A stretch of 64,000 nucleotides of DNA. Origin: a virus. Its lineage: Duplodnaviria > Caudoviricetes. Of the stretch, positions 1 through 64,000 are shown one piece after another (positions within the stretch are counted from its first letter, which is position 1; each line of letters begins with the position of its first letter). Location: positions 1 to 64,000 of IMG/VR virus record IMGVR_UViG_3300029288_004207. One strand, given 5' to 3'. A program made the translations under genes and the position numbers. The notes under the pieces were generated by a model. It searched no databases, was not told the DNA's origin, and worked only from the letters and a program-made list of their open reading frames with translations.

Positions 1-130
1 CTAAGGTTTAGCCAGCCGCCGACTGAAGTAGGCAGGGTAATGCCCTTGAGGTCACAACCGCTAAGGTCTAGCCAGCCGCCGACTGAAGTAGGCAGGGTAA
101 TGCCCTTGAGGTCACAACCGCTAAGGTTTA
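1..130. repeat. 60-bp tandem repeat (2 copies plus partial), coding
   Basis: 1-60 and 61-120 differ at one base; each unit encodes one 20-aa repeat on the minus strand. Confidence 0.95.
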
Positions 131-485
131 AGGATGATTTAAAGATTAACCCTTTAGGTAAATTTCCTACTAGTAATCTGCGAGCCGATTCAACTTTAAT
201 TTTGTTGCCGTCAATAATGATACGTTCCCCACGAGTTTCGCAAAAGACAATATGTTTTCCTTTTTCAAGATAGCCGCCAGCCTCCGAGCCTTGCCCATGT
301 AGACCACCACCACAAACAGGGCGAGAGTTAAAATCTGGTGCGATAGTCCATTGTCCTATTGGCTTCCACTTAAAGCCTTTAGCATTACTTGATGGTGATA
401 AACCGCCGTCATTTTCACAGCGTATCATCCAGTTGCCCGTTTTGATTGCGTTCTGTATTGCCTTGTCAATTTGTACCTTGTTCAT
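1..485 (-). CDS. Repeat protein with 20-aa LRR-like units (LDLSGCDLKGITLPTSVGGW); 3' end runs off the window
   Basis: ATG at 485; my translation MNKVQIDKAIQNAIKTGNWMIRCE...GLIFKSSLNLSGCDLKGITLPTSVGGWLDL... is open to base 1. Absent from the ORF track because no stop lies in the window. Confidence 0.85.
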   Translation of the reverse strand, partial: MNKVQIDKAIQNAIKTGNWMIRCENDGGLSPSSNAKGFKWKPIGQWTIAPDFNSRPVCGGGLHGQGSEAGGYLEKGKHIVFCETRGERIIIDGNKIKVESARRLLVGNLPKGLIFKSSLNLSGCDLKGITLPTSVGGWLDLSGCDLKGITLPTSVGGWLNL

Positions 486-500
486 TTTATCCCCTTTCAA

Positions 501-695
501 TCAGCACGTTATTAGTGCTGTTAATCGCCCGTATTTTCTCTGGTTAAAAATCGCCTTTCTTTTAGCAATATTATATTTGGTTGCCCTAAAAGTTAGTTTA
601 CCATCTTTTATACCAGATAGTGCCTTAACCATGTTTTCTCTTAATAATTGTATTTGTGACATTTTAATTCCCTTCCTATACCCTCTTATATCCAA
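501..695 (-). CDS. Hypothetical basic protein
   Basis: ORF co-oriented with neighbours. Confidence 0.5.
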   Translation of the reverse strand: MDIRGYRKGIKMSQIQLLRENMVKALSGIKDGKLTFRATKYNIAKRKAIFNQRKYGRLTALITC

Positions 696-960
696 TATTT
701 ATCGTGCCTTGTAATTCAGGCATATCAAGCGGAGTAAATATTACAGGATTAGTTATCGGCGGGTTAGGGTTATTGTTTACATCTTTACCGTTGTTCATAC
801 GGCGAGTTAAATAATCGTTGTTGGCTTTTACATAACCGTAGTCATCATTGGTATCATCAAGGTCTATATTCTTGCCAACGGGTAGCCGGATGGTTAACCA
901 TTTAGTCTCGTAACCAAGATATGCGAAAGCGATTGTTAAAATAATGATTGTTGCTATCAT
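676..960 (-). CDS. Hypothetical protein with N-terminal TM helix
   Basis: MIATIIILTIAFAYLG; GAGG upstream. Confidence 0.7.
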   Translation of the reverse strand: MIATIIILTIAFAYLGYETKWLTIRLPVGKNIDLDDTNDDYGYVKANNDYLTRRMNNGKDVNNNPNPPITNPVIFTPLDMPELQGTINIGYKRV

Positions 961-1077
961 GTTAAACCTCTTTTATACTCAAGACTATATTATCTAATAA
1001 CCTTATGCTTGAATTTATCCGGTATAACTATGCCCTTGAGGTCACACCCTCTAAGGTTTAAGGATGATTTAAAGATT

Positions 1078-1403
1078 CGTAACTATCCCTTCATAACCCG
1101 TAATCTTTCCAATTTTTTTCTTCAAGTGTTCTGATTCTCCATGCTTTAAATATACTGATTAAGTTAGTTATCAAATAATGAAACGGGTAATATTCGTGTT
1201 CATAATCATCTGCAAAACAACCACAACGAGGGCAATATAAATCCGTATCACCTGAATCACCACAATCAGTACCAACATCCTCACTTGAGCCTATCCAACC
1301 ACATGCTTGACATTTACACTCGTACCATTCATCTGACTTTTTAACTATTTTCCCGAACATTTCTACCTCCTACGGGTTGTCATGGTATACTTACCTAAAG
1401 ATT
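1078..1403. mobile_element. Small single-gene insertion flanked by an 8-bp direct repeat TAAAGATT
   Basis: TAAAGATT at 1070-1077 and 1396-1403; the uninterrupted allele at 131-160 has one copy. Confidence 0.65.
1091..1360 (-). CDS. Small Zn-finger-like protein (CxxC...CxxC) inside the insertion
   Basis: CQAC and CPRC motifs; AGGAGG RBS. Confidence 0.75.
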   Translation of the reverse strand: MFGKIVKKSDEWYECKCQACGWIGSSEDVGTDCGDSGDTDLYCPRCGCFADDYEHEYYPFHYLITNLISIFKAWRIRTLEEKNWKDYGL

Positions 1404-2155
1404 AACCCTTTAGGTAAATTTCCTACTAGTAATCTGCGAGCCGATTCAACTTTAATTTTGTTGCCGTCAATAATGATACGTTCCCCACGAGTTTCGCAAA
1501 AGACAATATGTTTTCCTTTTTCAAGATAGCCGCCAGCCTCCGAGCCTTGCCCATGTAGACCACCACCACAAACAGGGCGAGAGTTAAAATCTGGTGCGAT
1601 AGTCCATTGTCCTATTGGCTTCCACTTAAAGCCTTTAGCATTACTTGATGGTGATAAACCGCCGTCATTTTCACAGCGTATCATCCAGTTGCCTGTTTTA
1701 ATTGCGTTTACAATTGCTTTGTCTAGCTGTGCTTTATTCATTATACCCTCCAATATTTACTTTATGTTATTTTTTCGCTTGGCATTTCAACTTATTATTC
1801 AATGGTTAAGTCTTACATTCTTTAATTTAGACTATAAGTAAACTCGTTATCCTTTAACTTTTTAAGTGCTGATAATCCTACCCATTTATTATCATACCAA
1901 AGTAGGTATTTAAAATAACTGGCACTAATCGGGAATGATAATCCTTGCATTTATTTTAATCCTTTCGTTTGGCATTTTAAGCATATCCCTTTATAAGATA
2001 GGGTACGTTCTTTACAGTGTTTACAGTATATCCATTTGTCATTATGCACGGTTATACCTCTTTATAGTTTGTTATAAAGATTTATGGCAATTTTGACAAC
2101 CTTGTGATATCCATTTTGTACAGGTATTCATTTTATCCCCTTTCGTTATTAAGAT

Positions 2156-2389
2156 TTATAGTGCAGATAAACCACGTTTTTGAAGTTCTGAATAAAGTAT
2201 ATCCATCCAATCATCCCATGTAATAACAACCCACGAGTTACCTATATTTGTTCCCCATCCGTCCTGCCATACACGAGGTGTTTCTTTTTTTGCAACCTCC
2301 CAAACTGATAAAAGATTGCTGTCAGTCCATGAGCGCACACGATTAAGCGCAACATTGAAAGCCTTTGTTTCTAGTGATAAAGTATCCAC
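2156..2389 (-). CDS. Hypothetical protein
   Basis: ORF with purine-rich RBS. Confidence 0.65.
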   Translation of the reverse strand: MDTLSLETKAFNVALNRVRSWTDSNLLSVWEVAKKETPRVWQDGWGTNIGNSWVVITWDDWMDILYSELQKRGLSAL

Positions 2390-2615
2390 ATTATCCCCTT
2401 TCTAATTATTACTAAACTGATATTTTGTTAGTGCTTCCATTTGGGATAAGCTTTTACGCTTAACTAAGGTATTATCAAGGTATTTCATAAAGGCATAGTT
2501 TTCTCCGTGTATTATCCATACTGGCAAGTTAAATACTTCCATTATTTTATATTCCTTTCTCTATACGTGCTAGTCACCTAGTCACGCTTACTATTTTATA
2601 GGGTTATGCCTCTTA

Positions 2616-2870
2616 TTACTCCCGATTGTTACCCATGAATATTTCAATATCACGGTATGTATATTTTATCCCTAGTGCTTTACATGTTGCCTGTATTGCC
2701 CTCCCATCCTTGTTAAAAGTTTTTGCTATAAAAGCCTTACGCATTTTACCTATTACTATAGGTACTTCTGATACAGGATAACAATATTCTGCCGGATACT
2801 TGGTTATGACTTCCGTTAATTTTTGCTCATAGATAGTCATAAACTTGTCAAAATTCGCTGTTGTTTCCAT
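2616..2870 (-). CDS. Hypothetical phage-type early protein
   Basis: ORF with GAAAGGA RBS. Confidence 0.75.
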   Translation of the reverse strand: METTANFDKFMTIYEQKLTEVITKYPAEYCYPVSEVPIVIGKMRKAFIAKTFNKDGRAIQATCKALGIKYTYRDIEIFMGNNRE

Positions 2871-2941
2871 TGTTTCAATTCCTTTCTAATTTAATCCCCT
2901 CATAGGTGATTACCTTAATAACCACCTATCAAGAGATTAGC

Positions 2942-3277
2942 TTATAGAAAGCCACCGGGCGGGGGATAATTTTCAGCTTCAATGTTTTCGATACTGTTTG
3001 AGACATCTGGTTGGATAACTGACCCAATATCAACCTCATCACCGTTTACATCTGCAAAACCGTAGGAAATAGGTTCACGGTTTCCATCTTCCGTTATCCA
3101 ACAGAGGTGAAGCCCCGATGGCTTTAGAGCCACGTTTATTAGCCTTATAGCCTTGTCCAACGGCTCAATCCCTGTAATTGGTCTGCAATTCTCACATAGT
3201 AAACCAAGCGGATAGACCGTCGGATTGTGTTCTGTTTCAAATTCGTTCTTACATTCAGCACAATTAGTTTTAAACAT
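2942..3277 (-). CDS. Hypothetical Zn-ribbon protein (probable start MFKTNCAEC)
   Basis: CxxC pairs; GGAG upstream of the ATG at 3277. Confidence 0.65.
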   Translation of the reverse strand: MFKTNCAECKNEFETEHNPTVYPLGLLCENCRPITGIEPLDKAIRLINVALKPSGLHLCWITEDGNREPISYGFADVNGDEVDIGSVIQPDVSNSIENIEAENYPPPGGFL

Positions 3278-3278
3278 G

Positions 3279-3536
3279 TTACTTACTCTCCACTCTGAAC
3301 ATAAGTGTTCTGCCTGAATCCTTGTAAAGTGCCAGTACGCAAGGTAATAGTTTGAAGAGTACAAATTCTAGGGATAACCCTAGAAAGTTCCACGTAAAGC
3401 CGGTGTAATCGTTTCTCATTGTTTTATCTCCTATCGGGTAAATATTTACTATCTCGTAACATAAAGGACACTGATAATATTTAGGCCATTCAAAATTGAA
3501 GTTCTCCATTTCACTATGACATTCAGGGCATTTCAT
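3279..3536 (-). CDS. Hypothetical Zn-ribbon protein
   Basis: MKCPEC...CPLC. Confidence 0.6.
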   Translation of the reverse strand: MKCPECHSEMENFNFEWPKYYQCPLCYEIVNIYPIGDKTMRNDYTGFTWNFLGLSLEFVLFKLLPCVLALYKDSGRTLMFRVESK

Positions 3537-3538
3537 AG

Positions 3539-3928
3539 TTAGTTTACCTCGGAAATTTTAAGCCTTAAAAGTAAGTCCATAAGTTGCTCGTGAATTTGGG
3601 GGTGAAATAGGTATTCATCAAACACCCGTTTCACTTTCTCGTATCTCTCTGGTGACTTTTCTTTTAAGAGATTACGACCCCATTCTACTAGTTCTTTTTC
3701 TGCTTCGATTTTAGCGTCAGTGATGGCACTCCAGTTAAACTTTTTATCAACTTCGATTAGTGCCTGTATTGATTTTCCCTTGTCTTTTACATCGTAAGCG
3801 GGGCCGACTTCCTTGATATACTGCGGGTAGACGTTATCATAATGCGCTTTAGTTGATATGTAGTTGAGTTGTGCCGGTGACATTCCCATCGCCGTTCGTA
3901 TTGCTTGTCTCATTTCTGTGTTATTCAT
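3539..3928 (-). CDS. Hypothetical protein
   Basis: ORF with AGGAGG RBS. Confidence 0.8.
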   Translation of the reverse strand: MNNTEMRQAIRTAMGMSPAQLNYISTKAHYDNVYPQYIKEVGPAYDVKDKGKSIQALIEVDKKFNWSAITDAKIEAEKELVEWGRNLLKEKSPERYEKVKRVFDEYLFHPQIHEQLMDLLLRLKISEVN

Positions 3929-3975
3929 CTTTCTTTTTCCTCCTGTTTATTTGTCTGACCTTATCAAGAGATTAA

Positions 3976-4116
3976 CTATTGATTTTCTTTGCGGTTAATA
4001 CACCATTCTAGGCGTGTACAGGAGTTATAACCTCTCCGATAATTACAATAGTAACTAAGATTCGTACATTTACCTGTGATTGGTCTTTTTACTGTTCCCC
4101 TTACTTTACGTGTCAT
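3976..4116 (-). CDS. 46-aa hypothetical protein (MTRKVRGTVKRPITGKC...)
   Basis: Own translation; GAAAGGGG RBS shared with neighbours. Confidence 0.55.
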   Translation of the reverse strand: MTRKVRGTVKRPITGKCTNLSYYCNYRRGYNSCTRLEWCINRKENQ

Positions 4117-4199
4117 TTGATTTTCCCCTTTCTAATTTAATCCCCTTTTATTTTATATCCTTAATAGATATTGAATAGACGTGTATTTATAATTGCTAT

Positions 4200-4385
4200 C
4201 TAAAGTACTTTAATAACTCCAGCATACTCTAATGCTTTTAAGAGGTTTAACATTCGGTCTGCTTCTTGCGTGTAGTTCCATTTAAATTTAGGGTTGGAGT
4301 TTATTATGAAACTAGCTAAACTCTCTTCCGCAGAGTTTACTGCGGTATCATCCTTAAGGACTTTTGCTAGGGTCGTTACATCCAT
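4200..4385 (-). CDS. Hypothetical protein, IR-bracketed
   Basis: ORF with RBS; arms at 4161-4185 and 4400-4424. Confidence 0.75.
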   Translation of the reverse strand: MDVTTLAKVLKDDTAVNSAEESLASFIINSNPKFKWNYTQEADRMLNLLKALEYAGVIKVL

Positions 4386-4465
4386 TATTACCCCTTTCCT
4401 ACACGTCTATTAAGTATCCATTAAGTGTTTAGCAAATGATGACTAGACAAGGACTAATTCTATTT

Positions 4466-4768
4466 TTACTTAATTGCTTTGATAAAGTATCTATCGGCAT
4501 GGTGGTTAGCTCCTTCATGCCGGTAAGCGATACAGGCGGCTATTGCTGAATCAACGGTAGAAAAAGATTCGGAACAACATCTGCCATCAACATAGGGATG
4601 ATATTCGTACTTGCGGGTATTAATTTTGGATGTCCCTGCGTTCCCTTCAAAAACATGAGGGTGAGATTGAACAATAGCATAAGAGAAAAACTCATGGATT
4701 TTTATTACTTCACCCCACGTATAAGGTTTACCCTCTTTTAGTTCCTGTAAATTTGTAGTAGTATTCAT
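4466..4768 (-). CDS. Hypothetical phage-type protein, IR-bracketed
   Basis: ORF; arms at 4427-4452 and 4784-4809. Confidence 0.8.
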   Translation of the reverse strand: MNTTTNLQELKEGKPYTWGEVIKIHEFFSYAIVQSHPHVFEGNAGTSKINTRKYEYHPYVDGRCCSESFSTVDSAIAACIAYRHEGANHHADRYFIKAIK

Positions 4769-4864
4769 TTATCCACTTTCCGCCCTTGCCTAGTAAACAG
4801 TTGCTAAACATTTTCATCTTATTTACCGGATAGTGCTAGATGGTGAGTTAGGAATTACAGAATT

Positions 4865-5239
4865 TTAACCGTAAATTACATCGCCATAAAGCGCACATTG
4901 TAACCATACATCGGCGGTTATGGCATCATCGTTTTCCGTTTGCCAGTCTGCAAAATGACTGGGATATTTTTTAGCCATAATGGATAACCCTTTTAAGCAT
5001 TTTTTATAATCAAGTATTACGTGTGCTTTTTCAGGCTCTTCCAGGCTAGAAAAAACGATTGCCCCGCCGTTAAATGGCATCTGACAATGAGGAAATTCTA
5101 ATTTGAGAGTATCGGCGGTTTTCCCTTCTGGATATATGTATTTTTCTATCATATACCAGTAGTTACTCCCGCCTTCAGTTGCATTAGTAAGTAAGTCCTC
5201 AATACGTTGGTCATTGACACTGATTCTAATTTTAGCCAT
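4865..5239 (-). CDS. Hypothetical phage-type protein (probable start MAKIRIS), IR-bracketed
   Basis: GGAG RBS before 5239; arms at 4822-4852 and 5261-5290. Confidence 0.8.
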   Translation of the reverse strand: MAKIRISVNDQRIEDLLTNATEGGSNYWYMIEKYIYPEGKTADTLKLEFPHCQMPFNGGAIVFSSLEEPEKAHVILDYKKCLKGLSIMAKKYPSHFADWQTENDDAITADVWLQCALYGDVIYG

Positions 5240-5339
5240 TGTAAATACTCCATATTCTAACCTACTCACCACCTAGAATTATCCGGTAAACTTATAGACT
5301 ATTTATATTGACGGATAGTGCCTAGATAGGAATTATTGA

Positions 5340-5537
5340 TTATTGGTAAATAATTGATACGTCTTTTTCCTTGAAATATTCTGACAATTCCAATTCAGGA
5401 AAATAGACTAAAATTGGATAGTTACTATTTATATCTATTTCAAGTACATTCCCCATTTTGCACTGGAATAATGTAGGGTTATGAGAATCAGGTGAATAAT
5501 TAATTCTAACGATATTCCCTTTTGATATAGTGTTCAT
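5340..5537 (-). CDS. Small beta-rich hypothetical protein, IR-bracketed
   Basis: ORF with RBS; arms at 5305-5331 and 5556-5582. Confidence 0.7.
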   Translation of the reverse strand: MNTISKGNIVRINYSPDSHNPTLFQCKMGNVLEIDINSNYPILVYFPELELSEYFKEKDVSIIYQ

Positions 5538-5553
5538 TGATAATTCCTTTCCT

Positions 5554-5845
5554 AGTCCTATCTAGGAATTATCCGTCAATATGTTTCCGGTTTAACATAG
5601 AGCCTGCAACTTGCGGACTCAAATAACCTAGATTGTTAAGTACTCACATAATGGTATAGAGTAGTATCATATTAAATATAGTCCTATTGTATCCAAATTG
5701 CAACACCTGCACTATAAAGATTTCATAAATTTTTCATAAAGATTTCTATATATAATATGTAAGCACTTACTAGTTTTTAATACTGAAAAACGGCATGTAT
5801 TTATCAGGTCTAAAAATAGCATGAGACACGCTATAATCAAAATTT
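5554..5845. repeat. 292-bp direct repeat, copy 1 (leftward promoter and leader region)
   Basis: Matches 10124-10415 (offset 4570); ends exactly at the ISL3 terminus. Confidence 0.95.
5675..5703 (-). promoter_or_regulatory. Sigma70-type promoter TTGCAA-N17-TATATT (second copy at 10245-10273)
   Basis: Consensus-like boxes with 17-bp spacer, facing the leftward operon. Confidence 0.55.
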
Positions 5846-5882
5846 GGCTTTCCGGCGAATAGCGTGTAACGTTCATTCAAAA

Positions 5883-7163
5883 CTATACCTCCCCTAACAT
5901 TTCGTTTAGTGTGGAAAAGCGGACGCCGTAATACTTAATTTCTCCCAGTGTAGTGAAGGGCGGTCGTACTTCCAATGACCTGTCAAAAACAGGGCGGTGA
6001 AATGTAGGCAAGTTAGAGTAAAGCAACTTTGCCCGTATCGCCTTGAACGAGTACCCCCTGCCTGTATGATTGGTTAGCTTCACAAGCCCTGCTATCGCCT
6101 CGGTATAGGCGTTGGTGATTGGATGCTCCCACCATGCGAATATCTCGGCTTTCCAGTTGCCCACAGCCGTTGTGAGAGGCTTAAAGGCGGGCTGTAGCTC
6201 GGTCGGGATGCTTGCCTTAAGGGTTTCATACCGCTCTATGGCTTCCTGCCTGTCCTTGACCATCCAGAGGTCACAGAAGTCCTCTTTGAACTGGTACGCC
6301 TTGCCAAGCATAGGGAACTGCCCTAACCATAGGTCAAGTATGAACTGGTCTTGTTCGTCAAGGTCGCTCCGGCGATGGAATAGGATATAGCGGTCACGCT
6401 TCAGTGTCCGGCGTTGACGCGCGGTAAGGTGTGCCCTGGTATCTTTTCTTACCGTGTCCATGCCCTGAATGGCTAACCGGATAACGTGAAAGCGGTCTAT
6501 AACGACTGTGGCTTGCGGTAGAATGTCATTCACAGCGTCTTTATATGGCTGCCACATGTCCATAGCCACAAGCTGTATTCGCTGGCGGTCGGGGAGCTGG
6601 TGAAGGTAACGGCTAACCACGTCTTTAGTCCTCGATGTCAGCATATCAATGACGGTATTTTTCTCTACGTTGGTCAGTATGCACCTTGCTTTTCTCACAA
6701 GGTGGACTTCATCTATCCCCAACCATCGGGGTGTCTCAAACTTGACCTCGCTATCCAGCCTAGCCACTTCTAAACCGAACAAGCGCCGGACTGTCCGCTC
6801 ATGGATTCCGGTATCATCGGCTACACTTACGAACGTGCGCTTCATGCTTTCCTTGCCGATATAGCCTAGTAACCGGAGCGTGGCTGCGTGGTTTTTGTCC
6901 ATGTCCGGTAGTGGCTGGAAACTGGTTTTACCACAAGCTCGACAGTAATAACGTTGCCGATGCACAATTAGCCCAACACGCTTGTTGTGAATAGGCAAGT
7001 CCATAAATCGTTGCCTCTTGATACCATGCCGGTATAGTTCCCCCACTACTCCGCATCGGATACAGGCTTGAGGCTCCGGCGTATACTTCGCATGGATAGC
7101 GTAGTCATACTCGCTCTCTTTGACTTCCAGCAGTTCCCAATCTGGTAGATTCAGTATGTTCAT
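5883..7163 (-). CDS. ISL3-family DDE transposase
   Basis: N-terminal CxxC Zn finger, GIDEVH, AMDMWQPY, IDRFHVI, TNAYTEAI motifs. Confidence 0.95.
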   Translation of the reverse strand: MNILNLPDWELLEVKESEYDYAIHAKYTPEPQACIRCGVVGELYRHGIKRQRFMDLPIHNKRVGLIVHRQRYYCRACGKTSFQPLPDMDKNHAATLRLLGYIGKESMKRTFVSVADDTGIHERTVRRLFGLEVARLDSEVKFETPRWLGIDEVHLVRKARCILTNVEKNTVIDMLTSRTKDVVSRYLHQLPDRQRIQLVAMDMWQPYKDAVNDILPQATVVIDRFHVIRLAIQGMDTVRKDTRAHLTARQRRTLKRDRYILFHRRSDLDEQDQFILDLWLGQFPMLGKAYQFKEDFCDLWMVKDRQEAIERYETLKASIPTELQPAFKPLTTAVGNWKAEIFAWWEHPITNAYTEAIAGLVKLTNHTGRGYSFKAIRAKLLYSNLPTFHRPVFDRSLEVRPPFTTLGEIKYYGVRFSTLNEMLGEV

Positions 7164-7251
7164 GCTAATTCCTTTTCAGCAAATACGTTCTTTATCCTGC
7201 CAGCACATACGCACCTAGCAAATACGTTGTTCATGTTTATACGCTTATGCT

Positions 7252-7512
7252 CTAGGGGTGTTCGGGGTCACCCTGCCCCTGAATGTTTACCTCGGCTACC
7301 AGATAGTCAGTCGGGGCAGTGGATATCAAGCTCCAATCGCCCCCGTGTTTGTGCCAGATATGCTCTTTGATATCTTCCCAATCCTCTTGTGAGTGTGTCC
7401 ACGTCTGCCCACAGCCTCGGCAGTAATGCCAGCAATGGAATATGCCTTGCTGGTCTGGATTGCGTAACGTGATTTTAGCCATTATCTGTCCCTCCGGTTT
7501 CGTATTCATCAT
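7252..7512 (-). CDS. ISL3 passenger; C2H2-like Zn-binding protein
   Basis: CRGC...HIWHKH. Confidence 0.65.
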   Translation of the reverse strand: MMNTKPEGQIMAKITLRNPDQQGIFHCWHYCRGCGQTWTHSQEDWEDIKEHIWHKHGGDWSLISTAPTDYLVAEVNIQGQGDPEHP

Positions 7513-7539
7513 CCCCGCAATTAGGGCAATATCGTATTC

Positions 7540-7752
7540 TCATCCCTTTGCCTCCCGCTTAGCTACTTGCCTTTTAGCCTCGTCTATTTGGTAAGGCTCT
7601 AGTTCAATCCAATGATTAGCTAATATCTTAAGGGCTTTAGTTTCATCTATCCCTAGTTGTAGTAATATCACCAAAAGACATTCTGTGCATATGTAAGAAC
7701 AGTTATAAGACCCGCATATAGTACAATCTGCTCCGGTATCATTTACACTCAT
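7540..7752 (-). CDS. ISL3 passenger; Cys-rich hypothetical protein
   Basis: CTIC...CTEC; GAGG RBS. Confidence 0.6.
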   Translation of the reverse strand: MSVNDTGADCTICGSYNCSYICTECLLVILLQLGIDETKALKILANHWIELEPYQIDEAKRQVAKREAKG

Positions 7753-7893
7753 TGTCTATTACCTCTAGTCCATTATGAACTTTGTTTAGCAAGGTGTAAT
7801 AGGTAGATTTCCACGGGTTATCCTGCCATAGTTCAGGGTGTTTAGCTTGTCTTTCGTGTTCTGATAGCAGTTTAGCTAGTGCCTCAACGTATT

Positions 7894-8154
7894 TCAAATC
7901 AACCCCCCTTTATAAAGCCCATTGGCACATTCTTTGATATAGTCCCTCGGTAATTCCCAAGTTATCCTATTAAATGGGTCATCAAATCGGCGAATCTTAA
8001 CACAAGGGATATTACCGCCAATACCATCCACTGCTAGCATATGGTAACCATCCCTATCTTTACCAAGGTATAGCCCTGTAAATTGGCGAGTACCATACCT
8101 GCCATAACCAGTAGAGCCGATAACCTTTTCTCCAACACAAATACGATGTGTCAT
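7894..8154 (-). CDS. ISL3 passenger; hypothetical protein
   Basis: ATGA overlap with upstream ORF. Confidence 0.65.
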   Translation of the reverse strand: MTHRICVGEKVIGSTGYGRYGTRQFTGLYLGKDRDGYHMLAVDGIGGNIPCVKIRRFDDPFNRITWELPRDYIKECANGLYKGGLI

Positions 8155-8372
8155 CGTGTCATCCTCACGGCTAGTATTTCAGCTCCACAAACTTTCATAT
8201 TCTGCCAACGTTCATAATTAGGCTGATGTATAGCCTGCGGGTGATTGCACTCTTGACATCCAAATTCCGGCTGGTTTCCACCAAGAGAATTATATTGACA
8301 CCGGCTACACTTTAAGTGATTGACAAACTGTTGGTCGGCAGGACAGGTGTCTAGAATACAAGTTAATTTCAT
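8151..8372 (-). CDS. ISL3 passenger; Cys-rich hypothetical protein
   Basis: First ORF after the internal promoter. Confidence 0.65.
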   Translation of the reverse strand: MKLTCILDTCPADQQFVNHLKCSRCQYNSLGGNQPEFGCQECNHPQAIHQPNYERWQNMKVCGAEILAVRMTR

Positions 8373-8407
8373 TTTCTCGCCCCCTGTTTCAACACTATCT
8401 GCCTATT

Positions 8408-8436
8408 ATTATACACACTACATGCCGAGATGTCAA
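8408..8436 (-). promoter_or_regulatory. Consensus sigma70 promoter TTGACA-N17-TATAAT inside the IS end
   Basis: Exact consensus; faces passengers and transposase. Confidence 0.85.
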
Positions 8437-8464
8437 TATCCTAACCCTTGCATTTTCAAACATT

Positions 8465-8725
8465 CTATTCTATACTATTTGCCGAATAGCCAATTTTTAC
8501 AATACAACCTAACCAGCCTTCTCTAATCACATAATCCAGTACTGTTCCCTCTCCAAAACCGTTAGTATTAGCTATAACTTTATCTCCAATTTTAGGCGGG
8601 AATTGTTCATTAGTCCACTTGCCTAATGGAGCAATACCGGATAGTACTAAATGTTGCTCACCAACAGCGAAAACTCCAACTTGTCTACCGTCTGGTAAAG
8701 TTTCAACATGATTAAGAGCTAACAT
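8465..8725 (-). pseudogene. Hypothetical protein truncated by ISL3 after ...CIVKI
   Basis: Last codons (GYSANSIE) lie inside the IS terminus. Confidence 0.7.
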
Positions 8726-8817
8726 ATTACCCCTTTCTTACACGTCTATTAAGTATCCATTAAGTGTTTATTAAACTTATGCTTACAAGTTAGATTCTGG
8801 CGTGGTTTACATTTATT

Positions 8818-9678
8818 TTATACTGTTACTGGTGTTTTTTGTGTCAAAAAGTTAAATGCTTTTTGTGCTTGACTTGCCGCCGATATTATGAATTTTGAAT
8901 CGTTTTTTAATACTTCCAACCATCCGTTAATATACGCTTGTGAGTTATTGGTAATTGTAGCCTCTAACCCACATTCAAAACACGCCATATTAGAGCCTAT
9001 CTCTGCGACTAATTCCTCTTTTGCGTATTTATCACTCCCGTATCTTGTCATATCTATACGGTTTAAACGTGTCTCGTGTCCAGTCCAGTGTGTCAATTCG
9101 TGAAATGCTACATTATAAAATTCATTGACTTTTTTAAACTGGTTTAACGATGGTAAATTTATGATATCAAAAGTAGGACTATAACACGCTTCATCAGTTC
9201 CGTAGACAATGTTAGGGTTAAGGTTATTGAGAAGTGTTTCCGCTTTATCAACTGGTAGTAATTCCGATTTTTCAATGGTTACATATTTGTCAATTGGCGC
9301 ATTAGTTTGCTCAATGTTAAAAACGTAATAATAACGTAGTAAGTGAAGCGTTTTTTCTGTTAATTCCTCTTCACCATTATCATTAGTACTTGACTTGGTA
9401 ACAGATACGTTTTTAGTAAACACAACTAAATTACCTTTTGCTCCATCGTTAACCTTATAACCATTTTCAGTTATTTGTTTGAAGCTGGCAAAAAGCGGGT
9501 TAGTCCATTTGTTTGACATCATGTTCAAGTTTAGTAATAGCGTGTTTATACCAGTGTATTTATGGTTGGAAATAAAGTTTTTCAATGTTCCATTAGTAAC
9601 CCAAGTTTTTTGCCATGCGATTTTACCGTGTTTTAACCCATCAATTACAAGATTGGTTACTATTTCGGGTACGTTCAT
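8818..9678 (-). CDS. ardC: ArdC-family antirestriction protein (ssDNA-binding plus zincin-like domain)
   Basis: PW-like WQKTW, YTGINTLLL, FHELTHWTGHETRLNR, YAKEELVAEIGS motifs. Confidence 0.9.
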   Translation of the reverse strand: MNVPEIVTNLVIDGLKHGKIAWQKTWVTNGTLKNFISNHKYTGINTLLLNLNMMSNKWTNPLFASFKQITENGYKVNDGAKGNLVVFTKNVSVTKSSTNDNGEEELTEKTLHLLRYYYVFNIEQTNAPIDKYVTIEKSELLPVDKAETLLNNLNPNIVYGTDEACYSPTFDIINLPSLNQFKKVNEFYNVAFHELTHWTGHETRLNRIDMTRYGSDKYAKEELVAEIGSNMACFECGLEATITNNSQAYINGWLEVLKNDSKFIISAASQAQKAFNFLTQKTPVTV

Positions 9679-9797
9679 TTATATTCCTTTTCCAACCACG
9701 CCAGAATCTAACTTGTAAGTATTCTATTAACCCTTGTAACCGGTAAACATTTATGTTATTTATATTGACGGATAGTGCCTAGATAGGAATTATGTTA

Positions 9798-10106
9798 TTA
9801 ACAACCCATTCTGCGCTCTGCACGTTCTTCTGCTAACATTGCGTGAAGTATTCTAGTTTCTTCAATATCCTCTTCATACATAGTACGAGCGATTATTTCT
9901 GCCTGTTCTTCTCTGATACCAATGGGAAGAGAAACTGGGCAATCTTTACCATGTTGGATATTGAAGCTAGGTTTAAAAGTCACATCATCGTCATAATCGT
10001 TATCGGGATGATACCAGTTACGTATAATAGTAACTGTGACTTTTTCTCCATCCTTGCAATAGTATGTATCTCTTATATCTGGCAAATTGAATCCATCATC
10101 ATACAT
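9798..10106 (-). CDS. Hypothetical protein, IR-bracketed
   Basis: ORF with RBS; arms at 9762-9788 and 10126-10152. Confidence 0.75.
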   Translation of the reverse strand: MYDDGFNLPDIRDTYYCKDGEKVTVTIIRNWYHPDNDYDDDVTFKPSFNIQHGKDCPVSLPIGIREEQAEIIARTMYEEDIEETRILHAMLAEERAERRMGC

Positions 10107-10123
10107 TGTTTGTAATTCCTTTC

Positions 10124-10415
10124 AGTCCTATCTAGGAATTATCCGTCAATATGTTTCCGGTTTAACATAGAGCCTGCAACTTGCGGACTCAAATAACCTA
10201 GATTGTTAAGTACTCACATAATGGTATAGAGTAGTATCATATTAAATATAGTCCTATTGTATCCAAATTGCAACACCTGCACTATAAAGATTTCATAAAT
10301 TTTTCATAAAGATTTCTATATATAATATGTAAGCACTTACTAGTTTTTAATACTGAAAAACGGCATGTATTTATCAGGTCTAAAAATAGCATGAGACACG
10401 CTATAATCAAAATTT
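10124..10415. repeat. 292-bp direct repeat, copy 2
   Basis: Matches 5554-5845. Confidence 0.95.
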
Positions 10416-10625
10416 AAGGGGTTAAAATCTTTTTTTGGTACAATCTATCATAAAAACAATTTAACAACCTTATTTTTAAAAATCAAAGCTAAAATCTTAC
10501 ACGGTATAGTGTAGGGTATTCATAGTATTTATGTAAAGTGTCAGGGTGTCAAGGGGGAAAATATTAGAACTAAAATACTAATATTATGTTAATATTGCGT
10601 TTGGGAATTGTTAAAATATAAGGCG

Positions 10626-10655
10626 TGACGATATGTGACGATACGTGACGTTATT
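10626..10655. repeat. Three tandem 10-bp repeats GTGACGATAT/GTGACGATAC/GTGACGTTAT
   Basis: Direct reading; lies in a long non-coding region. Confidence 0.7.
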
Positions 10656-10842
10656 TAAGCGTATCGCCACGATTGACGGGGTATGACTGGATAACGCCGA
10701 GGTAACGACTACTAACGTCACACAATAGGGGATTAAATTTGAGGATTTAACCAAAATATTATCGTCAGGGTATATAGATAGGTAGACGACAGGGATAGAA
10801 ATTAATTACTGTCAAGGTGTGGTCTGACGTTATTTTAATCAG

Positions 10843-10986
10843 TTAGGTATGAGTAACTTTATAGCCTTTTATTGGTTTATGGAGCTTGTAAGATAAGAGT
10901 ATCGGCGAGCCACCTTTTTCTCCCCATCGCTGAAATGCCGTTGTGCCATACTTTTTTCTTATTTTCTCAACGCTACGTTTAGCCAT
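10843..10986 (-). CDS. 47-aa basic protein with a WGEKGG motif
   Basis: Own translation MAKRSVEKIRKKYGTTAFQRWGEKGGSP...; own promoter and RBS. Confidence 0.65.
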   Translation of the reverse strand: MAKRSVEKIRKKYGTTAFQRWGEKGGSPILLSYKLHKPIKGYKVTHT

Positions 10987-11021
10987 TTTTCTCACCCCAC
11001 TTTCTTTTACGAGACTACCTT

Positions 11022-11050
11022 AGTATAGCAAGGATAAGCCTGAATGTCAA
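11022..11050 (-). promoter_or_regulatory. Sigma70 promoter TTGACA-N17-TATACT
   Basis: Divergent partner of the 11083 promoter. Confidence 0.75.
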
Positions 11051-11082
11051 GGTCTATCGTGAAAATATTCTTGAAAAACTAC

Positions 11083-11111
11083 TTGACAAATAAGACATAT
11101 ATTGCTATAAT
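11083..11111 (+). promoter_or_regulatory. Sigma70 promoter TTGACA-N17-TATAAT with extended -10 TG
   Basis: Exact consensus. Confidence 0.9.
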
Positions 11112-11143
11112 ACAGAAAGTGATATATAGCGTCACAGGAGTTA

Positions 11144-11488
11144 ATGGTTATGTTAAAAAAGAAAAAAACAATGAAGTTAGGTTTATCGCAACAGGAATTT
11201 TTAATATCTGCTAGTTTAGATGATAGTCCTAAACATGGGTATGCAATATCAAAGGAAATTTCAGACCATACAAGCGGATTAGTAAAATTTAGTGCTAGTA
11301 CGCTTTATGGGAATATAAAGAATATGCAAGATAGGGGGTTAATTAAACTAGAAGAAACTAAAGAGCAATCAGGTAGGTTGCAAAAAATATATGGGCTTAC
11401 TGATTTAGGTAAAACTAATTATGTAAGTCAATCAAAGGTGTTAAAAATGTTTATGAGTAAAAATAAGAAAGGACAAAACAATGAATAA
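11144..11488 (+). CDS. PadR-family winged-helix transcriptional regulator
   Basis: PKHGYAI...STLYGNIKNMQDRGLI...KIYGLTDLG. Confidence 0.9.
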   Translation: MVMLKKKKTMKLGLSQQEFLISASLDDSPKHGYAISKEISDHTSGLVKFSASTLYGNIKNMQDRGLIKLEETKEQSGRLQKIYGLTDLGKTNYVSQSKVLKMFMSKNKKGQNNE

Positions 11489-12176
11489 AAAGGTACAAGC
11501 GATATTAGTTCTAGACGAAAGCGGAAGCATGGGAGTAATAAAGGATAAAACAATATCTTGTGTTAATGAATATATCAACAGCCTATTGCCACAGGGAAAG
11601 ATGTGTCACATTACCTTGGTAAAATTTCGCCAAGATGATATATCTTTTATTTGTGAAGATGTTCCAGTTAAGGATGTTCCTAAGTTAGATTACAATAGAT
11701 ATAAACCTAATGGGGGAACACCATTATTGGATGCGGTTGGTAAAACGATAAAAGCTACACAAGCACAGATTGATAAGGCTAAAGATAAACCAGATATTCT
11801 TTTTATTGTTATGACGGATGGTGAAGAAAATAGTTCAAGGGAGTACAATCAAAAACAAATAATAGATATGATAAGTGAAAAAGAAAAAGTTGGTTGGACT
11901 TTCGTTTATCTTGGAGCTAATCAGGATTCTTGGGCTTCAGCTTCAGGTATAGGCTATGCTTCTAGAGGTAATGTGCTAGATTTTGTAGCAAGTGATAATG
12001 GCATGGAAAAAGTAATGTCAAGAACTATCGGGGCTACAGCAAAATATTTTAGTGGTAGGAAGCAATTCTATGCTACTCATGCTTTAGCAGGGCATGATTT
12101 AGATAAAGTATCTTATAGTACAAAAACATTTTATGGTAAAAATAAAAAGGAAGGTGGAAAATATGGCAAATCCTAA
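11481..12176 (+). CDS. VWA-domain protein
   Basis: MIDAS LVLDESGSM, GGTPLLDA, IVMTDGEENSS. Confidence 0.9.
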   Translation: MNKKVQAILVLDESGSMGVIKDKTISCVNEYINSLLPQGKMCHITLVKFRQDDISFICEDVPVKDVPKLDYNRYKPNGGTPLLDAVGKTIKATQAQIDKAKDKPDILFIVMTDGEENSSREYNQKQIIDMISEKEKVGWTFVYLGANQDSWASASGIGYASRGNVLDFVASDNGMEKVMSRTIGATAKYFSGRKQFYATHALAGHDLDKVSYSTKTFYGKNKKEGGKYGKS

Positions 12177-12423
12177 TCGGTCACTATGGAAAGTTTATGC
12201 GGTTGACCCTCGTAAGTCAGGCAAGGTACTTATGGATGGTAAATCTGTGGTTGCTATCACAGAAGGCGAGGCACAAATGAAATCAGGCGTTGGCGAGATA
12301 ATAGCTAAAGAAGGACTAGACTTTGAACAGGTAGATATATACTGCGAGAAAATAGCCGAATTTATACGCCCACATAAGGATACTCAAAAAGTCGTCATTG
12401 CCAAAGATGAAGAAATTGACTAA
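12133..12423 (+). CDS. Hypothetical protein (probable start MANPN at 12163)
   Basis: Coupled to the VWA gene. Confidence 0.7.
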   Translation: MVKIKRKVENMANPNRSLWKVYAVDPRKSGKVLMDGKSVVAITEGEAQMKSGVGEIIAKEGLDFEQVDIYCEKIAEFIRPHKDTQKVVIAKDEEID

Positions 12424-12444
12424 AAATTAATACGGTTAGCATTT

Positions 12445-12480
12445 AAGCCCCTGAATCTAAAAGTTTGGGGGCTTTTTCTT
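12445..12480 (+). terminator. Intrinsic terminator
   Basis: AAGCCCC...GGGGCTT stem followed by a T-tract. Confidence 0.75.
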
Positions 12481-12505
12481 TATGAAATCTTTATAATTGG
12501 TGGGA

Positions 12506-12534
12506 TTGACAAATATGGATATTAACTATATAAT
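12506..12534 (+). promoter_or_regulatory. Sigma70 promoter TTGACA-N17-TATAAT
   Basis: Exact consensus. Confidence 0.85.
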
Positions 12535-12563
12535 GTGTGTAGGTGGAATAATCTAATGATTAC

Positions 12564-13220
12564 ATGGAGAAGCGTTTAATGACGAATCAACTTATCCAAA
12601 AGAAAAATAAGTCTCCGATTGTTAAACCAACTATTCAGATTAACTATGATGATACAACTTTACTGGAAAACAAGTTAGCTGAAGGTTTTTCAAAGTTAGA
12701 TAATAAATCAGGCGAAAAAGCATTTAACAGTTTAAAATCAGAATATGATAGCCTTAAGTTAATCTTCAATAATTCTCCTATTGGTGATTCAATTATCAAT
12801 ATAGATAAAATCAATAAACTAACATCATCTCTTTACTTGCAAGGTTTAAAATTACTTAGTTCTTCATTAGAATATATCAGGCAACTTAGTACAGCGGATT
12901 ATGTTTTAATGGAAACAGAACTTACCTGCCTTGAAGATGAATTAAAAACATGTAGCAATAATCTTAAATCTATCGTGCAGGAGCGTATAGAAAAGAACAA
13001 AAAATCATTACAGATAGTTAAAGGATACCGTGACAAGATTGATGAACTGCTATGCCAAGTAGGACTTTGTAAGGATGCTATTAAAGAAATAAGGTTGGAA
13101 TTACCTGCGCTAATGGCACATAAACCTAAAGATGAATTTGATGACATTCTTAATGAGTTAAACTCTAGGATGAAATATGCACAAAGAGTTAAAGACGAAT
13201 ACGAGAAGCAAGGCTTATAA
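12564..13220 (+). CDS. Coiled-coil protein upstream of the TelA-like gene
   Basis: Helical, L/E/K-rich. Confidence 0.7.
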   Translation: MEKRLMTNQLIQKKNKSPIVKPTIQINYDDTTLLENKLAEGFSKLDNKSGEKAFNSLKSEYDSLKLIFNNSPIGDSIINIDKINKLTSSLYLQGLKLLSSSLEYIRQLSTADYVLMETELTCLEDELKTCSNNLKSIVQERIEKNKKSLQIVKGYRDKIDELLCQVGLCKDAIKEIRLELPALMAHKPKDEFDDILNELNSRMKYAQRVKDEYEKQGL

Positions 13221-13394
13221 AGGAGAGATATGCACATCAATTTAAAGACATTAAAAACCATAGGTGTATTAGTTGGAATAGGTATTCTGATTTATTTGCT
13301 TTTCCACTTTTTCTGGCAGATAGTAGGATTAGTTATCTTGGGACTGGTTATATGGTTAATTGTTAAACAGATTAAAAAACAAAAGGTGTAAAAT

Positions 13395-13667
13395 ATGAAT
13401 GAATTTAATATCTTAATCGTTGCCCCAACAGGATATGGTAAATCTAACTTGGCAGATGCCATAAGAAATGCTATATTTAAGGCAGATATTAATGCTCATA
13501 TTCATGTAGACGACCATGATAGAGAGAAAAAAGATATGGGTGATGGGATTAACATATATAATATAGTAGTAAGACAGAAGGCGACAGAAGAAGATGCGGA
13601 AAAAGCTGATGTAGTAGTAAATATCAATAACAAAAAATTTATTAATAAATACCACGAAATAATATAA
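13395..13667 (+). CDS. Short P-loop-containing protein
   Basis: APTGYGKS Walker A. Confidence 0.6.
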   Translation: MNEFNILIVAPTGYGKSNLADAIRNAIFKADINAHIHVDDHDREKKDMGDGINIYNIVVRQKATEEDAEKADVVVNINNKKFINKYHEII

Positions 13668-13887
13668 GAAGGAGGCTAACTATGGCACTGAAAATCGTTT
13701 ATGAGGATGACAAGAAAATCACTACTTATTCCGTAGACCTTGCAAAAGGCAAAAAACTATTGCAAGATATGGAAAGCAAAGTAGAAAGTGCCGTCAACAA
13801 AGTCAGTGACTTTTTTGGTGGTACGGTTAAAAAAGAAACTCTAACTAAAGAACAAAAATAAAAAATAAAATAGGAGACATAGCTTTA

Positions 13888-15120
13888 ATGGTTACTGAAG
13901 AAAAAAACGAAAAAACGGAAAAAACAGAAATGACTGATATCGTTTCTATGGAAATAGCAGAGGTCAACCCTGCTGTTAAGCCGAAAAATCTAACCGAGGC
14001 TCAAGCGGATAATATCAAGGAACAGGCTAAAAAAGCTGTAGATAATCTAGTAAAATCCGAAGGAGCTAATTCCTTGACTGTTGCTGACCAGATTACCAAT
14101 ATCGGTGTTCAAGACCAGAAAAAAGTTACATCTAGTATAGAACTTCTCCAAGAGAAAATGGGTAATGTTTTCTACGGGGAAAACAAAAATGCTGTAACGG
14201 AAAAAATAACTACCGATATTGGGACTCTCCAAACGGCACTTGCCAGAATAAATCCCAAAGATATCCAAAAAGAATCGCTTTACCGGATTCTGCGGTATGT
14301 ACCTTTTATCGGTAATTGGGCTGTCCGTGTTCTCAAAGAATCGGCAAATCGTGGTATGGAAATCAAAGAGTTTGTAGAGCATCTTGATGAAACTATTAAA
14401 CATGGCGAAAACATGCTACGTATGGATAATGCCCAATTAACAGCGATGTATGCGGAAATAGAAGAAAAACAGAAACTTATCGGCACGGATGCTTATTTCG
14501 CTGAAGTATTGATGGAAGAACTTGATAAAGTTACCAAAGATATGACCGATGAAAAGAAAAAGAATAGTCTTAAAAAGGTCTTATTCAAGGTAGCAACAAG
14601 GGCAAGCGATTTACGTATCATGGAAAATCTGCATGAGCAATTCTTTGTAAGTATTGCCATGACCAGAGATAACAATGATTATCTGATTGATGCCGGACGT
14701 AGATTAAGAACTGGTGCAGTACCTTTGGTGGCTATATCGTTTGCTATCTACAATGCTTTATCTAGACAGAAGAAAGTTTTGGAAGTAGCTAAGGCTACAA
14801 AAGAATTTTTGGGTAATCAGATGCTTACTAACGCTACGATGATTAACAACGCTGTAACGGATATAGGCGATATTGTAAAGCAACCGATGATTGCTATGGA
14901 GAAAATAGAAGCTGCTATTGCTCAACTGGAACAGGCTATTGATAAAACTAATCTTATCCAGACTGAAGGTATTGAACGTGCTAAAGAAACTATAACTAGA
15001 GTTACAGTTATGACTGAAGAAATCCGTAAGAAAGCTACGGAACTACCCGATACTGATGTTAAATCGCTTGAGGGTAGTAGTATCATTAATGGCGATTTTA
15101 AGTTGTTAGAGAATAAATAA
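13888..15120 (+). CDS. Toxic anion resistance protein, TelA/KlaA family
   Basis: Long helical protein with family-like features (RYVPFIG, LRMDNAQL, KVATRASDL, ALSRQKKV). Confidence 0.75.
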   Translation: MVTEEKNEKTEKTEMTDIVSMEIAEVNPAVKPKNLTEAQADNIKEQAKKAVDNLVKSEGANSLTVADQITNIGVQDQKKVTSSIELLQEKMGNVFYGENKNAVTEKITTDIGTLQTALARINPKDIQKESLYRILRYVPFIGNWAVRVLKESANRGMEIKEFVEHLDETIKHGENMLRMDNAQLTAMYAEIEEKQKLIGTDAYFAEVLMEELDKVTKDMTDEKKKNSLKKVLFKVATRASDLRIMENLHEQFFVSIAMTRDNNDYLIDAGRRLRTGAVPLVAISFAIYNALSRQKKVLEVAKATKEFLGNQMLTNATMINNAVTDIGDIVKQPMIAMEKIEAAIAQLEQAIDKTNLIQTEGIERAKETITRVTVMTEEIRKKATELPDTDVKSLEGSSIINGDFKLLENK

Positions 15121-15224
15121 TGTTTTAGGTGTCCACTATATTATTGGAACTATCGGTAAGCGTAATCTTAACCGAGCCTAAAGAATATTTACAGGAGGTA
15201 TGTTCTAATGAACTCTTATAAACT

Positions 15225-15935
15225 GTGAAAGTTATTTTAACATTTATAATTGCCGCAATATTTGTATATGTTGGTGCTAATATGTTGCCAGCAATTGGAG
15301 AAGCAACAAAAACAGTAGCCGAAAATCAAGAAGTAGGTAGTGGTGTTCAAGGTTTAGCTAGTGTACTTCCTTCAGTAATGATTATCTGTTTTGCAGCAAC
15401 GATAATATTTGGTTTAGTAAAAATGATGAGTAATAATGGAAAAGAAAAGAGTAAATCCATTACAGTCAGACTTGTTAGAAACGCTAAAGATTTTGTAGTA
15501 TCTATCAAAGAAGCATCTAATGGGTTAAGCCAGTATATCAATAATCTTGATGAACTTTTAAATATCAAAACTATAGAAGATTACAAGTTTGCTACTGAAT
15601 ATGGTTTAAATATGATAGGTAACAATCTTTTAATATGTGGTGGAGATACGATATGGGATTGGTATATCACGGAAAAACACCCTGATATGGATGTTTTTAA
15701 AGTAGTAGGTTTACACAAGAGAGATGCTTCTAAGAATGTTTTATACTTGCTTGGTAAAAACAGCGAAACCAACGCACCATTTCTTTATAAATTACCTGAA
15801 CAATATATTGATAAAGAATGTATAAAGGAGTGCGTTAAAGAAACAGGTATTGAAAAAGAAATGGTTGCAGTTCCGGTTAATATTGAAAATAAAGAACAAC
15901 GGTCAAAATCTTACATAGAAGATTCTAAACCATAA
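15225..15935 (+). CDS. Fusion: N-terminal paralog of the 67-aa capsid-like protein plus a soluble domain
   Basis: ILTFIIAAIFVYVGAN...SGVQGL...FAATIIFGLVKMMS aligns without long gaps to the spliced 20414-21052 product. Confidence 0.85.
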   Translation: MKVILTFIIAAIFVYVGANMLPAIGEATKTVAENQEVGSGVQGLASVLPSVMIICFAATIIFGLVKMMSNNGKEKSKSITVRLVRNAKDFVVSIKEASNGLSQYINNLDELLNIKTIEDYKFATEYGLNMIGNNLLICGGDTIWDWYITEKHPDMDVFKVVGLHKRDASKNVLYLLGKNSETNAPFLYKLPEQYIDKECIKECVKETGIEKEMVAVPVNIENKEQRSKSYIEDSKP

Positions 15936-15945
15936 AAAGAGATAT

Positions 15946-16743
15946 ATGGAACAACAATTTATTGATTCTTTCCAACCAATAAATGAAGCTATCGGAATAA
16001 GTAGCAGTTTGATGTGGTTATTGGCGTTTTTTGCAGTGGCTATTATACAACTAACGGTTAGTTATAGAATTACTGGTAGTATAATTGTTCCCGTGATATT
16101 GAATATGTGTCTTTTTATCTTTGGCGTAGCATTAAAGTTAATACCTGCTTGGACAACAATAATAATCTTCATCGTATCTGTGATATATGTAAGTTATAGA
16201 TTTTTTTCTAATAATGTTGAAAGTAACAAAAAATCTAAACGTATAGTAAAGACCAAAGTAACGACAAAACGAGAAAAACTGATTGAGCGACTTGAGGAGT
16301 ATAGTCAACAGTTTGAACAATATCATAATAACTTGGATGAATTACTCGGAATAAAAACAAGGATTGTATTAGCAAGATGGGATAAAGGTATATTAGATGA
16401 TAACAGCTTAGTTTTAAAAGATGGTGTTCTTGAAATTAGTAAATATTATGATTGGTATATTATTGATAAGCATCCAATACTAAATATATTTAAGATTGTA
16501 GGAATAGATAAGTCTGAAAATGACGATAATGTAGCGTATTTGTTGGGAGAAAAAGAAAATAAACCGTTCTTGAATAAATTGGATAGTAAGGATATAAATG
16601 ATGGCAAAGATATCGTTGAGTTGTTAAAAGAATCAGATGAAAATAACGTAATGGGTTCGGTACTAGGTTTGTTATTTCTAGTTGTAGGGACTCATTTGTC
16701 GCCGTTTATAAATGAGTCAATAAAAGAAGTAGCAAAGAAATGA
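15946..16743 (+). CDS. Membrane protein sharing the soluble domain of 15225-15935
   Basis: Shared NNLDELL.IKT...DWYI..KHP...FK.VG...YLLG...PFL. Confidence 0.85.
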   Translation: MEQQFIDSFQPINEAIGISSSLMWLLAFFAVAIIQLTVSYRITGSIIVPVILNMCLFIFGVALKLIPAWTTIIIFIVSVIYVSYRFFSNNVESNKKSKRIVKTKVTTKREKLIERLEEYSQQFEQYHNNLDELLGIKTRIVLARWDKGILDDNSLVLKDGVLEISKYYDWYIIDKHPILNIFKIVGIDKSENDDNVAYLLGEKENKPFLNKLDSKDINDGKDIVELLKESDENNVMGSVLGLLFLVVGTHLSPFINESIKEVAKK

Positions 16744-17345
16744 AAATATTAGGTTATCATATTCAAGATAATATAATCATCAATTCAGATGGTGAATATC
16801 GTAATAAAAGTCCCTATATTAGTTTCTTGATGGATAAAAAGCCTGATACAATAAGGATTTTTGGTAATCTTTATCAGTCTGTGTTAGATTTATCAAGATT
16901 ATTGAATTGGGGGGATAATCTTTTAAAAGAATTGCTGGCAACCTCAAAGATAAAATTTACCCCATATAAAATAGCATATAAACAAGACAGTTTTTTAAGT
17001 ATCAAGAGGTCTAATTATTTAAGTAAAATGAAATCAAAACTAACTTATTATGGAGATTTATCAAAATATATTATCTTAGATGCTGATACGCCATTGAAAA
17101 ATGCTATATATGTCAAAGATTGCGGTCAACAGGTATATGATATGTTAGTAGAACTTGGCATGAATCCTATAAATTTAGTTAATCCATTTAAGCAGTATGT
17201 TAAAAATAAAATTTTAATAGAAGATTATCATTCGTTGGAATGGCATTTAGAAAAAATGGAACAAGAATATAATAAAGCATCTGATGTAAAGAAGTTGGTT
17301 ATAAATCAGATAATGGAAGGTTTGAAAGGTGAAACATCAAAGTAA
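16740..17345 (+). CDS. Hypothetical protein
   Basis: ATGA-coupled ORF. Confidence 0.75.
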   Translation: MKILGYHIQDNIIINSDGEYRNKSPYISFLMDKKPDTIRIFGNLYQSVLDLSRLLNWGDNLLKELLATSKIKFTPYKIAYKQDSFLSIKRSNYLSKMKSKLTYYGDLSKYIILDADTPLKNAIYVKDCGQQVYDMLVELGMNPINLVNPFKQYVKNKILIEDYHSLEWHLEKMEQEYNKASDVKKLVINQIMEGLKGETSK

Positions 17346-17517
17346 ACGTTTTGGACTATACTATCTAACATTTCTTTTTCTGGTAACTTTAAGTATTATC
17401 GGGTTTTTCTTGACATTTGCCTTAAGTTGCCCTTATTATCTTATCCCTATAGGATTATTGATAATCTTTATTATTTTAGGTTTTAATAAAAAGGTTGATA
17501 AGTGGCTGAAAAGGTAG
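17329..17517 (+). CDS. Small two-TM membrane protein
   Basis: Hydrophobic ORF. Confidence 0.6.
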   Translation: MKHQSKRFGLYYLTFLFLVTLSIIGFFLTFALSCPYYLIPIGLLIIFIILGFNKKVDKWLKR

Positions 17518-17626
17518 AGTATGAGAAATGATGAGTTAAAACACAAACGAGTGCAAGGTATACCTATAATCAAACATGGTGCGCCCCAGCCTGGAATAAC
17601 CAAAAAGGAGTTTATGGATGTTTTGG

Positions 17627-18571
17627 CTAGGGCTGTTCCACCTGTTTCACACGAACCGGAATCTGATTCAGAAAGTTCGCAAACATAGGTGTCTCGCTCT
17701 TGCGATGATTATAGCGGAATGAATATTCGTTAACGTAGGATTGGAGATACTTAGGGGAAACATTATGATACACACCACCGATACCACGCTTAACGAGCGA
17801 CCAGAAACCCTCAATGGTGTTCGTGTGAACGATGCCACGAGAATACTCGTGTATGGAATGATTCACTATTTGATGGTTATAACCGTTCTTGTTAAGCGGG
17901 TTGTATGCGCTCATTTCATCCGTGTAAACAGTGGTGTTAGGCTCTACGTTCTCTTTTACTTGGGGTATAATGGTTGCTTGGTCAGTATTAGGCACAACCA
18001 CCGCTTTAACATCGCCCTTGCGTTCTACAGCCCCGAATACGGGCGTTTTGTCCGCCGTGCCACGACCTGTGAGGTTGGCACGTTTGGAATCGTGCATGTT
18101 GATTGCCTTACCACCCATGTATGTCTCATCAAGTTCTACTTCACCGGAAAGCATTTTATTCTCGCCCAAGAGGGTACGAATCTGTTTGAACATACGCCAT
18201 GCTGTTTTATAGGTAACTCCAAGTTCACGTTGAAGCTGTTTAGCAGATATGCCACAGCGAGTAGAGGACATGAGGTATATAGCGTAAAACCAAGAGCGCA
18301 AAGAGGTCTCGGACTTATGGAATATGCTGTTAGCCGTTGGGGATACATGGCTTCTGCAAAACTTGCAGGTATATACTTTACGATTGGCTATTCTGTAATG
18401 TGTAGTTACCCTATCGCACTTCTGGCAGAATACGCCTTGCGGATAACGGAGTTTCAAGAGTATATCAAGGCACTCATTATCGGTAGGAAATTGCTTGTTA
18501 AATTCTTTGATTGTAAACTTTGTAGTAGTCATATTGCTCCTTTGGTTAATAAGTATGTTTAATTGTAGCAT
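17627..18571 (-). CDS. IS1595-family DDE transposase (probable start MTTTKF at 18532)
   Basis: Zn ribbon CQKC...CKFC, VELDETYMGG, VYTDE, HTNTIEGFWSLVKRG, YVNEYSFRYN; element ends not resolved. Confidence 0.95.
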   Translation of the reverse strand: MLQLNILINQRSNMTTTKFTIKEFNKQFPTDNECLDILLKLRYPQGVFCQKCDRVTTHYRIANRKVYTCKFCRSHVSPTANSIFHKSETSLRSWFYAIYLMSSTRCGISAKQLQRELGVTYKTAWRMFKQIRTLLGENKMLSGEVELDETYMGGKAINMHDSKRANLTGRGTADKTPVFGAVERKGDVKAVVVPNTDQATIIPQVKENVEPNTTVYTDEMSAYNPLNKNGYNHQIVNHSIHEYSRGIVHTNTIEGFWSLVKRGIGGVYHNVSPKYLQSYVNEYSFRYNHRKSETPMFANFLNQIPVRVKQVEQP

Positions 18572-18632
18572 TAATAAATACGTGTTGTCAAGGTATAGAA
18601 TGATATTAATTATAAAGATTATATAAAGAATA

Positions 18633-18986
18633 ATGGAGGAAAATATGGTAAGAGAAAAGTTTGGTAATTATCCCCCCACTACACGTAAGGTGTATAATCC
18701 TCTTAATAAATTGGTTAGGAGGATTATAACATTTATGAAGAACTCTGTAATAGTATTACTAGTTGCTTCAATAGTAGGGTTAGGAATATACGTGCCAGAA
18801 GTAATAAGGGCTAATAGTATTAATATTACGAATATTATATTGATAATTGTTTTGTTGTTTATTGCCGTTATGTGTGGTGTTGTTTTAGGTAAAACAGACC
18901 GTGAAGAAAAACAAAAAGAAAAAGCAAGAAACGCTAAATTAGATGCAATTATTAGTAAGTTAGGTATAACTGATAAAGATATATAG
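18633..18986 (+). CDS. Two-TM membrane protein
   Basis: Two hydrophobic helices. Confidence 0.65.
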   Translation: MEENMVREKFGNYPPTTRKVYNPLNKLVRRIITFMKNSVIVLLVASIVGLGIYVPEVIRANSINITNIILIIVLLFIAVMCGVVLGKTDREEKQKEKARNAKLDAIISKLGITDKDI

Positions 18987-19320
18987 TAATACTCAAATAT
19001 AGAATTTTAAGGTGACAATAGCGGATTATAGAGTAAGTTGTGGCATTGGTATAAAAGTTTTACTGTTTCTTATCCGCATTGTAACATGGCGAAGGATATG
19101 GGGAGATGTTTTACCGATTGAATAGTTGGTCAATAGTGATGATTGTTGCCATGATAACTGTAGCGGTAACTAACAGTTCCATGTTGGTAACAATCAAGTA
19201 GGCGGTAGAAATAGCTATCAATACTTTCATTGGCTAATAGACCTCCGGCTAATATTCAAGAACAAGGTCAGCCAGTGAACAAGCCCCATATCCTCGCCTA
19301 CCTTAGTACGGAGTTAAAAG

Positions 19321-19557
19321 ATGAATGATATACCGATAGAATTATTTATAGCTACAGTGATAATAGGGTTATGTGCTTATTATTTTGTATATAAGTGGTA
19401 TAAGACCAACAAACAACTTAAACAATGCCAAAAAGAATTAACGATGTTAAAATCTCAAAATGGTTTATCGTCAAATAGTTTCACCAAGCCCCATATTTCA
19501 CCTAGTGATAAGACTACCACTAAAGTTGTTCCTAAGGGTGTTGGGAAAGACGTATAA
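19321..19557 (+). CDS. Single-TM hypothetical protein
   Basis: GGAG RBS, TM segment. Confidence 0.6.
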   Translation: MNDIPIELFIATVIIGLCAYYFVYKWYKTNKQLKQCQKELTMLKSQNGLSSNSFTKPHISPSDKTTTKVVPKGVGKDV

Positions 19558-19687
19558 ATATAATAATCAAAGCTGATAGATAGAATAATATAAACGAAAC
19601 AGATAAAAGTCATCGCACCTAATTATAGTACTAAAGCGTGCTGTTAAGGGATAATTACCTTTCATAAAGGGGGTTGCGGAAGTAAAA

Positions 19688-20077
19688 ATGCAAACTAAGA
19701 AGTCTTTAATAATAATCTGTATTGTATTATTAGTAGTAATTACTGTTATAACCTCTCTATTTACGACTGGAACTATTAGTTTACAAGTCGGGCAGTTAGA
19801 AAACAAAATATCAGCGCATGAAGCAGTTTTAGTAAACGATATTACTAATGTAAAAGAATCAGACTTTCCTTTCTATGTATCTATCATGTATAGTACTACG
19901 AGCCAATCTTATACGCACCAGACTATACCAATAAAAATATCTAAAAATGGGGAGTTTGCGATAAAACTTATTGGATTAACACCAGATACTACATACTATT
20001 ATTATGTTAGAGTCATAAGGTCAGATTTTATTGTATTCGGTAATGAGGAAAAAAGTTTTACTACGGCAAAGGAATAA
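19688..20077 (+). CDS. Membrane-anchored FN3-like protein
   Basis: Signal or TM segment plus GLTPDTTYYYYVRV...KSFTT. Confidence 0.7.
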   Translation: MQTKKSLIIICIVLLVVITVITSLFTTGTISLQVGQLENKISAHEAVLVNDITNVKESDFPFYVSIMYSTTSQSYTHQTIPIKISKNGEFAIKLIGLTPDTTYYYYVRVIRSDFIVFGNEEKSFTTAKE

Positions 20078-20127
20078 TTAAAAACTAACTTAATTTAAGA
20101 GTTGCAAAATAAATATTACTAATTTAC

Positions 20128-20156
20128 TTGACAAAACAGTATCTTGACTTTATAAT
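20128..20156 (+). promoter_or_regulatory. Sigma70 promoter TTGACA-N17-TATAAT for the basic-protein and capsid-like genes
   Basis: Exact consensus. Confidence 0.85.
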
Positions 20157-20205
20157 ATACAGAAATGTACTTTATCTTGAAAAGTTATCGGGGGTCTGTT
20201 AATAT

Positions 20206-20313
20206 TTGAAAGCAAGACGTTCAGCCAAACAAAAAGCGGCTACCAAGAAAATGATTGCTGCCGCAAAACGTGCAAATCTCAAAGGTGGGAAAAATAAGCA
20301 CGGTAAGGGCTAA
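20206..20313 (+). CDS. 35-aa K/R/A-rich basic protein (MKARRSAKQKAATKKMIAAAKRANLKGGKNKHGKG)
   Basis: Own translation, TTG start; composition suggests nucleic-acid binding. Confidence 0.65.
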   Translation: MKARRSAKQKAATKKMIAAAKRANLKGGKNKHGKG

Positions 20314-20413
20314 ATACCCTTAAAAGCACTTTAACAATTGCATATTCCTTTTTTGTAAATCTGCTTACATTCAAGCAATATAGCAGAAATAATGGTCGGA
20401 GGTCTTTGAATGA

Positions 20414-21052
20414 ATGCAGATGATTTTGGGTTGGCAAAACAGCCCCTTCATTCAGTGATGGATGAAGCAAACCCATCTAAACGGGGGAAACCTGAAATGG
20501 CAATCCCGTACTAAGCAGAAAGAGAACCAATCTTTCGGGCATGTGTAACGACTTTACGGTGGGTATCTGTTTACAAGATAGATAAAGAGAAAGTCTGCTC
20601 TGCAACAAATTAACATCCCTTAATCTTCAGACTAAGTTGCAGTTAACACAAAGGTTAATTTTCGCAGCCATCTTCGTATATGTGGGCGTGAACCTGGAGC
20701 CTGGTCTTAACCAGACCGTAGCTACTATCACGACTCCGACATATTCCAGTGGCGTTGCCGGACTCAACGGGGTAATCATGATTGTCTTTGCAGCCATAAG
20801 ATATAAAATTGTGGCTTTGGGGAGTAATCTCCATTGTAAAACGCATCAAATTCGGGGAAGCCTAAACTCTTTTAAGAGCATGGTAATCGCCGAGCTAAGC
20901 AGGAAAGCTAATGCTTTCTGGGCATGTGGAGAGACTAGATGGTGCGCTTCCAATTTAAATTGGAAGATGGTATAGTCCGAACCTCATCTAAAGGTGAGTT
21001 GACATAACGGATAATCTTCGGAGTTGTCAAGCAAATGTCCGCCGCCGCCTAA
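20414..21052 (+). CDS. 67-aa two-helix hydrophobic protein, candidate major capsid or pilin-like subunit; exons 20414-20431, 20655-20797, 21010-21052
   Basis: Spliced product MQMILGLIFAAIFVYVGVNLEPGLNQTVATITTPTYSSGVAGLNGVIMIVFAAMIIFGVVKQMSAAA is colinear with the intron-less paralog at 15225; C-ending codon bias (ATC, TTC, GCC, AAC) unlike the AT-rich background. Confidence 0.9.
20432..20654 (+). ncRNA. Group I intron 1 (223 nt, no ORF)
   Basis: P1 GGGU/GCCC with U-G at the 5' splice site; P2 with GUGA loop; P3 ACCCAUC/GGUGGGU; P AAACGGGGGAA; Q AAUCCCGUACUAAGC; P7 GACUU/AAGUC; terminal G. Confidence 0.9.
20798..21009 (+). ncRNA. Group I intron 2 (212 nt, no ORF)
   Basis: P1 AGCCAU/GUGGCU with U-G; P3 CGCAUC/GGUGCG; P AAAUUCGGGGAA; Q AAUCGCCGAGCUAAGC; P7 GACUA/UAGUC; P8 CUUCCAAU/AUUGGAAG; ends ...UAACG. 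Confidence 0.93.
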
Positions 21053-21078
21053 CAGAATACTTTCGCCTCAATAGAATT

Positions 21079-21121
21079 GGGGAGATACTTTAGAATTATT
21101 TTTGATATCTCCCCTTTTCTT
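21079..21121 (+). terminator. Probable intrinsic terminator after the capsid-like gene
   Basis: GGGGAGATA/TATCTCCCC stem plus T-tract; long loop. Confidence 0.55.
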
Positions 21122-21134
21122 GTGCCAAAATCTA

Positions 21135-21163
21135 TTGACAAATAGACATAAGTATGATATATT
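21135..21163 (+). promoter_or_regulatory. Sigma70 promoter TTGACA-N17-TATATT with extended TG
   Basis: Near consensus. Confidence 0.75.
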
Positions 21164-21182
21164 ATATATGGAGGGAAGATAA

Positions 21183-21317
21183 ATGAAAGTAATGTTGATA
21201 AGAATAGATGAGAAAGACAAACAGTTATTGGAAATAGAGGCAAAAAAACTAGGTTTACCACTTACGGCTTATTGTCGCATGATATTATTAAAGAATTTAC
21301 AGAAAGAGGATAAATAA
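21183..21317 (+). CDS. 44-aa ribbon-helix-helix (CopG-like) DNA-binding protein
   Basis: Own translation MKVMLIRIDEKDKQLLEIEAKKLGLPLTAYCRMILLK... Confidence 0.75.
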   Translation: MKVMLIRIDEKDKQLLEIEAKKLGLPLTAYCRMILLKNLQKEDK

Positions 21318-21602
21318 ATGAAAACAATTCAACTAACAGATAATCAATATAAAGATTTACTTTGGTTTAAGAATTTCATGACTACTAAATTACGTGTTAT
21401 AACAAATCAAGAAGTGATAAAAGTAATAGATGATTATCATTTGAATAAAGGAAAAACAGAGGGTGAATTTAAAAGAATACCTAAAGGCACAGATAGTAAA
21501 ATGGATTACGAGCCAGAATATACATTTGGTCATTGTATACATGATATTATTGAATCCGTAATGATAGAGCAGCAAACTGGGGAAGTAAATTATATTACTT
21601 AA
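21318..21602 (+). CDS. Hypothetical protein
   Basis: Coupled to the RHH ORF. Confidence 0.7.
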   Translation: MKTIQLTDNQYKDLLWFKNFMTTKLRVITNQEVIKVIDDYHLNKGKTEGEFKRIPKGTDSKMDYEPEYTFGHCIHDIIESVMIEQQTGEVNYIT

Positions 21603-21612
21603 AAGATATTAA

Positions 21613-22470
21613 ATGGTGATAAGAAACGAATACGCTATCAATAAACAAAGGGAATCATTAAAGTTATTTTACCAAACAACTAAAGGTATTGCGTTTAAAA
21701 AACGATTAAGCGAACTTGCATCTAAAAATAAACCACATTTAGGGCATAATCATTCACCTGAAACTATAGAAAAAATGCGTATCGCTAAATTAGGTAAAAA
21801 GATGTCGTTAGAAACTAGACAAAAAATGAGTGAAGCACAAATGGGAGAAAAACACCACATGTTTGGTAAACATTGTAGTCAAGAGGTTAAAAATAGAGTT
21901 AGTGATGGTTTAAGACGTTTATACCAAACTGCTAAAGGTAAAAAGATAAGGGAAATAGTTGATAATGCTAATAAAGGCAATCATCATCATTTAGGTCATA
22001 AACATTCTGAAGAAGCATTAGAAAAAATGCGTAAGATAAAAACAGGTAAGGTGTTATCTGAAGAAACAAAAAATAAAATGCGTGAGTCACAAAAAGTTGT
22101 TTGGTCTAAGAGTATAGAATACAAAAACGAAAGAGTCGGTAATATAGTAAAAGGAAATAAAAATACTAAATACCCTAATAAAAAAGAAACCATAATATTA
22201 AATATGTTGCAGGAATTACAACCCGACACTCGGTATTTTATAGGTGGTGGAGATGGATTAAAAGTCGGTGGTAAAATACCAGATATTTATAATGGTAAAG
22301 ATAAACTTATAGAGCATTATGGTTATCACTGGCATCACAATCATAATCCGCAAGACCGCATTGACTTATTCGCTAAATATGGTTTTAAAACTTTAATTAT
22401 TCAAGAGATGGATTTGATTAAACATCCAGATAAAGTAAGGGAACAATTGATAGCGTTTATAAATAGTTAA
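21613..22470 (+). CDS. Free-standing homing-endonuclease-like protein: NUMOD3 repeats plus C-terminal PD-(D/E)xK/Vsr-like domain
   Basis: HSPETIEKMR, MSLETRQKMSEA, HSEEALEKMR, LSEETKNKMRES; GGKIPDIY...KLIEHYGYHWH. Confidence 0.85.
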   Translation: MVIRNEYAINKQRESLKLFYQTTKGIAFKKRLSELASKNKPHLGHNHSPETIEKMRIAKLGKKMSLETRQKMSEAQMGEKHHMFGKHCSQEVKNRVSDGLRRLYQTAKGKKIREIVDNANKGNHHHLGHKHSEEALEKMRKIKTGKVLSEETKNKMRESQKVVWSKSIEYKNERVGNIVKGNKNTKYPNKKETIILNMLQELQPDTRYFIGGGDGLKVGGKIPDIYNGKDKLIEHYGYHWHHNHNPQDRIDLFAKYGFKTLIIQEMDLIKHPDKVREQLIAFINS

Positions 22471-22535
22471 AAAATAAGAGAAATAAACTTGTATTTTGGG
22501 GGAAAGCAATTTATAAAATACTAAAGGAAAGGGAT

Positions 22536-22763
22536 ATGACAAGAAAAATTCAAAGATTACTAGATAAAATAGCCAAGAGAGTTAAAGAGAATGAAAATAA
22601 ACATGTCTGTGGTTCTCAAGGTTATGGATACGGATTAAATGATAGTTGCCCTGCATGTGAAAAACAAAATAAATATCATAAGATAATAAGGGTTGATGAA
22701 GATGTTAAAATGCCATCGTTATATGGTAGACATGGTATTAAAGAGAAACCAACGATAAGATAG
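22536..22763 (+). CDS. Small Cys-containing hypothetical protein
   Basis: HVCG...SCPAC. Confidence 0.6.
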   Translation: MTRKIQRLLDKIAKRVKENENKHVCGSQGYGYGLNDSCPACEKQNKYHKIIRVDEDVKMPSLYGRHGIKEKPTIR

Positions 22764-22794
22764 ATATAACGTCAAAATAAATATCTAAAACCCA

Positions 22795-22824
22795 TTGACT
22801 TTTACCATTACATAGCATTATAAT
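22795..22824 (+). promoter_or_regulatory. Sigma70 promoter TTGACT-N18-TATAAT
   Basis: Near consensus. Confidence 0.65.
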
Positions 22825-22835
22825 ATAAGTAATTG

Positions 22836-22878
22836 AGGCGAACTATCGTACCGAAATGGTGCGTGTTCGCCTTTTTTA
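22836..22878 (+). terminator. Hairpin plus T-tract directly after the promoter
   Basis: AGGCGAAC...CGTACC-GAAA-TGGTGCG...GTTCGCCT then TTTTT. Confidence 0.65.
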
Positions 22879-22905
22879 TTAGTTAAAAATAGCAGGGAAA
22901 GATAA

Positions 22906-23040
22906 ATGAATTGTCCGAAATGTGGTCATAAAGCTATAAAGAATGGTACTCGCCAGATACGACGTAAGGGAGTTAATGGTAAGAGGCAAAGTTATTTATG
23001 CACTTCTCCTAAATGCTGGTATCAGTGGGAAACAAGATAA
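22906..23040 (+). CDS. 44-aa Zn-ribbon protein (MNCPKCGH...YLCTSPKC)
   Basis: Own translation; RBS present. Confidence 0.65.
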   Translation: MNCPKCGHKAIKNGTRQIRRKGVNGKRQSYLCTSPKCWYQWETR

Positions 23041-23167
23041 GCAAGTTACCCATTATATATAGGGGGATAAAAAAATGGGTAGAACTAGTCAGGCAGTATT
23101 ATAAATCTTCGCTCGGAATATAGCCGTTAGTTGACAAATATAGCCAGAGTGTCTAAGGTTAAAGAAC

Positions 23168-24232
23168 ATGAAAATGATACGCACAGTCAAGATAAATAGC
23201 CCGGTAAATAAGGGTAAACTTCAAGGGATACGCGAGTTTCTTGTAGAGTACCAAAACTGTGTTAATTACTTCATTGCGAGACTGTGGAGCGAACAACGTT
23301 TTCGCGGCTCATATCTGGATAAACCCTATATAGCTTCGGCGCGGAAACGATTTAATCTCACCGCCCGTTTAATCCAGTGCGCGGGGAAACAAGCGTTTGA
23401 AGTTGTTAAGTCACAGCGTAAAAAAGATACCAAACAATTTCCAAGATTCAAGACACTATCGGCTACACTGGATAGCCGTTTTTGGTCAATTACTGATAAC
23501 GAAAACACCTTTAATTGGTTAAAACTACAGTCAGGTTTTACTTACTTAATCCCGTTTACCAAGTCTAAACTTTGGGATAAGTGGCTTGAAAAAGGATTTA
23601 TACTCTCCAAATCTATGCGAGTTAGTATCAGAAAAGATAAACTAGAGCTAGAGTTTTTCTTTGAGCATGAATCACCGGAACTTAAACCCATTGGAAACAC
23701 CGAGGGATTAGATTTAGGGTACGTTAATCTAGCAACATGTTCTGATGGGCAGATGGTCGGCATGAGATTAAATCAGTTTATCCGTACATTCCCCAAACGC
23801 AAAAAACATACACATAAGACTATAACAAACAAGGTTTATCAAGAGCTAAAATCCCTTGATTTAAGCAAGATTAACACACTTGTTTTAGAGAACCTTAAAC
23901 GAGTAAAGCATAATACACGTGAGACGTTCTCACGAACACATAACAGGCGTTTATCTCATTGGCTATATGCCAAGGTGATTAGATGGTTGGAACAACGCTG
24001 TGAGGAACAGGGAATCCGCATAGAATACAAATCTCCCTGGAAAACTTCACAGAATTGTTCAGTCTGCCACAAATGGGATAAACGAAATCGTAACGGTGAA
24101 AGGTTTAAATGTGTAAACTGTGGGCATGAGGAACATGCGGACGTAATCGGCTCACAAAACCTCAAGTCGTTAGGATTGGCGGGAGTCTATAGTCTCCGTT
24201 TATTACCAACTCTTAATGGTGGGTGTCTATGA
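23168..24232 (+). CDS. tnpB: TnpB RNA-guided endonuclease (IS200/IS605-type)
   Basis: RuvC-I GLDLG, RuvC-II LVLENL, Zn finger CSVC...CVNC, RuvC-III HADVIGSQN. Confidence 0.92.
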   Translation: MKMIRTVKINSPVNKGKLQGIREFLVEYQNCVNYFIARLWSEQRFRGSYLDKPYIASARKRFNLTARLIQCAGKQAFEVVKSQRKKDTKQFPRFKTLSATLDSRFWSITDNENTFNWLKLQSGFTYLIPFTKSKLWDKWLEKGFILSKSMRVSIRKDKLELEFFFEHESPELKPIGNTEGLDLGYVNLATCSDGQMVGMRLNQFIRTFPKRKKHTHKTITNKVYQELKSLDLSKINTLVLENLKRVKHNTRETFSRTHNRRLSHWLYAKVIRWLEQRCEEQGIRIEYKSPWKTSQNCSVCHKWDKRNRNGERFKCVNCGHEEHADVIGSQNLKSLGLAGVYSLRLLPTLNGGCL

Positions 24233-24253
24233 ATGTCTACCATAAAGAGAACT

Positions 24254-25178
24254 ATGAATGTAAATAAAGCTCATAAATTAGCAAGGTCTAAAGAACCTAG
24301 TTGGTTAAGGAGAAAAAGTTTATCGCAGATGTGGCGAGACTTAAAATGATATGGCTAAAAAGAAAAAGAAGGATGGGTTTCATAATTTGTTTGGTTTATT
24401 AAGTGAAAAGGATAAGAAATCACTTAAAAGAATAGCAGTAACAGGATTAACGAAAGGTAGGTGAGATAAAGTGAAAGACAAGAATCCTTGGGCAAATGTA
24501 TCAAAAAAAGAACTGAAAGGCATGAAAAAGATTGCCATGACTGGTATGACTGGTGGTAAAGTCAAAAAACTCAAGTTGCCGAAGTAAAGTAATAAAGAAT
24601 AAAATAATTAAGGGAGAAAGATAAAGTATGGCGAACAAAAAGATAACTTTTGGCGTAAGTTCAAGTGAAGTGAAACGAATGAGTAGAGATGTAAAAAGGG
24701 GTCTTACACAGTATAAGGGTAAGGATAAATTTGCCTTTAAATCTGTGGCAAATAGAAAACAGTGGTTTCCTAAAAATGGAAACAGCGGGTTGTAATATGG
24801 AGTGAAAAAATGGATTGGTTAAAACTTGATAAAGAAGCTGGACGTAAATTAAAAAAGTTGGAAAGCAAAGAAGGCAAAGTTGCGAAACGCCGACTTAAAG
24901 AGTTTACGTCCATAAGCCCTGCAAAGAAAAAGACCAAGTGGTATTACTAAGATGGGTAAGAATTGTTCATACTCATTTAGTGAATACCAAAAAGGTGTTA
25001 AAAAACGGCAAAAGTCAATACGAGATTTTGACCGCCGTGAAAAAATTGGTATGAAAAAACTAAAGAGGCTTTGGAGATAATGGGTAAAAAAGAACGTAAG
25101 AAATGTGGTGGTAATCGGCATAATGTAAAAAGGGAAAGACGGCACGAAAGAGCCTTGAAAGAAAAACGCCACGAATAA
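24254..25178 (+). other. Seven tandem tiny basic ORFs: 24254-24349, 24351-24464, 24471-24587, 24628-24795, 24810-24950, 24952-25080, 25080-25178
   Basis: Own translations, 31-55 aa, K/R-rich, gaps of 0-40 bp, several with purine-rich RBS. Confidence 0.7.
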
Positions 25179-25192
25179 AGAGGTGAAAGTTT

Positions 25193-25453
25193 ATGGGTTT
25201 TATGGACAGAAAATATTCAAAAGCTGAAAAACAACAACTTAAAAGTGCTAAACAATCGCTCAAGAGACAGAAGCAACGGGAAAAACGCCATGAAAGTTTA
25301 GAAAAACTCCACGCCAAAACAGAAATGTATAAGGCAAAAGGTTCATTTTATAAAGCCAAGCATGGGGCAAAACCACGCCCACTCTTTGATATTTCTATAG
25401 GGAAGAAGAAACAAGGTGGTAAAATCAAGCGTAGAAAAATTGGTTTATTATAA
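25193..25453 (+). CDS. Basic K/R-rich protein
   Basis: GAGGTG RBS. Confidence 0.75.
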   Translation: MGFMDRKYSKAEKQQLKSAKQSLKRQKQREKRHESLEKLHAKTEMYKAKGSFYKAKHGAKPRPLFDISIGKKKQGGKIKRRKIGLL

Positions 25454-25468
25454 AGTAGGTGATATAAT

Positions 25469-25660
25469 ATGACTTACGCTTTACCAAGAAAAAAGAAATT
25501 TCCACTTAGGAATAAACAACAGGCTATATCGGCGGTAGCTTATGCCAAAAAGGGAGCAAAAGAAAGGACAATAACTCCCCAAGAACGTGATATCGTTTTA
25601 AGAAAAGTCCATGCTAAATATCCAAGTATTAACATAACTCCTATTAGAGGGAAAAAGTAG
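25469..25660 (+). CDS. Small basic protein
   Basis: AGGTG RBS; FPLRNKQQAISA...VHAKYP. Confidence 0.75.
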   Translation: MTYALPRKKKFPLRNKQQAISAVAYAKKGAKERTITPQERDIVLRKVHAKYPSINITPIRGKK

Positions 25661-25669
25661 AGGATTATT

Positions 25670-28600
25670 ATGGCCTTACCAGTTAATTTATTCGGTATTC
25701 CGATTAAACCTCCGCCTCCTACACCGCCTACACCGCCTACTACGCCTACGCCTGCACCTACTTATAGTCCAACACAGGTAGCTCAAAACATACAGCAGAA
25801 AGTACAACAAGCAGAAGCTACAGGTAAGACTTATGCGGAAGTAGCTAATGTTTCTCCTACACCGCCTACACCGCCCACTACGCCTACGCCTGCACCTACT
25901 TATAGTCCAACACAGGTAGCTCAAAACATACAGCAGAAAGTACAACAAGCAGAAGCTACAGGTAAGACTTATGCGGAAGTAGCTAATGTTTCTCCTACAC
26001 CGCCTACACCGCCTACTACGCCTACGCCTGCACCTACTTATAGTCCAACACAGGTAGCTCAAAACATACAGCAGAAAGTACAACAAGTGGAAGTAGCTAA
26101 TGTTAAGGTTGTTGAACCAAGTAATATTATATATGTTTTAAAAACAACCAATCCTGATAAATTTACAGTTCGTGTAGATAATGGGGATAATACCTACAAG
26201 CAAGTACAAATGAGCCGTCAAGAAATAATTGATGCTGGCGGGGAAATACCTGTTGTTGGCGAAGCGTGGAAAGAGATTAATAATCCGTTATCTAATAAAA
26301 TGTTTTCTACCCCCAATGCTATTACAGAAACAGATATTAATAACGCTTATAAAGAACTTGGGTTAGAAATACCTGATTTTATATCAGCACCTCGCAATAA
26401 AAAGAACATGATTCTTGATGGTGATAATGCTGGTATGTTGGATGGTTTCTTTGATGAAGATGGTATAGCCTTGTATGAACATCCTGGGCAGTTTAGTAAT
26501 GTAGAATCTGCTATAAAATATGAAAATACAATAAAAGACCCGATTGCTAAAGAAGCATGGGAAAATGCTTTTGTAGCTTATTGGGGTAAACTTCCTAGTG
26601 AAATAGTGTATACATTACCAAATGATAAGGAAAAAGCTATATCAGCTTTGGGTTATAAAAGTGTAGATGACCCTGAATTAGTTGCGTTATTAGAACGTTA
26701 TAAGAGCAATCCAGAAGCCGAAGAATTTAAAACAGAAGCTAACGGTGGTACAATGTCTATTGCTAAAAAAACATTGTTATCATTCTTGGCTGATGTTCCT
26801 TACGATGCCGTCAAAGATTACCAGAGTAGTATTATTAGAGTTGGAACAGATATAACTTCAGGGACATTCTCACAAATGGTAGCCAGTGAATATGCCCGTA
26901 AGCATAATATGTCATTTGCTGATGTTTCTCAAATGATTCGTGATGCGGTTAATGGTAAAGAAAACGCTAACGTAAATAAATTGAGTGCTTCGGAAAAAGA
27001 AGCATTTAATAATTTAGTTACTCGTTGGAGTGCAGGTGCAGATTATATTACAAAGACTGAAGCAGATAATATAAAAGAATTAGACCCTGAAGGGTATGAT
27101 TTATTACTCAAAAAAGGTTTAGATGCTTATCAATTAAGACAAGAAACGATTGCTAGTAGTTTTGAACCTTATGTACTCGCAACAGGCGCAGATGGTTCAA
27201 AACAATATGGTTTGATGAAGATGGTAGATGCTTATAACAAGAATGAGTTATCAAAAAAACAGATTGAGTTAATTTTAGGTAAAGATGCATTAGATAAAAT
27301 ATTAAAGATATCCGATGAAGTTAATAGCATTAAAAAAGATTTTGAATCACAAATAGTGGATACTCTGCCCCCAAATTTACAGGAGGATTATAGGAAAGGA
27401 TTATCTAAGAATAATTTAGATGAGTTCCAAGAGAATTATCTTAGTTATATAACCAGCCAACAAGAAAGATACCAGAAATATCAAGATGCTGTTGATACTT
27501 TAACCGAATTAGGTTATAAGAAAATAATACCATCTTATAGTCCAACACAGGTAGCTCAAAACATACAGCAGAAAGTACAACAAGCAGAAGCTACAGGTAA
27601 GACTTATGCGGAAGTAGCTAATGTTTCTCCTACACCGCCTACACCGCATAATTTAGGTAATGCGCCTATATCAACTCAAGAACAAGCAACTCAATTTGTT
27701 GAAGGCGGTGTCGTTTACTATGATATCCCCTCTTATCTAAGAGATACCAAGACTAAAGATTATAAAGTTAATCCTGTATCTGTATTGGTTTTAGAAAATC
27801 TTTTTGGCGGGGATAAAGAAGCGGCAAAACCAATCATAGATTCAGCACAAAAGCAACTTGATTATTTATCAACTACTATAAACCATCTGCAAAATGATAA
27901 GTTAGATAATGCGCAAGTTGAAGCTCTAAGAAAAGCATTAATAGGAGTTGTAGGGCAACCTTTTAATGCAGATGAAGCATGGTTCTTAAATGCAGATGAT
28001 TTAATGAAATTAAGGGCAGAAGCACCGGAATTACAAAGAGAATTAGATGATGCATTGGTTAAAACAAATGCAGAGCAATCATTAAAAGAGTTTTTAGGTA
28101 AATTATCGCAGGGTGATTTAGAAAAAGTTGCCGATATTTGGAGTTATGATGTAGAAAGATATAGCCCGTTTGCTCAAACAGTAACGGCTTATAATGAAGC
28201 AATAAATAAAACACCATTAGCTAAATGGGCAAAAATGCCAGTATACTTTACTCCAGTTGGTATGGGATTAGCTGCTACGGAATCTGTTGCCGGATTAGTT
28301 TCTCCATATACAATTTCTGATGAAGCTATAGTAAGACAAATTGATGATAACTATACTTATCTTAATTCAACGGATAAATTAGATGCTGAAGTAAATGATA
28401 TTTTAGCAAAAGCGTTAAAAGATAACGATATTAAAGTTGATGAAGAAAATGCTTTACAAACCTACAAAAGCCTTGATGATTCTCAAAAAACAAAGGTTAT
28501 AAAAGAATATACTCGTAATATGTTGGGATTAGACCCATCTGTTATGGATAAAATAATGACAGGTGCTATGGTTATAGCAGCAGCCATTGGTTTTAAAGGT

Positions 28601-31600
28601 CAAGTTTTAAACCCAATAGTTAGTAATATAATAAGTAAATACGGAATAAAAGCACCGGAATTTCTTAAGTCACTTAATAAACTCAGTGATTTGGGTTCAA
28701 GGGTACTCCATGTTCCGATTACAGGTTTATTCATAGCTGGCAGTGTTCCTACTATTACTAATCCAAAAGTAGCATTAGATGATAAGGTAATGGCTATTGT
28801 TTTTGATTTTATGATGTTGAGGGGATTAGGTGGTGGATTGATTGGGGCGACTAAAGTAGGGTTTAAAAGACCAACAACAGAAATTTCACCTAAAATACCA
28901 AGTATAGAAATGGCAGTTGACAAGGTAACAAGTAAAGTGGCAAGTCCTGAAGTATTAATAGATATAAGTTTAAGTGCTAGACGTTCTGCTAATCTACACG
29001 ATATAAGTTATAATTTTGGTGAAGCAGTAGCTTATATGAAAAATATTCCAACTGCTACTGTCAAAGCATTATCATTGGCTATTTTAAATACTACAGAGAC
29101 AATGAGTAGAGCAGGGCAGGTATTAAGACTTAATATGGCTAATATGACAGATGCCGTATTACGTAGTGTTTCCCAAACAATGTTGGAAGCATCTGAATCT
29201 TTAAATGCTTTATATACTGCTGTTAGAAATGGGACTATAACAGATGCTATGGCAAGAGAAATTTCCGGTAAATTATTACAAGCCAATGAATCTATAAATG
29301 ATGTAATTAATTCTGTTAAAACTGGCATATCAGAAACTTATGATGCTACTTTAAAGGGATTATCAAAGTCATTATTAGATACATCGGAAAATATAAACAG
29401 TATCATAAAATCCATCAAGGAAACTGGTGGGAAATTAACCGATGAAGCATTAAGTAATATTTCTAAAGGGTTATTAGACGCTGAAGAATGGATTGGTAAA
29501 ACATCAGAATTACTTAAAACAAAATATAGTGAATTAACCGATGAAGCAATTCGTAATTTATCGGAAGATTTACTTAATATCTCTGACAAGATAACGAGTG
29601 TAAAAGATTATATTGCCAAAGGTGAACTTACCGATGCTATGTTGCGTGGTTTATCCGAGCAATTATTAAAAGTATCGGATTCAAGTAATAGTGCATGGGA
29701 AGTAATTAAAACAAAGGTATCTGATGTAACAGATGCAACATTGCGTGGTGTTTCTGAAAAAATGCTGGAAACATCTGAATCGGTAGAAAATGCTATAAAG
29801 AGCGTTAAAGATACTGCTGGTAAATTTACGGATAATACTATTAAGGATTTATCTAAAGCATTACTTGATATCAGTGAGCTTGTAAATAAAACAATAGAAA
29901 ATGTAAATACCAAGTATAATCAAGTATCAGATGCAATATTAAAAGATGTCTCCTTACGTTTATTGGAAATATCTAATAAATTAAATGAAATTTATCAATC
30001 AGTGATAGATGGTACTATTACGGATGCTATGTTGCGTGGTTTATCCGAGCAATTAATGAGCGTATCGGATTTTACAAATGGGGCTTTAAATACTTTAAAA
30101 ACAAAATATGAAGCGATAACTGATAAATTATTACGTGATACATCAAAGCAATTACTTGAAGTATCTGATAATTTCAATAAGGTTATTACGGCGTTAAAGA
30201 AAGCACCATCGGATGCCAGAGATGGAATCTTACGCCAGATATCAGAACAGTCTTTAAAAGCTAATGAAGCGTTAACTAATACTGTAAATCATATAAAAAA
30301 TGCGGTAGGTAATGCTAACGATGCTGTAATATTGAAGTTATCTCAAGGATTATTGGATGCTTCAGAATCACTAACCAAGATGTATGATTATATTGCCAAA
30401 GGTGAACTTACAGATGATATATTAAGGAATACATCAAAGCAACTAATGAAAGTCAGCGATACCATCAATCAGTCTAGAGAAGTAGTCAAGGCATTAGCTC
30501 AAGGTGTTTGGGAATATACTACAGAGATATTACCAGAAAATATAAAGGCTGGCATACGAAGTCCTTATTATAAGGCTATAGATACTTTATCATCTGATAT
30601 ATCTGAAATATCCAGTGGATTTAAAGATGCTATGTCTGGTAAGCCTAAAGCAGACCATTGGGTAAGATTTGCACAAGAACGTAATAGGGCATTAGAAGAT
30701 AATATGGAAGCGGTAGCAGGGGTTACTACTCAACAAGCTAAAAAAGATTTAGAAGAAACACCTGAATATGATATAGATGAATCACGCTGGCAACTAACTG
30801 GTATTATACCTAAGACATATAGAGCGATAGAAGCACGTATCAGTCCGAGAACATCTGCCGGACATGTTTATGCTTTAACGGCAGATGTAGGACGTGAAAA
30901 TATTCCTAAAGGAATGTCTCAACTTACTGCTAGACAGTTAACGCAGGATGTTGAACAAGCACAACTTACTTCCAAAATACCTGCAAATAGAGTTCGTGCG
31001 TTAGAAGGTACAGGATTACAAGAAGATGGAACTATTGAGGTTAATAAATTGCCTAATGGCACAATAGATGTTGTATTCAAAACTCGTGATGGTGATGTTT
31101 GGGGAAGGGTTTCAGGTATGCAAAGAGTGCTAGGAGATGTGCTTTACAATGGTACAGCTAATGGCAATGTGATATTGGCGCAGATACTTAAAAATGGAAT
31201 AGAGAAAACTTATAAAACAGCAACACCACAAGAAAAGGTATTATTAGATAATTTAATGAAAAATGGTGCAGATGAAATAGCATTTAGTTATGACCCCAAT
31301 GCTTATGATAGTGTGCTTAAAAAATTTATTAACAATCCTGAATATAAGGATATTCTTAAAAAAGTAAATGATAATGCTTATCATGAAGTAAGAGATTATT
31401 ATGTTAATACAGCAGGGGAGAAAGTTCCAGTATCACGAGCATTTGAATGGGAAAGCCAGCAAATAGCTCAAGCGTTTACTGCCAGAGGGCATGGAGACCC
31501 AGTAGTTGCACCGATGGTATTTGCTACTAGAACAACACCTAAAGATTTTCTAGAAACCATGCCGGATAAACCATTGGATAATCGTGCTAATGCCATGAGA

Positions 31601-34600
31601 AAAGCATTTGAGGAAATGAATAAAAGTGGTTTATTAGATAAAGATAAAATATATAACATATTTAAAGTTTATCAAGGGCAAGTAGAATATGAACTTGTTA
31701 AACCATTAGGATTTGAAACATCTGTAGCCAAGCCAACATCTTATGCTGGTGGAGAAAATGCTTTATTCCCTAGTACATTTGTAACGAGTATGTTTGATTA
31801 TCATGGACTTGGGCATCAAATAAGAACTGGTGATAAGATACCTATTATATGGATGACGACTAAAAATGCCAAAGAATCAGGGTTGGGTGTCCCGACCAGA
31901 GGGGAAATATATCTTGGTAAGATATTAGGTGATTTAACTTTAGCCAGACAGAGATTGCCTTGGAATTGGAGATTTAGGGAAGAAGATAAATATTCTGAAG
32001 ATGATGTAACTGTTAATAATCCTTTAATGTCTGGAATAAAACAGATTACATTAAAAGCTCGCCCTGAAGATGCTGAAGCAGGGCGTGTTAGTGCAATCAT
32101 AAGAGATAATAATGGTAGAGTATTACTTGTAAAGACTAAGGGTGGAAGTACTTATGATTTGCCTGGTGGTGGAGTTAATAAACGTGGTATCGGTGGAATA
32201 ATAAAAGAACATCCTGATAATGCTATGAAAGCAGAAATATGGGAAGAACTTGGTTTAAATACTGATAAGTTAAATTATATAGGCACGATAGAAAGTAGAT
32301 TTACTAATAAAAGTCCAAAAGAAAACTTTCGTATCTATGAAGCTGATGTTTCAGGTAAAATAAAAGATGCTGGTGTTGAAGTAGCAGATTATATTTGGTG
32401 GGATGGGAAAAAGGATGTTAAATTATCAGAATTTACCAAAGAAGCGTTACAAAGGGCAAGTGAACGTGCTACTGAAATAGATGAATTAGTAGCTAAAGAT
32501 GTTTATACTAATATAGCTGATACATTGATGAAAAAATATGGTAAGTCTAAAGCACCTGATTGGGATAGTATTTACGAAAAAATTAGAAATAAGAATCATA
32601 TAGTATTTGATTTAGATAAGACTTTGGTTGACAGTAACGGTAAATTATTGAAGGGGGCAAAAGAGTTTGTAGATAGACTTAAAAAAGAAGGCAAGCAAGT
32701 ATCACTATGGACACATTCTACAAGTGAAAGAGCAAATCGTATATTAGATAGAGCAGGATTATCTAACTATTTTGATAATGTTGTTACTCGTGAGCAATAT
32801 GAACCTACGGGTAAAAACCCCAATGCTTTTAAAGATATTAATAAAATAAAAGGTGATGTGCTTGTTGATGATAGATTTGAAGGGTTTATAAAAGAAGCCG
32901 ATATAGTTAATGAAATAAAACAAAAAGTTGATAGTGGTGAAACACAAAAAGAAATAAACAATAATGAAAAACGCATAAATGAAATTCTTGAAGAACTGAA
33001 TAAAACAACAGAACAAAAAAGAAAACAACAGTTAATGGAAGAACTTGACCAACTTAACATAGATAATATTATAACTAAAAAAGAAGCTGATATAGCCAAA
33101 GACATAGATAATATAAAACAGGAAGCAAAGGAAAAAGGTATCAATGAAGATGAATTAATACGTGATAAACTAATGGATAGAGTAATAGAGGATATTGACC
33201 CCTATAGGGATGCTCGCAGAGAATTACGCTATCGCAGAGAAAAATATCCAGAGCAAGAACTAATATTAGCAGAAAGAGATAGATTACCTATAGAGACTGA
33301 TGAATCAAGGAAGTTGCTTGATTATGGCTTAGAAGATTATACAAAAAGTTCTGATGAAGATATGGAATCATTCGCCAAGTCTTTTGATGAAAGAGAACTT
33401 GGATTAAAAGAAAAAAGAGAAGAACCTGTTTTAAAAATAACCAAAGAAGAAGAACCAGTTACCACAGAGCCAGAGGAAGAAATAACACCAACAGAATTAG
33501 AAGAGGAAAAAATACCTCCACAAAAACCTGAAGAAGAAATTATACCACCGCCACCAGAGAAAGAAATTATACCACCGCCACCAGAGAAAGAAATTATACC
33601 ACCGCCACCATTCAAAGGTTTTATTAAGGCGAGAGATAGTAGTGGTAAGGAAGTTGACCTTGAAATAAAACCTGGAAGTGTTGTTTGGATACAAGGTCGT
33701 CCAAAAGCTAAAGGTAGTGGTAATGCACCAATGTATAAAATTTCATTACCACCTTACACCGATGAAACCTTGTATACATCAAGGGAAAATCCCCCTGGCT
33801 ATAAAGATATGGGATGGGAAGGTAAAGGAAGTGCTAGAGCATCTATTCAATGTTTTCCTAAAGGAACAAAGATACTTATTAGGCAAAAGAGACTAAATAA
33901 TAATCAATATAACAGAAAAAGTAGTTACTCTTATGTTCCTAGTGATATGGCTATAGATAAAATAAAAATTGGTGATTATGCATTATCTTATAATGAAAAA
34001 ACTGGTGAAAAGGAATTTAAAGAAATTAAGAATATTTTTAAAAGACAAACTGACAAATTTGTAAAGATATATCTTTTTAATGGTAATGAAATAATTTGTA
34101 CACCTGAACATCCAATAGCAATTAATGTAAAAGGAAAGATAGAATGGATAGAAGCCAAAGAATTGCAAAATGGTTATGAGATATTACAATATCAATACTC
34201 AGGTTTATATATGAGATTAAGTCAGATACCTAATAAGGGTAAAACATTAGAGGAAATATATGGTGAAGAAAAAGGAAAGGAAATAAAAAGGAAAATATCG
34301 GAACATCACTCTAGGCACAATCTAGGACGTATCTTCAGTGAAGAACATAGAAGGCGGATTGGTGAAAAATCTCGTGGTAGACAATTTACCCTTGAATCAC
34401 GTGCAAAAATGAGTCATAGCAATAAAATAAGATGGGATAAAGATAATGGTAAGGAAAGAAAAGAAAGAAGCGAGATTTTTAAAGCTAAGTGGAGGGACTT
34501 AAAATATTCTCAAGCAACATTACTTAAAATGGGTGTAAAGTTTAATAAACATGAACAGTTACTTTCATTAATACTAGACCATATATGCCCTAAAGAATTT

Positions 34601-35497
34601 AAATATAATGGCGATGGTAACTTAGGATTATCGTTTGATGGAATACATCCAGATTTTGTAAATGTGAATGGTAAGAAAAAAGTTATAGAAGTATTTGCCG
34701 AACATTGGAAAGTAGTAAAATATGGAAGTGTAGAAAATTATATAAAATTAAGGAGTGAAAGATTTAAAAATATAGGTTATCAGTCGTTATTTATAAAAAA
34801 TAAAGAATTTAATGATTTAGAAACATTGCAACATAAAATTATGAATTTTGTCTATAATCCTAAAACAGAATTAGTAAAAGTAGTAAAGATAGAAACTATA
34901 TATAAAGAATTACAAGATGTTTATAATTTAGAGGTACAAGATAATAATAATTATTTTGTATATGGGATATTAGTACATAATTGTGTTGGCGGGAATCCGC
35001 CTACTGATATAGAGAATCTTGACTTGGGGTTCGTGAAGATAAATATCCGATTCGCAAGTGGTGAACCTCTGATAGAGTTTGTCCAAGATGAAGATGCCAA
35101 TGCTGGACAAAAATCTCAAACAATCGGCATGGGTAGAGGTCAAATACCTGTAGAAGATTGGCAGGAAGCAAAAGATAGAGGGGTAAAATATAAGGATTTT
35201 ATTAAGCAGTATCGTAGTGGAACAAAATCAGCCCCACAATCTTTAATAGAAGAAATAGGAATAGCTGAAGAAAAACCTAGAGATAAAATGCAAGAACTTG
35301 CTAGACTTATTATTCAAGCGAGTGATGAAGAAAAACAGGCACAAGAAGAAGAAAGCCAAAGATTTTTAGAAGAAGCCAAAAAACCAGCTAAAAATTGGTG
35401 GGATGAACCTATGTATGAAAATATTGGTCAAACAAGTAATGCGAGATATTATAGGGGAAGAAGGATACCATCAGCTAATATAGAGGTAGATATTTAG
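25670..35497 (+). CDS. 3275-aa multidomain protein: P/T repeats, 33-aa helical repeats, NUDIX, HAD-like, Pro-rich linker, intein
   Basis: NUDIX box YDLPGGGVN...AEIWEELGL; HAD IVFDLDKTLVD...VLVDD; repeats read directly. Confidence 0.9.
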   Translation: MALPVNLFGIPIKPPPPTPPTPPTTPTPAPTYSPTQVAQNIQQKVQQAEATGKTYAEVANVSPTPPTPPTTPTPAPTYSPTQVAQNIQQKVQQAEATGKTYAEVANVSPTPPTPPTTPTPAPTYSPTQVAQNIQQKVQQVEVANVKVVEPSNIIYVLKTTNPDKFTVRVDNGDNTYKQVQMSRQEIIDAGGEIPVVGEAWKEINNPLSNKMFSTPNAITETDINNAYKELGLEIPDFISAPRNKKNMILDGDNAGMLDGFFDEDGIALYEHPGQFSNVESAIKYENTIKDPIAKEAWENAFVAYWGKLPSEIVYTLPNDKEKAISALGYKSVDDPELVALLERYKSNPEAEEFKTEANGGTMSIAKKTLLSFLADVPYDAVKDYQSSIIRVGTDITSGTFSQMVASEYARKHNMSFADVSQMIRDAVNGKENANVNKLSASEKEAFNNLVTRWSAGADYITKTEADNIKELDPEGYDLLLKKGLDAYQLRQETIASSFEPYVLATGADGSKQYGLMKMVDAYNKNELSKKQIELILGKDALDKILKISDEVNSIKKDFESQIVDTLPPNLQEDYRKGLSKNNLDEFQENYLSYITSQQERYQKYQDAVDTLTELGYKKIIPSYSPTQVAQNIQQKVQQAEATGKTYAEVANVSPTPPTPHNLGNAPISTQEQATQFVEGGVVYYDIPSYLRDTKTKDYKVNPVSVLVLENLFGGDKEAAKPIIDSAQKQLDYLSTTINHLQNDKLDNAQVEALRKALIGVVGQPFNADEAWFLNADDLMKLRAEAPELQRELDDALVKTNAEQSLKEFLGKLSQGDLEKVADIWSYDVERYSPFAQTVTAYNEAINKTPLAKWAKMPVYFTPVGMGLAATESVAGLVSPYTISDEAIVRQIDDNYTYLNSTDKLDAEVNDILAKALKDNDIKVDEENALQTYKSLDDSQKTKVIKEYTRNMLGLDPSVMDKIMTGAMVIAAAIGFKGQVLNPIVSNIISKYGIKAPEFLKSLNKLSDLGSRVLHVPITGLFIAGSVPTITNPKVALDDKVMAIVFDFMMLRGLGGGLIGATKVGFKRPTTEISPKIPSIEMAVDKVTSKVASPEVLIDISLSARRSANLHDISYNFGEAVAYMKNIPTATVKALSLAILNTTETMSRAGQVLRLNMANMTDAVLRSVSQTMLEASESLNALYTAVRNGTITDAMAREISGKLLQANESINDVINSVKTGISETYDATLKGLSKSLLDTSENINSIIKSIKETGGKLTDEALSNISKGLLDAEEWIGKTSELLKTKYSELTDEAIRNLSEDLLNISDKITSVKDYIAKGELTDAMLRGLSEQLLKVSDSSNSAWEVIKTKVSDVTDATLRGVSEKMLETSESVENAIKSVKDTAGKFTDNTIKDLSKALLDISELVNKTIENVNTKYNQVSDAILKDVSLRLLEISNKLNEIYQSVIDGTITDAMLRGLSEQLMSVSDFTNGALNTLKTKYEAITDKLLRDTSKQLLEVSDNFNKVITALKKAPSDARDGILRQISEQSLKANEALTNTVNHIKNAVGNANDAVILKLSQGLLDASESLTKMYDYIAKGELTDDILRNTSKQLMKVSDTINQSREVVKALAQGVWEYTTEILPENIKAGIRSPYYKAIDTLSSDISEISSGFKDAMSGKPKADHWVRFAQERNRALEDNMEAVAGVTTQQAKKDLEETPEYDIDESRWQLTGIIPKTYRAIEARISPRTSAGHVYALTADVGRENIPKGMSQLTARQLTQDVEQAQLTSKIPANRVRALEGTGLQEDGTIEVNKLPNGTIDVVFKTRDGDVWGRVSGMQRVLGDVLYNGTANGNVILAQILKNGIEKTYKTATPQEKVLLDNLMKNGADEIAFSYDPNAYDSVLKKFINNPEYKDILKKVNDNAYHEVRDYYVNTAGEKVPVSRAFEWESQQIAQAFTARGHGDPVVAPMVFATRTTPKDFLETMPDKPLDNRANAMRKAFEEMNKSGLLDKDKIYNIFKVYQGQVEYELVKPLGFETSVAKPTSYAGGENALFPSTFVTSMFDYHGLGHQIRTGDKIPIIWMTTKNAKESGLGVPTRGEIYLGKILGDLTLARQRLPWNWRFREEDKYSEDDVTVNNPLMSGIKQITLKARPEDAEAGRVSAIIRDNNGRVLLVKTKGGSTYDLPGGGVNKRGIGGIIKEHPDNAMKAEIWEELGLNTDKLNYIGTIESRFTNKSPKENFRIYEADVSGKIKDAGVEVADYIWWDGKKDVKLSEFTKEALQRASERATEIDELVAKDVYTNIADTLMKKYGKSKAPDWDSIYEKIRNKNHIVFDLDKTLVDSNGKLLKGAKEFVDRLKKEGKQVSLWTHSTSERANRILDRAGLSNYFDNVVTREQYEPTGKNPNAFKDINKIKGDVLVDDRFEGFIKEADIVNEIKQKVDSGETQKEINNNEKRINEILEELNKTTEQKRKQQLMEELDQLNIDNIITKKEADIAKDIDNIKQEAKEKGINEDELIRDKLMDRVIEDIDPYRDARRELRYRREKYPEQELILAERDRLPIETDESRKLLDYGLEDYTKSSDEDMESFAKSFDERELGLKEKREEPVLKITKEEEPVTTEPEEEITPTELEEEKIPPQKPEEEIIPPPPEKEIIPPPPEKEIIPPPPFKGFIKARDSSGKEVDLEIKPGSVVWIQGRPKAKGSGNAPMYKISLPPYTDETLYTSRENPPGYKDMGWEGKGSARASIQCFPKGTKILIRQKRLNNNQYNRKSSYSYVPSDMAIDKIKIGDYALSYNEKTGEKEFKEIKNIFKRQTDKFVKIYLFNGNEIICTPEHPIAINVKGKIEWIEAKELQNGYEILQYQYSGLYMRLSQIPNKGKTLEEIYGEEKGKEIKRKISEHHSRHNLGRIFSEEHRRRIGEKSRGRQFTLESRAKMSHSNKIRWDKDNGKERKERSEIFKAKWRDLKYSQATLLKMGVKFNKHEQLLSLILDHICPKEFKYNGDGNLGLSFDGIHPDFVNVNGKKKVIEVFAEHWKVVKYGSVENYIKLRSERFKNIGYQSLFIKNKEFNDLETLQHKIMNFVYNPKTELVKVVKIETIYKELQDVYNLEVQDNNNYFVYGILVHNCVGGNPPTDIENLDLGFVKINIRFASGEPLIEFVQDEDANAGQKSQTIGMGRGQIPVEDWQEAKDRGVKYKDFIKQYRSGTKSAPQSLIEEIGIAEEKPRDKMQELARLIIQASDEEKQAQEEESQRFLEEAKKPAKNWWDEPMYENIGQTSNARYYRGRRIPSANIEVDI
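25718..26088 (+). repeat. 138-bp (46-aa) tandem repeat, about 2.7 copies; further partial copy at 27534-27647
   Basis: Unit starts at 25718, 25856, 25994. Confidence 0.95.
33851..34981 (+). mobile_element. Intein (377 aa) with NUMOD3 and endonuclease-like insert
   Basis: N-term CFPKGTKI, block B CTPEHP, C-term VYNLEVQDNNNYFVYGILVHN followed by +1 Cys. Confidence 0.95.
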
Positions 35498-36537
35498 TGA
35501 AAGAAATTACAAATAAAATATTAAGAGTGATAATCTCTACGTTTTTAGCGTTGGGGTTTGTTTTTATGTCACATACTCCCGTATTGGCAATATCAAATCC
35601 TGATACTATAGCGTTTGGTAGTAGTACCACATATTATAAGATATTTTATAATGTACTAGAAAATGATGATTGGCTTATTGTGGCAGAAGGATATGTGTAT
35701 TATGCCGTTCCACCAACTGATTATTCGGCAAGTGAGGCTTTTACTTTTGAACTTCTTTCTGCTGATGGACTAACAACTTATGCTGCAACTCCATTACAAT
35801 CTTACGGTGATAGACCTATAGGAATTTATCTTTCGGCTAACCAAACTGCTACATTAGGATTAACAATAGGTAGTGGCTATAAAGTGCGTATTATGGGCAA
35901 CCCGCTTATATTTGCTTCACCGACAGGCAGTAGTGTTGATGCCACTTTAGGTTCTTCTAGTTATATAGACCAATTGTTAGGTGATGATGGAGGTATTCCT
36001 ACAAGTAATCCTTTAAGAAATGGGATGATAACTGTAGCGCAGAATATGGAAGCAAATGATATTCCTATTGATTCCTATCTTGTTACAGTACAAGGTTATC
36101 AGTATTTATCGGTTGGCGGGGCTGATTTATTCTTAGAAGGGATACCTAGTTTGTCATTGATGTGTCCGATATTATTTTCTACTGGTATAGATGTTATAGA
36201 ATCTGATGCTTCTGAATATACTGGTGCTTATGAACAAACTCTTAATCCATTACAAAAATGGGGTACTACGGTATCAAATGGATTAACTGCATTAGGCTCT
36301 TTTATGGGGATAAATCAAGCATTGGCTGGTAGTGTTGTATTATTCGTTATAGTTATTATGTTTGCTGTTTTTATTTATTCCAAAACAGAGAGTGGTATTA
36401 CGGTATTGCTAATGGTTTCTGCAACGCCATTTTTAGGTGCATATTTAGGATTGATGCCGATGGCATTAGCTTTTATATTTGTTATTATTATAGTAACATT
36501 ATTGGGGTACTTCTTTTTCTCCAGAGGTGCTTTATGA
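35497..36537 (+). CDS. Signal peptide plus C-terminal multi-TM protein, putative virion protein
   Basis: GTG start; N-terminal signal; three C-terminal hydrophobic helices. Confidence 0.8.
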   Translation: MKEITNKILRVIISTFLALGFVFMSHTPVLAISNPDTIAFGSSTTYYKIFYNVLENDDWLIVAEGYVYYAVPPTDYSASEAFTFELLSADGLTTYAATPLQSYGDRPIGIYLSANQTATLGLTIGSGYKVRIMGNPLIFASPTGSSVDATLGSSSYIDQLLGDDGGIPTSNPLRNGMITVAQNMEANDIPIDSYLVTVQGYQYLSVGGADLFLEGIPSLSLMCPILFSTGIDVIESDASEYTGAYEQTLNPLQKWGTTVSNGLTALGSFMGINQALAGSVVLFVIVIMFAVFIYSKTESGITVLLMVSATPFLGAYLGLMPMALAFIFVIIIVTLLGYFFFSRGAL

Positions 36538-46890: not shown

Positions 46891-47286
46891 GTGATGTTAA
46901 TTGTAATAGAATCTACTAATTCTGAAAAACCTATTAATTATATGGCAGATATAATAGAATATCAATCTTTAGTAAGACAAATATTAAAAAAGACAATCAT
47001 TCCTTATAAAAGTTTATTAAAATTGATACGAGAATTATCATCTCATGATTTGATATGTGCATTTATTCCCTATCATATGAATAATATTTACAATGAGAAA
47101 ATAATTAATTATGTTCAGGAAATGCACAAGTTATATAATAGTATGATATTGGTCATTCCAAATAGAGATGAATATATAAAATTATATGGAATGTCGGATA
47201 TAAATATTAGAGGGATATCAAACTTTAAGAGTATTCTAAATTTATTATTAGATGTCAGAGAATTAAATGCAGGTAGGGAAACGTAA
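46891..47286 (+). CDS. Hypothetical protein
   Basis: AGGAG RBS. Confidence 0.55.
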   Translation: MMLIVIESTNSEKPINYMADIIEYQSLVRQILKKTIIPYKSLLKLIRELSSHDLICAFIPYHMNNIYNEKIINYVQEMHKLYNSMILVIPNRDEYIKLYGMSDINIRGISNFKSILNLLLDVRELNAGRET

Positions 47287-47353
47287 GGGGTAAATAATGA
47301 ATTATATTAAAAATATTAGTTGTATCAAAATATTAGAAAATTTGTTATAAGGG

Positions 47354-47614
47354 ATGATTCCAAAAATGAACTTAAAAGAAAAAGCAATCGCTACGGGAAC
47401 AAACATGGTTATTAAAAAGATAGGATTAAACGGTTTTGTAAATGAGTACTCAAAAATGGGAGATAAATATGATGCAGAGGCAGGTAAGAAATATAAGTCT
47501 GCTGAAGAAGAAGTTGCGCATTTTGTAGAAATAGTACCTTTATTAAAACCTGTCGAAAAAACATTAGTTCAGTTAACTCGCAACTACCGTAGGGAAAAAG
47601 GATTGTTAGTATAA
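47354..47614 (+). CDS. Hypothetical protein
   Basis: ORF. Confidence 0.65.
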   Translation: MIPKMNLKEKAIATGTNMVIKKIGLNGFVNEYSKMGDKYDAEAGKKYKSAEEEVAHFVEIVPLLKPVEKTLVQLTRNYRREKGLLV

Positions 47615-47661
47615 AATTACCTAATGTAAGGTAATTATAATTATTTATAAGGATTTTTTAA

Positions 47662-48369
47662 ATGGGAAGATACAATAATCAACAACGTTCTATATTTATG
47701 ATTACATACGCACGTTGGATAAAGGTATTATTGCATTTATTAATATTAGTTGATATTGGGATTCTATTATTCATATTTTATAAATTATTTGTATCTAATA
47801 CTATAAATGGTAGTAATAGTGTGTTTTTAATTATAATATTGGTAGTATTATTAGTGTGGTTTATTTATGAATCAAAAAAGGTAATATATAAGTATTTATT
47901 TCCATCGTTTAAAATATCAGCACTTATATTAGTATCATTTGTATTATTATTGTCATTTGCGAAAATCTCTCCTTTTAGCGAATATAAAGACACAATATTT
48001 AATAAAATTAGTTCAATGAAATGTTCTCCAACTAAAGAAGTTTTACCTGATATTCCTTTTGGAACTTATGCTATGGATAAAATGTTGATGTTTGAAGAAA
48101 ACATAACAATTAAATTAAATAGAGATTATACATATGAAATAAATTCAGAAGGTAAATTAGCTGGAGAAACATTTGGTAAAGAAAAAATAGTAGGTTATTA
48201 TGAAACTACAAAAGATTATATTACATTTATAAATGATTTAGACCAAAGAAGGGTAACTTGTTCTTATAGGTATTCTGAAAAATTTGAATGTTTATATTTG
48301 TATATATCAGAACATAGCGAACCTCAAGCATATTATAAACAAGGAATTATAGATAATATATTAAATTAA
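47662..48369 (+). CDS. Membrane protein with soluble C-terminal domain
   Basis: Three TMs then beta-rich domain. Confidence 0.65.
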   Translation: MGRYNNQQRSIFMITYARWIKVLLHLLILVDIGILLFIFYKLFVSNTINGSNSVFLIIILVVLLVWFIYESKKVIYKYLFPSFKISALILVSFVLLLSFAKISPFSEYKDTIFNKISSMKCSPTKEVLPDIPFGTYAMDKMLMFEENITIKLNRDYTYEINSEGKLAGETFGKEKIVGYYETTKDYITFINDLDQRRVTCSYRYSEKFECLYLYISEHSEPQAYYKQGIIDNILN

Positions 48370-48382
48370 GATAGGGGTTTTA

Positions 48383-50098
48383 ATGATTACTTGGTTTAAA
48401 AAATATTGGATAGAATTATTGGTTTTTGGCGGTATTTTTGCTGTATTATTAAACAATTTGAGTCCAGAAATTACATGGATGAATACTGATAGTGATGGTG
48501 CGCATTATATATTAGCGGCGAAGTATTTAACAACTGCTCACCACATGAGCGCACCACTTTATCTGTTACTTGGTCATTTATTTCTTTATATTCCATTAGG
48601 TACTGAAGCATGGCGCATGGGATTAATGAGTGTACTTGGTTCGTTTGGATGTGCTATATTTATTTACTTAATAGTAAGACATTTAATTGAACATAATGTG
48701 CCTAATTTGGTAAATAAAGTAATATTACGTAGAAATAATCCAATAAATAAAGCACGATGGTATGCGTTAATTTCTGTAATAGTATTTGGTGGTTCTGCCC
48801 TTGTTATCAGCCAGTCTATTATTATTGAAACTTACATGTTATCTACCATGTGTGCAGTAGGTGGATATTACTTTGCGTTAAAAAAGCATTGGGCATGGGC
48901 TGGTGTTGTTGTAGGGTTGGGAATGGCTATTCACCCGTTCCTATCGTTTATATCATGGGCAGTTATGTTCTTTGCGTTCAAGGAAATGCGTCAATGGAAG
49001 CACTTTTTAATCACGGTAAGTTTCTTTGCGTTTTATTTGTATATTCCTATCGTAGCTCATGTAAATCCCAATAATGATATGTGGGGTAATGAAACATCTA
49101 AAGGTTTCTTTGGTGGAACGCTTGGAATGGTTATGATGTTGACTGGCGGTATTGCCATGTGGGATATGCCCAAACGCTTAATTGATACCGTACTTATTGT
49201 AGTTTATAGTGTTGGGTTAGGTATTATCCCTATGGTTTGGTATTTTATTAAGCAAAAAACTTGGCGTAGTTCATTACTATGGCTAACGCTTATTCCTATT
49301 GCCTATTTTGCGATTAACTTAGCTATGGAAACCTACGTGTATGGCGTGGTAACAATAGCATTTGGTTCTATAGTAGTAGGATTAGGGTTGAGCAAATTAA
49401 AATGGCGTTGGGCGATTGCCACATTAATAATTGCTATTGGATTACTTGGTTTTAATGCTAATTATTATGATATTGGACGAACACTTGACCCTGAAATGTC
49501 GGCAGAAAAGTTTTACCATGAGGAACTAGCTAAAATACCTGATGGCGATAAGTTTATGGGTGGTGGCTGGACTTGGGCAATGGTATATCTTTATAACCGT
49601 GAAGAAGGTAGAAATATCATACCTATATCTATAGATGCTTTAACTGATTCTGAAAATTATTGGCAAGTATTAGATAGAATGGGTATTAAATATTCCAAAG
49701 AGTTTACTAATCCAGATGAAGGTTTGATTTCAAGGCAAGGTAAAATAGCACAATCAATCGCAGAACTTAATGATGGTGTTTGGATTGCTAAAGAAACTAA
49801 GCCTGAAGTTTATCAATATTCTATTGAACCAGCCAAAGGTAATGAGGCTTATATTGGGCGTTGGATAAGGCAGGAAATAGAACCTGGAAATTGGCAATGG
49901 AAGCCGTCAAATCCAATAAAGTATATTTCTGGAGAACTTGAAGTAAAAGAATGGAATCATGTTCTTTGGAGTAGCACGAATGGATTTTATGTTATAGGAT
50001 TAGGTGCTATAGGATGGTGCTTTATATGGGTATCTTGGAATTATATTAAACAGTGGAAAAAGAAAAAAGAGAATATTGATGAAGTTGTTAAACAATGA
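48383..50098 (+). CDS. DUF2723/GT-C-like polytopic glycosyltransferase
   Basis: SPEITWMNTDSDG...H...PLYLLLG; multiple TMs. Confidence 0.8.
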   Translation: MITWFKKYWIELLVFGGIFAVLLNNLSPEITWMNTDSDGAHYILAAKYLTTAHHMSAPLYLLLGHLFLYIPLGTEAWRMGLMSVLGSFGCAIFIYLIVRHLIEHNVPNLVNKVILRRNNPINKARWYALISVIVFGGSALVISQSIIIETYMLSTMCAVGGYYFALKKHWAWAGVVVGLGMAIHPFLSFISWAVMFFAFKEMRQWKHFLITVSFFAFYLYIPIVAHVNPNNDMWGNETSKGFFGGTLGMVMMLTGGIAMWDMPKRLIDTVLIVVYSVGLGIIPMVWYFIKQKTWRSSLLWLTLIPIAYFAINLAMETYVYGVVTIAFGSIVVGLGLSKLKWRWAIATLIIAIGLLGFNANYYDIGRTLDPEMSAEKFYHEELAKIPDGDKFMGGGWTWAMVYLYNREEGRNIIPISIDALTDSENYWQVLDRMGIKYSKEFTNPDEGLISRQGKIAQSIAELNDGVWIAKETKPEVYQYSIEPAKGNEAYIGRWIRQEIEPGNWQWKPSNPIKYISGELEVKEWNHVLWSSTNGFYVIGLGAIGWCFIWVSWNYIKQWKKKKENIDEVVKQ

Positions 50099-50351
50099 TA
50101 TTTGGAATAAAGATACAAACAGTCATTATGTGGTGTTCCTCGCACTTTGTTTTGGGTTTTGTGGCGGGGTTAGCGGTGTTCTTGTTGACCTTGACCATCT
50201 ATTATATTTCGCAGGGTGGAAACCTATCCCGTATGAATGGATGGCTGGTAGACCATTACACATTACGATGGCTATTTTGGCTGGTTGTCTCGCTCTCTAT
50301 AGTATTGCACGTCTTACAAGATTGGGGTCTAAATTGGTTTTAAAAAAATAG
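50076..50351 (+). CDS. Membrane hydrolase-like ORF, frame A (DLDH, GRPLH)
   Basis: Motifs resembling the YdjM-like metal-dependent hydrolase centre. Confidence 0.55.
   Translation: MMKLLNNDIWNKDTNSHYVVFLALCFGFCGGVSGVLVDLDHLLYFAGWKPIPYEWMAGRPLHITMAILAGCLALYSIARLTRLGSKLVLKK
50095..50343 (+). CDS. Overlapping membrane ORF, frame B (SH...HVLQD)
   Basis: ATGA-coupled to the upstream gene. Confidence 0.55.
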   Translation: MIFGIKIQTVIMWCSSHFVLGFVAGLAVFLLTLTIYYISQGGNLSRMNGWLVDHYTLRWLFWLVVSLSIVLHVLQDWGLNWF

Positions 50352-50361
50352 TGAGTAAACA

Positions 50362-52041
50362 ATGAAGCAAATATTATCACATAAGACATTATTAACTATA
50401 ATAGGGCTATTTTTATTTAGTCTTATTATAATTTTACCACCACTAATACATGGGTATGTTTATCCGAATATCGGGGATGATACTTCCGTTTATCTTGATA
50501 GGATAGAACTCATGGGCAAAGGTGAAGTTAGTGTACAATATACAGGCTATATGCTAATTGGTTATCCTATGCTATTTATGGAGAAATTATTACATTGGAG
50601 TATAGATACGCAATTTTTATGGATTAACTATCTTGTATTAATAATTGCGGGATTAGTATTGTTCTTTGTGTTCTCTAAACTTGTCAATAAGATTGCTGGA
50701 GTTATATCGCTTCTCACTGTTATATTCTGTTCGCAAGGTGTTATGTACCTATTCTATTATGGGCAAATATTTAATATCATAAATCTTACGATTGTATTAC
50801 CGATACTACTATTATTCTGTGTAAATTACATAACGCAAGGGAAATGGTATAATCTTATTTTAACTATCTTGCTATCGGTGTTATTTAGTAGCTTTCATAC
50901 TAATGGTATTTATCTGCCAGCTTTAGCAGGAATTGGTTTGGTTTTCTACCTTATATATTGTACTGTGAAAAAGGTAGAAATAAATAAAAGAATAGTTATA
51001 GTTTCTGGCACAATAACTGTTATTGCTATTGTGGCATTTATTGTATTAGTATTACTTCCAACTGCTACGGTTCTTAAAGAGTATGTAAAAAATCCATTGA
51101 TTTCCTCTTTAAATAATATCGGTAAGGGAATGACAGTCCCTCTTTATAGTTGGGCAATATCCATACTTACGCCATTCATGTTGGGCATTATTGTTATATC
51201 CGCACTGTATTATAAAAATATAAAAGAAAAATTCAATAATAAGCATAAAATATTGTTTTATATTCTATTGATACTTACAGTTATATTGGTTATTGTATCA
51301 TTCGGTAAAATATCACTAGACCCTTGGAGACAAGCGGTTGATTTGGTTATTATTATTTCCATGCTATTATCGGTATTGATGGGTATATTGTTATATAAAC
51401 ATAAATCTATCGTTTTAATAATACTTGTAGTTTTAATAATAAGTTTTGGGTCTGTTTTCCATATAAATTCGTGGTTTAAATATAATAGTGCCATGCGTGA
51501 TATTGATTTTCAAGCTATTGAATATATGAAAGATTATAAGACATTTAGTTGCTCATCTAAAGTTGCTTTTTGGGTTTATGAGCGATATACCGATTGTAAA
51601 CATAAAGATAACGATGGCGAAATTATTATTATGCGAAGTGAACCAATGACACCACGAAGCACTGAAGATAATATATGGTATCAAAAACATGGCTGGCAAC
51701 CCACTGATGAGTATGAATTAGTTAAAGAGTTTAGTGATAATCAGGTAGAAATAGATATTTATGTTGTAAAAGAATATTTTAGATTTGAACGATTACAAAA
51801 CCTATTATCAGATATGCAAGAATTTGGATTATTGAATGGTTCTCCAGAGTTATTAGGTAAATCCGGTTGGGTATGTCCTAACTGCGGAAAAAGATATATG
51901 GGATATGCTGATAATACCTGTATATTTACAGATAATCCACCTATGTTATTTTATCAGTGTAATGTGTGTGATTATAAGTATAAGTTTAAACCGATTGAAA
52001 CTGGAAATTGGTATGACGCTGTGATGATGGAAGTAAAATGA
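50362..52041 (+). CDS. GT-C-like polytopic membrane protein with C-terminal Zn ribbon
   Basis: YPNIGDD; about 11 TMs; CPNC...CNVC. Confidence 0.75.
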   Translation: MKQILSHKTLLTIIGLFLFSLIIILPPLIHGYVYPNIGDDTSVYLDRIELMGKGEVSVQYTGYMLIGYPMLFMEKLLHWSIDTQFLWINYLVLIIAGLVLFFVFSKLVNKIAGVISLLTVIFCSQGVMYLFYYGQIFNIINLTIVLPILLLFCVNYITQGKWYNLILTILLSVLFSSFHTNGIYLPALAGIGLVFYLIYCTVKKVEINKRIVIVSGTITVIAIVAFIVLVLLPTATVLKEYVKNPLISSLNNIGKGMTVPLYSWAISILTPFMLGIIVISALYYKNIKEKFNNKHKILFYILLILTVILVIVSFGKISLDPWRQAVDLVIIISMLLSVLMGILLYKHKSIVLIILVVLIISFGSVFHINSWFKYNSAMRDIDFQAIEYMKDYKTFSCSSKVAFWVYERYTDCKHKDNDGEIIIMRSEPMTPRSTEDNIWYQKHGWQPTDEYELVKEFSDNQVEIDIYVVKEYFRFERLQNLLSDMQEFGLLNGSPELLGKSGWVCPNCGKRYMGYADNTCIFTDNPPMLFYQCNVCDYKYKFKPIETGNWYDAVMMEVK

Positions 52042-52733
52042 AAGCAATTGCTATAATACCATGTTATCAAGAGGAACAAACAATAGCAGACTTGGTATTT
52101 AAGATGTATGAATTTGTTGGACAAACAATAGTGGTAGATGATAACTCAAGCGATAATACGGGTAAAATTGCACAGCAGGCTGGGGCTAAAGTTCTTAAAA
52201 AATTTGGCAAACGTGGTTTTGGTTCTGCTATGCGTGCTGGTATAGACGATGCTTTATCTGGTGATTGTGAAATAATAGTGACACTTGACGGAGATGGACA
52301 ACATAATCCTAGTGAAGCATTTAAAGTAATTAAGCCGATAGAAGAAGGAATTGCGGATGTTGTTATTGGCTCACGTTTTTTAGAGAATAACACAAATATC
52401 CCCAAGTATCGCAAGTTTGGTATAAAAGTAATTACTGCTATATATAATATAGGAAGTAAGCAAAAATTAACTGATTCACAATGTTGTTTTAGAGCATATC
52501 GGCGTGATGTGTTAAGCAAGATGCCAATGAAAGAAAATGGATTTACATTTAGTACGGAGACTTTAATACGAGCTAGAGCTATGGGATATAAGATTATGGA
52601 AGTTCCCATTAGTGTGTTGTATCATAAACAGTTTTCTAAAAATTCAACACTCAACCCTATCATTCATGGTATTTCAGTAGCTATTAGAACTTTATTATTA
52701 AGATTTAAGATTGAACATTTATCTAAAATCTGA
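52038..52733 (+). CDS. GT2 glycosyltransferase (DPM1-like)
   Basis: IIPCYQE, VVDDNSSD, TLDGDGQH, GSRF. Confidence 0.93.
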   Translation: MKAIAIIPCYQEEQTIADLVFKMYEFVGQTIVVDDNSSDNTGKIAQQAGAKVLKKFGKRGFGSAMRAGIDDALSGDCEIIVTLDGDGQHNPSEAFKVIKPIEEGIADVVIGSRFLENNTNIPKYRKFGIKVITAIYNIGSKQKLTDSQCCFRAYRRDVLSKMPMKENGFTFSTETLIRARAMGYKIMEVPISVLYHKQFSKNSTLNPIIHGISVAIRTLLLRFKIEHLSKI

Positions 52734-52741
52734 TGTAAGTT

Positions 52742-54823
52742 ATGATAGTATTACAAATAATAACGGCTATCTTAATCACATTATTACCTGGGTATTTATT
52801 ATTAAGATTATTCAGGATAAAAAAGTTATCATCATTGGATAGTATTTTATATTTAGTTGGTTTAGGAATAATCTTTAATTTGATTGTAGGATTATTAGCA
52901 AACTTTGTTATTGGCTTTGATGTAATTCATGTAGTAGGGCTTTACATGCTTTTATTAGTCTTGTTAATATTTAGCGTTGTGTTTGCTGGCAATACTGTAG
53001 AAATAAAGTGGCAAGGCTGGAAACCGTTTATTATTCCATTTGGAGTTTTTATTGTTGCTTTGCTTATGCAATATCAAACTACTTTAATTTCATCCAGTTT
53101 AGTTGGTAGCGATATTCAATTGGAATATTTTTATTCAAACTGGACATTAACCGATTCTTTTTGGAATCCATCATTATCGTTTACTACGATGACAAGTGCA
53201 TTGGGTGTAAATATATTATTACCATTTTATAATAGAATGACTGGAATGGATTTGATTTTAGTCTATAAAATAATAACTCCATTGATGTTTGCCGTATTAC
53301 CATTGATTTTATATCGCATATTCAGATTGCAATTTGGTGAACTTATATCAATATTAGCTTGTGTATTTTTTATAACAATGCCGATGTATACAATGGATTT
53401 ACCGCAGTTAATAAGGCAAGAGCAATCAGAGTTATTTTTTGTATTAGTTGTATTAGTAGTATTATCTGATGATTTATCAATATGGAATAAGATTATATTG
53501 GGCGGTTTATTCGGAATAGCTACGATTGTAATGCACTATGGGTTAGCCATTGGATTTATCGGATATATGTTTGGTGGTTTTATTATTACCTTTATTTTAT
53601 TATTGTGGTGGCGTAAAAAAATAACAGATAAGAAACCTGTATGGCATAGGTTCGCATATTTAATCATAGCTGTAGTAGCCTTGGTATCATATATTGGGTA
53701 TTACTCAAATGTCAATAATAAACTTTCTATGTGGGTTAGTTCTATACCATCAACTATTGTAGGACGTACTGTTAGTGAAGCTCAAGCTGGTGCAAGTAAT
53801 AATCCAATGGATGCGATTATAGAAACGAGAGATTTATCAGGAGACAACTATACTGTAAGCGATATACCAAAAGACGCTTATATGAAAAATCAACTTGCAT
53901 CAAATAATGAAGTTGAAGTGCCAGAGTTTCTAAAAAAGTTTCCGTTTCTTAATCCATTCTGGCGTGAGCCGTTAGTTCAAACAGCAATAGGATTAGACTT
54001 TGGCAGGGCTTCAATTTACGGGAAAGTATGGCGTATATTGCAATATATGATAGAACTTTGTCTTATGATAGGTTTCTTGGCAATCTTGTTTAAGCCACGC
54101 AAGGAAATGAAAATTGAATATATGGCGTTGGTGATAACGAGTTTCTTTATTATCGTTGGGCTTTATGTGTTGTCAACTTATTCTTATGGTATGGGTGTTG
54201 CGAGGATATGGCAGATTACCTTATTGTTTATGTCCCCATGTTTCGTTATTGGTGCAAGTATAATAGGTAAGTTGATTTGCAAGGTATTTAAAAAAGTCGT
54301 TAGTGAAAGCAAAATTGTATTAATTAGTACTTTGGTAATATTTATACCATATTTTATGTTTAATTCTGGTATCGTTTTTGAAGTTGCCAAACTGCAACCT
54401 AAAGGATTTATAGACGTTCCTTACTCATTATCATTAAGCGGTGAAAGGGTAGACCTTGCTGGATTTTTTGATAAAGATGATACATTAGCGGTTGATTGGT
54501 TAAAAGATAATATGGGTGATTTACCAGTTTATGCCGATGCAAACGGAGTAAAACTTTTAATACAGCGTATGGGTATCACAATGGATATGGATTTGGGAAC
54601 AAGCCTTGCTGGAACAATCCGATTATTAGAAAAAATGAAAGCTGATGGACAAGGTTATATATTTTTACGCAAGATAAATGTTGATAGGCAAATGTTTACA
54701 TTCCAAGGGGAATACGCTAGTCGTAGAAGTTATACATTTGATGAACTTGATATGATAATTAAAAAAATGGCAAACGGACAACTAGTTTATGATAATGGGG
54801 CAAGGATTTATAAGGTAGAATAA
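52742..54823 (+). CDS. DUF2206-like polytopic membrane protein (GT-C-like)
   Basis: LLPGYLLLR, GSDIQLEY, RQEQSELF, MHYG. Confidence 0.7.
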   Translation: MIVLQIITAILITLLPGYLLLRLFRIKKLSSLDSILYLVGLGIIFNLIVGLLANFVIGFDVIHVVGLYMLLLVLLIFSVVFAGNTVEIKWQGWKPFIIPFGVFIVALLMQYQTTLISSSLVGSDIQLEYFYSNWTLTDSFWNPSLSFTTMTSALGVNILLPFYNRMTGMDLILVYKIITPLMFAVLPLILYRIFRLQFGELISILACVFFITMPMYTMDLPQLIRQEQSELFFVLVVLVVLSDDLSIWNKIILGGLFGIATIVMHYGLAIGFIGYMFGGFIITFILLLWWRKKITDKKPVWHRFAYLIIAVVALVSYIGYYSNVNNKLSMWVSSIPSTIVGRTVSEAQAGASNNPMDAIIETRDLSGDNYTVSDIPKDAYMKNQLASNNEVEVPEFLKKFPFLNPFWREPLVQTAIGLDFGRASIYGKVWRILQYMIELCLMIGFLAILFKPRKEMKIEYMALVITSFFIIVGLYVLSTYSYGMGVARIWQITLLFMSPCFVIGASIIGKLICKVFKKVVSESKIVLISTLVIFIPYFMFNSGIVFEVAKLQPKGFIDVPYSLSLSGERVDLAGFFDKDDTLAVDWLKDNMGDLPVYADANGVKLLIQRMGITMDMDLGTSLAGTIRLLEKMKADGQGYIFLRKINVDRQMFTFQGEYASRRSYTFDELDMIIKKMANGQLVYDNGARIYKVE

Positions 54824-54896
54824 AAAAATATTGTGTAGGGTATTGCGTAAACGAAACATTCGTGATAATATATGGGTAGATAGGTATTAGTATAAA

Positions 54897-55868
54897 ATGA
54901 TGAAATTTAAAGAACTCACTAAATTTACAATAAGGCATTTTAAAACAGATAGTAAGTTAGCTTTTATTAGTAGGATGGTAAGATTTGGATTATTGAGTGT
55001 TCCAGTTATGATAGGTGAAATTAAAGTACATAAATATAGGAATGATGGCGCAGTTATTAAAAATGTCTGGGATAACAAGATGCTATTAAATCTTTCAGAC
55101 AAAGGTATCAACACAGATTTGTGGCTTTCTGACAAAAGAGAGCCTTTGATTTGTACTAAATTTCGTCAGATGTTAAGAAATGGTATGGTTGTGTATGATA
55201 TTGGGGCGAATATAGGTTATTATGCTTTACAGGAAGCAAGAATAGTTGGTAAAAGTGGATATGTTTATGCCATAGAACCTATTCCAGAAAATACACAAGC
55301 ACTTTCGGTCAATATAAAGCTCAATAATTTTAATAATATTGAAATACATGGTATAGCTATTGGGGAAGAACCGCATGAAGGTAGGATAAATGTTTCTGGA
55401 ATGAGCAATTTATCTACAATGTTAGATAAAAGCGGATACCGTGATTATGGCGATTCTATTCCAGTAAATGTAGAATCTGTTGATAGTTTTATGGTTGGTA
55501 AAAAACCACCAGATGTTATACGTATGGATACCGAGGGATATGAAACAAATATTATAAAAGGTATGGGTAAATTATTAGTTAGTGGTAGACCCCTCATTCT
55601 TTTTATTGAAATTCATTTTGATATGTTGAGACACAGTGTTATTCCCATGCTACAGACTTTAAAAAACTTTGGATTTAAGATTAAATGGGCTTCACATGAA
55701 ACGCATCCGATAATCAATAATTCGTGGATTAAACCATTTGTTAATTTATGTGAAAAAGGTATGGGGGCAAGCGGGTATTTAAAAGTTAGTATAGATGATT
55801 TAATAGCACAAGAAAAGTTCCTAAGTGGACAGGTTGAAAATCTGGAAGTTATATTTGAGAGAAAATAA
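54897..55868 (+). CDS. FkbM-family methyltransferase
   Basis: YDIGANIGYY, AIEP, IRMDTEGYE. Confidence 0.9.
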   Translation: MMKFKELTKFTIRHFKTDSKLAFISRMVRFGLLSVPVMIGEIKVHKYRNDGAVIKNVWDNKMLLNLSDKGINTDLWLSDKREPLICTKFRQMLRNGMVVYDIGANIGYYALQEARIVGKSGYVYAIEPIPENTQALSVNIKLNNFNNIEIHGIAIGEEPHEGRINVSGMSNLSTMLDKSGYRDYGDSIPVNVESVDSFMVGKKPPDVIRMDTEGYETNIIKGMGKLLVSGRPLILFIEIHFDMLRHSVIPMLQTLKNFGFKIKWASHETHPIINNSWIKPFVNLCEKGMGASGYLKVSIDDLIAQEKFLSGQVENLEVIFERK

Positions 55869-56755
55869 TGTTAGTTATTAAAGTAGTTAGAATATGTTTG
55901 TATCCACTACGATTTATATTTGGTAGTGGTATAGGCAATATTCGTATATTAAAATGGTTATTTACTAATGTGGTTAATTTGATACCGCCAAGATTTATTG
56001 TTCTTGATGCCAATGGTTGCAAACTGGGGATGACTATAGGTAGAGGTCGTGGATTTGATAGTATGGCTTCAGGATTAGTATTTGGTAAAGGGTATGAGGT
56101 AGGTACGACTAAATTATTTCAGAAACTTGTGAAATCAGGAATGAACATTATAGATATTGGCGCACATATCGGATATTATACAGTGCTTGCTTCAAGGTTA
56201 GTTGGAGAAAATGGTAAGGTATGGGCGTTTGAGCCAGAACCACGTAATTTTTCAGAGCTTCGTAAAAATATTATTCTTAATCAATCAAATAACGTTTCGT
56301 ATTATCGTATGGCAGTTGGTGATAAAATTAAAATGTCAGAACTTTACTATTCTACTAAATGGTCAGGTGAATGTAGCCTTGTTGAAATAAAACAGCGTCC
56401 TAAAGATAAGGTATCAGTAGAAGTTGTAACATTAGATGAAGCGTTGAAAGACCATCACGTAGATATAATTAAAATGGATGTTGATGGTGGAGAGATGATG
56501 GTTCTTGATGGGGCAAGAAAACTTATTGAGCAAAACAAAAATCTTATAATGTTTACTGAATGCTGGAAATATGGATTAGAAGGTGCTAATCATACAATTA
56601 AAGATTATTGGGATAAACTAAATGGTTTATTCAAGTATATTTATCAAATAGATGAGCATAATGCTTCTATAAAGTTATTAACACTTGAAAAACTCACAGA
56701 CATACTTTCAAGGGTTGACGGAATAAATATTATTTGTTCAAAGAATAAATTATGA
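55868..56755 (+). CDS. FkbM-family methyltransferase
   Basis: IDIGAHIGYY, AFEPEP, IKMDVDGGE. Confidence 0.9.
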   Translation: MLVIKVVRICLYPLRFIFGSGIGNIRILKWLFTNVVNLIPPRFIVLDANGCKLGMTIGRGRGFDSMASGLVFGKGYEVGTTKLFQKLVKSGMNIIDIGAHIGYYTVLASRLVGENGKVWAFEPEPRNFSELRKNIILNQSNNVSYYRMAVGDKIKMSELYYSTKWSGECSLVEIKQRPKDKVSVEVVTLDEALKDHHVDIIKMDVDGGEMMVLDGARKLIEQNKNLIMFTECWKYGLEGANHTIKDYWDKLNGLFKYIYQIDEHNASIKLLTLEKLTDILSRVDGINIICSKNKL

Positions 56756-57480
56756 ATATACCTGTAGGATTATTAAACAATAAACGACCCCATATCGTTA
56801 GACGCTTACTGATATTAAGTAGTCTATTAAAAGAGCATGATGAGGTATTAGATATAGGGTGTGGTGTTGGTAGTTATATCACAGACACATTAGGATACTT
56901 ACCTATAAAAATAACAGCGATAGATTATGACGATAATAGTATTGAATATGCAAAGCGTCATAACCAACATAAAAATGTGGAATATATTGTGGCTTCTGGT
57001 GAAAGTTACCGCACGGAAAAGCAATTTGATGTTATTGTTTGCTCACATGTATTAAAGCATTGCTTATATCCCGAAGTATTACTTAAAAATATAAATAGAT
57101 TATTAAAAGAAGATGGTAAGTTATTTTTGGCTATTCCTAATGGATATGGATGTTTTGAATTTGAGAACTTTGTTCCAAGACAGATAATGAAAACTAATAT
57201 AGGTAAAAAAATAATTAATAAACTAATGAGCAATGTTAAAGATACATTGAACCATGAAAATCCGCACATACAGTTTTTTACACCGACTAAGATAGTAGAT
57301 TTACTTATTTATTTAAAGTATAAAATATTAGATGAATATAATGAACAGATAATAGGTGGGGTAATTACGGATAGGACTATCTTAAAATTTCCATTTATGG
57401 AAAGGCTTAATTTATATTTAGGTGATAAATTGCCTTTTTGGATTTCTAATGGTTGGATATTAATATGTCGCAAGAGTTAA
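56752..57480 (+). CDS. Class I SAM methyltransferase
   Basis: VLDIGCGVG, FDVIVCSHV. Confidence 0.88.
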   Translation: MNIPVGLLNNKRPHIVRRLLILSSLLKEHDEVLDIGCGVGSYITDTLGYLPIKITAIDYDDNSIEYAKRHNQHKNVEYIVASGESYRTEKQFDVIVCSHVLKHCLYPEVLLKNINRLLKEDGKLFLAIPNGYGCFEFENFVPRQIMKTNIGKKIINKLMSNVKDTLNHENPHIQFFTPTKIVDLLIYLKYKILDEYNEQIIGGVITDRTILKFPFMERLNLYLGDKLPFWISNGWILICRKS

Positions 57481-58238
57481 AGAAACAAATAAAAGAATTT
57501 TGGGATAAAGTACCTTGTGGTACTGGTGGTATTCCTTATCCTGAAGGAACAAAGGAATATTATGAAGCGATTGCACAGAATCGTTTTAAGAAAGAGTTTT
57601 ATATCGCAGATTTTGTAGACTTTGAAAGATGGCGTGGTAAAAAAGTTTTAGAAATAGGTTGTGGGGCTGGAAGTGACCTTATAAAATTTGCGCAACATGG
57701 AGCAGATATTACGGGAATAGATTTATCATCTAAATCAATAGAACTTGCAAGTAAAAGATTAGAAGTTTATGGATTAAGTGGCAAAGCTATAGAGGCAGAT
57801 GCAGAAACTTTACAATTTGAAGATAATACTTTTGACGCAATTTATTCTTGCGGAGTACTTCATCATACTCCAGATATTATAAAAGCAATCAGTGAGGTAA
57901 GGCGTGTTCTTAAACCAGATGGTGAAATACGCATTATGCTTTATCATAGACCATCAATTGTATGTTTACAGATGTGGATATTATTTGGTCTATTAAAGGG
58001 TAATCCGTTTAAGAGCATAGATGATATATTTTATAATAACCATGAAAGTGTTGGTACGAAAGTATTAACCGTAAGAGAAACGCATGAACTATTCAAAGAT
58101 TTTAAAGACTTGGATATTAAAACGATTGTGACCATGCACGATATAAGATACGCACGTAATAGATATCTTCCAGCGTGGTTCATGAAACTTGTTCCGCATA
58201 GTTTGGGTTGGAATTTACTTATTAAGGGAAAGAAATGA
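57453..58238 (+). CDS. Class I SAM methyltransferase
   Basis: VLEIGCGAG, GVLHH, LKPDG. Confidence 0.9.
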   Translation: MDINMSQELKKQIKEFWDKVPCGTGGIPYPEGTKEYYEAIAQNRFKKEFYIADFVDFERWRGKKVLEIGCGAGSDLIKFAQHGADITGIDLSSKSIELASKRLEVYGLSGKAIEADAETLQFEDNTFDAIYSCGVLHHTPDIIKAISEVRRVLKPDGEIRIMLYHRPSIVCLQMWILFGLLKGNPFKSIDDIFYNNHESVGTKVLTVRETHELFKDFKDLDIKTIVTMHDIRYARNRYLPAWFMKLVPHSLGWNLLIKGKK

Positions 58239-58603
58239 ACATAAAAGATAAATTATTTAAACAAACGAGCATAGGACAATGGTGGGGTAAATTTGGGCTT
58301 GCTGGTTCACAGATTGCCATATTTGTTTCTGGATATACTTTTATCATGGTATCGGTTGATGCTTATACTCCTATATCAGCGTTCTTTGAAAAAAGTGGGT
58401 ATATACTTTCATTTTGGTTATATATAGGGGTTGTATTAATACCTATTATAGTAGCTTACTTTTTAGCATGGAAATTATTAGTACGAAGTTTCTTTAAACA
58501 GTGGGCTAATCAATTCTGGAAAGAAAGTGATGATGGTCTTAACAAGGTAATAAAACAAAATGCGGAAATTATAAAACGATTAGATAATTTGGAGAAGAAA
58601 TGA
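58235..58603 (+). CDS. Two-TM membrane protein
   Basis: Hydrophobic ORF. Confidence 0.7.
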   Translation: MNIKDKLFKQTSIGQWWGKFGLAGSQIAIFVSGYTFIMVSVDAYTPISAFFEKSGYILSFWLYIGVVLIPIIVAYFLAWKLLVRSFFKQWANQFWKESDDGLNKVIKQNAEIIKRLDNLEKK

Positions 58604-59769
58604 ATCTGCTATTCATTCACGAAGTAGATTATTTAGGTAAGGTAGTTTATGACTATCAACTACTTGTGGAAGCGATGTCTATGCGTGGTCATAAAGTATA
58701 TGCGATAGATTATCCTAATATGAATTGCCATAATAAAAAACTGCCAAAAGAAGAAATTGTTAGTCGTGCCATCAAAGGTTCTGAAGTTCATTTAATCCAT
58801 CCTTGGTTTATGAAAATTAAGGGTATAAATCGTATTACAGCGTTTGCTACACATTATTTAACTATTGAAAAAATTATAAAAGAGAAGAAAATAGATGCAA
58901 TCGTATTATATTCAGTTCCTACCAATGGATTACAGGCATTATGGTTAGCATCAAAGTATGATATCCCTATTGTATTCAGGTCTTTAGATATTATTCATAA
59001 ATTTGTTCCACGAATGTTATCAGGCATAACGAAAGATTTAGAAAGTACCATATATAAATATGTTGATAAAGTTCTTACGTTAACACCCAAACTTTCGGAT
59101 TATGTTGTATCTTTAGGGGCTGATAAGGATAATATGGAAGTATTACCAATGACTGTTGATACACAATTATTTAATCTTGATGTTGATGGAAGTTGGGTAA
59201 GGAAAATGTTGGGTTATTCGGACAAAGATAAAATTATATTATTTATAGGAACGTTATATAAATTCAGTGGCTTAGAACGGTATTTATCAGCGTTTGATAT
59301 GGTATTAGGTAATGTTCATAATGCTCAATTATTAATTGTTGGTGATGGAGAGCAAAAGCGAGAACTTGAAAGTTATATAAAGGCATTACATTTACATGAT
59401 TATGTCAGAATGGTAGGATTTCAGCCTTATATTAATATGCCAGCGTATATTAATGCTTCGGATATCTGTATTTTACCGTTTGAAGAAAATGAAATAACCA
59501 AAGATATATTCCCTGGTAAAATCGCCCAATATCTTGCTTGCGGTAAGCCAGTGATAATGACACCACTTAAAGGTGTAAAATCTATGATAGATGGTGAAAG
59601 TCAAGGTGTTGTGTATTCAAAATATTTTGGTAGTGATACTACAAAGTTATTACTTGATAACGATAGAATAAAACAGTTAGGTAAAAATGGATTAGAATAT
59701 GTAAAAGAGTATTGTGATAGCGATAAAATAGCAGGGCAACTGGAAAATATTTTAGATAGGATAAAATAA
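58600..59769 (+). CDS. GT4 glycosyltransferase
   Basis: LLIVGDGEQ, QYLACGKPVI. Confidence 0.9.
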   Translation: MNLLFIHEVDYLGKVVYDYQLLVEAMSMRGHKVYAIDYPNMNCHNKKLPKEEIVSRAIKGSEVHLIHPWFMKIKGINRITAFATHYLTIEKIIKEKKIDAIVLYSVPTNGLQALWLASKYDIPIVFRSLDIIHKFVPRMLSGITKDLESTIYKYVDKVLTLTPKLSDYVVSLGADKDNMEVLPMTVDTQLFNLDVDGSWVRKMLGYSDKDKIILFIGTLYKFSGLERYLSAFDMVLGNVHNAQLLIVGDGEQKRELESYIKALHLHDYVRMVGFQPYINMPAYINASDICILPFEENEITKDIFPGKIAQYLACGKPVIMTPLKGVKSMIDGESQGVVYSKYFGSDTTKLLLDNDRIKQLGKNGLEYVKEYCDSDKIAGQLENILDRIK

Positions 59770-60812
59770 TGACAAAAATTTGTTTGGTAAGCGGAACACG
59801 TCCAGAGGTTATAAAAATGTCCCCGATAATTAAAGAGTGCGAAGCGCAAAAGTTGGATTATTTTCTTCTACATACCGGACAACATTATTCACATAAAATG
59901 AGCGGTATTTTTTGGGAACAACTAGAATTGTCAAGTCCTGATTACAACTTAAATATAGGTAATGAATCTAATAATCAGAAACTTATTAAAATGATGCAAG
60001 GTATAGAATCAGTATTTGAAAAAGAGAAACCTGATGTAGTATTAGTAGAAGGTGATACAACTACTGTATTAGCTACATCATTAGCTTCTTATAATAAACA
60101 TATTGCTTTAGGACACGTAGAAGCAGGTTTAAGATGTCATGATAACGCAATGCCAGAAGAAATCAATCGTATCATTGCTGACCATTGTGCTACATTATTA
60201 TTTGCACCAACAAAATATGCCGAATTAAATTTAAAGAAAGATGAGTCATTCAAAAATATTTACCAAGTAGGAAATACGATAGCCGATGTTGTAAAACAAT
60301 ATATGCCACAAAAAACTAACTCCGTTCATTATTTACTGGCTACAATTCATAGGCAGGAAAACGTTGACAACGCACAAAGATTTGGAGAGATATTAAAAGG
60401 GTTAGATACGATTAGAAAAAACTTGAATATATCTATTTTATACCCTATACATCCACGTTCTAAAAAAATGATGGCACAATTCGGTTTACAGACTAATGTT
60501 AAGATTATAGAACCTGTTGATTATCTAAAAATGCTTGAACTTGAATATAATGCTGATTTAATATTAACAGATAGCGGTGGAGTTCAAGAAGAAGCCTGTA
60601 TATTAAATGTTCCCTGTGTAACTATGAGGGATAATACAGAACGGCAAGAAACTGTAGAAATTGGTGCAAACATTATTTCAGGTGCAGATTCGGAATATAT
60701 CTATGAATGTGCTAAAGTAATGTTAAACAAAAAGAAAGATTGGCAACATCCTTATGGGGATGGTAATACAGCAAAAAGAATAATTGATATTGTTAAGGAG
60801 AAATATGTCTAA
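59769..60812 (+). CDS. wecB: UDP-N-acetylglucosamine 2-epimerase (non-hydrolysing)
   Basis: GTRPEVIK, HTGQH, GDTTT, HVEAGLR, PEEINR, TDSGGVQEEA, YGDG. Confidence 0.95.
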   Translation: MTKICLVSGTRPEVIKMSPIIKECEAQKLDYFLLHTGQHYSHKMSGIFWEQLELSSPDYNLNIGNESNNQKLIKMMQGIESVFEKEKPDVVLVEGDTTTVLATSLASYNKHIALGHVEAGLRCHDNAMPEEINRIIADHCATLLFAPTKYAELNLKKDESFKNIYQVGNTIADVVKQYMPQKTNSVHYLLATIHRQENVDNAQRFGEILKGLDTIRKNLNISILYPIHPRSKKMMAQFGLQTNVKIIEPVDYLKMLELEYNADLILTDSGGVQEEACILNVPCVTMRDNTERQETVEIGANIISGADSEYIYECAKVMLNKKKDWQHPYGDGNTAKRIIDIVKEKYV

Positions 60813-61728
60813 AATATTAATCACTGGCTCATTAGGATTCGTGGGTAGTAATCTCACTCCAGAATTAAAAAAGCGTGGACATGAAGTATTAAGGACTGAT
60901 TTAATGCACCATGAGGGGAAAGATTATATTCGTATGGATATAAATCAACCAGACCAAATAGAAAGAGTAATGTCGCAGTTTAAACCGGACTTCGTTTATA
61001 ATCTTGCCGCCGAGTATGGTCGCTGGAATTGTGAAGATTATGATAATAATGCGATTATCACCAACTTACTTGGCACTCGTAATATGTTAAAAGCCCAAAT
61101 GAAATATGGTTTTAAAATGATACATTTTTCAAGTGCAGAAGTTTATGGTGATTATCCTGATACAATGTATGAAGAAGTTATGGATAATTTACCTATTAGA
61201 CAATTGAATGAATATGCCATTGATAAATGGCATAACGAACTGCAAATATTATCGTTTGCAGAAATGCACGGTAATCAATGCGTAAGAGTTAGACCTGGTT
61301 GTATGTATGGTATTTACGAATATTATCATCCATATAGAGGAGTAATTCCTAAGTTTATTTACCATGCTTTAAAGAATGAGCCTTATACTGTTTACTTAGG
61401 GCATACTAGAATACATGATTATATTGAGGATAGTTGCCGAACATACGCTAACATTGTAGATAATTTCAAAGCTGGAGAAGTATATAATGTTGGTGGTAAA
61501 CCAGAATGGAATCATACAATTAAAGAACTTTCCGATTTCATACTTAAAACGGTAGGGTGTGATGATAGTAAGGTAATGTATAAAGAGTCAGAACCTTACA
61601 CAACTGTCCATAAAACATTAGATTCAAGCAAAGCCATAAGAGATTTAGGGCATAATCCGTTAACTCCGATGGATATAGGTATTCCTAAAACCGTTAAATG
61701 GATGGAATCTATTTATGGGAGAAAATAA
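60784..61728 (+). CDS. NAD-dependent epimerase/dehydratase (extended SDR)
   Basis: TGSLGFVG, SSAEVYG, YAIDK. Confidence 0.9.
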   Translation: MILLRRNMSKILITGSLGFVGSNLTPELKKRGHEVLRTDLMHHEGKDYIRMDINQPDQIERVMSQFKPDFVYNLAAEYGRWNCEDYDNNAIITNLLGTRNMLKAQMKYGFKMIHFSSAEVYGDYPDTMYEEVMDNLPIRQLNEYAIDKWHNELQILSFAEMHGNQCVRVRPGCMYGIYEYYHPYRGVIPKFIYHALKNEPYTVYLGHTRIHDYIEDSCRTYANIVDNFKAGEVYNVGGKPEWNHTIKELSDFILKTVGCDDSKVMYKESEPYTTVHKTLDSSKAIRDLGHNPLTPMDIGIPKTVKWMESIYGRK

Positions 61729-62014
61729 AATGAGATTAAGAATAAGGGATAAAGAACTACTATTCCTTAGTATATTCGGTTTCTTTGTTATATTTATAGT
61801 AACAGCTTTTACTTTATCATTTAAACCATCTCCAATAGATTTGCAAGGTAATGTTTATAACTATGGGGTATTTTTACTTAATCATCCTTGGGTAAGATAT
61901 CTTATGATAGCATTTCAAAGTTTAATTTATATTGCTTTGGGAATGTGTGTAAAATATAGCTTTGTAAAAGAAAATAAGGAACGGAGTAAAAGTGATGGAG
62001 ACAAAAGCATTTAA
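61715..62014 (+). CDS. Two-TM membrane protein
   Basis: Hydrophobic ORF. Confidence 0.6.
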   Translation: MGENKMRLRIRDKELLFLSIFGFFVIFIVTAFTLSFKPSPIDLQGNVYNYGVFLLNHPWVRYLMIAFQSLIYIALGMCVKYSFVKENKERSKSDGDKSI

Positions 62015-63338
62015 TTATAGACAAGCGTTAAAAAATGGTGAAATTAAGATAGGTATATGGGGTTGTGGCTATATTGGATTCACTACGATGATAAACTTTG
62101 CAAAAGAGGGAGTTTATTCTATCGGATATGATACTAATCAAAATGTGATAGATAGTATTAAAGACGGTAAACTACATATCGTTAATCTTGATTATTGGAT
62201 AGGGTATCATATTGAGAAACTTGTTAAGGATATGATAGTAGCTACATCAAACTGGAAAGAAATGTTGGATGATTTTACAAAAATACATTTTATCGCTGTT
62301 CCAACAGAGAAAGGTGGAGAACCTTGGTTTGAACCTTTACAAAATGTAATGGATAGGATGGCGAGTAAAAACAAATCTGATATTCCAGATATTATTATAA
62401 TTGAAAGCACTTTAACACCTGGGATGTTTGATAAAATAGTATTAGGAACATTGTCCAATAATGGATGGGATATTGGTAAAGATATATTAGTAGGTATTGC
62501 GCCACGCAGAGATTGGTTTGATTCTCCAGATAAGAACCTTAAATCATTAAATCGTGTAATTGGTGGAACAACTTTAGAAACTACTGATTTAATGAGAGAT
62601 GTTTTAAGTATCGTATGTGACAAACTAATATTATCGGATGCTTCTACAACTGAATTAGTTAAATCAGTAGAAAACACGATATTTGAGATATGTGCGGTAT
62701 TCGCTTCGCAACTTGCCTATGCTTACCCCGATAGAAATATAAAAGAAGTATTAAGGCTTGCTTCTACGCATTGGCGTATACCATTATATTATCCAACTGT
62801 GGGGCGTGGTGGTTATTGTACCCCAGTTGCCCCGAAATATGTTAAAGATGGTGCGGAAAAACCAGACTTTTTAACATTAGTAGAAGATACGCTTATTTTT
62901 GATGAATACCAACCTAAATATATAGCTAAACAAATGGCAGAAAAAGTAAATGGTGGCAGTATAGGAATATTGGGATTGAGTTATAAACGGGACTTACGTG
63001 TTCATACACTATCACCATCATTACCTATTATAAAGGAACTCGTAAGTAATAATATAGACGTTAAAGTATTTGACCCGTATTATACGGCACTTGATATCTA
63101 TCAGATTACTGGGGTTAAATCATTCAATTATCCTGAAGAACTTAATCAATTTGATGGTATTATTATTATTCCCCCACATAGGATATTCAGCCAAACACCA
63201 AAACGTATACTATTAGAAAACTTGAAACAAGGTGTTAAGATATTGGATAATGAAGGTATTTGGAGTGAACATAAAAGCTCATTCTTGGAAAAAGGTATTG
63301 ATTATCACTATGTAGGTGATAAAGGATGGTGTCTGTAA
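61992..63338 (+). CDS. UDP-sugar dehydrogenase (WecC/UDP-GlcNAc dehydrogenase family)
   Basis: GCGYIG, IESTLTPG, ELVKSVEN, GGYCTP, LGLSYK. Confidence 0.9.
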   Translation: MMETKAFNYRQALKNGEIKIGIWGCGYIGFTTMINFAKEGVYSIGYDTNQNVIDSIKDGKLHIVNLDYWIGYHIEKLVKDMIVATSNWKEMLDDFTKIHFIAVPTEKGGEPWFEPLQNVMDRMASKNKSDIPDIIIIESTLTPGMFDKIVLGTLSNNGWDIGKDILVGIAPRRDWFDSPDKNLKSLNRVIGGTTLETTDLMRDVLSIVCDKLILSDASTTELVKSVENTIFEICAVFASQLAYAYPDRNIKEVLRLASTHWRIPLYYPTVGRGGYCTPVAPKYVKDGAEKPDFLTLVEDTLIFDEYQPKYIAKQMAEKVNGGSIGILGLSYKRDLRVHTLSPSLPIIKELVSNNIDVKVFDPYYTALDIYQITGVKSFNYPEELNQFDGIIIIPPHRIFSQTPKRILLENLKQGVKILDNEGIWSEHKSSFLEKGIDYHYVGDKGWCL

Positions 63339-63376
63339 TATGATACCTAAGAAAATTATAGGAAAAATATTTAAAT

Positions 63377-63610
63377 ATGTTTAAATTACGGCGTAAAAAT
63401 AAAAAAGGGCAAATAGGGTTAACAAAAGAGGAAATGCGAGATGCTGTTTATGATGGTATCCGATTAGCATCTGATACACAAAGTGAACTTGAAAAAGAAC
63501 AAGAAGAAAAAAGAAAAAGGCTAGAATATTTCAATTCATTGTCTCCACGTTTGAAGAAGCGGTTAATAAGATTCTGGAAGGAGAAAGAAGGTCGAGATGG
63601 CAAAAAGTAA
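63377..63610 (+). CDS. Hypothetical protein
   Basis: ORF. Confidence 0.65.
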   Translation: MFKLRRKNKKGQIGLTKEEMRDAVYDGIRLASDTQSELEKEQEEKRKRLEYFNSLSPRLKKRLIRFWKEKEGRDGKK

Positions 63611-63727
63611 ATATCAATTAAAAATCAAGGGTATGAAAGGCAAATTCAAGAATTTTAATAATAGCAAGACTAATCCAACGTGGCTAAGAACTCGCAGAAG
63701 TAAAAAGCGTGATATGTTGAGGGAACT

Positions 63728-64000
63728 ATGGGTGTAGCCCAAGTATTATTTGAGGTAGAGGTTATTGTAGAAACTGGTAATAAAGAATACAAGCCTCTAA
63801 ATTGGTATGGTAAAGCGGAATGGACTAGAACTAAAATCCGTAAGATGTATCATATTCCAGCACGTAATCAGAACCACGCATGGAAAAAAGCTCAAAAATA
63901 TGGAACTCCTAAATCTTGTCATAAAATAGATGCTGTATCAGCATTATCTAATATAGAAAATATAAAACTAGACCAAGAGCCAATAATTAGTAAACTTAAT
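63728..64000 (+). CDS. Hypothetical protein, 3' end beyond the window
   Basis: Own reading MGVAQVLFEVEVIVETG..., open to the window edge. Confidence 0.55.
   Translation, partial: MGVAQVLFEVEVIVETGNKEYKPLNWYGKAEWTRTKIRKMYHIPARNQNHAWKKAQKYGTPKSCHKIDAVSALSNIENIKLDQEPIISKLN

Follow-up and report, generated by a model that had tools for sequence, protein, structure and literature searches.

Single genes enclosed by inverted-repeat arms in a virus-like element: a candidate array of RNA closing helices

The window analysed here, a stretch of 64,000 nucleotides, is part of the 80.5-kb record of a virus-like element from a landfill. Between positions 4160 and 10152 it contains six inverted-repeat pairs (P1 to P6), whose arms are 26–31 nt long, 85–100% complementary and separated by 214–886 nt, with one leftward gene inside each pair (Table 1). 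An initial annotation had pointed out these pairs; all six are present, at the coordinates it gave to within 1–3 nt, and the single leftward ORF it placed between each pair of arms was recovered (exactly one in 6/6 pairs). The enclosed genes lie at the promoter-proximal end of a leftward operon. The leader of this operon adjoins a divergent PadR regulator gene (11144–11488), and vWA, TelA and IS1595 are other neighbours of the array. The gene proposed to be ardC matched the Pfam families ArdcN and MPTase-PolyVal, and the perfect 26 bp reported around it were found as such (26/26), extendable to 29. The array is split by an ISL3-family IS, and the GC-richer five-gene block was probably inserted together with or next to this IS. 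No 3′ arm matches the orphan 5′ arm, which therefore represents a degraded cassette.

Table 1. Parts of the array and adjoining features, with positions in the window.
Feature	Position	Strand	Remarks
P1 3′ arm	4160–4185	−	23/26 paired with 4400–4425; starts 14 nt past stop
P1 cargo, 61-aa ORF	4200–4385	−	Without family match
P1 5′ arm	4400–4425	−	Ends 14 nt upstream of ATG, immediately before SD GGAAAGGGG
P2 3′ arm	4426–4452	−	23/27 paired with 4784–4810
P2 cargo, 100-aa ORF	4466–4768	−	Stemless 49% homologue in viral contig L007
P2 5′ arm	4784–4810	−	Partner of 4426–4452
P3 3′ arm	4822–4848 (to 4852)	−	24/27 paired with 5261(64)–5290, plus bulged extension
P3 cargo, 124-aa protein of phage family phrog_2355	4865–5239	−	Homologues elsewhere often stem-enclosed
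P3 5′ arm	5261–5290	−	L297 identity restarts inside, at 5283
P4 3′ arm	5305–5331	−	25/27 paired with 5556–5582; identical to 9762–9788
P4 cargo, 65-aa ORF	5340–5537	−	
P4 5′ arm	5556–5582	−	Identical to 10126–10152; own SD is alternative pairing partner
Leader/promoter region, second copy	5583–5845	−	100% identical to 10153–10415; truncated by IS
ISL3-family IS	5846–7260	−	Transposase 5883–7163; left end exact, right end approximate; splits array
Five-gene block, GC-richer	7252–8440	−	Own consensus promoter 8436–8408; missing from L297
86-aa ORF, 5′ arm only	8465–8725	−	
Orphan 5′ arm	8739–8764	−	Copy of P1 5′ arm; 3′ partner absent
P5 3′ arm (ardC)	8779–8807	−	28/29 paired with 9694–9722; core 8782–8807/9694–9719 perfect, 26/26
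ardC (anti-restriction family)	8818–9678	−	ArdcN and zincin MPTase-PolyVal
P5 5′ arm	9694–9722	−	Partner of 8779–8807
P6 3′ arm	9762–9788	−	25/27 paired with 10126–10152
P6 cargo, 102-aa ORF	9798–10106	−	Stemless 47% homologue in L018
P6 5′ arm	10126–10152	−	L297 identity stops inside, at 10138
Leader of leftward operon	10153–10415	−	Promoter-like sites 10273–10236

Inverted repeats of at least 24 nt and at least 85% complementarity numbered six in the 80.5-kb record and zero in every one of 20 block shuffles, which excludes chance as the source of the arm pairs, and the rest of the record outside 4160–10152 contains no comparable pair. Positions 1–12000 gave no Rfam match at E ≤ 1, and plasmids and phages contained nothing similar to the region by megablast. 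No convincing promoter or terminator was found between the cassettes. The motifs TTGACG and GATAAT within the arms are spaced by just 1 nt and thus cannot make a promoter, so this candidate was rejected. A Frpo-like single-stranded-DNA promoter was rejected as well, since the 290-nt leader has only a weak fold (z = −2.1) without a long promoter hairpin.

Across the tabulated cassettes, the 5′ arm ends at a median of 16.5 nt upstream of the start codon, the 3′ arm starts at a median of 10 nt downstream of the stop, and arms never overlap an ORF or SD. With one strand of the stem upstream of the SD and the other downstream of the stop, the placement therefore fits translation. The helices span 24–37 bp (median 27 bp), with in silico duplex energies of −21 to −56 kcal/mol, and the MFE and centroid structures predicted for a 1446-nt four-cistron RNA each contain 4/4 closing stems. 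Most stems contain a central 3-nt internal loop, N·N / U-A / U·C on the coding strand, flanked by ~11–13 bp on each side. This shared mismatch geometry had been described for five stems; it is present in P1, P2, P3, P4 and P6, in P2 only in a looser form, and because the arms of P4 and P6 are identical, these stems provide four independent instances. The bubble is not universal: the stems of ardC and of the contigs L012 and L008 are perfect or contain wobbles only.

The first position of the bubble is A·C on the coding strand and would be a G·U wobble on the opposite strand, so a strand preference has to rest on positions outside the bubble. There, three further substitutions had been noted that form G·U only on the coding strand, and we find them, one each in P1, P2 and P3. 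Over all stems, transition mismatches give G·U on the sense strand 36 times versus 22 times on the antisense strand, which is not significant overall (p = 0.09); ~15 of these 22 lie at the conserved bubble by hand count. The more stable duplex is that of the sense strand in 20/28 stems and of the antisense strand in 7/28. The bias towards the coding strand is supported by the positions outside the bubble and by the sense duplexes, and not by the overall ratio. The asymmetry is strong only with the bubble set aside, and a non-template C-to-T bias could contribute to it. Single-stranded DNA also tolerates G·T wobbles, so that ssDNA of sense polarity may account for the coding-strand bias too.

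In total, ~30 cassettes of the same build were found in independent metagenomic assemblies, and 30/30 tabulated genes share the orientation of their own array. One contig (L059) contains at least nine consecutive stem-enclosed genes, L008 and L012 have 3/3 genes enclosed in each, and the layout is also present in L011, L013 and L297. The otherwise stem-free contigs L006, L082 and L039 each contain a lone P3-family gene enclosed by a stem; homologues of this family in cultured phages are only ~30% identical. Exact scans of viral contigs with two arm motifs of the window type gave 0 matches, and scanning them with a 15-mer from L059 gave single chance matches only. Arm sequences vary among cassettes, with a median alignment score of 20.8 for a cassette's own pair versus 7.0 for non-own pairs (95th percentile 11.3); alignment scores were used for this comparison, as RNAduplex energies are uninformative across loci of mixed GC content. 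In L059, at least two Watson-Crick pair types occur in 22/34 stem columns, and own arms pair at 29–33/34 positions in 7/8 cassettes, the eighth row of the comparison being mis-registered, whereas non-own arms pair at 23 positions on average. Pairing is kept up across lineages as distant as those of SD-using and SD-less hosts. The initial annotation had staked its reading on the arms being conserved and covarying in homologous loci: the layout recurs there and in unrelated loci, and covariation is evident both from compensatory changes and from own versus non-own complementarity. These comparisons support selection on the pairing of the arms.

The relative L297 illustrates the turnover of cassettes. 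Both of its flanks are 99.8–99.95% identical to those of the record, and the cassettes between them differ, in agreement with the variable cargo that had been predicted. Both ends of the divergent block fall inside 5′ arms (5283 and 10138), near their common GATAAT core. The ardC of L297 is an 87%-aa allele with arms of its own, and its cassettes A and B retain the outer half of the stem and the bubble, with inner halves that are new yet match each other. Within the record, the identical arms of P4 and P6 enclose unrelated cargo.

From these observations we propose, with moderate confidence, that the arms form long-range RNA helices through which each cistron becomes self-contained, and that these helices are probably cut by RNase III. 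The promoter-proximal genes would be transcribed from the leader as a polycistronic RNA, in which each cistron would be closed by its own helix of 24–37 bp, formed by the 5′ arm before the SD and the 3′ arm after the stop. A dsRNA-specific enzyme, most likely the RNase III of the host, would then cleave at or near the central loop and yield monocistronic mRNAs with 5′ and 3′ ends held together by the inner half-helix. In this way, every gene would become a context-independent, probably stabilised expression unit, with possible effects on stability and translation, and such units could be gained, lost and swapped among related elements with their neighbours undisturbed. RNase III substrates can have a central loop flanked by about one helical turn of helix on each side, and the ~27-bp helix with its central loop and about one turn per side fits this geometry. 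The 80.5-kb record itself encodes no RNase III. The annotation had likewise suggested that a polycistron is cut into end-paired or circularisable single-gene RNAs, and the selected pairing, coding-strand bias, recurrence and variable cargo agree with part of its interpretation. Circularisation has no specific support: RtcB was not found in the 80.5-kb record, and its sole RNA-ligase-family gene is frameshifted and located in the replication module.

Close parallels are the RNase III stems of 16S and 23S rRNA, which are likewise long-range helices of ~25 bp formed from both sides of the product. Their cleavage has to await transcription of the complete unit, as would the predicted cleavage here. 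ORF-bearing IVSs of 23S rRNA show that a small ORF can be enclosed in the same manner as the array genes. As in these systems, the array has a flanking helix of at least ~20 bp (in silico) and compensatory pairing. Unlike them, it encloses ordinary mobile-element cistrons that encode proteins, with a stem for each gene throughout the run, and its stems are exchangeable modules. The processing sites of T7 early mRNA (R0.3–R1.3) also punctuate an early phage operon and have an upper stem, internal loop and lower stem of about one helical turn each, like the array stems; however, they are local intergenic hairpins, whereas in the array a whole cistron separates the two strands of a site. The non-significant 36:22 ratio, the non-universal bubble and the stemless homologues of the cargo count against RNA processing. 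Such homologues exist for P2 and P6 (Table 1) and for ArdC at 48% identity, so that these genes can do without the stems.

The stems may also work in the RNA without being cut, as end clamps or as a translational switch, which we consider rather unlikely. In the switch version, which would apply to some cassettes, the 5′ arm would first pair with its own SD and be drawn off by the 3′ arm only when transcription of the cistron is complete. In P4, P6 and cassettes A and B of L297, the 5′ arm (GGATAAT..) can indeed fold on the SD region (GGAATTAT) at −9.7 to −14.4 kcal/mol, cassette A of L297 has a compensatory change (CUCU...AGAG) in this local hairpin, and in the full transcript fold the long-range stem outcompetes it. 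The local hairpin is missing in P1, P2, P3 and P5, and plain end-clamping needs no helices of at least 24 bp with a central loop. The bubble could in turn be an anti-determinant that blocks cleavage, like some Correia elements, which are reported to be bound by RNase III without cleavage (PMC2649163).

Structure-based exchange of gene cassettes had been the other suggestion of the annotation. In such an attC-like DNA system, the arms would fold in ssDNA, and a recombinase would excise, insert or swap single genes. The array resembles integron cassettes in its co-oriented, promoterless units behind one common leader and its variable content between relatives, and attC sites in being defined by structure, variable in sequence and conserved in unpaired core bases. 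The P4/P6 arms, the cassette sets that differ between near-identical L297 flanks with borders by the GATAAT core, and the single P3-family copies in stem-free contigs would all fit. Nevertheless, we regard this explanation as improbable. Neither tyrosine (PF00589) nor serine (PF00239) recombinases, Y1 transposase or reverse transcriptase were found in the 80.5-kb record, beside the array or elsewhere, although about half of the element may be missing from the record and the lack of an adjoining IntI has to be read in that light. There is no GTTRRRY core and no compact attC palindrome (57–141 bp, R/L boxes) after an ORF; instead the arms flank the ORF, so that the gene splits them and 200–900 nt would have to be looped out, far above any attC loop. 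A DNA site would also have no reason to lie so close to the SD and the stop codon, and the turnover is equally explained by ordinary homologous recombination in conserved flanks, involving a relative of ~85% identity.

It is still less probable that the inverted repeats lack a function and merely arose during gene acquisition, by insertion into the loops of pre-existing hairpins or as MITE- or mobile insertion cassette (MIC)-like ends. The same genes do without stems elsewhere, the orphan arm shows that arms can decay, and within a lineage the arms have a diverged consensus (GATA..CTAG/CTGG) in common, a pattern expected of a repeat family. By-products, however, would not keep compensatory changes and own-arm specificity across distant lineages, and the variety of arms is too great for one transposase. 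Conserved, transposase-matched TIRs were not found, the arms do not resemble the ISL3 and IS1595 ends, no consistent target-site duplication or flanking direct repeat is visible around the cassettes, and the 80.5-kb record contains no gene-less copy of an arm hairpin. The CREE/nemis repeats of Neisseria have ~26-bp inverted arms and form a transcribed hairpin that is bound by RNase III and cleaved or protected (PMC2649163). Their arms are conserved transposon-like ends around 50–100 nt without a gene, in contrast to the cassette-specific, co-varying arms of the array, which enclose whole genes. That every gene is an inverton, flipping between its repeats, is very improbable: inverted repeats 200–900 bp apart are the usual hallmark, but every tabulated gene points in the direction of its array, searches of the record for PF00239 and PF00589 yielded no invertase, and the conserved mismatches sit mid-arm, where a recombinase needs identity.

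The literature searched yielded no account of stems that enclose genes in the operons of phages or plasmids, and the gene-by-gene stem-enclosed operon layout seems undescribed, as the initial annotation had supposed. PeSL cassettes of T4-type phages (PMC2839356, PMC4122927) are comparable in having conserved intergenic motifs at small accessory genes in hyperplastic regions, with gene gain, loss and replacement between close relatives. PeSLs, however, are direct repeats with an early promoter and a local, terminator-like stem-loop, whereas the array arms are inverted, promoterless and pair across the gene. Tentatively, the arrays may represent a general, structure-defined cassette format of certain phage- and plasmid-like elements from several bacterial lineages, in which the RNA helix would serve for processing, insulation and sometimes as an RBS switch, and also as an exchange boundary. 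Should the stems serve in processing or insulation, they would represent a new organisation of accessory genes, in which each cistron is wrapped like ribosomal RNA, expressed independently of its neighbours and swappable as a unit. This would explain how hyper-variable anti-defence regions, here with ardC, work despite the turnover of their content. It would also provide a searchable signature for metagenomes and natural insulator parts, the counterpart of the insulators used in synthetic biology for context-independent operon genes. In the lone P3-family cassette of L006, the 5′ arm begins ~8 nt past the predicted transcription start.

The initial annotation had described six inverted-repeat pairs, each around one gene, and all six are present where it placed them, every pair surrounding exactly one leftward ORF (cassettes P1-P6 in the table). 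They are the sole inverted repeats of at least 24 nt with at least 85% complementarity and a spacing of 100-1500 nt in the 80,562-nt IMG/VR virus record (G000), and each of 20 block shuffles contained zero such repeats. On the coding (minus) strand of the window cassettes, the 5' arm ends 14-21 nt ahead of the start codon, immediately upstream of the Shine-Dalgarno sequence, and the 3' arm begins 8-14 nt past the stop; successive cassettes are separated by 0-42 nt. Across 30 cassettes from all loci, the medians are 27 nt for the arm, 16.5 nt for the 5' gap and 10 nt for the 3' gap. The mismatch geometry said to be shared among the stems was likewise recovered: five of the six carry a central bubble (N.N, U-A, U.C) between an outer helix of 10-13 bp and an inner one of 11-13 bp, and the ardC stem is perfect. 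In a 1446-nt four-cistron RNA all four closing helices are predicted in both the MFE and the centroid structure, and the opposite strand of this region is predicted to fold about equally well.

Features of the array, the record and compared contigs (window coordinates unless stated)
Feature	Location	Remarks
Cassette P1	4160-4425, minus strand	61-aa ORF
Cassette P2	4426-4810, minus strand	100-aa ORF
Cassette P3	4822-5290, minus strand	124-aa ORF (phrog_2355)
Cassette P4	5305-5582, minus strand	65-aa ORF
Cassette P5	8779-9722, minus strand	286-aa ORF (ArdC)
Cassette P6	9762-10152, minus strand	102-aa ORF
Repeat with P4/P6 arms and leader	5556-5845; 10126-10415	100% identical
ISL3-family IS	5846-7260	inserted exactly at upstream end of second leader copy
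5' arm of 86-aa gene	8739-8764	only arm retained
Downstream operon genes	1-4116	no arms
Iteron-like repeats	10620-10660	GTGACGATAT GTGACGATAC GTGACGTTAT
Possible 5' arm/Shine-Dalgarno pairing	5522-5585 (P4); 10090-10155 (P6); L297 8855-8915, 9232-9295	5' arm GGATAAT..
ORF-less modules	L059 2791-2895, 4391-4492	~100 nt; 25-27-nt stems
Inverted repeat	L005 3879-4201	21-24 nt, 92-95% complementary
Transposase genes	23168-24232; 17627-18571	
3275-aa ORF	25670-35497	NUDIX, HAD-phosphatase, intein/HINT domains
Tandem 60-nt repeats	1-130	record start
Paralogous segments	140-492; 1396-1748	95.8% identical
RNA-ligase-family gene (PF09414)	G000 78386-78878; L298 14305-15019	beyond window; split into two overlapping frames

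The P4 and P6 arms are identical and belong to a longer repeat that also contains the operon leader. The ISL3 element, together with a block of five genes that is richer in GC and has a promoter of its own, breaks the array; the 86-aa gene is found beside this insertion. Arms are absent from the tightly packed genes further downstream, and the feature is therefore a trait of the promoter-proximal genes of the leftward operon. This operon faces a PadR regulator gene, and the divergent control region that separates the two contains iteron-like repeats.

Other contigs were reached through homologues of the 124-aa P3 product. All three genes are enclosed on L008 (homologue with 80% amino acid identity, arms of 26-31 nt) and on L012, as are three genes on L011 and one on L013; one L011 pair has the window-type bubble (GGATAATTCCTAG / GGATAGTGCCTAG). 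On L059, which is AT-rich and without Shine-Dalgarno sequences, an unbroken run of at least nine genes lies in stems of 25-40 nt, and on L006, L082 and L039 the homologue is the only gene enclosed. Most other homologues of the 124-aa protein (e.g. L018-L020) sit in compact phage operons that have no arms, and ArdC homologues at 48% identity are without stems; the stems thus characterise certain element lineages and are not required by the genes. Two stem-closed modules of L059 have no ORF and a co-varying inner helix, and may represent small RNAs or regulatory units that are packaged just like the genes. The inverted repeat of L005 surrounds 275 nt whose only ORFs are short (55 aa), overlap and lie on opposite strands; this stretch may be a structured RNA.

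Cargo is variable, as the initial annotation had envisaged: cassette content differs between G000 and the landfill viral scaffold L297 (NCBI JBINNZ010005212.1; the JBINNZ accession series appears in the data statement of PMC12607003, on the Sandtown landfill samples), although the flanks of the array are 99.95% identical over 8.9 kb on one side and 99.75% over 5.3 kb on the other. The L297 array comprises two other cassettes, with ORFs of 93 and 75 aa, an ardC cassette with just 85% nucleotide identity to that of G000, and then P3-P2-P1. Missing from it are P6, the 86-aa gene, the IS block, the second leader and P4. At each end, the block that differs stops within a 5' arm, close to a shared GATAAT core, which leaves L297 with a chimeric P3 stem whose outer half is partly mismatched. 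The new cassettes follow the same rules as those of the window. In one of them, cassette A, the outer half-stem and bubble are those of P4/P6, and the inner half is new on both arms; P4 and P6 present the converse case, with identical arms and leader and unrelated ORFs exchanged almost exactly from RBS to stop. In P4, P6 and two L297 cassettes, the 5' arm can also pair locally with its own Shine-Dalgarno region. This predicted pairing, with one compensatory change in cassette A, suggests that this sub-family of four cassettes has an additional switch, which the 3' arm may release.

An attC-like single-stranded-DNA cassette system would explain both the turnover and a recognition by structure, but it would need loops of 200-900 nt, and no recombinase was found in the G000 record and the array neighbourhood. 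Invertons, in which genes are flipped between the repeats, are disfavoured, since each of the 30 enclosed genes tabulated has the orientation of its array and no invertase was found.

Arm sequence varies from cassette to cassette, also where homologous cassettes at different loci are compared, and complementarity is kept within each pair, with a median alignment score of 20.8 for own pairs versus 7.0 for non-own pairs (95th percentile 11.3). The L059 arms have a common core, which reads GATATTCTGGAAC on the 5' side and, on the 3' side, GATATTTTGAAAC when reverse-complemented. The outer and inner parts of these arms vary from one cassette to the next, in step within any one cassette, and 22 of 34 stem columns hold at least two Watson-Crick pair types. 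Such varied and co-varying arms do not fit transposon-type terminal repeats, nor does the maintained pairing fit neutral by-products. The mismatches are non-random: transitions yield 36 G.U pairs on the coding strand against 22 on the other (about 15 of the latter, by hand count, at the conserved bubble position), and the more stable duplex is formed by the coding strand in 20 of 28 stems and by the opposite strand in 7. Together with the maintained, co-varying pairing, these biases point to selection on folding of the mRNA or of same-polarity DNA, as originally proposed, with mutational strand bias as a caveat to the coding-strand preference.

From sequence comparison, the arms fit long-range RNA helices that would make each cistron a closed unit. 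This is supported by the co-variation with arbitrary arm sequence, the coding-strand bias, the position of the arms just outside the path of the ribosome, and a helix of at least two turns with a central internal loop. RNase III acts on the 16S/23S processing stems, IVS and T7 early mRNA sites, and by analogy the helices are probable substrates of this enzyme; cleavage would yield mRNAs with ends clamped by the inner half-helix. The literature searched contained no description of stems that enclose genes in operons of phages or plasmids. RNase III processing stems of rRNA are covered in PMC6582327, and a precedent for transcribed inverted arms as targets is provided by the Neisseria Correia elements, whose 26-bp arms are reported to be bound or cleaved by RNase III (PMC2649163).

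A Dehalococcoidales MAG of the same landfill carries an ISL3 copy with 94% nucleotide identity to this one, both ending at the same base, which gives a weak hint as to the host. The element bears several insertion sequences; of two further transposase genes, one matches PHROG families phrog_506 and phrog_12300 and the other belongs to the IS1595 family. The RNA-ligase-family gene adjoins a PAPS-reductase-like gene and a PolB/exonuclease module. The 3275-aa ORF resembles the polyvalent proteins that phages and conjugative elements deliver. Tandem repeats and two paralogous segments lie near the record start, past which L297 extends by about 4.6 kb.

Follow-up and report, generated by a model that had tools for sequence, protein, structure and literature searches.

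Is the segment between positions 20414 and 21052 of an uncultured virus record a genuine gene interrupted by two self-splicing introns, and if so, what does it encode and how did two ribozymes come to lie in so short a coding sequence? We consider these questions in the window, by which we mean the whole stretch of 64,000 nt that was analysed; it is the first 64 kb of an IMG/VR record of 80,562 nt, whose completeness is estimated by CheckV at 51%. A preliminary description of this DNA had proposed a hidden capsid/pilin-like gene split by two ORF-less group I introns, which would put the production of virions under double splicing control. We will first examine the gene and its two ribozymes, then the distribution of the introns in related loci and the nature of the protein, and finally how the whole can be explained.

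Exon joins and ribozyme cores

That two ORF-less group I introns divide the segment into the three exons of a real gene, with the exon joins given in Table 1, is in our view as good as certain. Removal of the introns, which make up 68% of the window gene, leaves an ORF of 204 nt that encodes 67 aa. The same structure is obtained with a spliced aligner, in which a nucleotide profile built from 30 intron-less homologue cDNAs was allowed to make long jumps, each of which had to follow a T in the exon and to close on a G in the intron: it returns exactly the three exons of the table. Exon 2 as the sole query retrieves 60 proteins of about 65-67 aa. An intron-less metagenomic homologue, P0001 (67 aa), which is carried on contigs of 58-83 kb, is identical to the predicted spliced product at 66 of 67 residues, and in the DNA alignment with its locus both insertions are precisely absent. 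The window also holds an intron-less paralogue, which aligns end to end over both junctions with 48% identity over 69 aa; fusions of the hairpin to a C-terminal domain like this one are found elsewhere (P0086, P0091).

Table 1. Features of the coat-type gene and its surroundings in the window
Feature	Position	Strand	Details
Intron-less paralogue	15225..15935	+	236 aa; residues 1-69 form the same two-helix hairpin, followed by a soluble C-terminal domain
Perfect sigma-70-type promoter	20128..20156	+	TTGACA-17-TATAAT; 12/12 consensus match; probably drives a small operon
35-aa highly basic ORF	20206..20313	+	from the ORF list; same transcription unit as the coat-type gene
Shine-Dalgarno GGAGG	20398..20402	+	11 nt 5' of the ATG; read directly from the sequence
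Exon 1	20414..20431	+	18 nt, MQMILG; ends with the U that enters the U.G pair of P1; agrees with residues 1-6 of P0001 (intron-less)
Intron 1	20432..20654	+	223 nt, ORF-less group I, clade A; guide CAGCCC at 20440-20445; in-frame TGA at 20456-20458; terminal G at 20654
Exon 2	20655..20797	+	143 nt, residue 7 to the first two bases of codon 54; 98% identity to P0001 over 47 aa
Intron 2	20798..21009	+	212 nt, ORF-less group I, clade B; guide TTGTGGCT at 20809-20816; terminal G at 21009
Exon 3	21010..21052	+	43 nt, rest of codon 54 to residue 67, plus TAA stop
Terminator-like hairpin	21079..21121	+	9-bp stem GGGGAGATA/TATCTCCCC, then TTTTCTT; read from the sequence
Free-standing homing-endonuclease-like gene	21613..22470	+	285 aa, NUMOD3 motifs; 560 nt downstream of the coat-type gene

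From the unspliced RNA only a 14-residue peptide can be read before the TGA in intron 1, and the frame of exon 2 stays open through most of intron 2, up to a TAG at 20973-20975. Gene callers had been said to miss this gene entirely: the correct gene is indeed missed, yet truncated or chimeric calls are made, such as a 112-aa ORF at 20637-20975, and in database proteins of 95-138 aa the match to the family breaks off at an intron site. The terminator-like hairpin was likewise overlooked by the automated scan, because its loop is 18 nt long.

The gene differs from its neighbours in codon usage, with a GC3 of 0.60 and a C3 of 0.36, where 22 other genes of the window have 0.18-0.39 and 0.03-0.18, respectively, and the GC3 enrichment of the coat-type gene is also found in other elements. 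Compared with the allele of another locus (L008), the spliced CDS has 50 nt differences in 204, which amount to a single amino-acid change, with 43 codons differing only synonymously. Judged by these substitutions, the exons are intact and under strong purifying selection.

The introns themselves were searched with the group I covariance model RF00028, whose gathering score is 50. In a search of 851 nt (20300-21150), intron 2 is matched in full length at 20788-20999 with 71.7 bits (E 4e-18), and intron 1 at 20412-20616 with 45.4 bits (E 3e-10), so that intron 2 is the only one of the two to score above the gathering level. A scan of the whole window at the gathering threshold gave 0 matches and missed both introns; this is a false negative of the speed filter, the same model reaching 71.7 bits on the small region. 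In both introns a guide sequence is present, P1 places a U.G pair at the 5' splice site, and the last base is G. In 15 introns of clade A, the clade of intron 1, the core from P2 to P9, including the P3/P7 pseudoknot, is paired in 96.9% of the cells and 31 of its 43 pairs show compensatory changes, against about 37% of cells paired and 3-11 pairs with compensatory changes in slid controls. Window intron 1 retains 40 of these 43 core pairs and has extra insertions in P6 and P9. In the consensus of clade B, that of intron 2, compensatory changes occur in 37 of 48 pairs, P1 included, and all 10 sequences have the U.G pair. By this covariation the introns are ribozymes under selection and not debris, and they would be expected to splice. 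RF00028 does not detect a compact subclade of clade A (188-197 nt), although this subclade aligns over the whole core; its assignment rests on alignment and covariation. Profiles of both clades, run with nhmmer against the whole 80.5-kb record, found no further copies.

Most of what the preliminary description had read from the letters is borne out by these results, namely the bounds of the two ORF-less introns, the wobble pair in P1 and the terminal G, the P3 and P7 pairings, the exon joins and the 67-aa ORF, the backing of both junctions by the paralogue, and the preference for C-ending codons. Two of the checks that it had proposed, the covariance-model search and the search for intron-less alleles of the product, came out in its favour.

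Insertion sites in related loci and proposed routes of spread

A metagenome scan provided 70 loci with homologues, in which introns were called by the spliced aligner plus inspection. Samples of landfill leachate, wetland or sediment are the source of these contigs. Introns are present in 22 of these loci and 48 are intron-free. They occupy about ten insertion sites in the 204-nt CDS. RF00028 matches introns at c18 (59.8 and 41 bits), c41 (74.8 bits), c92 (66.4, 59.3 and 54.9 bits), c137 (47.8 bits), c161 (71.7, 57.1, 56.9 and 47.8 bits) and c176 (57.1, 56.4 and 40.3 bits), gives a weak match at c53 (21 bits, E 0.012) and none at c19, c70 and c140. In L016, L043 and L067, the boundary of the c161 type is non-canonical. 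Several introns can share one gene: L070 has three, with exons of 70, 22, 45 and 67 nt, and in L076 the visible 177 nt of CDS are interrupted at least four times, by introns that total 1264 nt, leave exons of 84, 24, 15 and 28 nt and account for more than 85% of the gene. Searches of a phage collection with megablast and tblastn gave no match, and neither the paralogue nor the family alignment, when used to scan IMG/VR, retrieved any relatives.

A tree of 24 introns, from which the P1 region was excluded, separates two clades with 95/99 support each. Clade A, which includes window intron 1, is found at c18, c19, c70, c137 and c176, and clade B, which includes window intron 2, at c41, c92, c140 and c161. 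Inside clade A, five sites are represented in a single subclade (100/100 support). Different sites can hold introns as much as 87% identical, and strongly supported branches force repeated changes of site. Many of the sites are occupied by ORF-less ribozymes of 188-223 nt.

The guide sequence of every intron is complementary to the exon directly 5' of it, and the two co-vary, GGGU going with GCCC, GGCGU with GCGCC and GGGAU with GUCCC. In particular, the exon motif GGG(G)U is faced by the guide GCCC(C) at c18, c19, c70 and c137, GGCGU or AGCGU by GCGC(C) at c176, c137 and c53, and GGGAU by GUCCC at c176. The sites c18 and c19 differ by a single nucleotide: a synonymous codon choice displaces GGGU by one base, and the intron is displaced likewise. 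Many GGGU and GCGU motifs of the gene are unoccupied; among the alleles, GGGU occurs at c18, c19, c53, c70, c119 and c137.

These observations make it plausible that new sites within the gene were reached by guide-directed reverse splicing, a reading that we hold tentatively. The classical circumstantial case for this kind of mobility comes from nuclear rDNA, where related group I introns lie at different sites; according to a review, the route has no other support and has never been shown directly (PMC3984707). As in the rDNA, close relatives are found here at different positions, each after a short guide-complementary sequence; the difference is that the present ones are confined to 204 nt of protein-coding sequence, in a virus whose host is probably a bacterium, and include a one-nucleotide site shift that follows the motif. 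Complementarity between guide and exon is needed for splicing by any route of insertion, so that it could also reflect survivorship. Accordingly, the multiple sites might stem from insertion at the DNA level, through relaxed endonuclease cleavage or illegitimate recombination, followed by the survival of introns whose guides matched or adapted, with no reverse splicing involved. The abundance of homing endonuclease genes around and inside the introns fits such a route, as do the variation of guides within a tight subclade (GCCC, GCGCC, GUCCC) and the many empty motifs. However, the highly identical introns mentioned above keep the same guide GCCC[C] after GGG(G)U at four sites, the shift between c18 and c19 tracks the motif and not the codon position, and the sites have no longer similarity in common that would suggest a shared endonuclease target. 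We give an origin of the sites through DNA-level insertion only a somewhat lower probability than reverse splicing, which is itself a tentative proposal.

Spread among alleles at sites already occupied may follow another path. The product of the free-standing gene at 21613-22470 matches Pfam NUMOD3 (E 6e-20) and a PHROG homing endonuclease, and homologues of it adjoin the coat-type gene on the MAG contig L080 and in at least 16 metagenomic loci besides that of the window. A homologue is found in 8 of 16 intron-bearing loci versus 6 of 39 intron-less ones (Fisher p = 0.015, with loci that are not independent); this association is modest and is confounded by how long each contig is. Endonuclease genes also occur within introns: the c92 intron of L055, 691 nt long, encodes a 205-aa LAGLIDADG protein, with relatives in L076 and L077. 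The collaborative (trans) homing pathway combines an ORF-less intron and an adjacent free-standing endonuclease, as in the cyanophage psbA/F-CphI system (PMC3984707). The present arrangement resembles it, with ORF-less introns in a highly conserved gene and a free-standing endonuclease gene adjoining, here recurrently among relatives; it differs in that the endonuclease-like protein is of the NUMOD3 type, with no nuclease domain that could be assigned, and that its cleavage specificity is putative. Homing at the DNA level is thus likely to operate in addition.

A capsid-type candidate and its probably bacterial setting

The 67-aa protein had been described as capsid- or pilin-like. Searches of curated families (Pfam, NCBI-style names, PDB sequences) gave nothing significant. 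As references for spindle-virus capsid proteins, we take Fuselloviridae VP1/VP3 to be represented by PF06281 and PHROG 5402, SSV19 VP1 by PDB 7XDI and His1 VP21 by PF25665. PF06281 is not matched, and PF25665 (His1_capsid), which is the Pfam family most often touched by family members, stays below threshold (best E 0.096, 2 of 17 members). The Atlas neighbour list includes a cluster with His1_capsid in 11% of its members. The profile phrog_5402, shown to be the SSV1 VP1/VP3 family, is matched by 9 of 20 family members (best E 9.6e-4). Profile comparison with hhalign (-M first) gives 90.8% and a score of 35.4 against SSV VP1/VP3, and 62.7% and a score of 26.1 against His1 VP21, with colinear alignments; column-shuffled controls have a mean score of about 10 and a maximum of 15.8, the best reversed control scores 16.4, and all controls are at or below 3%. 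At default settings the values are 56% (SSV) and 42% (His1), and the two reference families reach only 50% with each other. The AlphaFold model is a helical hairpin, with helices at 2-19 and 38-66 and a pLDDT of 77. With Foldseek, the SSV19 capsid protein (7xdi_A) ranks first among 350,542 PDB chains, weakly (E 1.1, TM 0.38), and BFVD returns generic helical hairpins that do not discriminate.

These weak signals, from the Atlas cluster, Pfam, PHROG 5402 and the profile comparison, converge on spindle-virus capsid proteins, and the protein is probably of capsid type, i.e., a major coat or membrane subunit akin to SSV VP1/VP3 and His1 VP21. It resembles them in its length of about 70 aa and in a predicted hairpin of two hydrophobic alpha-helices with an exposed Thr/Ser-rich loop, and its profile similarity to them is as strong as that between the two reference families. 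The genetic setting is alike too, with tandem paralogues of the coat-type gene in many loci and a small basic protein encoded alongside. In the window the latter is the 35-aa ORF, which is conserved directly 5' of the homologous gene in L007, L010, L022, L027, L034, L061 and L081 and is a candidate DNA-binding partner of the coat protein. Differences lie in the curated models, none of which is above threshold, in a genome of at least 80 kb with bacterial-type promoters, and in the fact that the compared relatives all infect archaea. The ORFs downstream of the coat-type gene, one of them giant and others without assignment, also agree with a capsid-type role. Apart from the coat-type gene, no hallmark gene for a capsid, for packaging or for a spindle-virus tail was recognised.

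Another kind of small membrane protein, such as a holin-like or exclusion protein, a conjugative or type IV pilin or an inovirus-type coat, has to be weighed against this. Helical hairpins are common, the curated searches were empty and the BFVD search did not discriminate; moreover, a Zot-like ATPase (E 1e-5) and ArdC are encoded, types that also occur in filamentous phages and conjugative elements. Nevertheless, the similarity to two spindle-virus MCP families is specific, colinear and far above shuffled controls, nearly half of the tested members match the VP1/VP3 profile, and the extreme conservation of the protein, a codon bias that fits a highly expressed gene, the tandem paralogues and the conserved basic ORF all speak for a coat protein, which makes a non-capsid membrane protein rather improbable. 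The pilin and inovirus-coat readings were rejected: neither Pfam nor PHROG gave a match to pilins, VirB2/TrbC or inovirus coat proteins, and the modelled protein has two helices and no leader, where type IV pilin and inovirus subunits have a single helix plus a signal peptide; it is also encoded in a genome of at least 80 kb with a DNA polymerase gene. Hence the capsid half of the earlier proposal stands and the pilin half falls. The JGI name "MnhF antiporter subunit", given to some homologues, was also discarded as an artefact of hydrophobic composition.

The host is probably bacterial, which would be unusual for this capsid type. The 80.5-kb record contains five perfect TTGACA-N17/18-TATAAT sites against 0.1 expected, and 20 sites that match at least 11 of the 12 promoter positions against 5.7 ± 2.3 expected; this enrichment, together with the strong GGAGG ribosome-binding sites of the record, points to a bacterium. 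In a scan of genome contigs, homologues were found on three short MAG contigs only (Lutibacter, Thermodesulfobacteriota and Dehalococcoidales), too few and too short to name the host.

A proposed explanation and its place among known systems

We propose that transcription probably starts from the sigma-70 promoter, includes the 35-aa basic ORF and ends at the hairpin downstream of exon 3. The primary transcript would hold two ORF-less ribozymes of different clades; in each, the guide would pair with the final 4-6 bases of the preceding exon, the splice site being marked by a U.G pair, and the last base is a G. Their self-splicing would join GGU|UUA and GCCAU|GAUA to give the mRNA of an alpha-helical hairpin protein of 67 aa, which most likely serves an uncultured virus without a tail as its major coat or membrane subunit. 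The introns would be optional selfish elements and not a regulatory device, and they would accumulate in the coat-type gene because it is extremely conserved. Occupied sites would spread by homing, probably aided in trans by the neighbouring free-standing endonuclease gene and, in some relatives, by way of intron-borne LAGLIDADG ORFs, and new sites in the gene would be reached by guide-directed reverse splicing. To this explanation as a whole, with its three-exon gene, optional selfish introns, spindle-type coat protein and two routes of spread, we give a probability of about 0.8.

The earlier suggestion was that both ribozymes are kept because they put coat-protein synthesis under double splicing control. 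It is true that the protein can only come from spliced RNA, and that, exon 1 being so short, an initiating ribosome would cover P1, so that splicing and initiation would have to compete. Yet the introns are optional: an almost identical allele does without them, more than two thirds of the loci are intron-free, relatives differ freely in how many introns they have and where, and some introns carry homing endonuclease ORFs, a pattern typical of selfish elements. We regard double control as very improbable. That the window copy is a decaying pseudogene, its function being supplied by the paralogue with the same hairpin or by another gene, would agree with the sub-threshold score and the extra insertions of intron 1, and is scarcely tenable given intact exons with almost exclusively silent changes, the core pairs kept by that same intron, and an intact promoter, Shine-Dalgarno sequence and terminator.

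Multiple introns in one short phage gene have a precedent in orf142 of Staphylococcus phage Twort, which contains three group I introns. The likeness is that several self-splicing group I introns, here predicted from sequence, share one short gene; Twort, however, has a fixed set in one genome, and the present family is a population with about ten alternative sites, two clades and presence/absence polymorphism. Multi-intron phage genes of the Twort kind are therefore already known. So are group I introns in phage capsid genes: the preliminary description had placed phage group I introns mostly outside structural genes, a view that is outdated, as the MCP genes of crAss-like phages (Delta and Zeta groups) have several of them (Yutin et al. 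2021, PMC7886860). There too, the capsid gene of a bacterial virus is broken by multiple group I introns that confuse gene callers. The crAss-like MCP is, however, a large HK97-type protein whose introns were recognised via their endonuclease ORFs, whereas the gene described here has only 204 nt, the window introns are ORF-less and make up the larger part of the gene, and exons of relatives go down to 15-28 nt. What is new is the set of about ten alternative sites in a 204-nt gene, the micro-exons of 15-28 nt, the ORF-less sister introns that track a 4-5-nt motif, the recurrent free-standing endonuclease gene, and a spindle-virus-like capsid gene under bacterial signals. To our knowledge, virions built from a fusellovirus/His1-type hairpin capsid protein are known from archaeal viruses only, and we know of no denser group I intron hotspot than this 204-nt gene. 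The boldest picture, which combines large (at least 80 kb) bacterial viruses with a fusellovirus/His1-type capsid, a 204-nt gene as the densest hotspot (with about ten sites and, at the extreme, four or more introns in a single gene) and ORF-less introns that hop between GGGU and GCGU motifs by reverse splicing, is possible, and we advance it with some doubt.

The locus offers a compact natural system for a long-open question, i.e., whether it is reverse splicing that takes group I introns to new sites, since it provides sister introns with the same guide at different sites and many natural empty sites as controls. It also reveals that intron-rich micro-genes are badly mis-annotated, with dozens of chimeric exon-plus-intron read-through "proteins" in the public sets searched. 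With its recurrent free-standing endonuclease genes, it is a candidate for studying how endonucleases and ORF-less introns cooperate. If confirmed, the capsid assignment would extend the virion architecture of spindle viruses beyond archaea.

Boundaries, detection and coding content of the group I introns

At the c161 insertion site (numbered along the 204-nt coding sequence of the 67-aa gene), the clade B introns of three metagenomic loci have a non-canonical boundary, which is probably shared by the c161 intron of a fourth, L044. In these three alleles the conserved reading frame demands the join ATG|ATC, so that either the 5' splice site is displaced by one base to the 3' side of the invariant U.G pair, or the last intron base is A and not G. 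The conservation of exon 3 is still perfect in them.

In the 64-kb window, a scan at the default Rfam gathering threshold missed an intron for which a search restricted to a short region gives 71.7 bits, and an entire subclade of compact introns (188-197 nt) gives no detection with RF00028, the Rfam group I intron model. Some longer introns carry LAGLIDADG ORFs; in the L076 copy the N-terminal motif is missing, and this ORF appears degenerate.

Features located in the window and in related loci (L-numbers)
Feature	Location	Strand	Remarks
Sigma-70 promoters	8436 (-), 11083, 12506, 20128, 40451		perfect 12/12 consensus
Transposase	5883-7163	-
Mini-ORF	15209-15229		seven codons (ATG...TGA); overlaps GTG start of paralogue at 15225
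IS1595-family transposase	17627-18571	-
Very basic 35-aa ORF	20206-20313		probably co-transcribed with split gene
TnpB gene	23168-24232		IS605 OrfB/Cas12f-like
Giant ORF	25670-35497		3275 aa
Intein in giant ORF	~33968-34981		Intein_splicing + PT-HINT, residues 2760-3104
Zot/pI-like P-loop ATPase	41620-42525		Pfam E 1e-5
Clade B c161 introns, non-canonical boundary	L016:1145-1350; L043:1047-1259; L067:105-320
LAGLIDADG homing-endonuclease ORFs inside longer introns (c92/c53 sites)	L055:1118-1735; L076:191-655; L077:339-935
Divergent DNA polymerase	L078:10797-12428	-	PHROG E 8e-16; no Pfam match

Gene copies and surrounding genes

Many related elements carry the 67-aa gene as two or three tandem copies (L009, L024-L028, L038-L040, L049, L059-L062, L072), an arrangement reminiscent of the SSV VP1/VP3 pairs, and in L016, L021 and L023 one copy has no intron while the other is split. 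The basic 35-aa ORF is conserved upstream of the split-gene homologue in at least seven other loci, and by analogy with SSV VP2 its product may be a nucleic-acid-binding virion component. The overlap of the mini-ORF with the paralogue suggests that the two are translationally coupled.

The two transposase genes and the TnpB gene are inserted within the putative structural module or close to it. The ORFs that were scanned included no recognised terminase, portal or HK97 capsid gene. The giant ORF also contains NUDIX and HAD domains, and part of its intein (34247-34708) is 28% identical over 156 aa to the free-standing homing-endonuclease-like gene at 21613-22470.

Promoters and the expressing polymerase

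The 80.5-kb record holds five perfect sigma-70 promoters against 0.1 expected. On this sequence evidence, the element is probably expressed by bacterial RNA polymerase, despite a coat-type protein that resembles those of archaeal spindle viruses.
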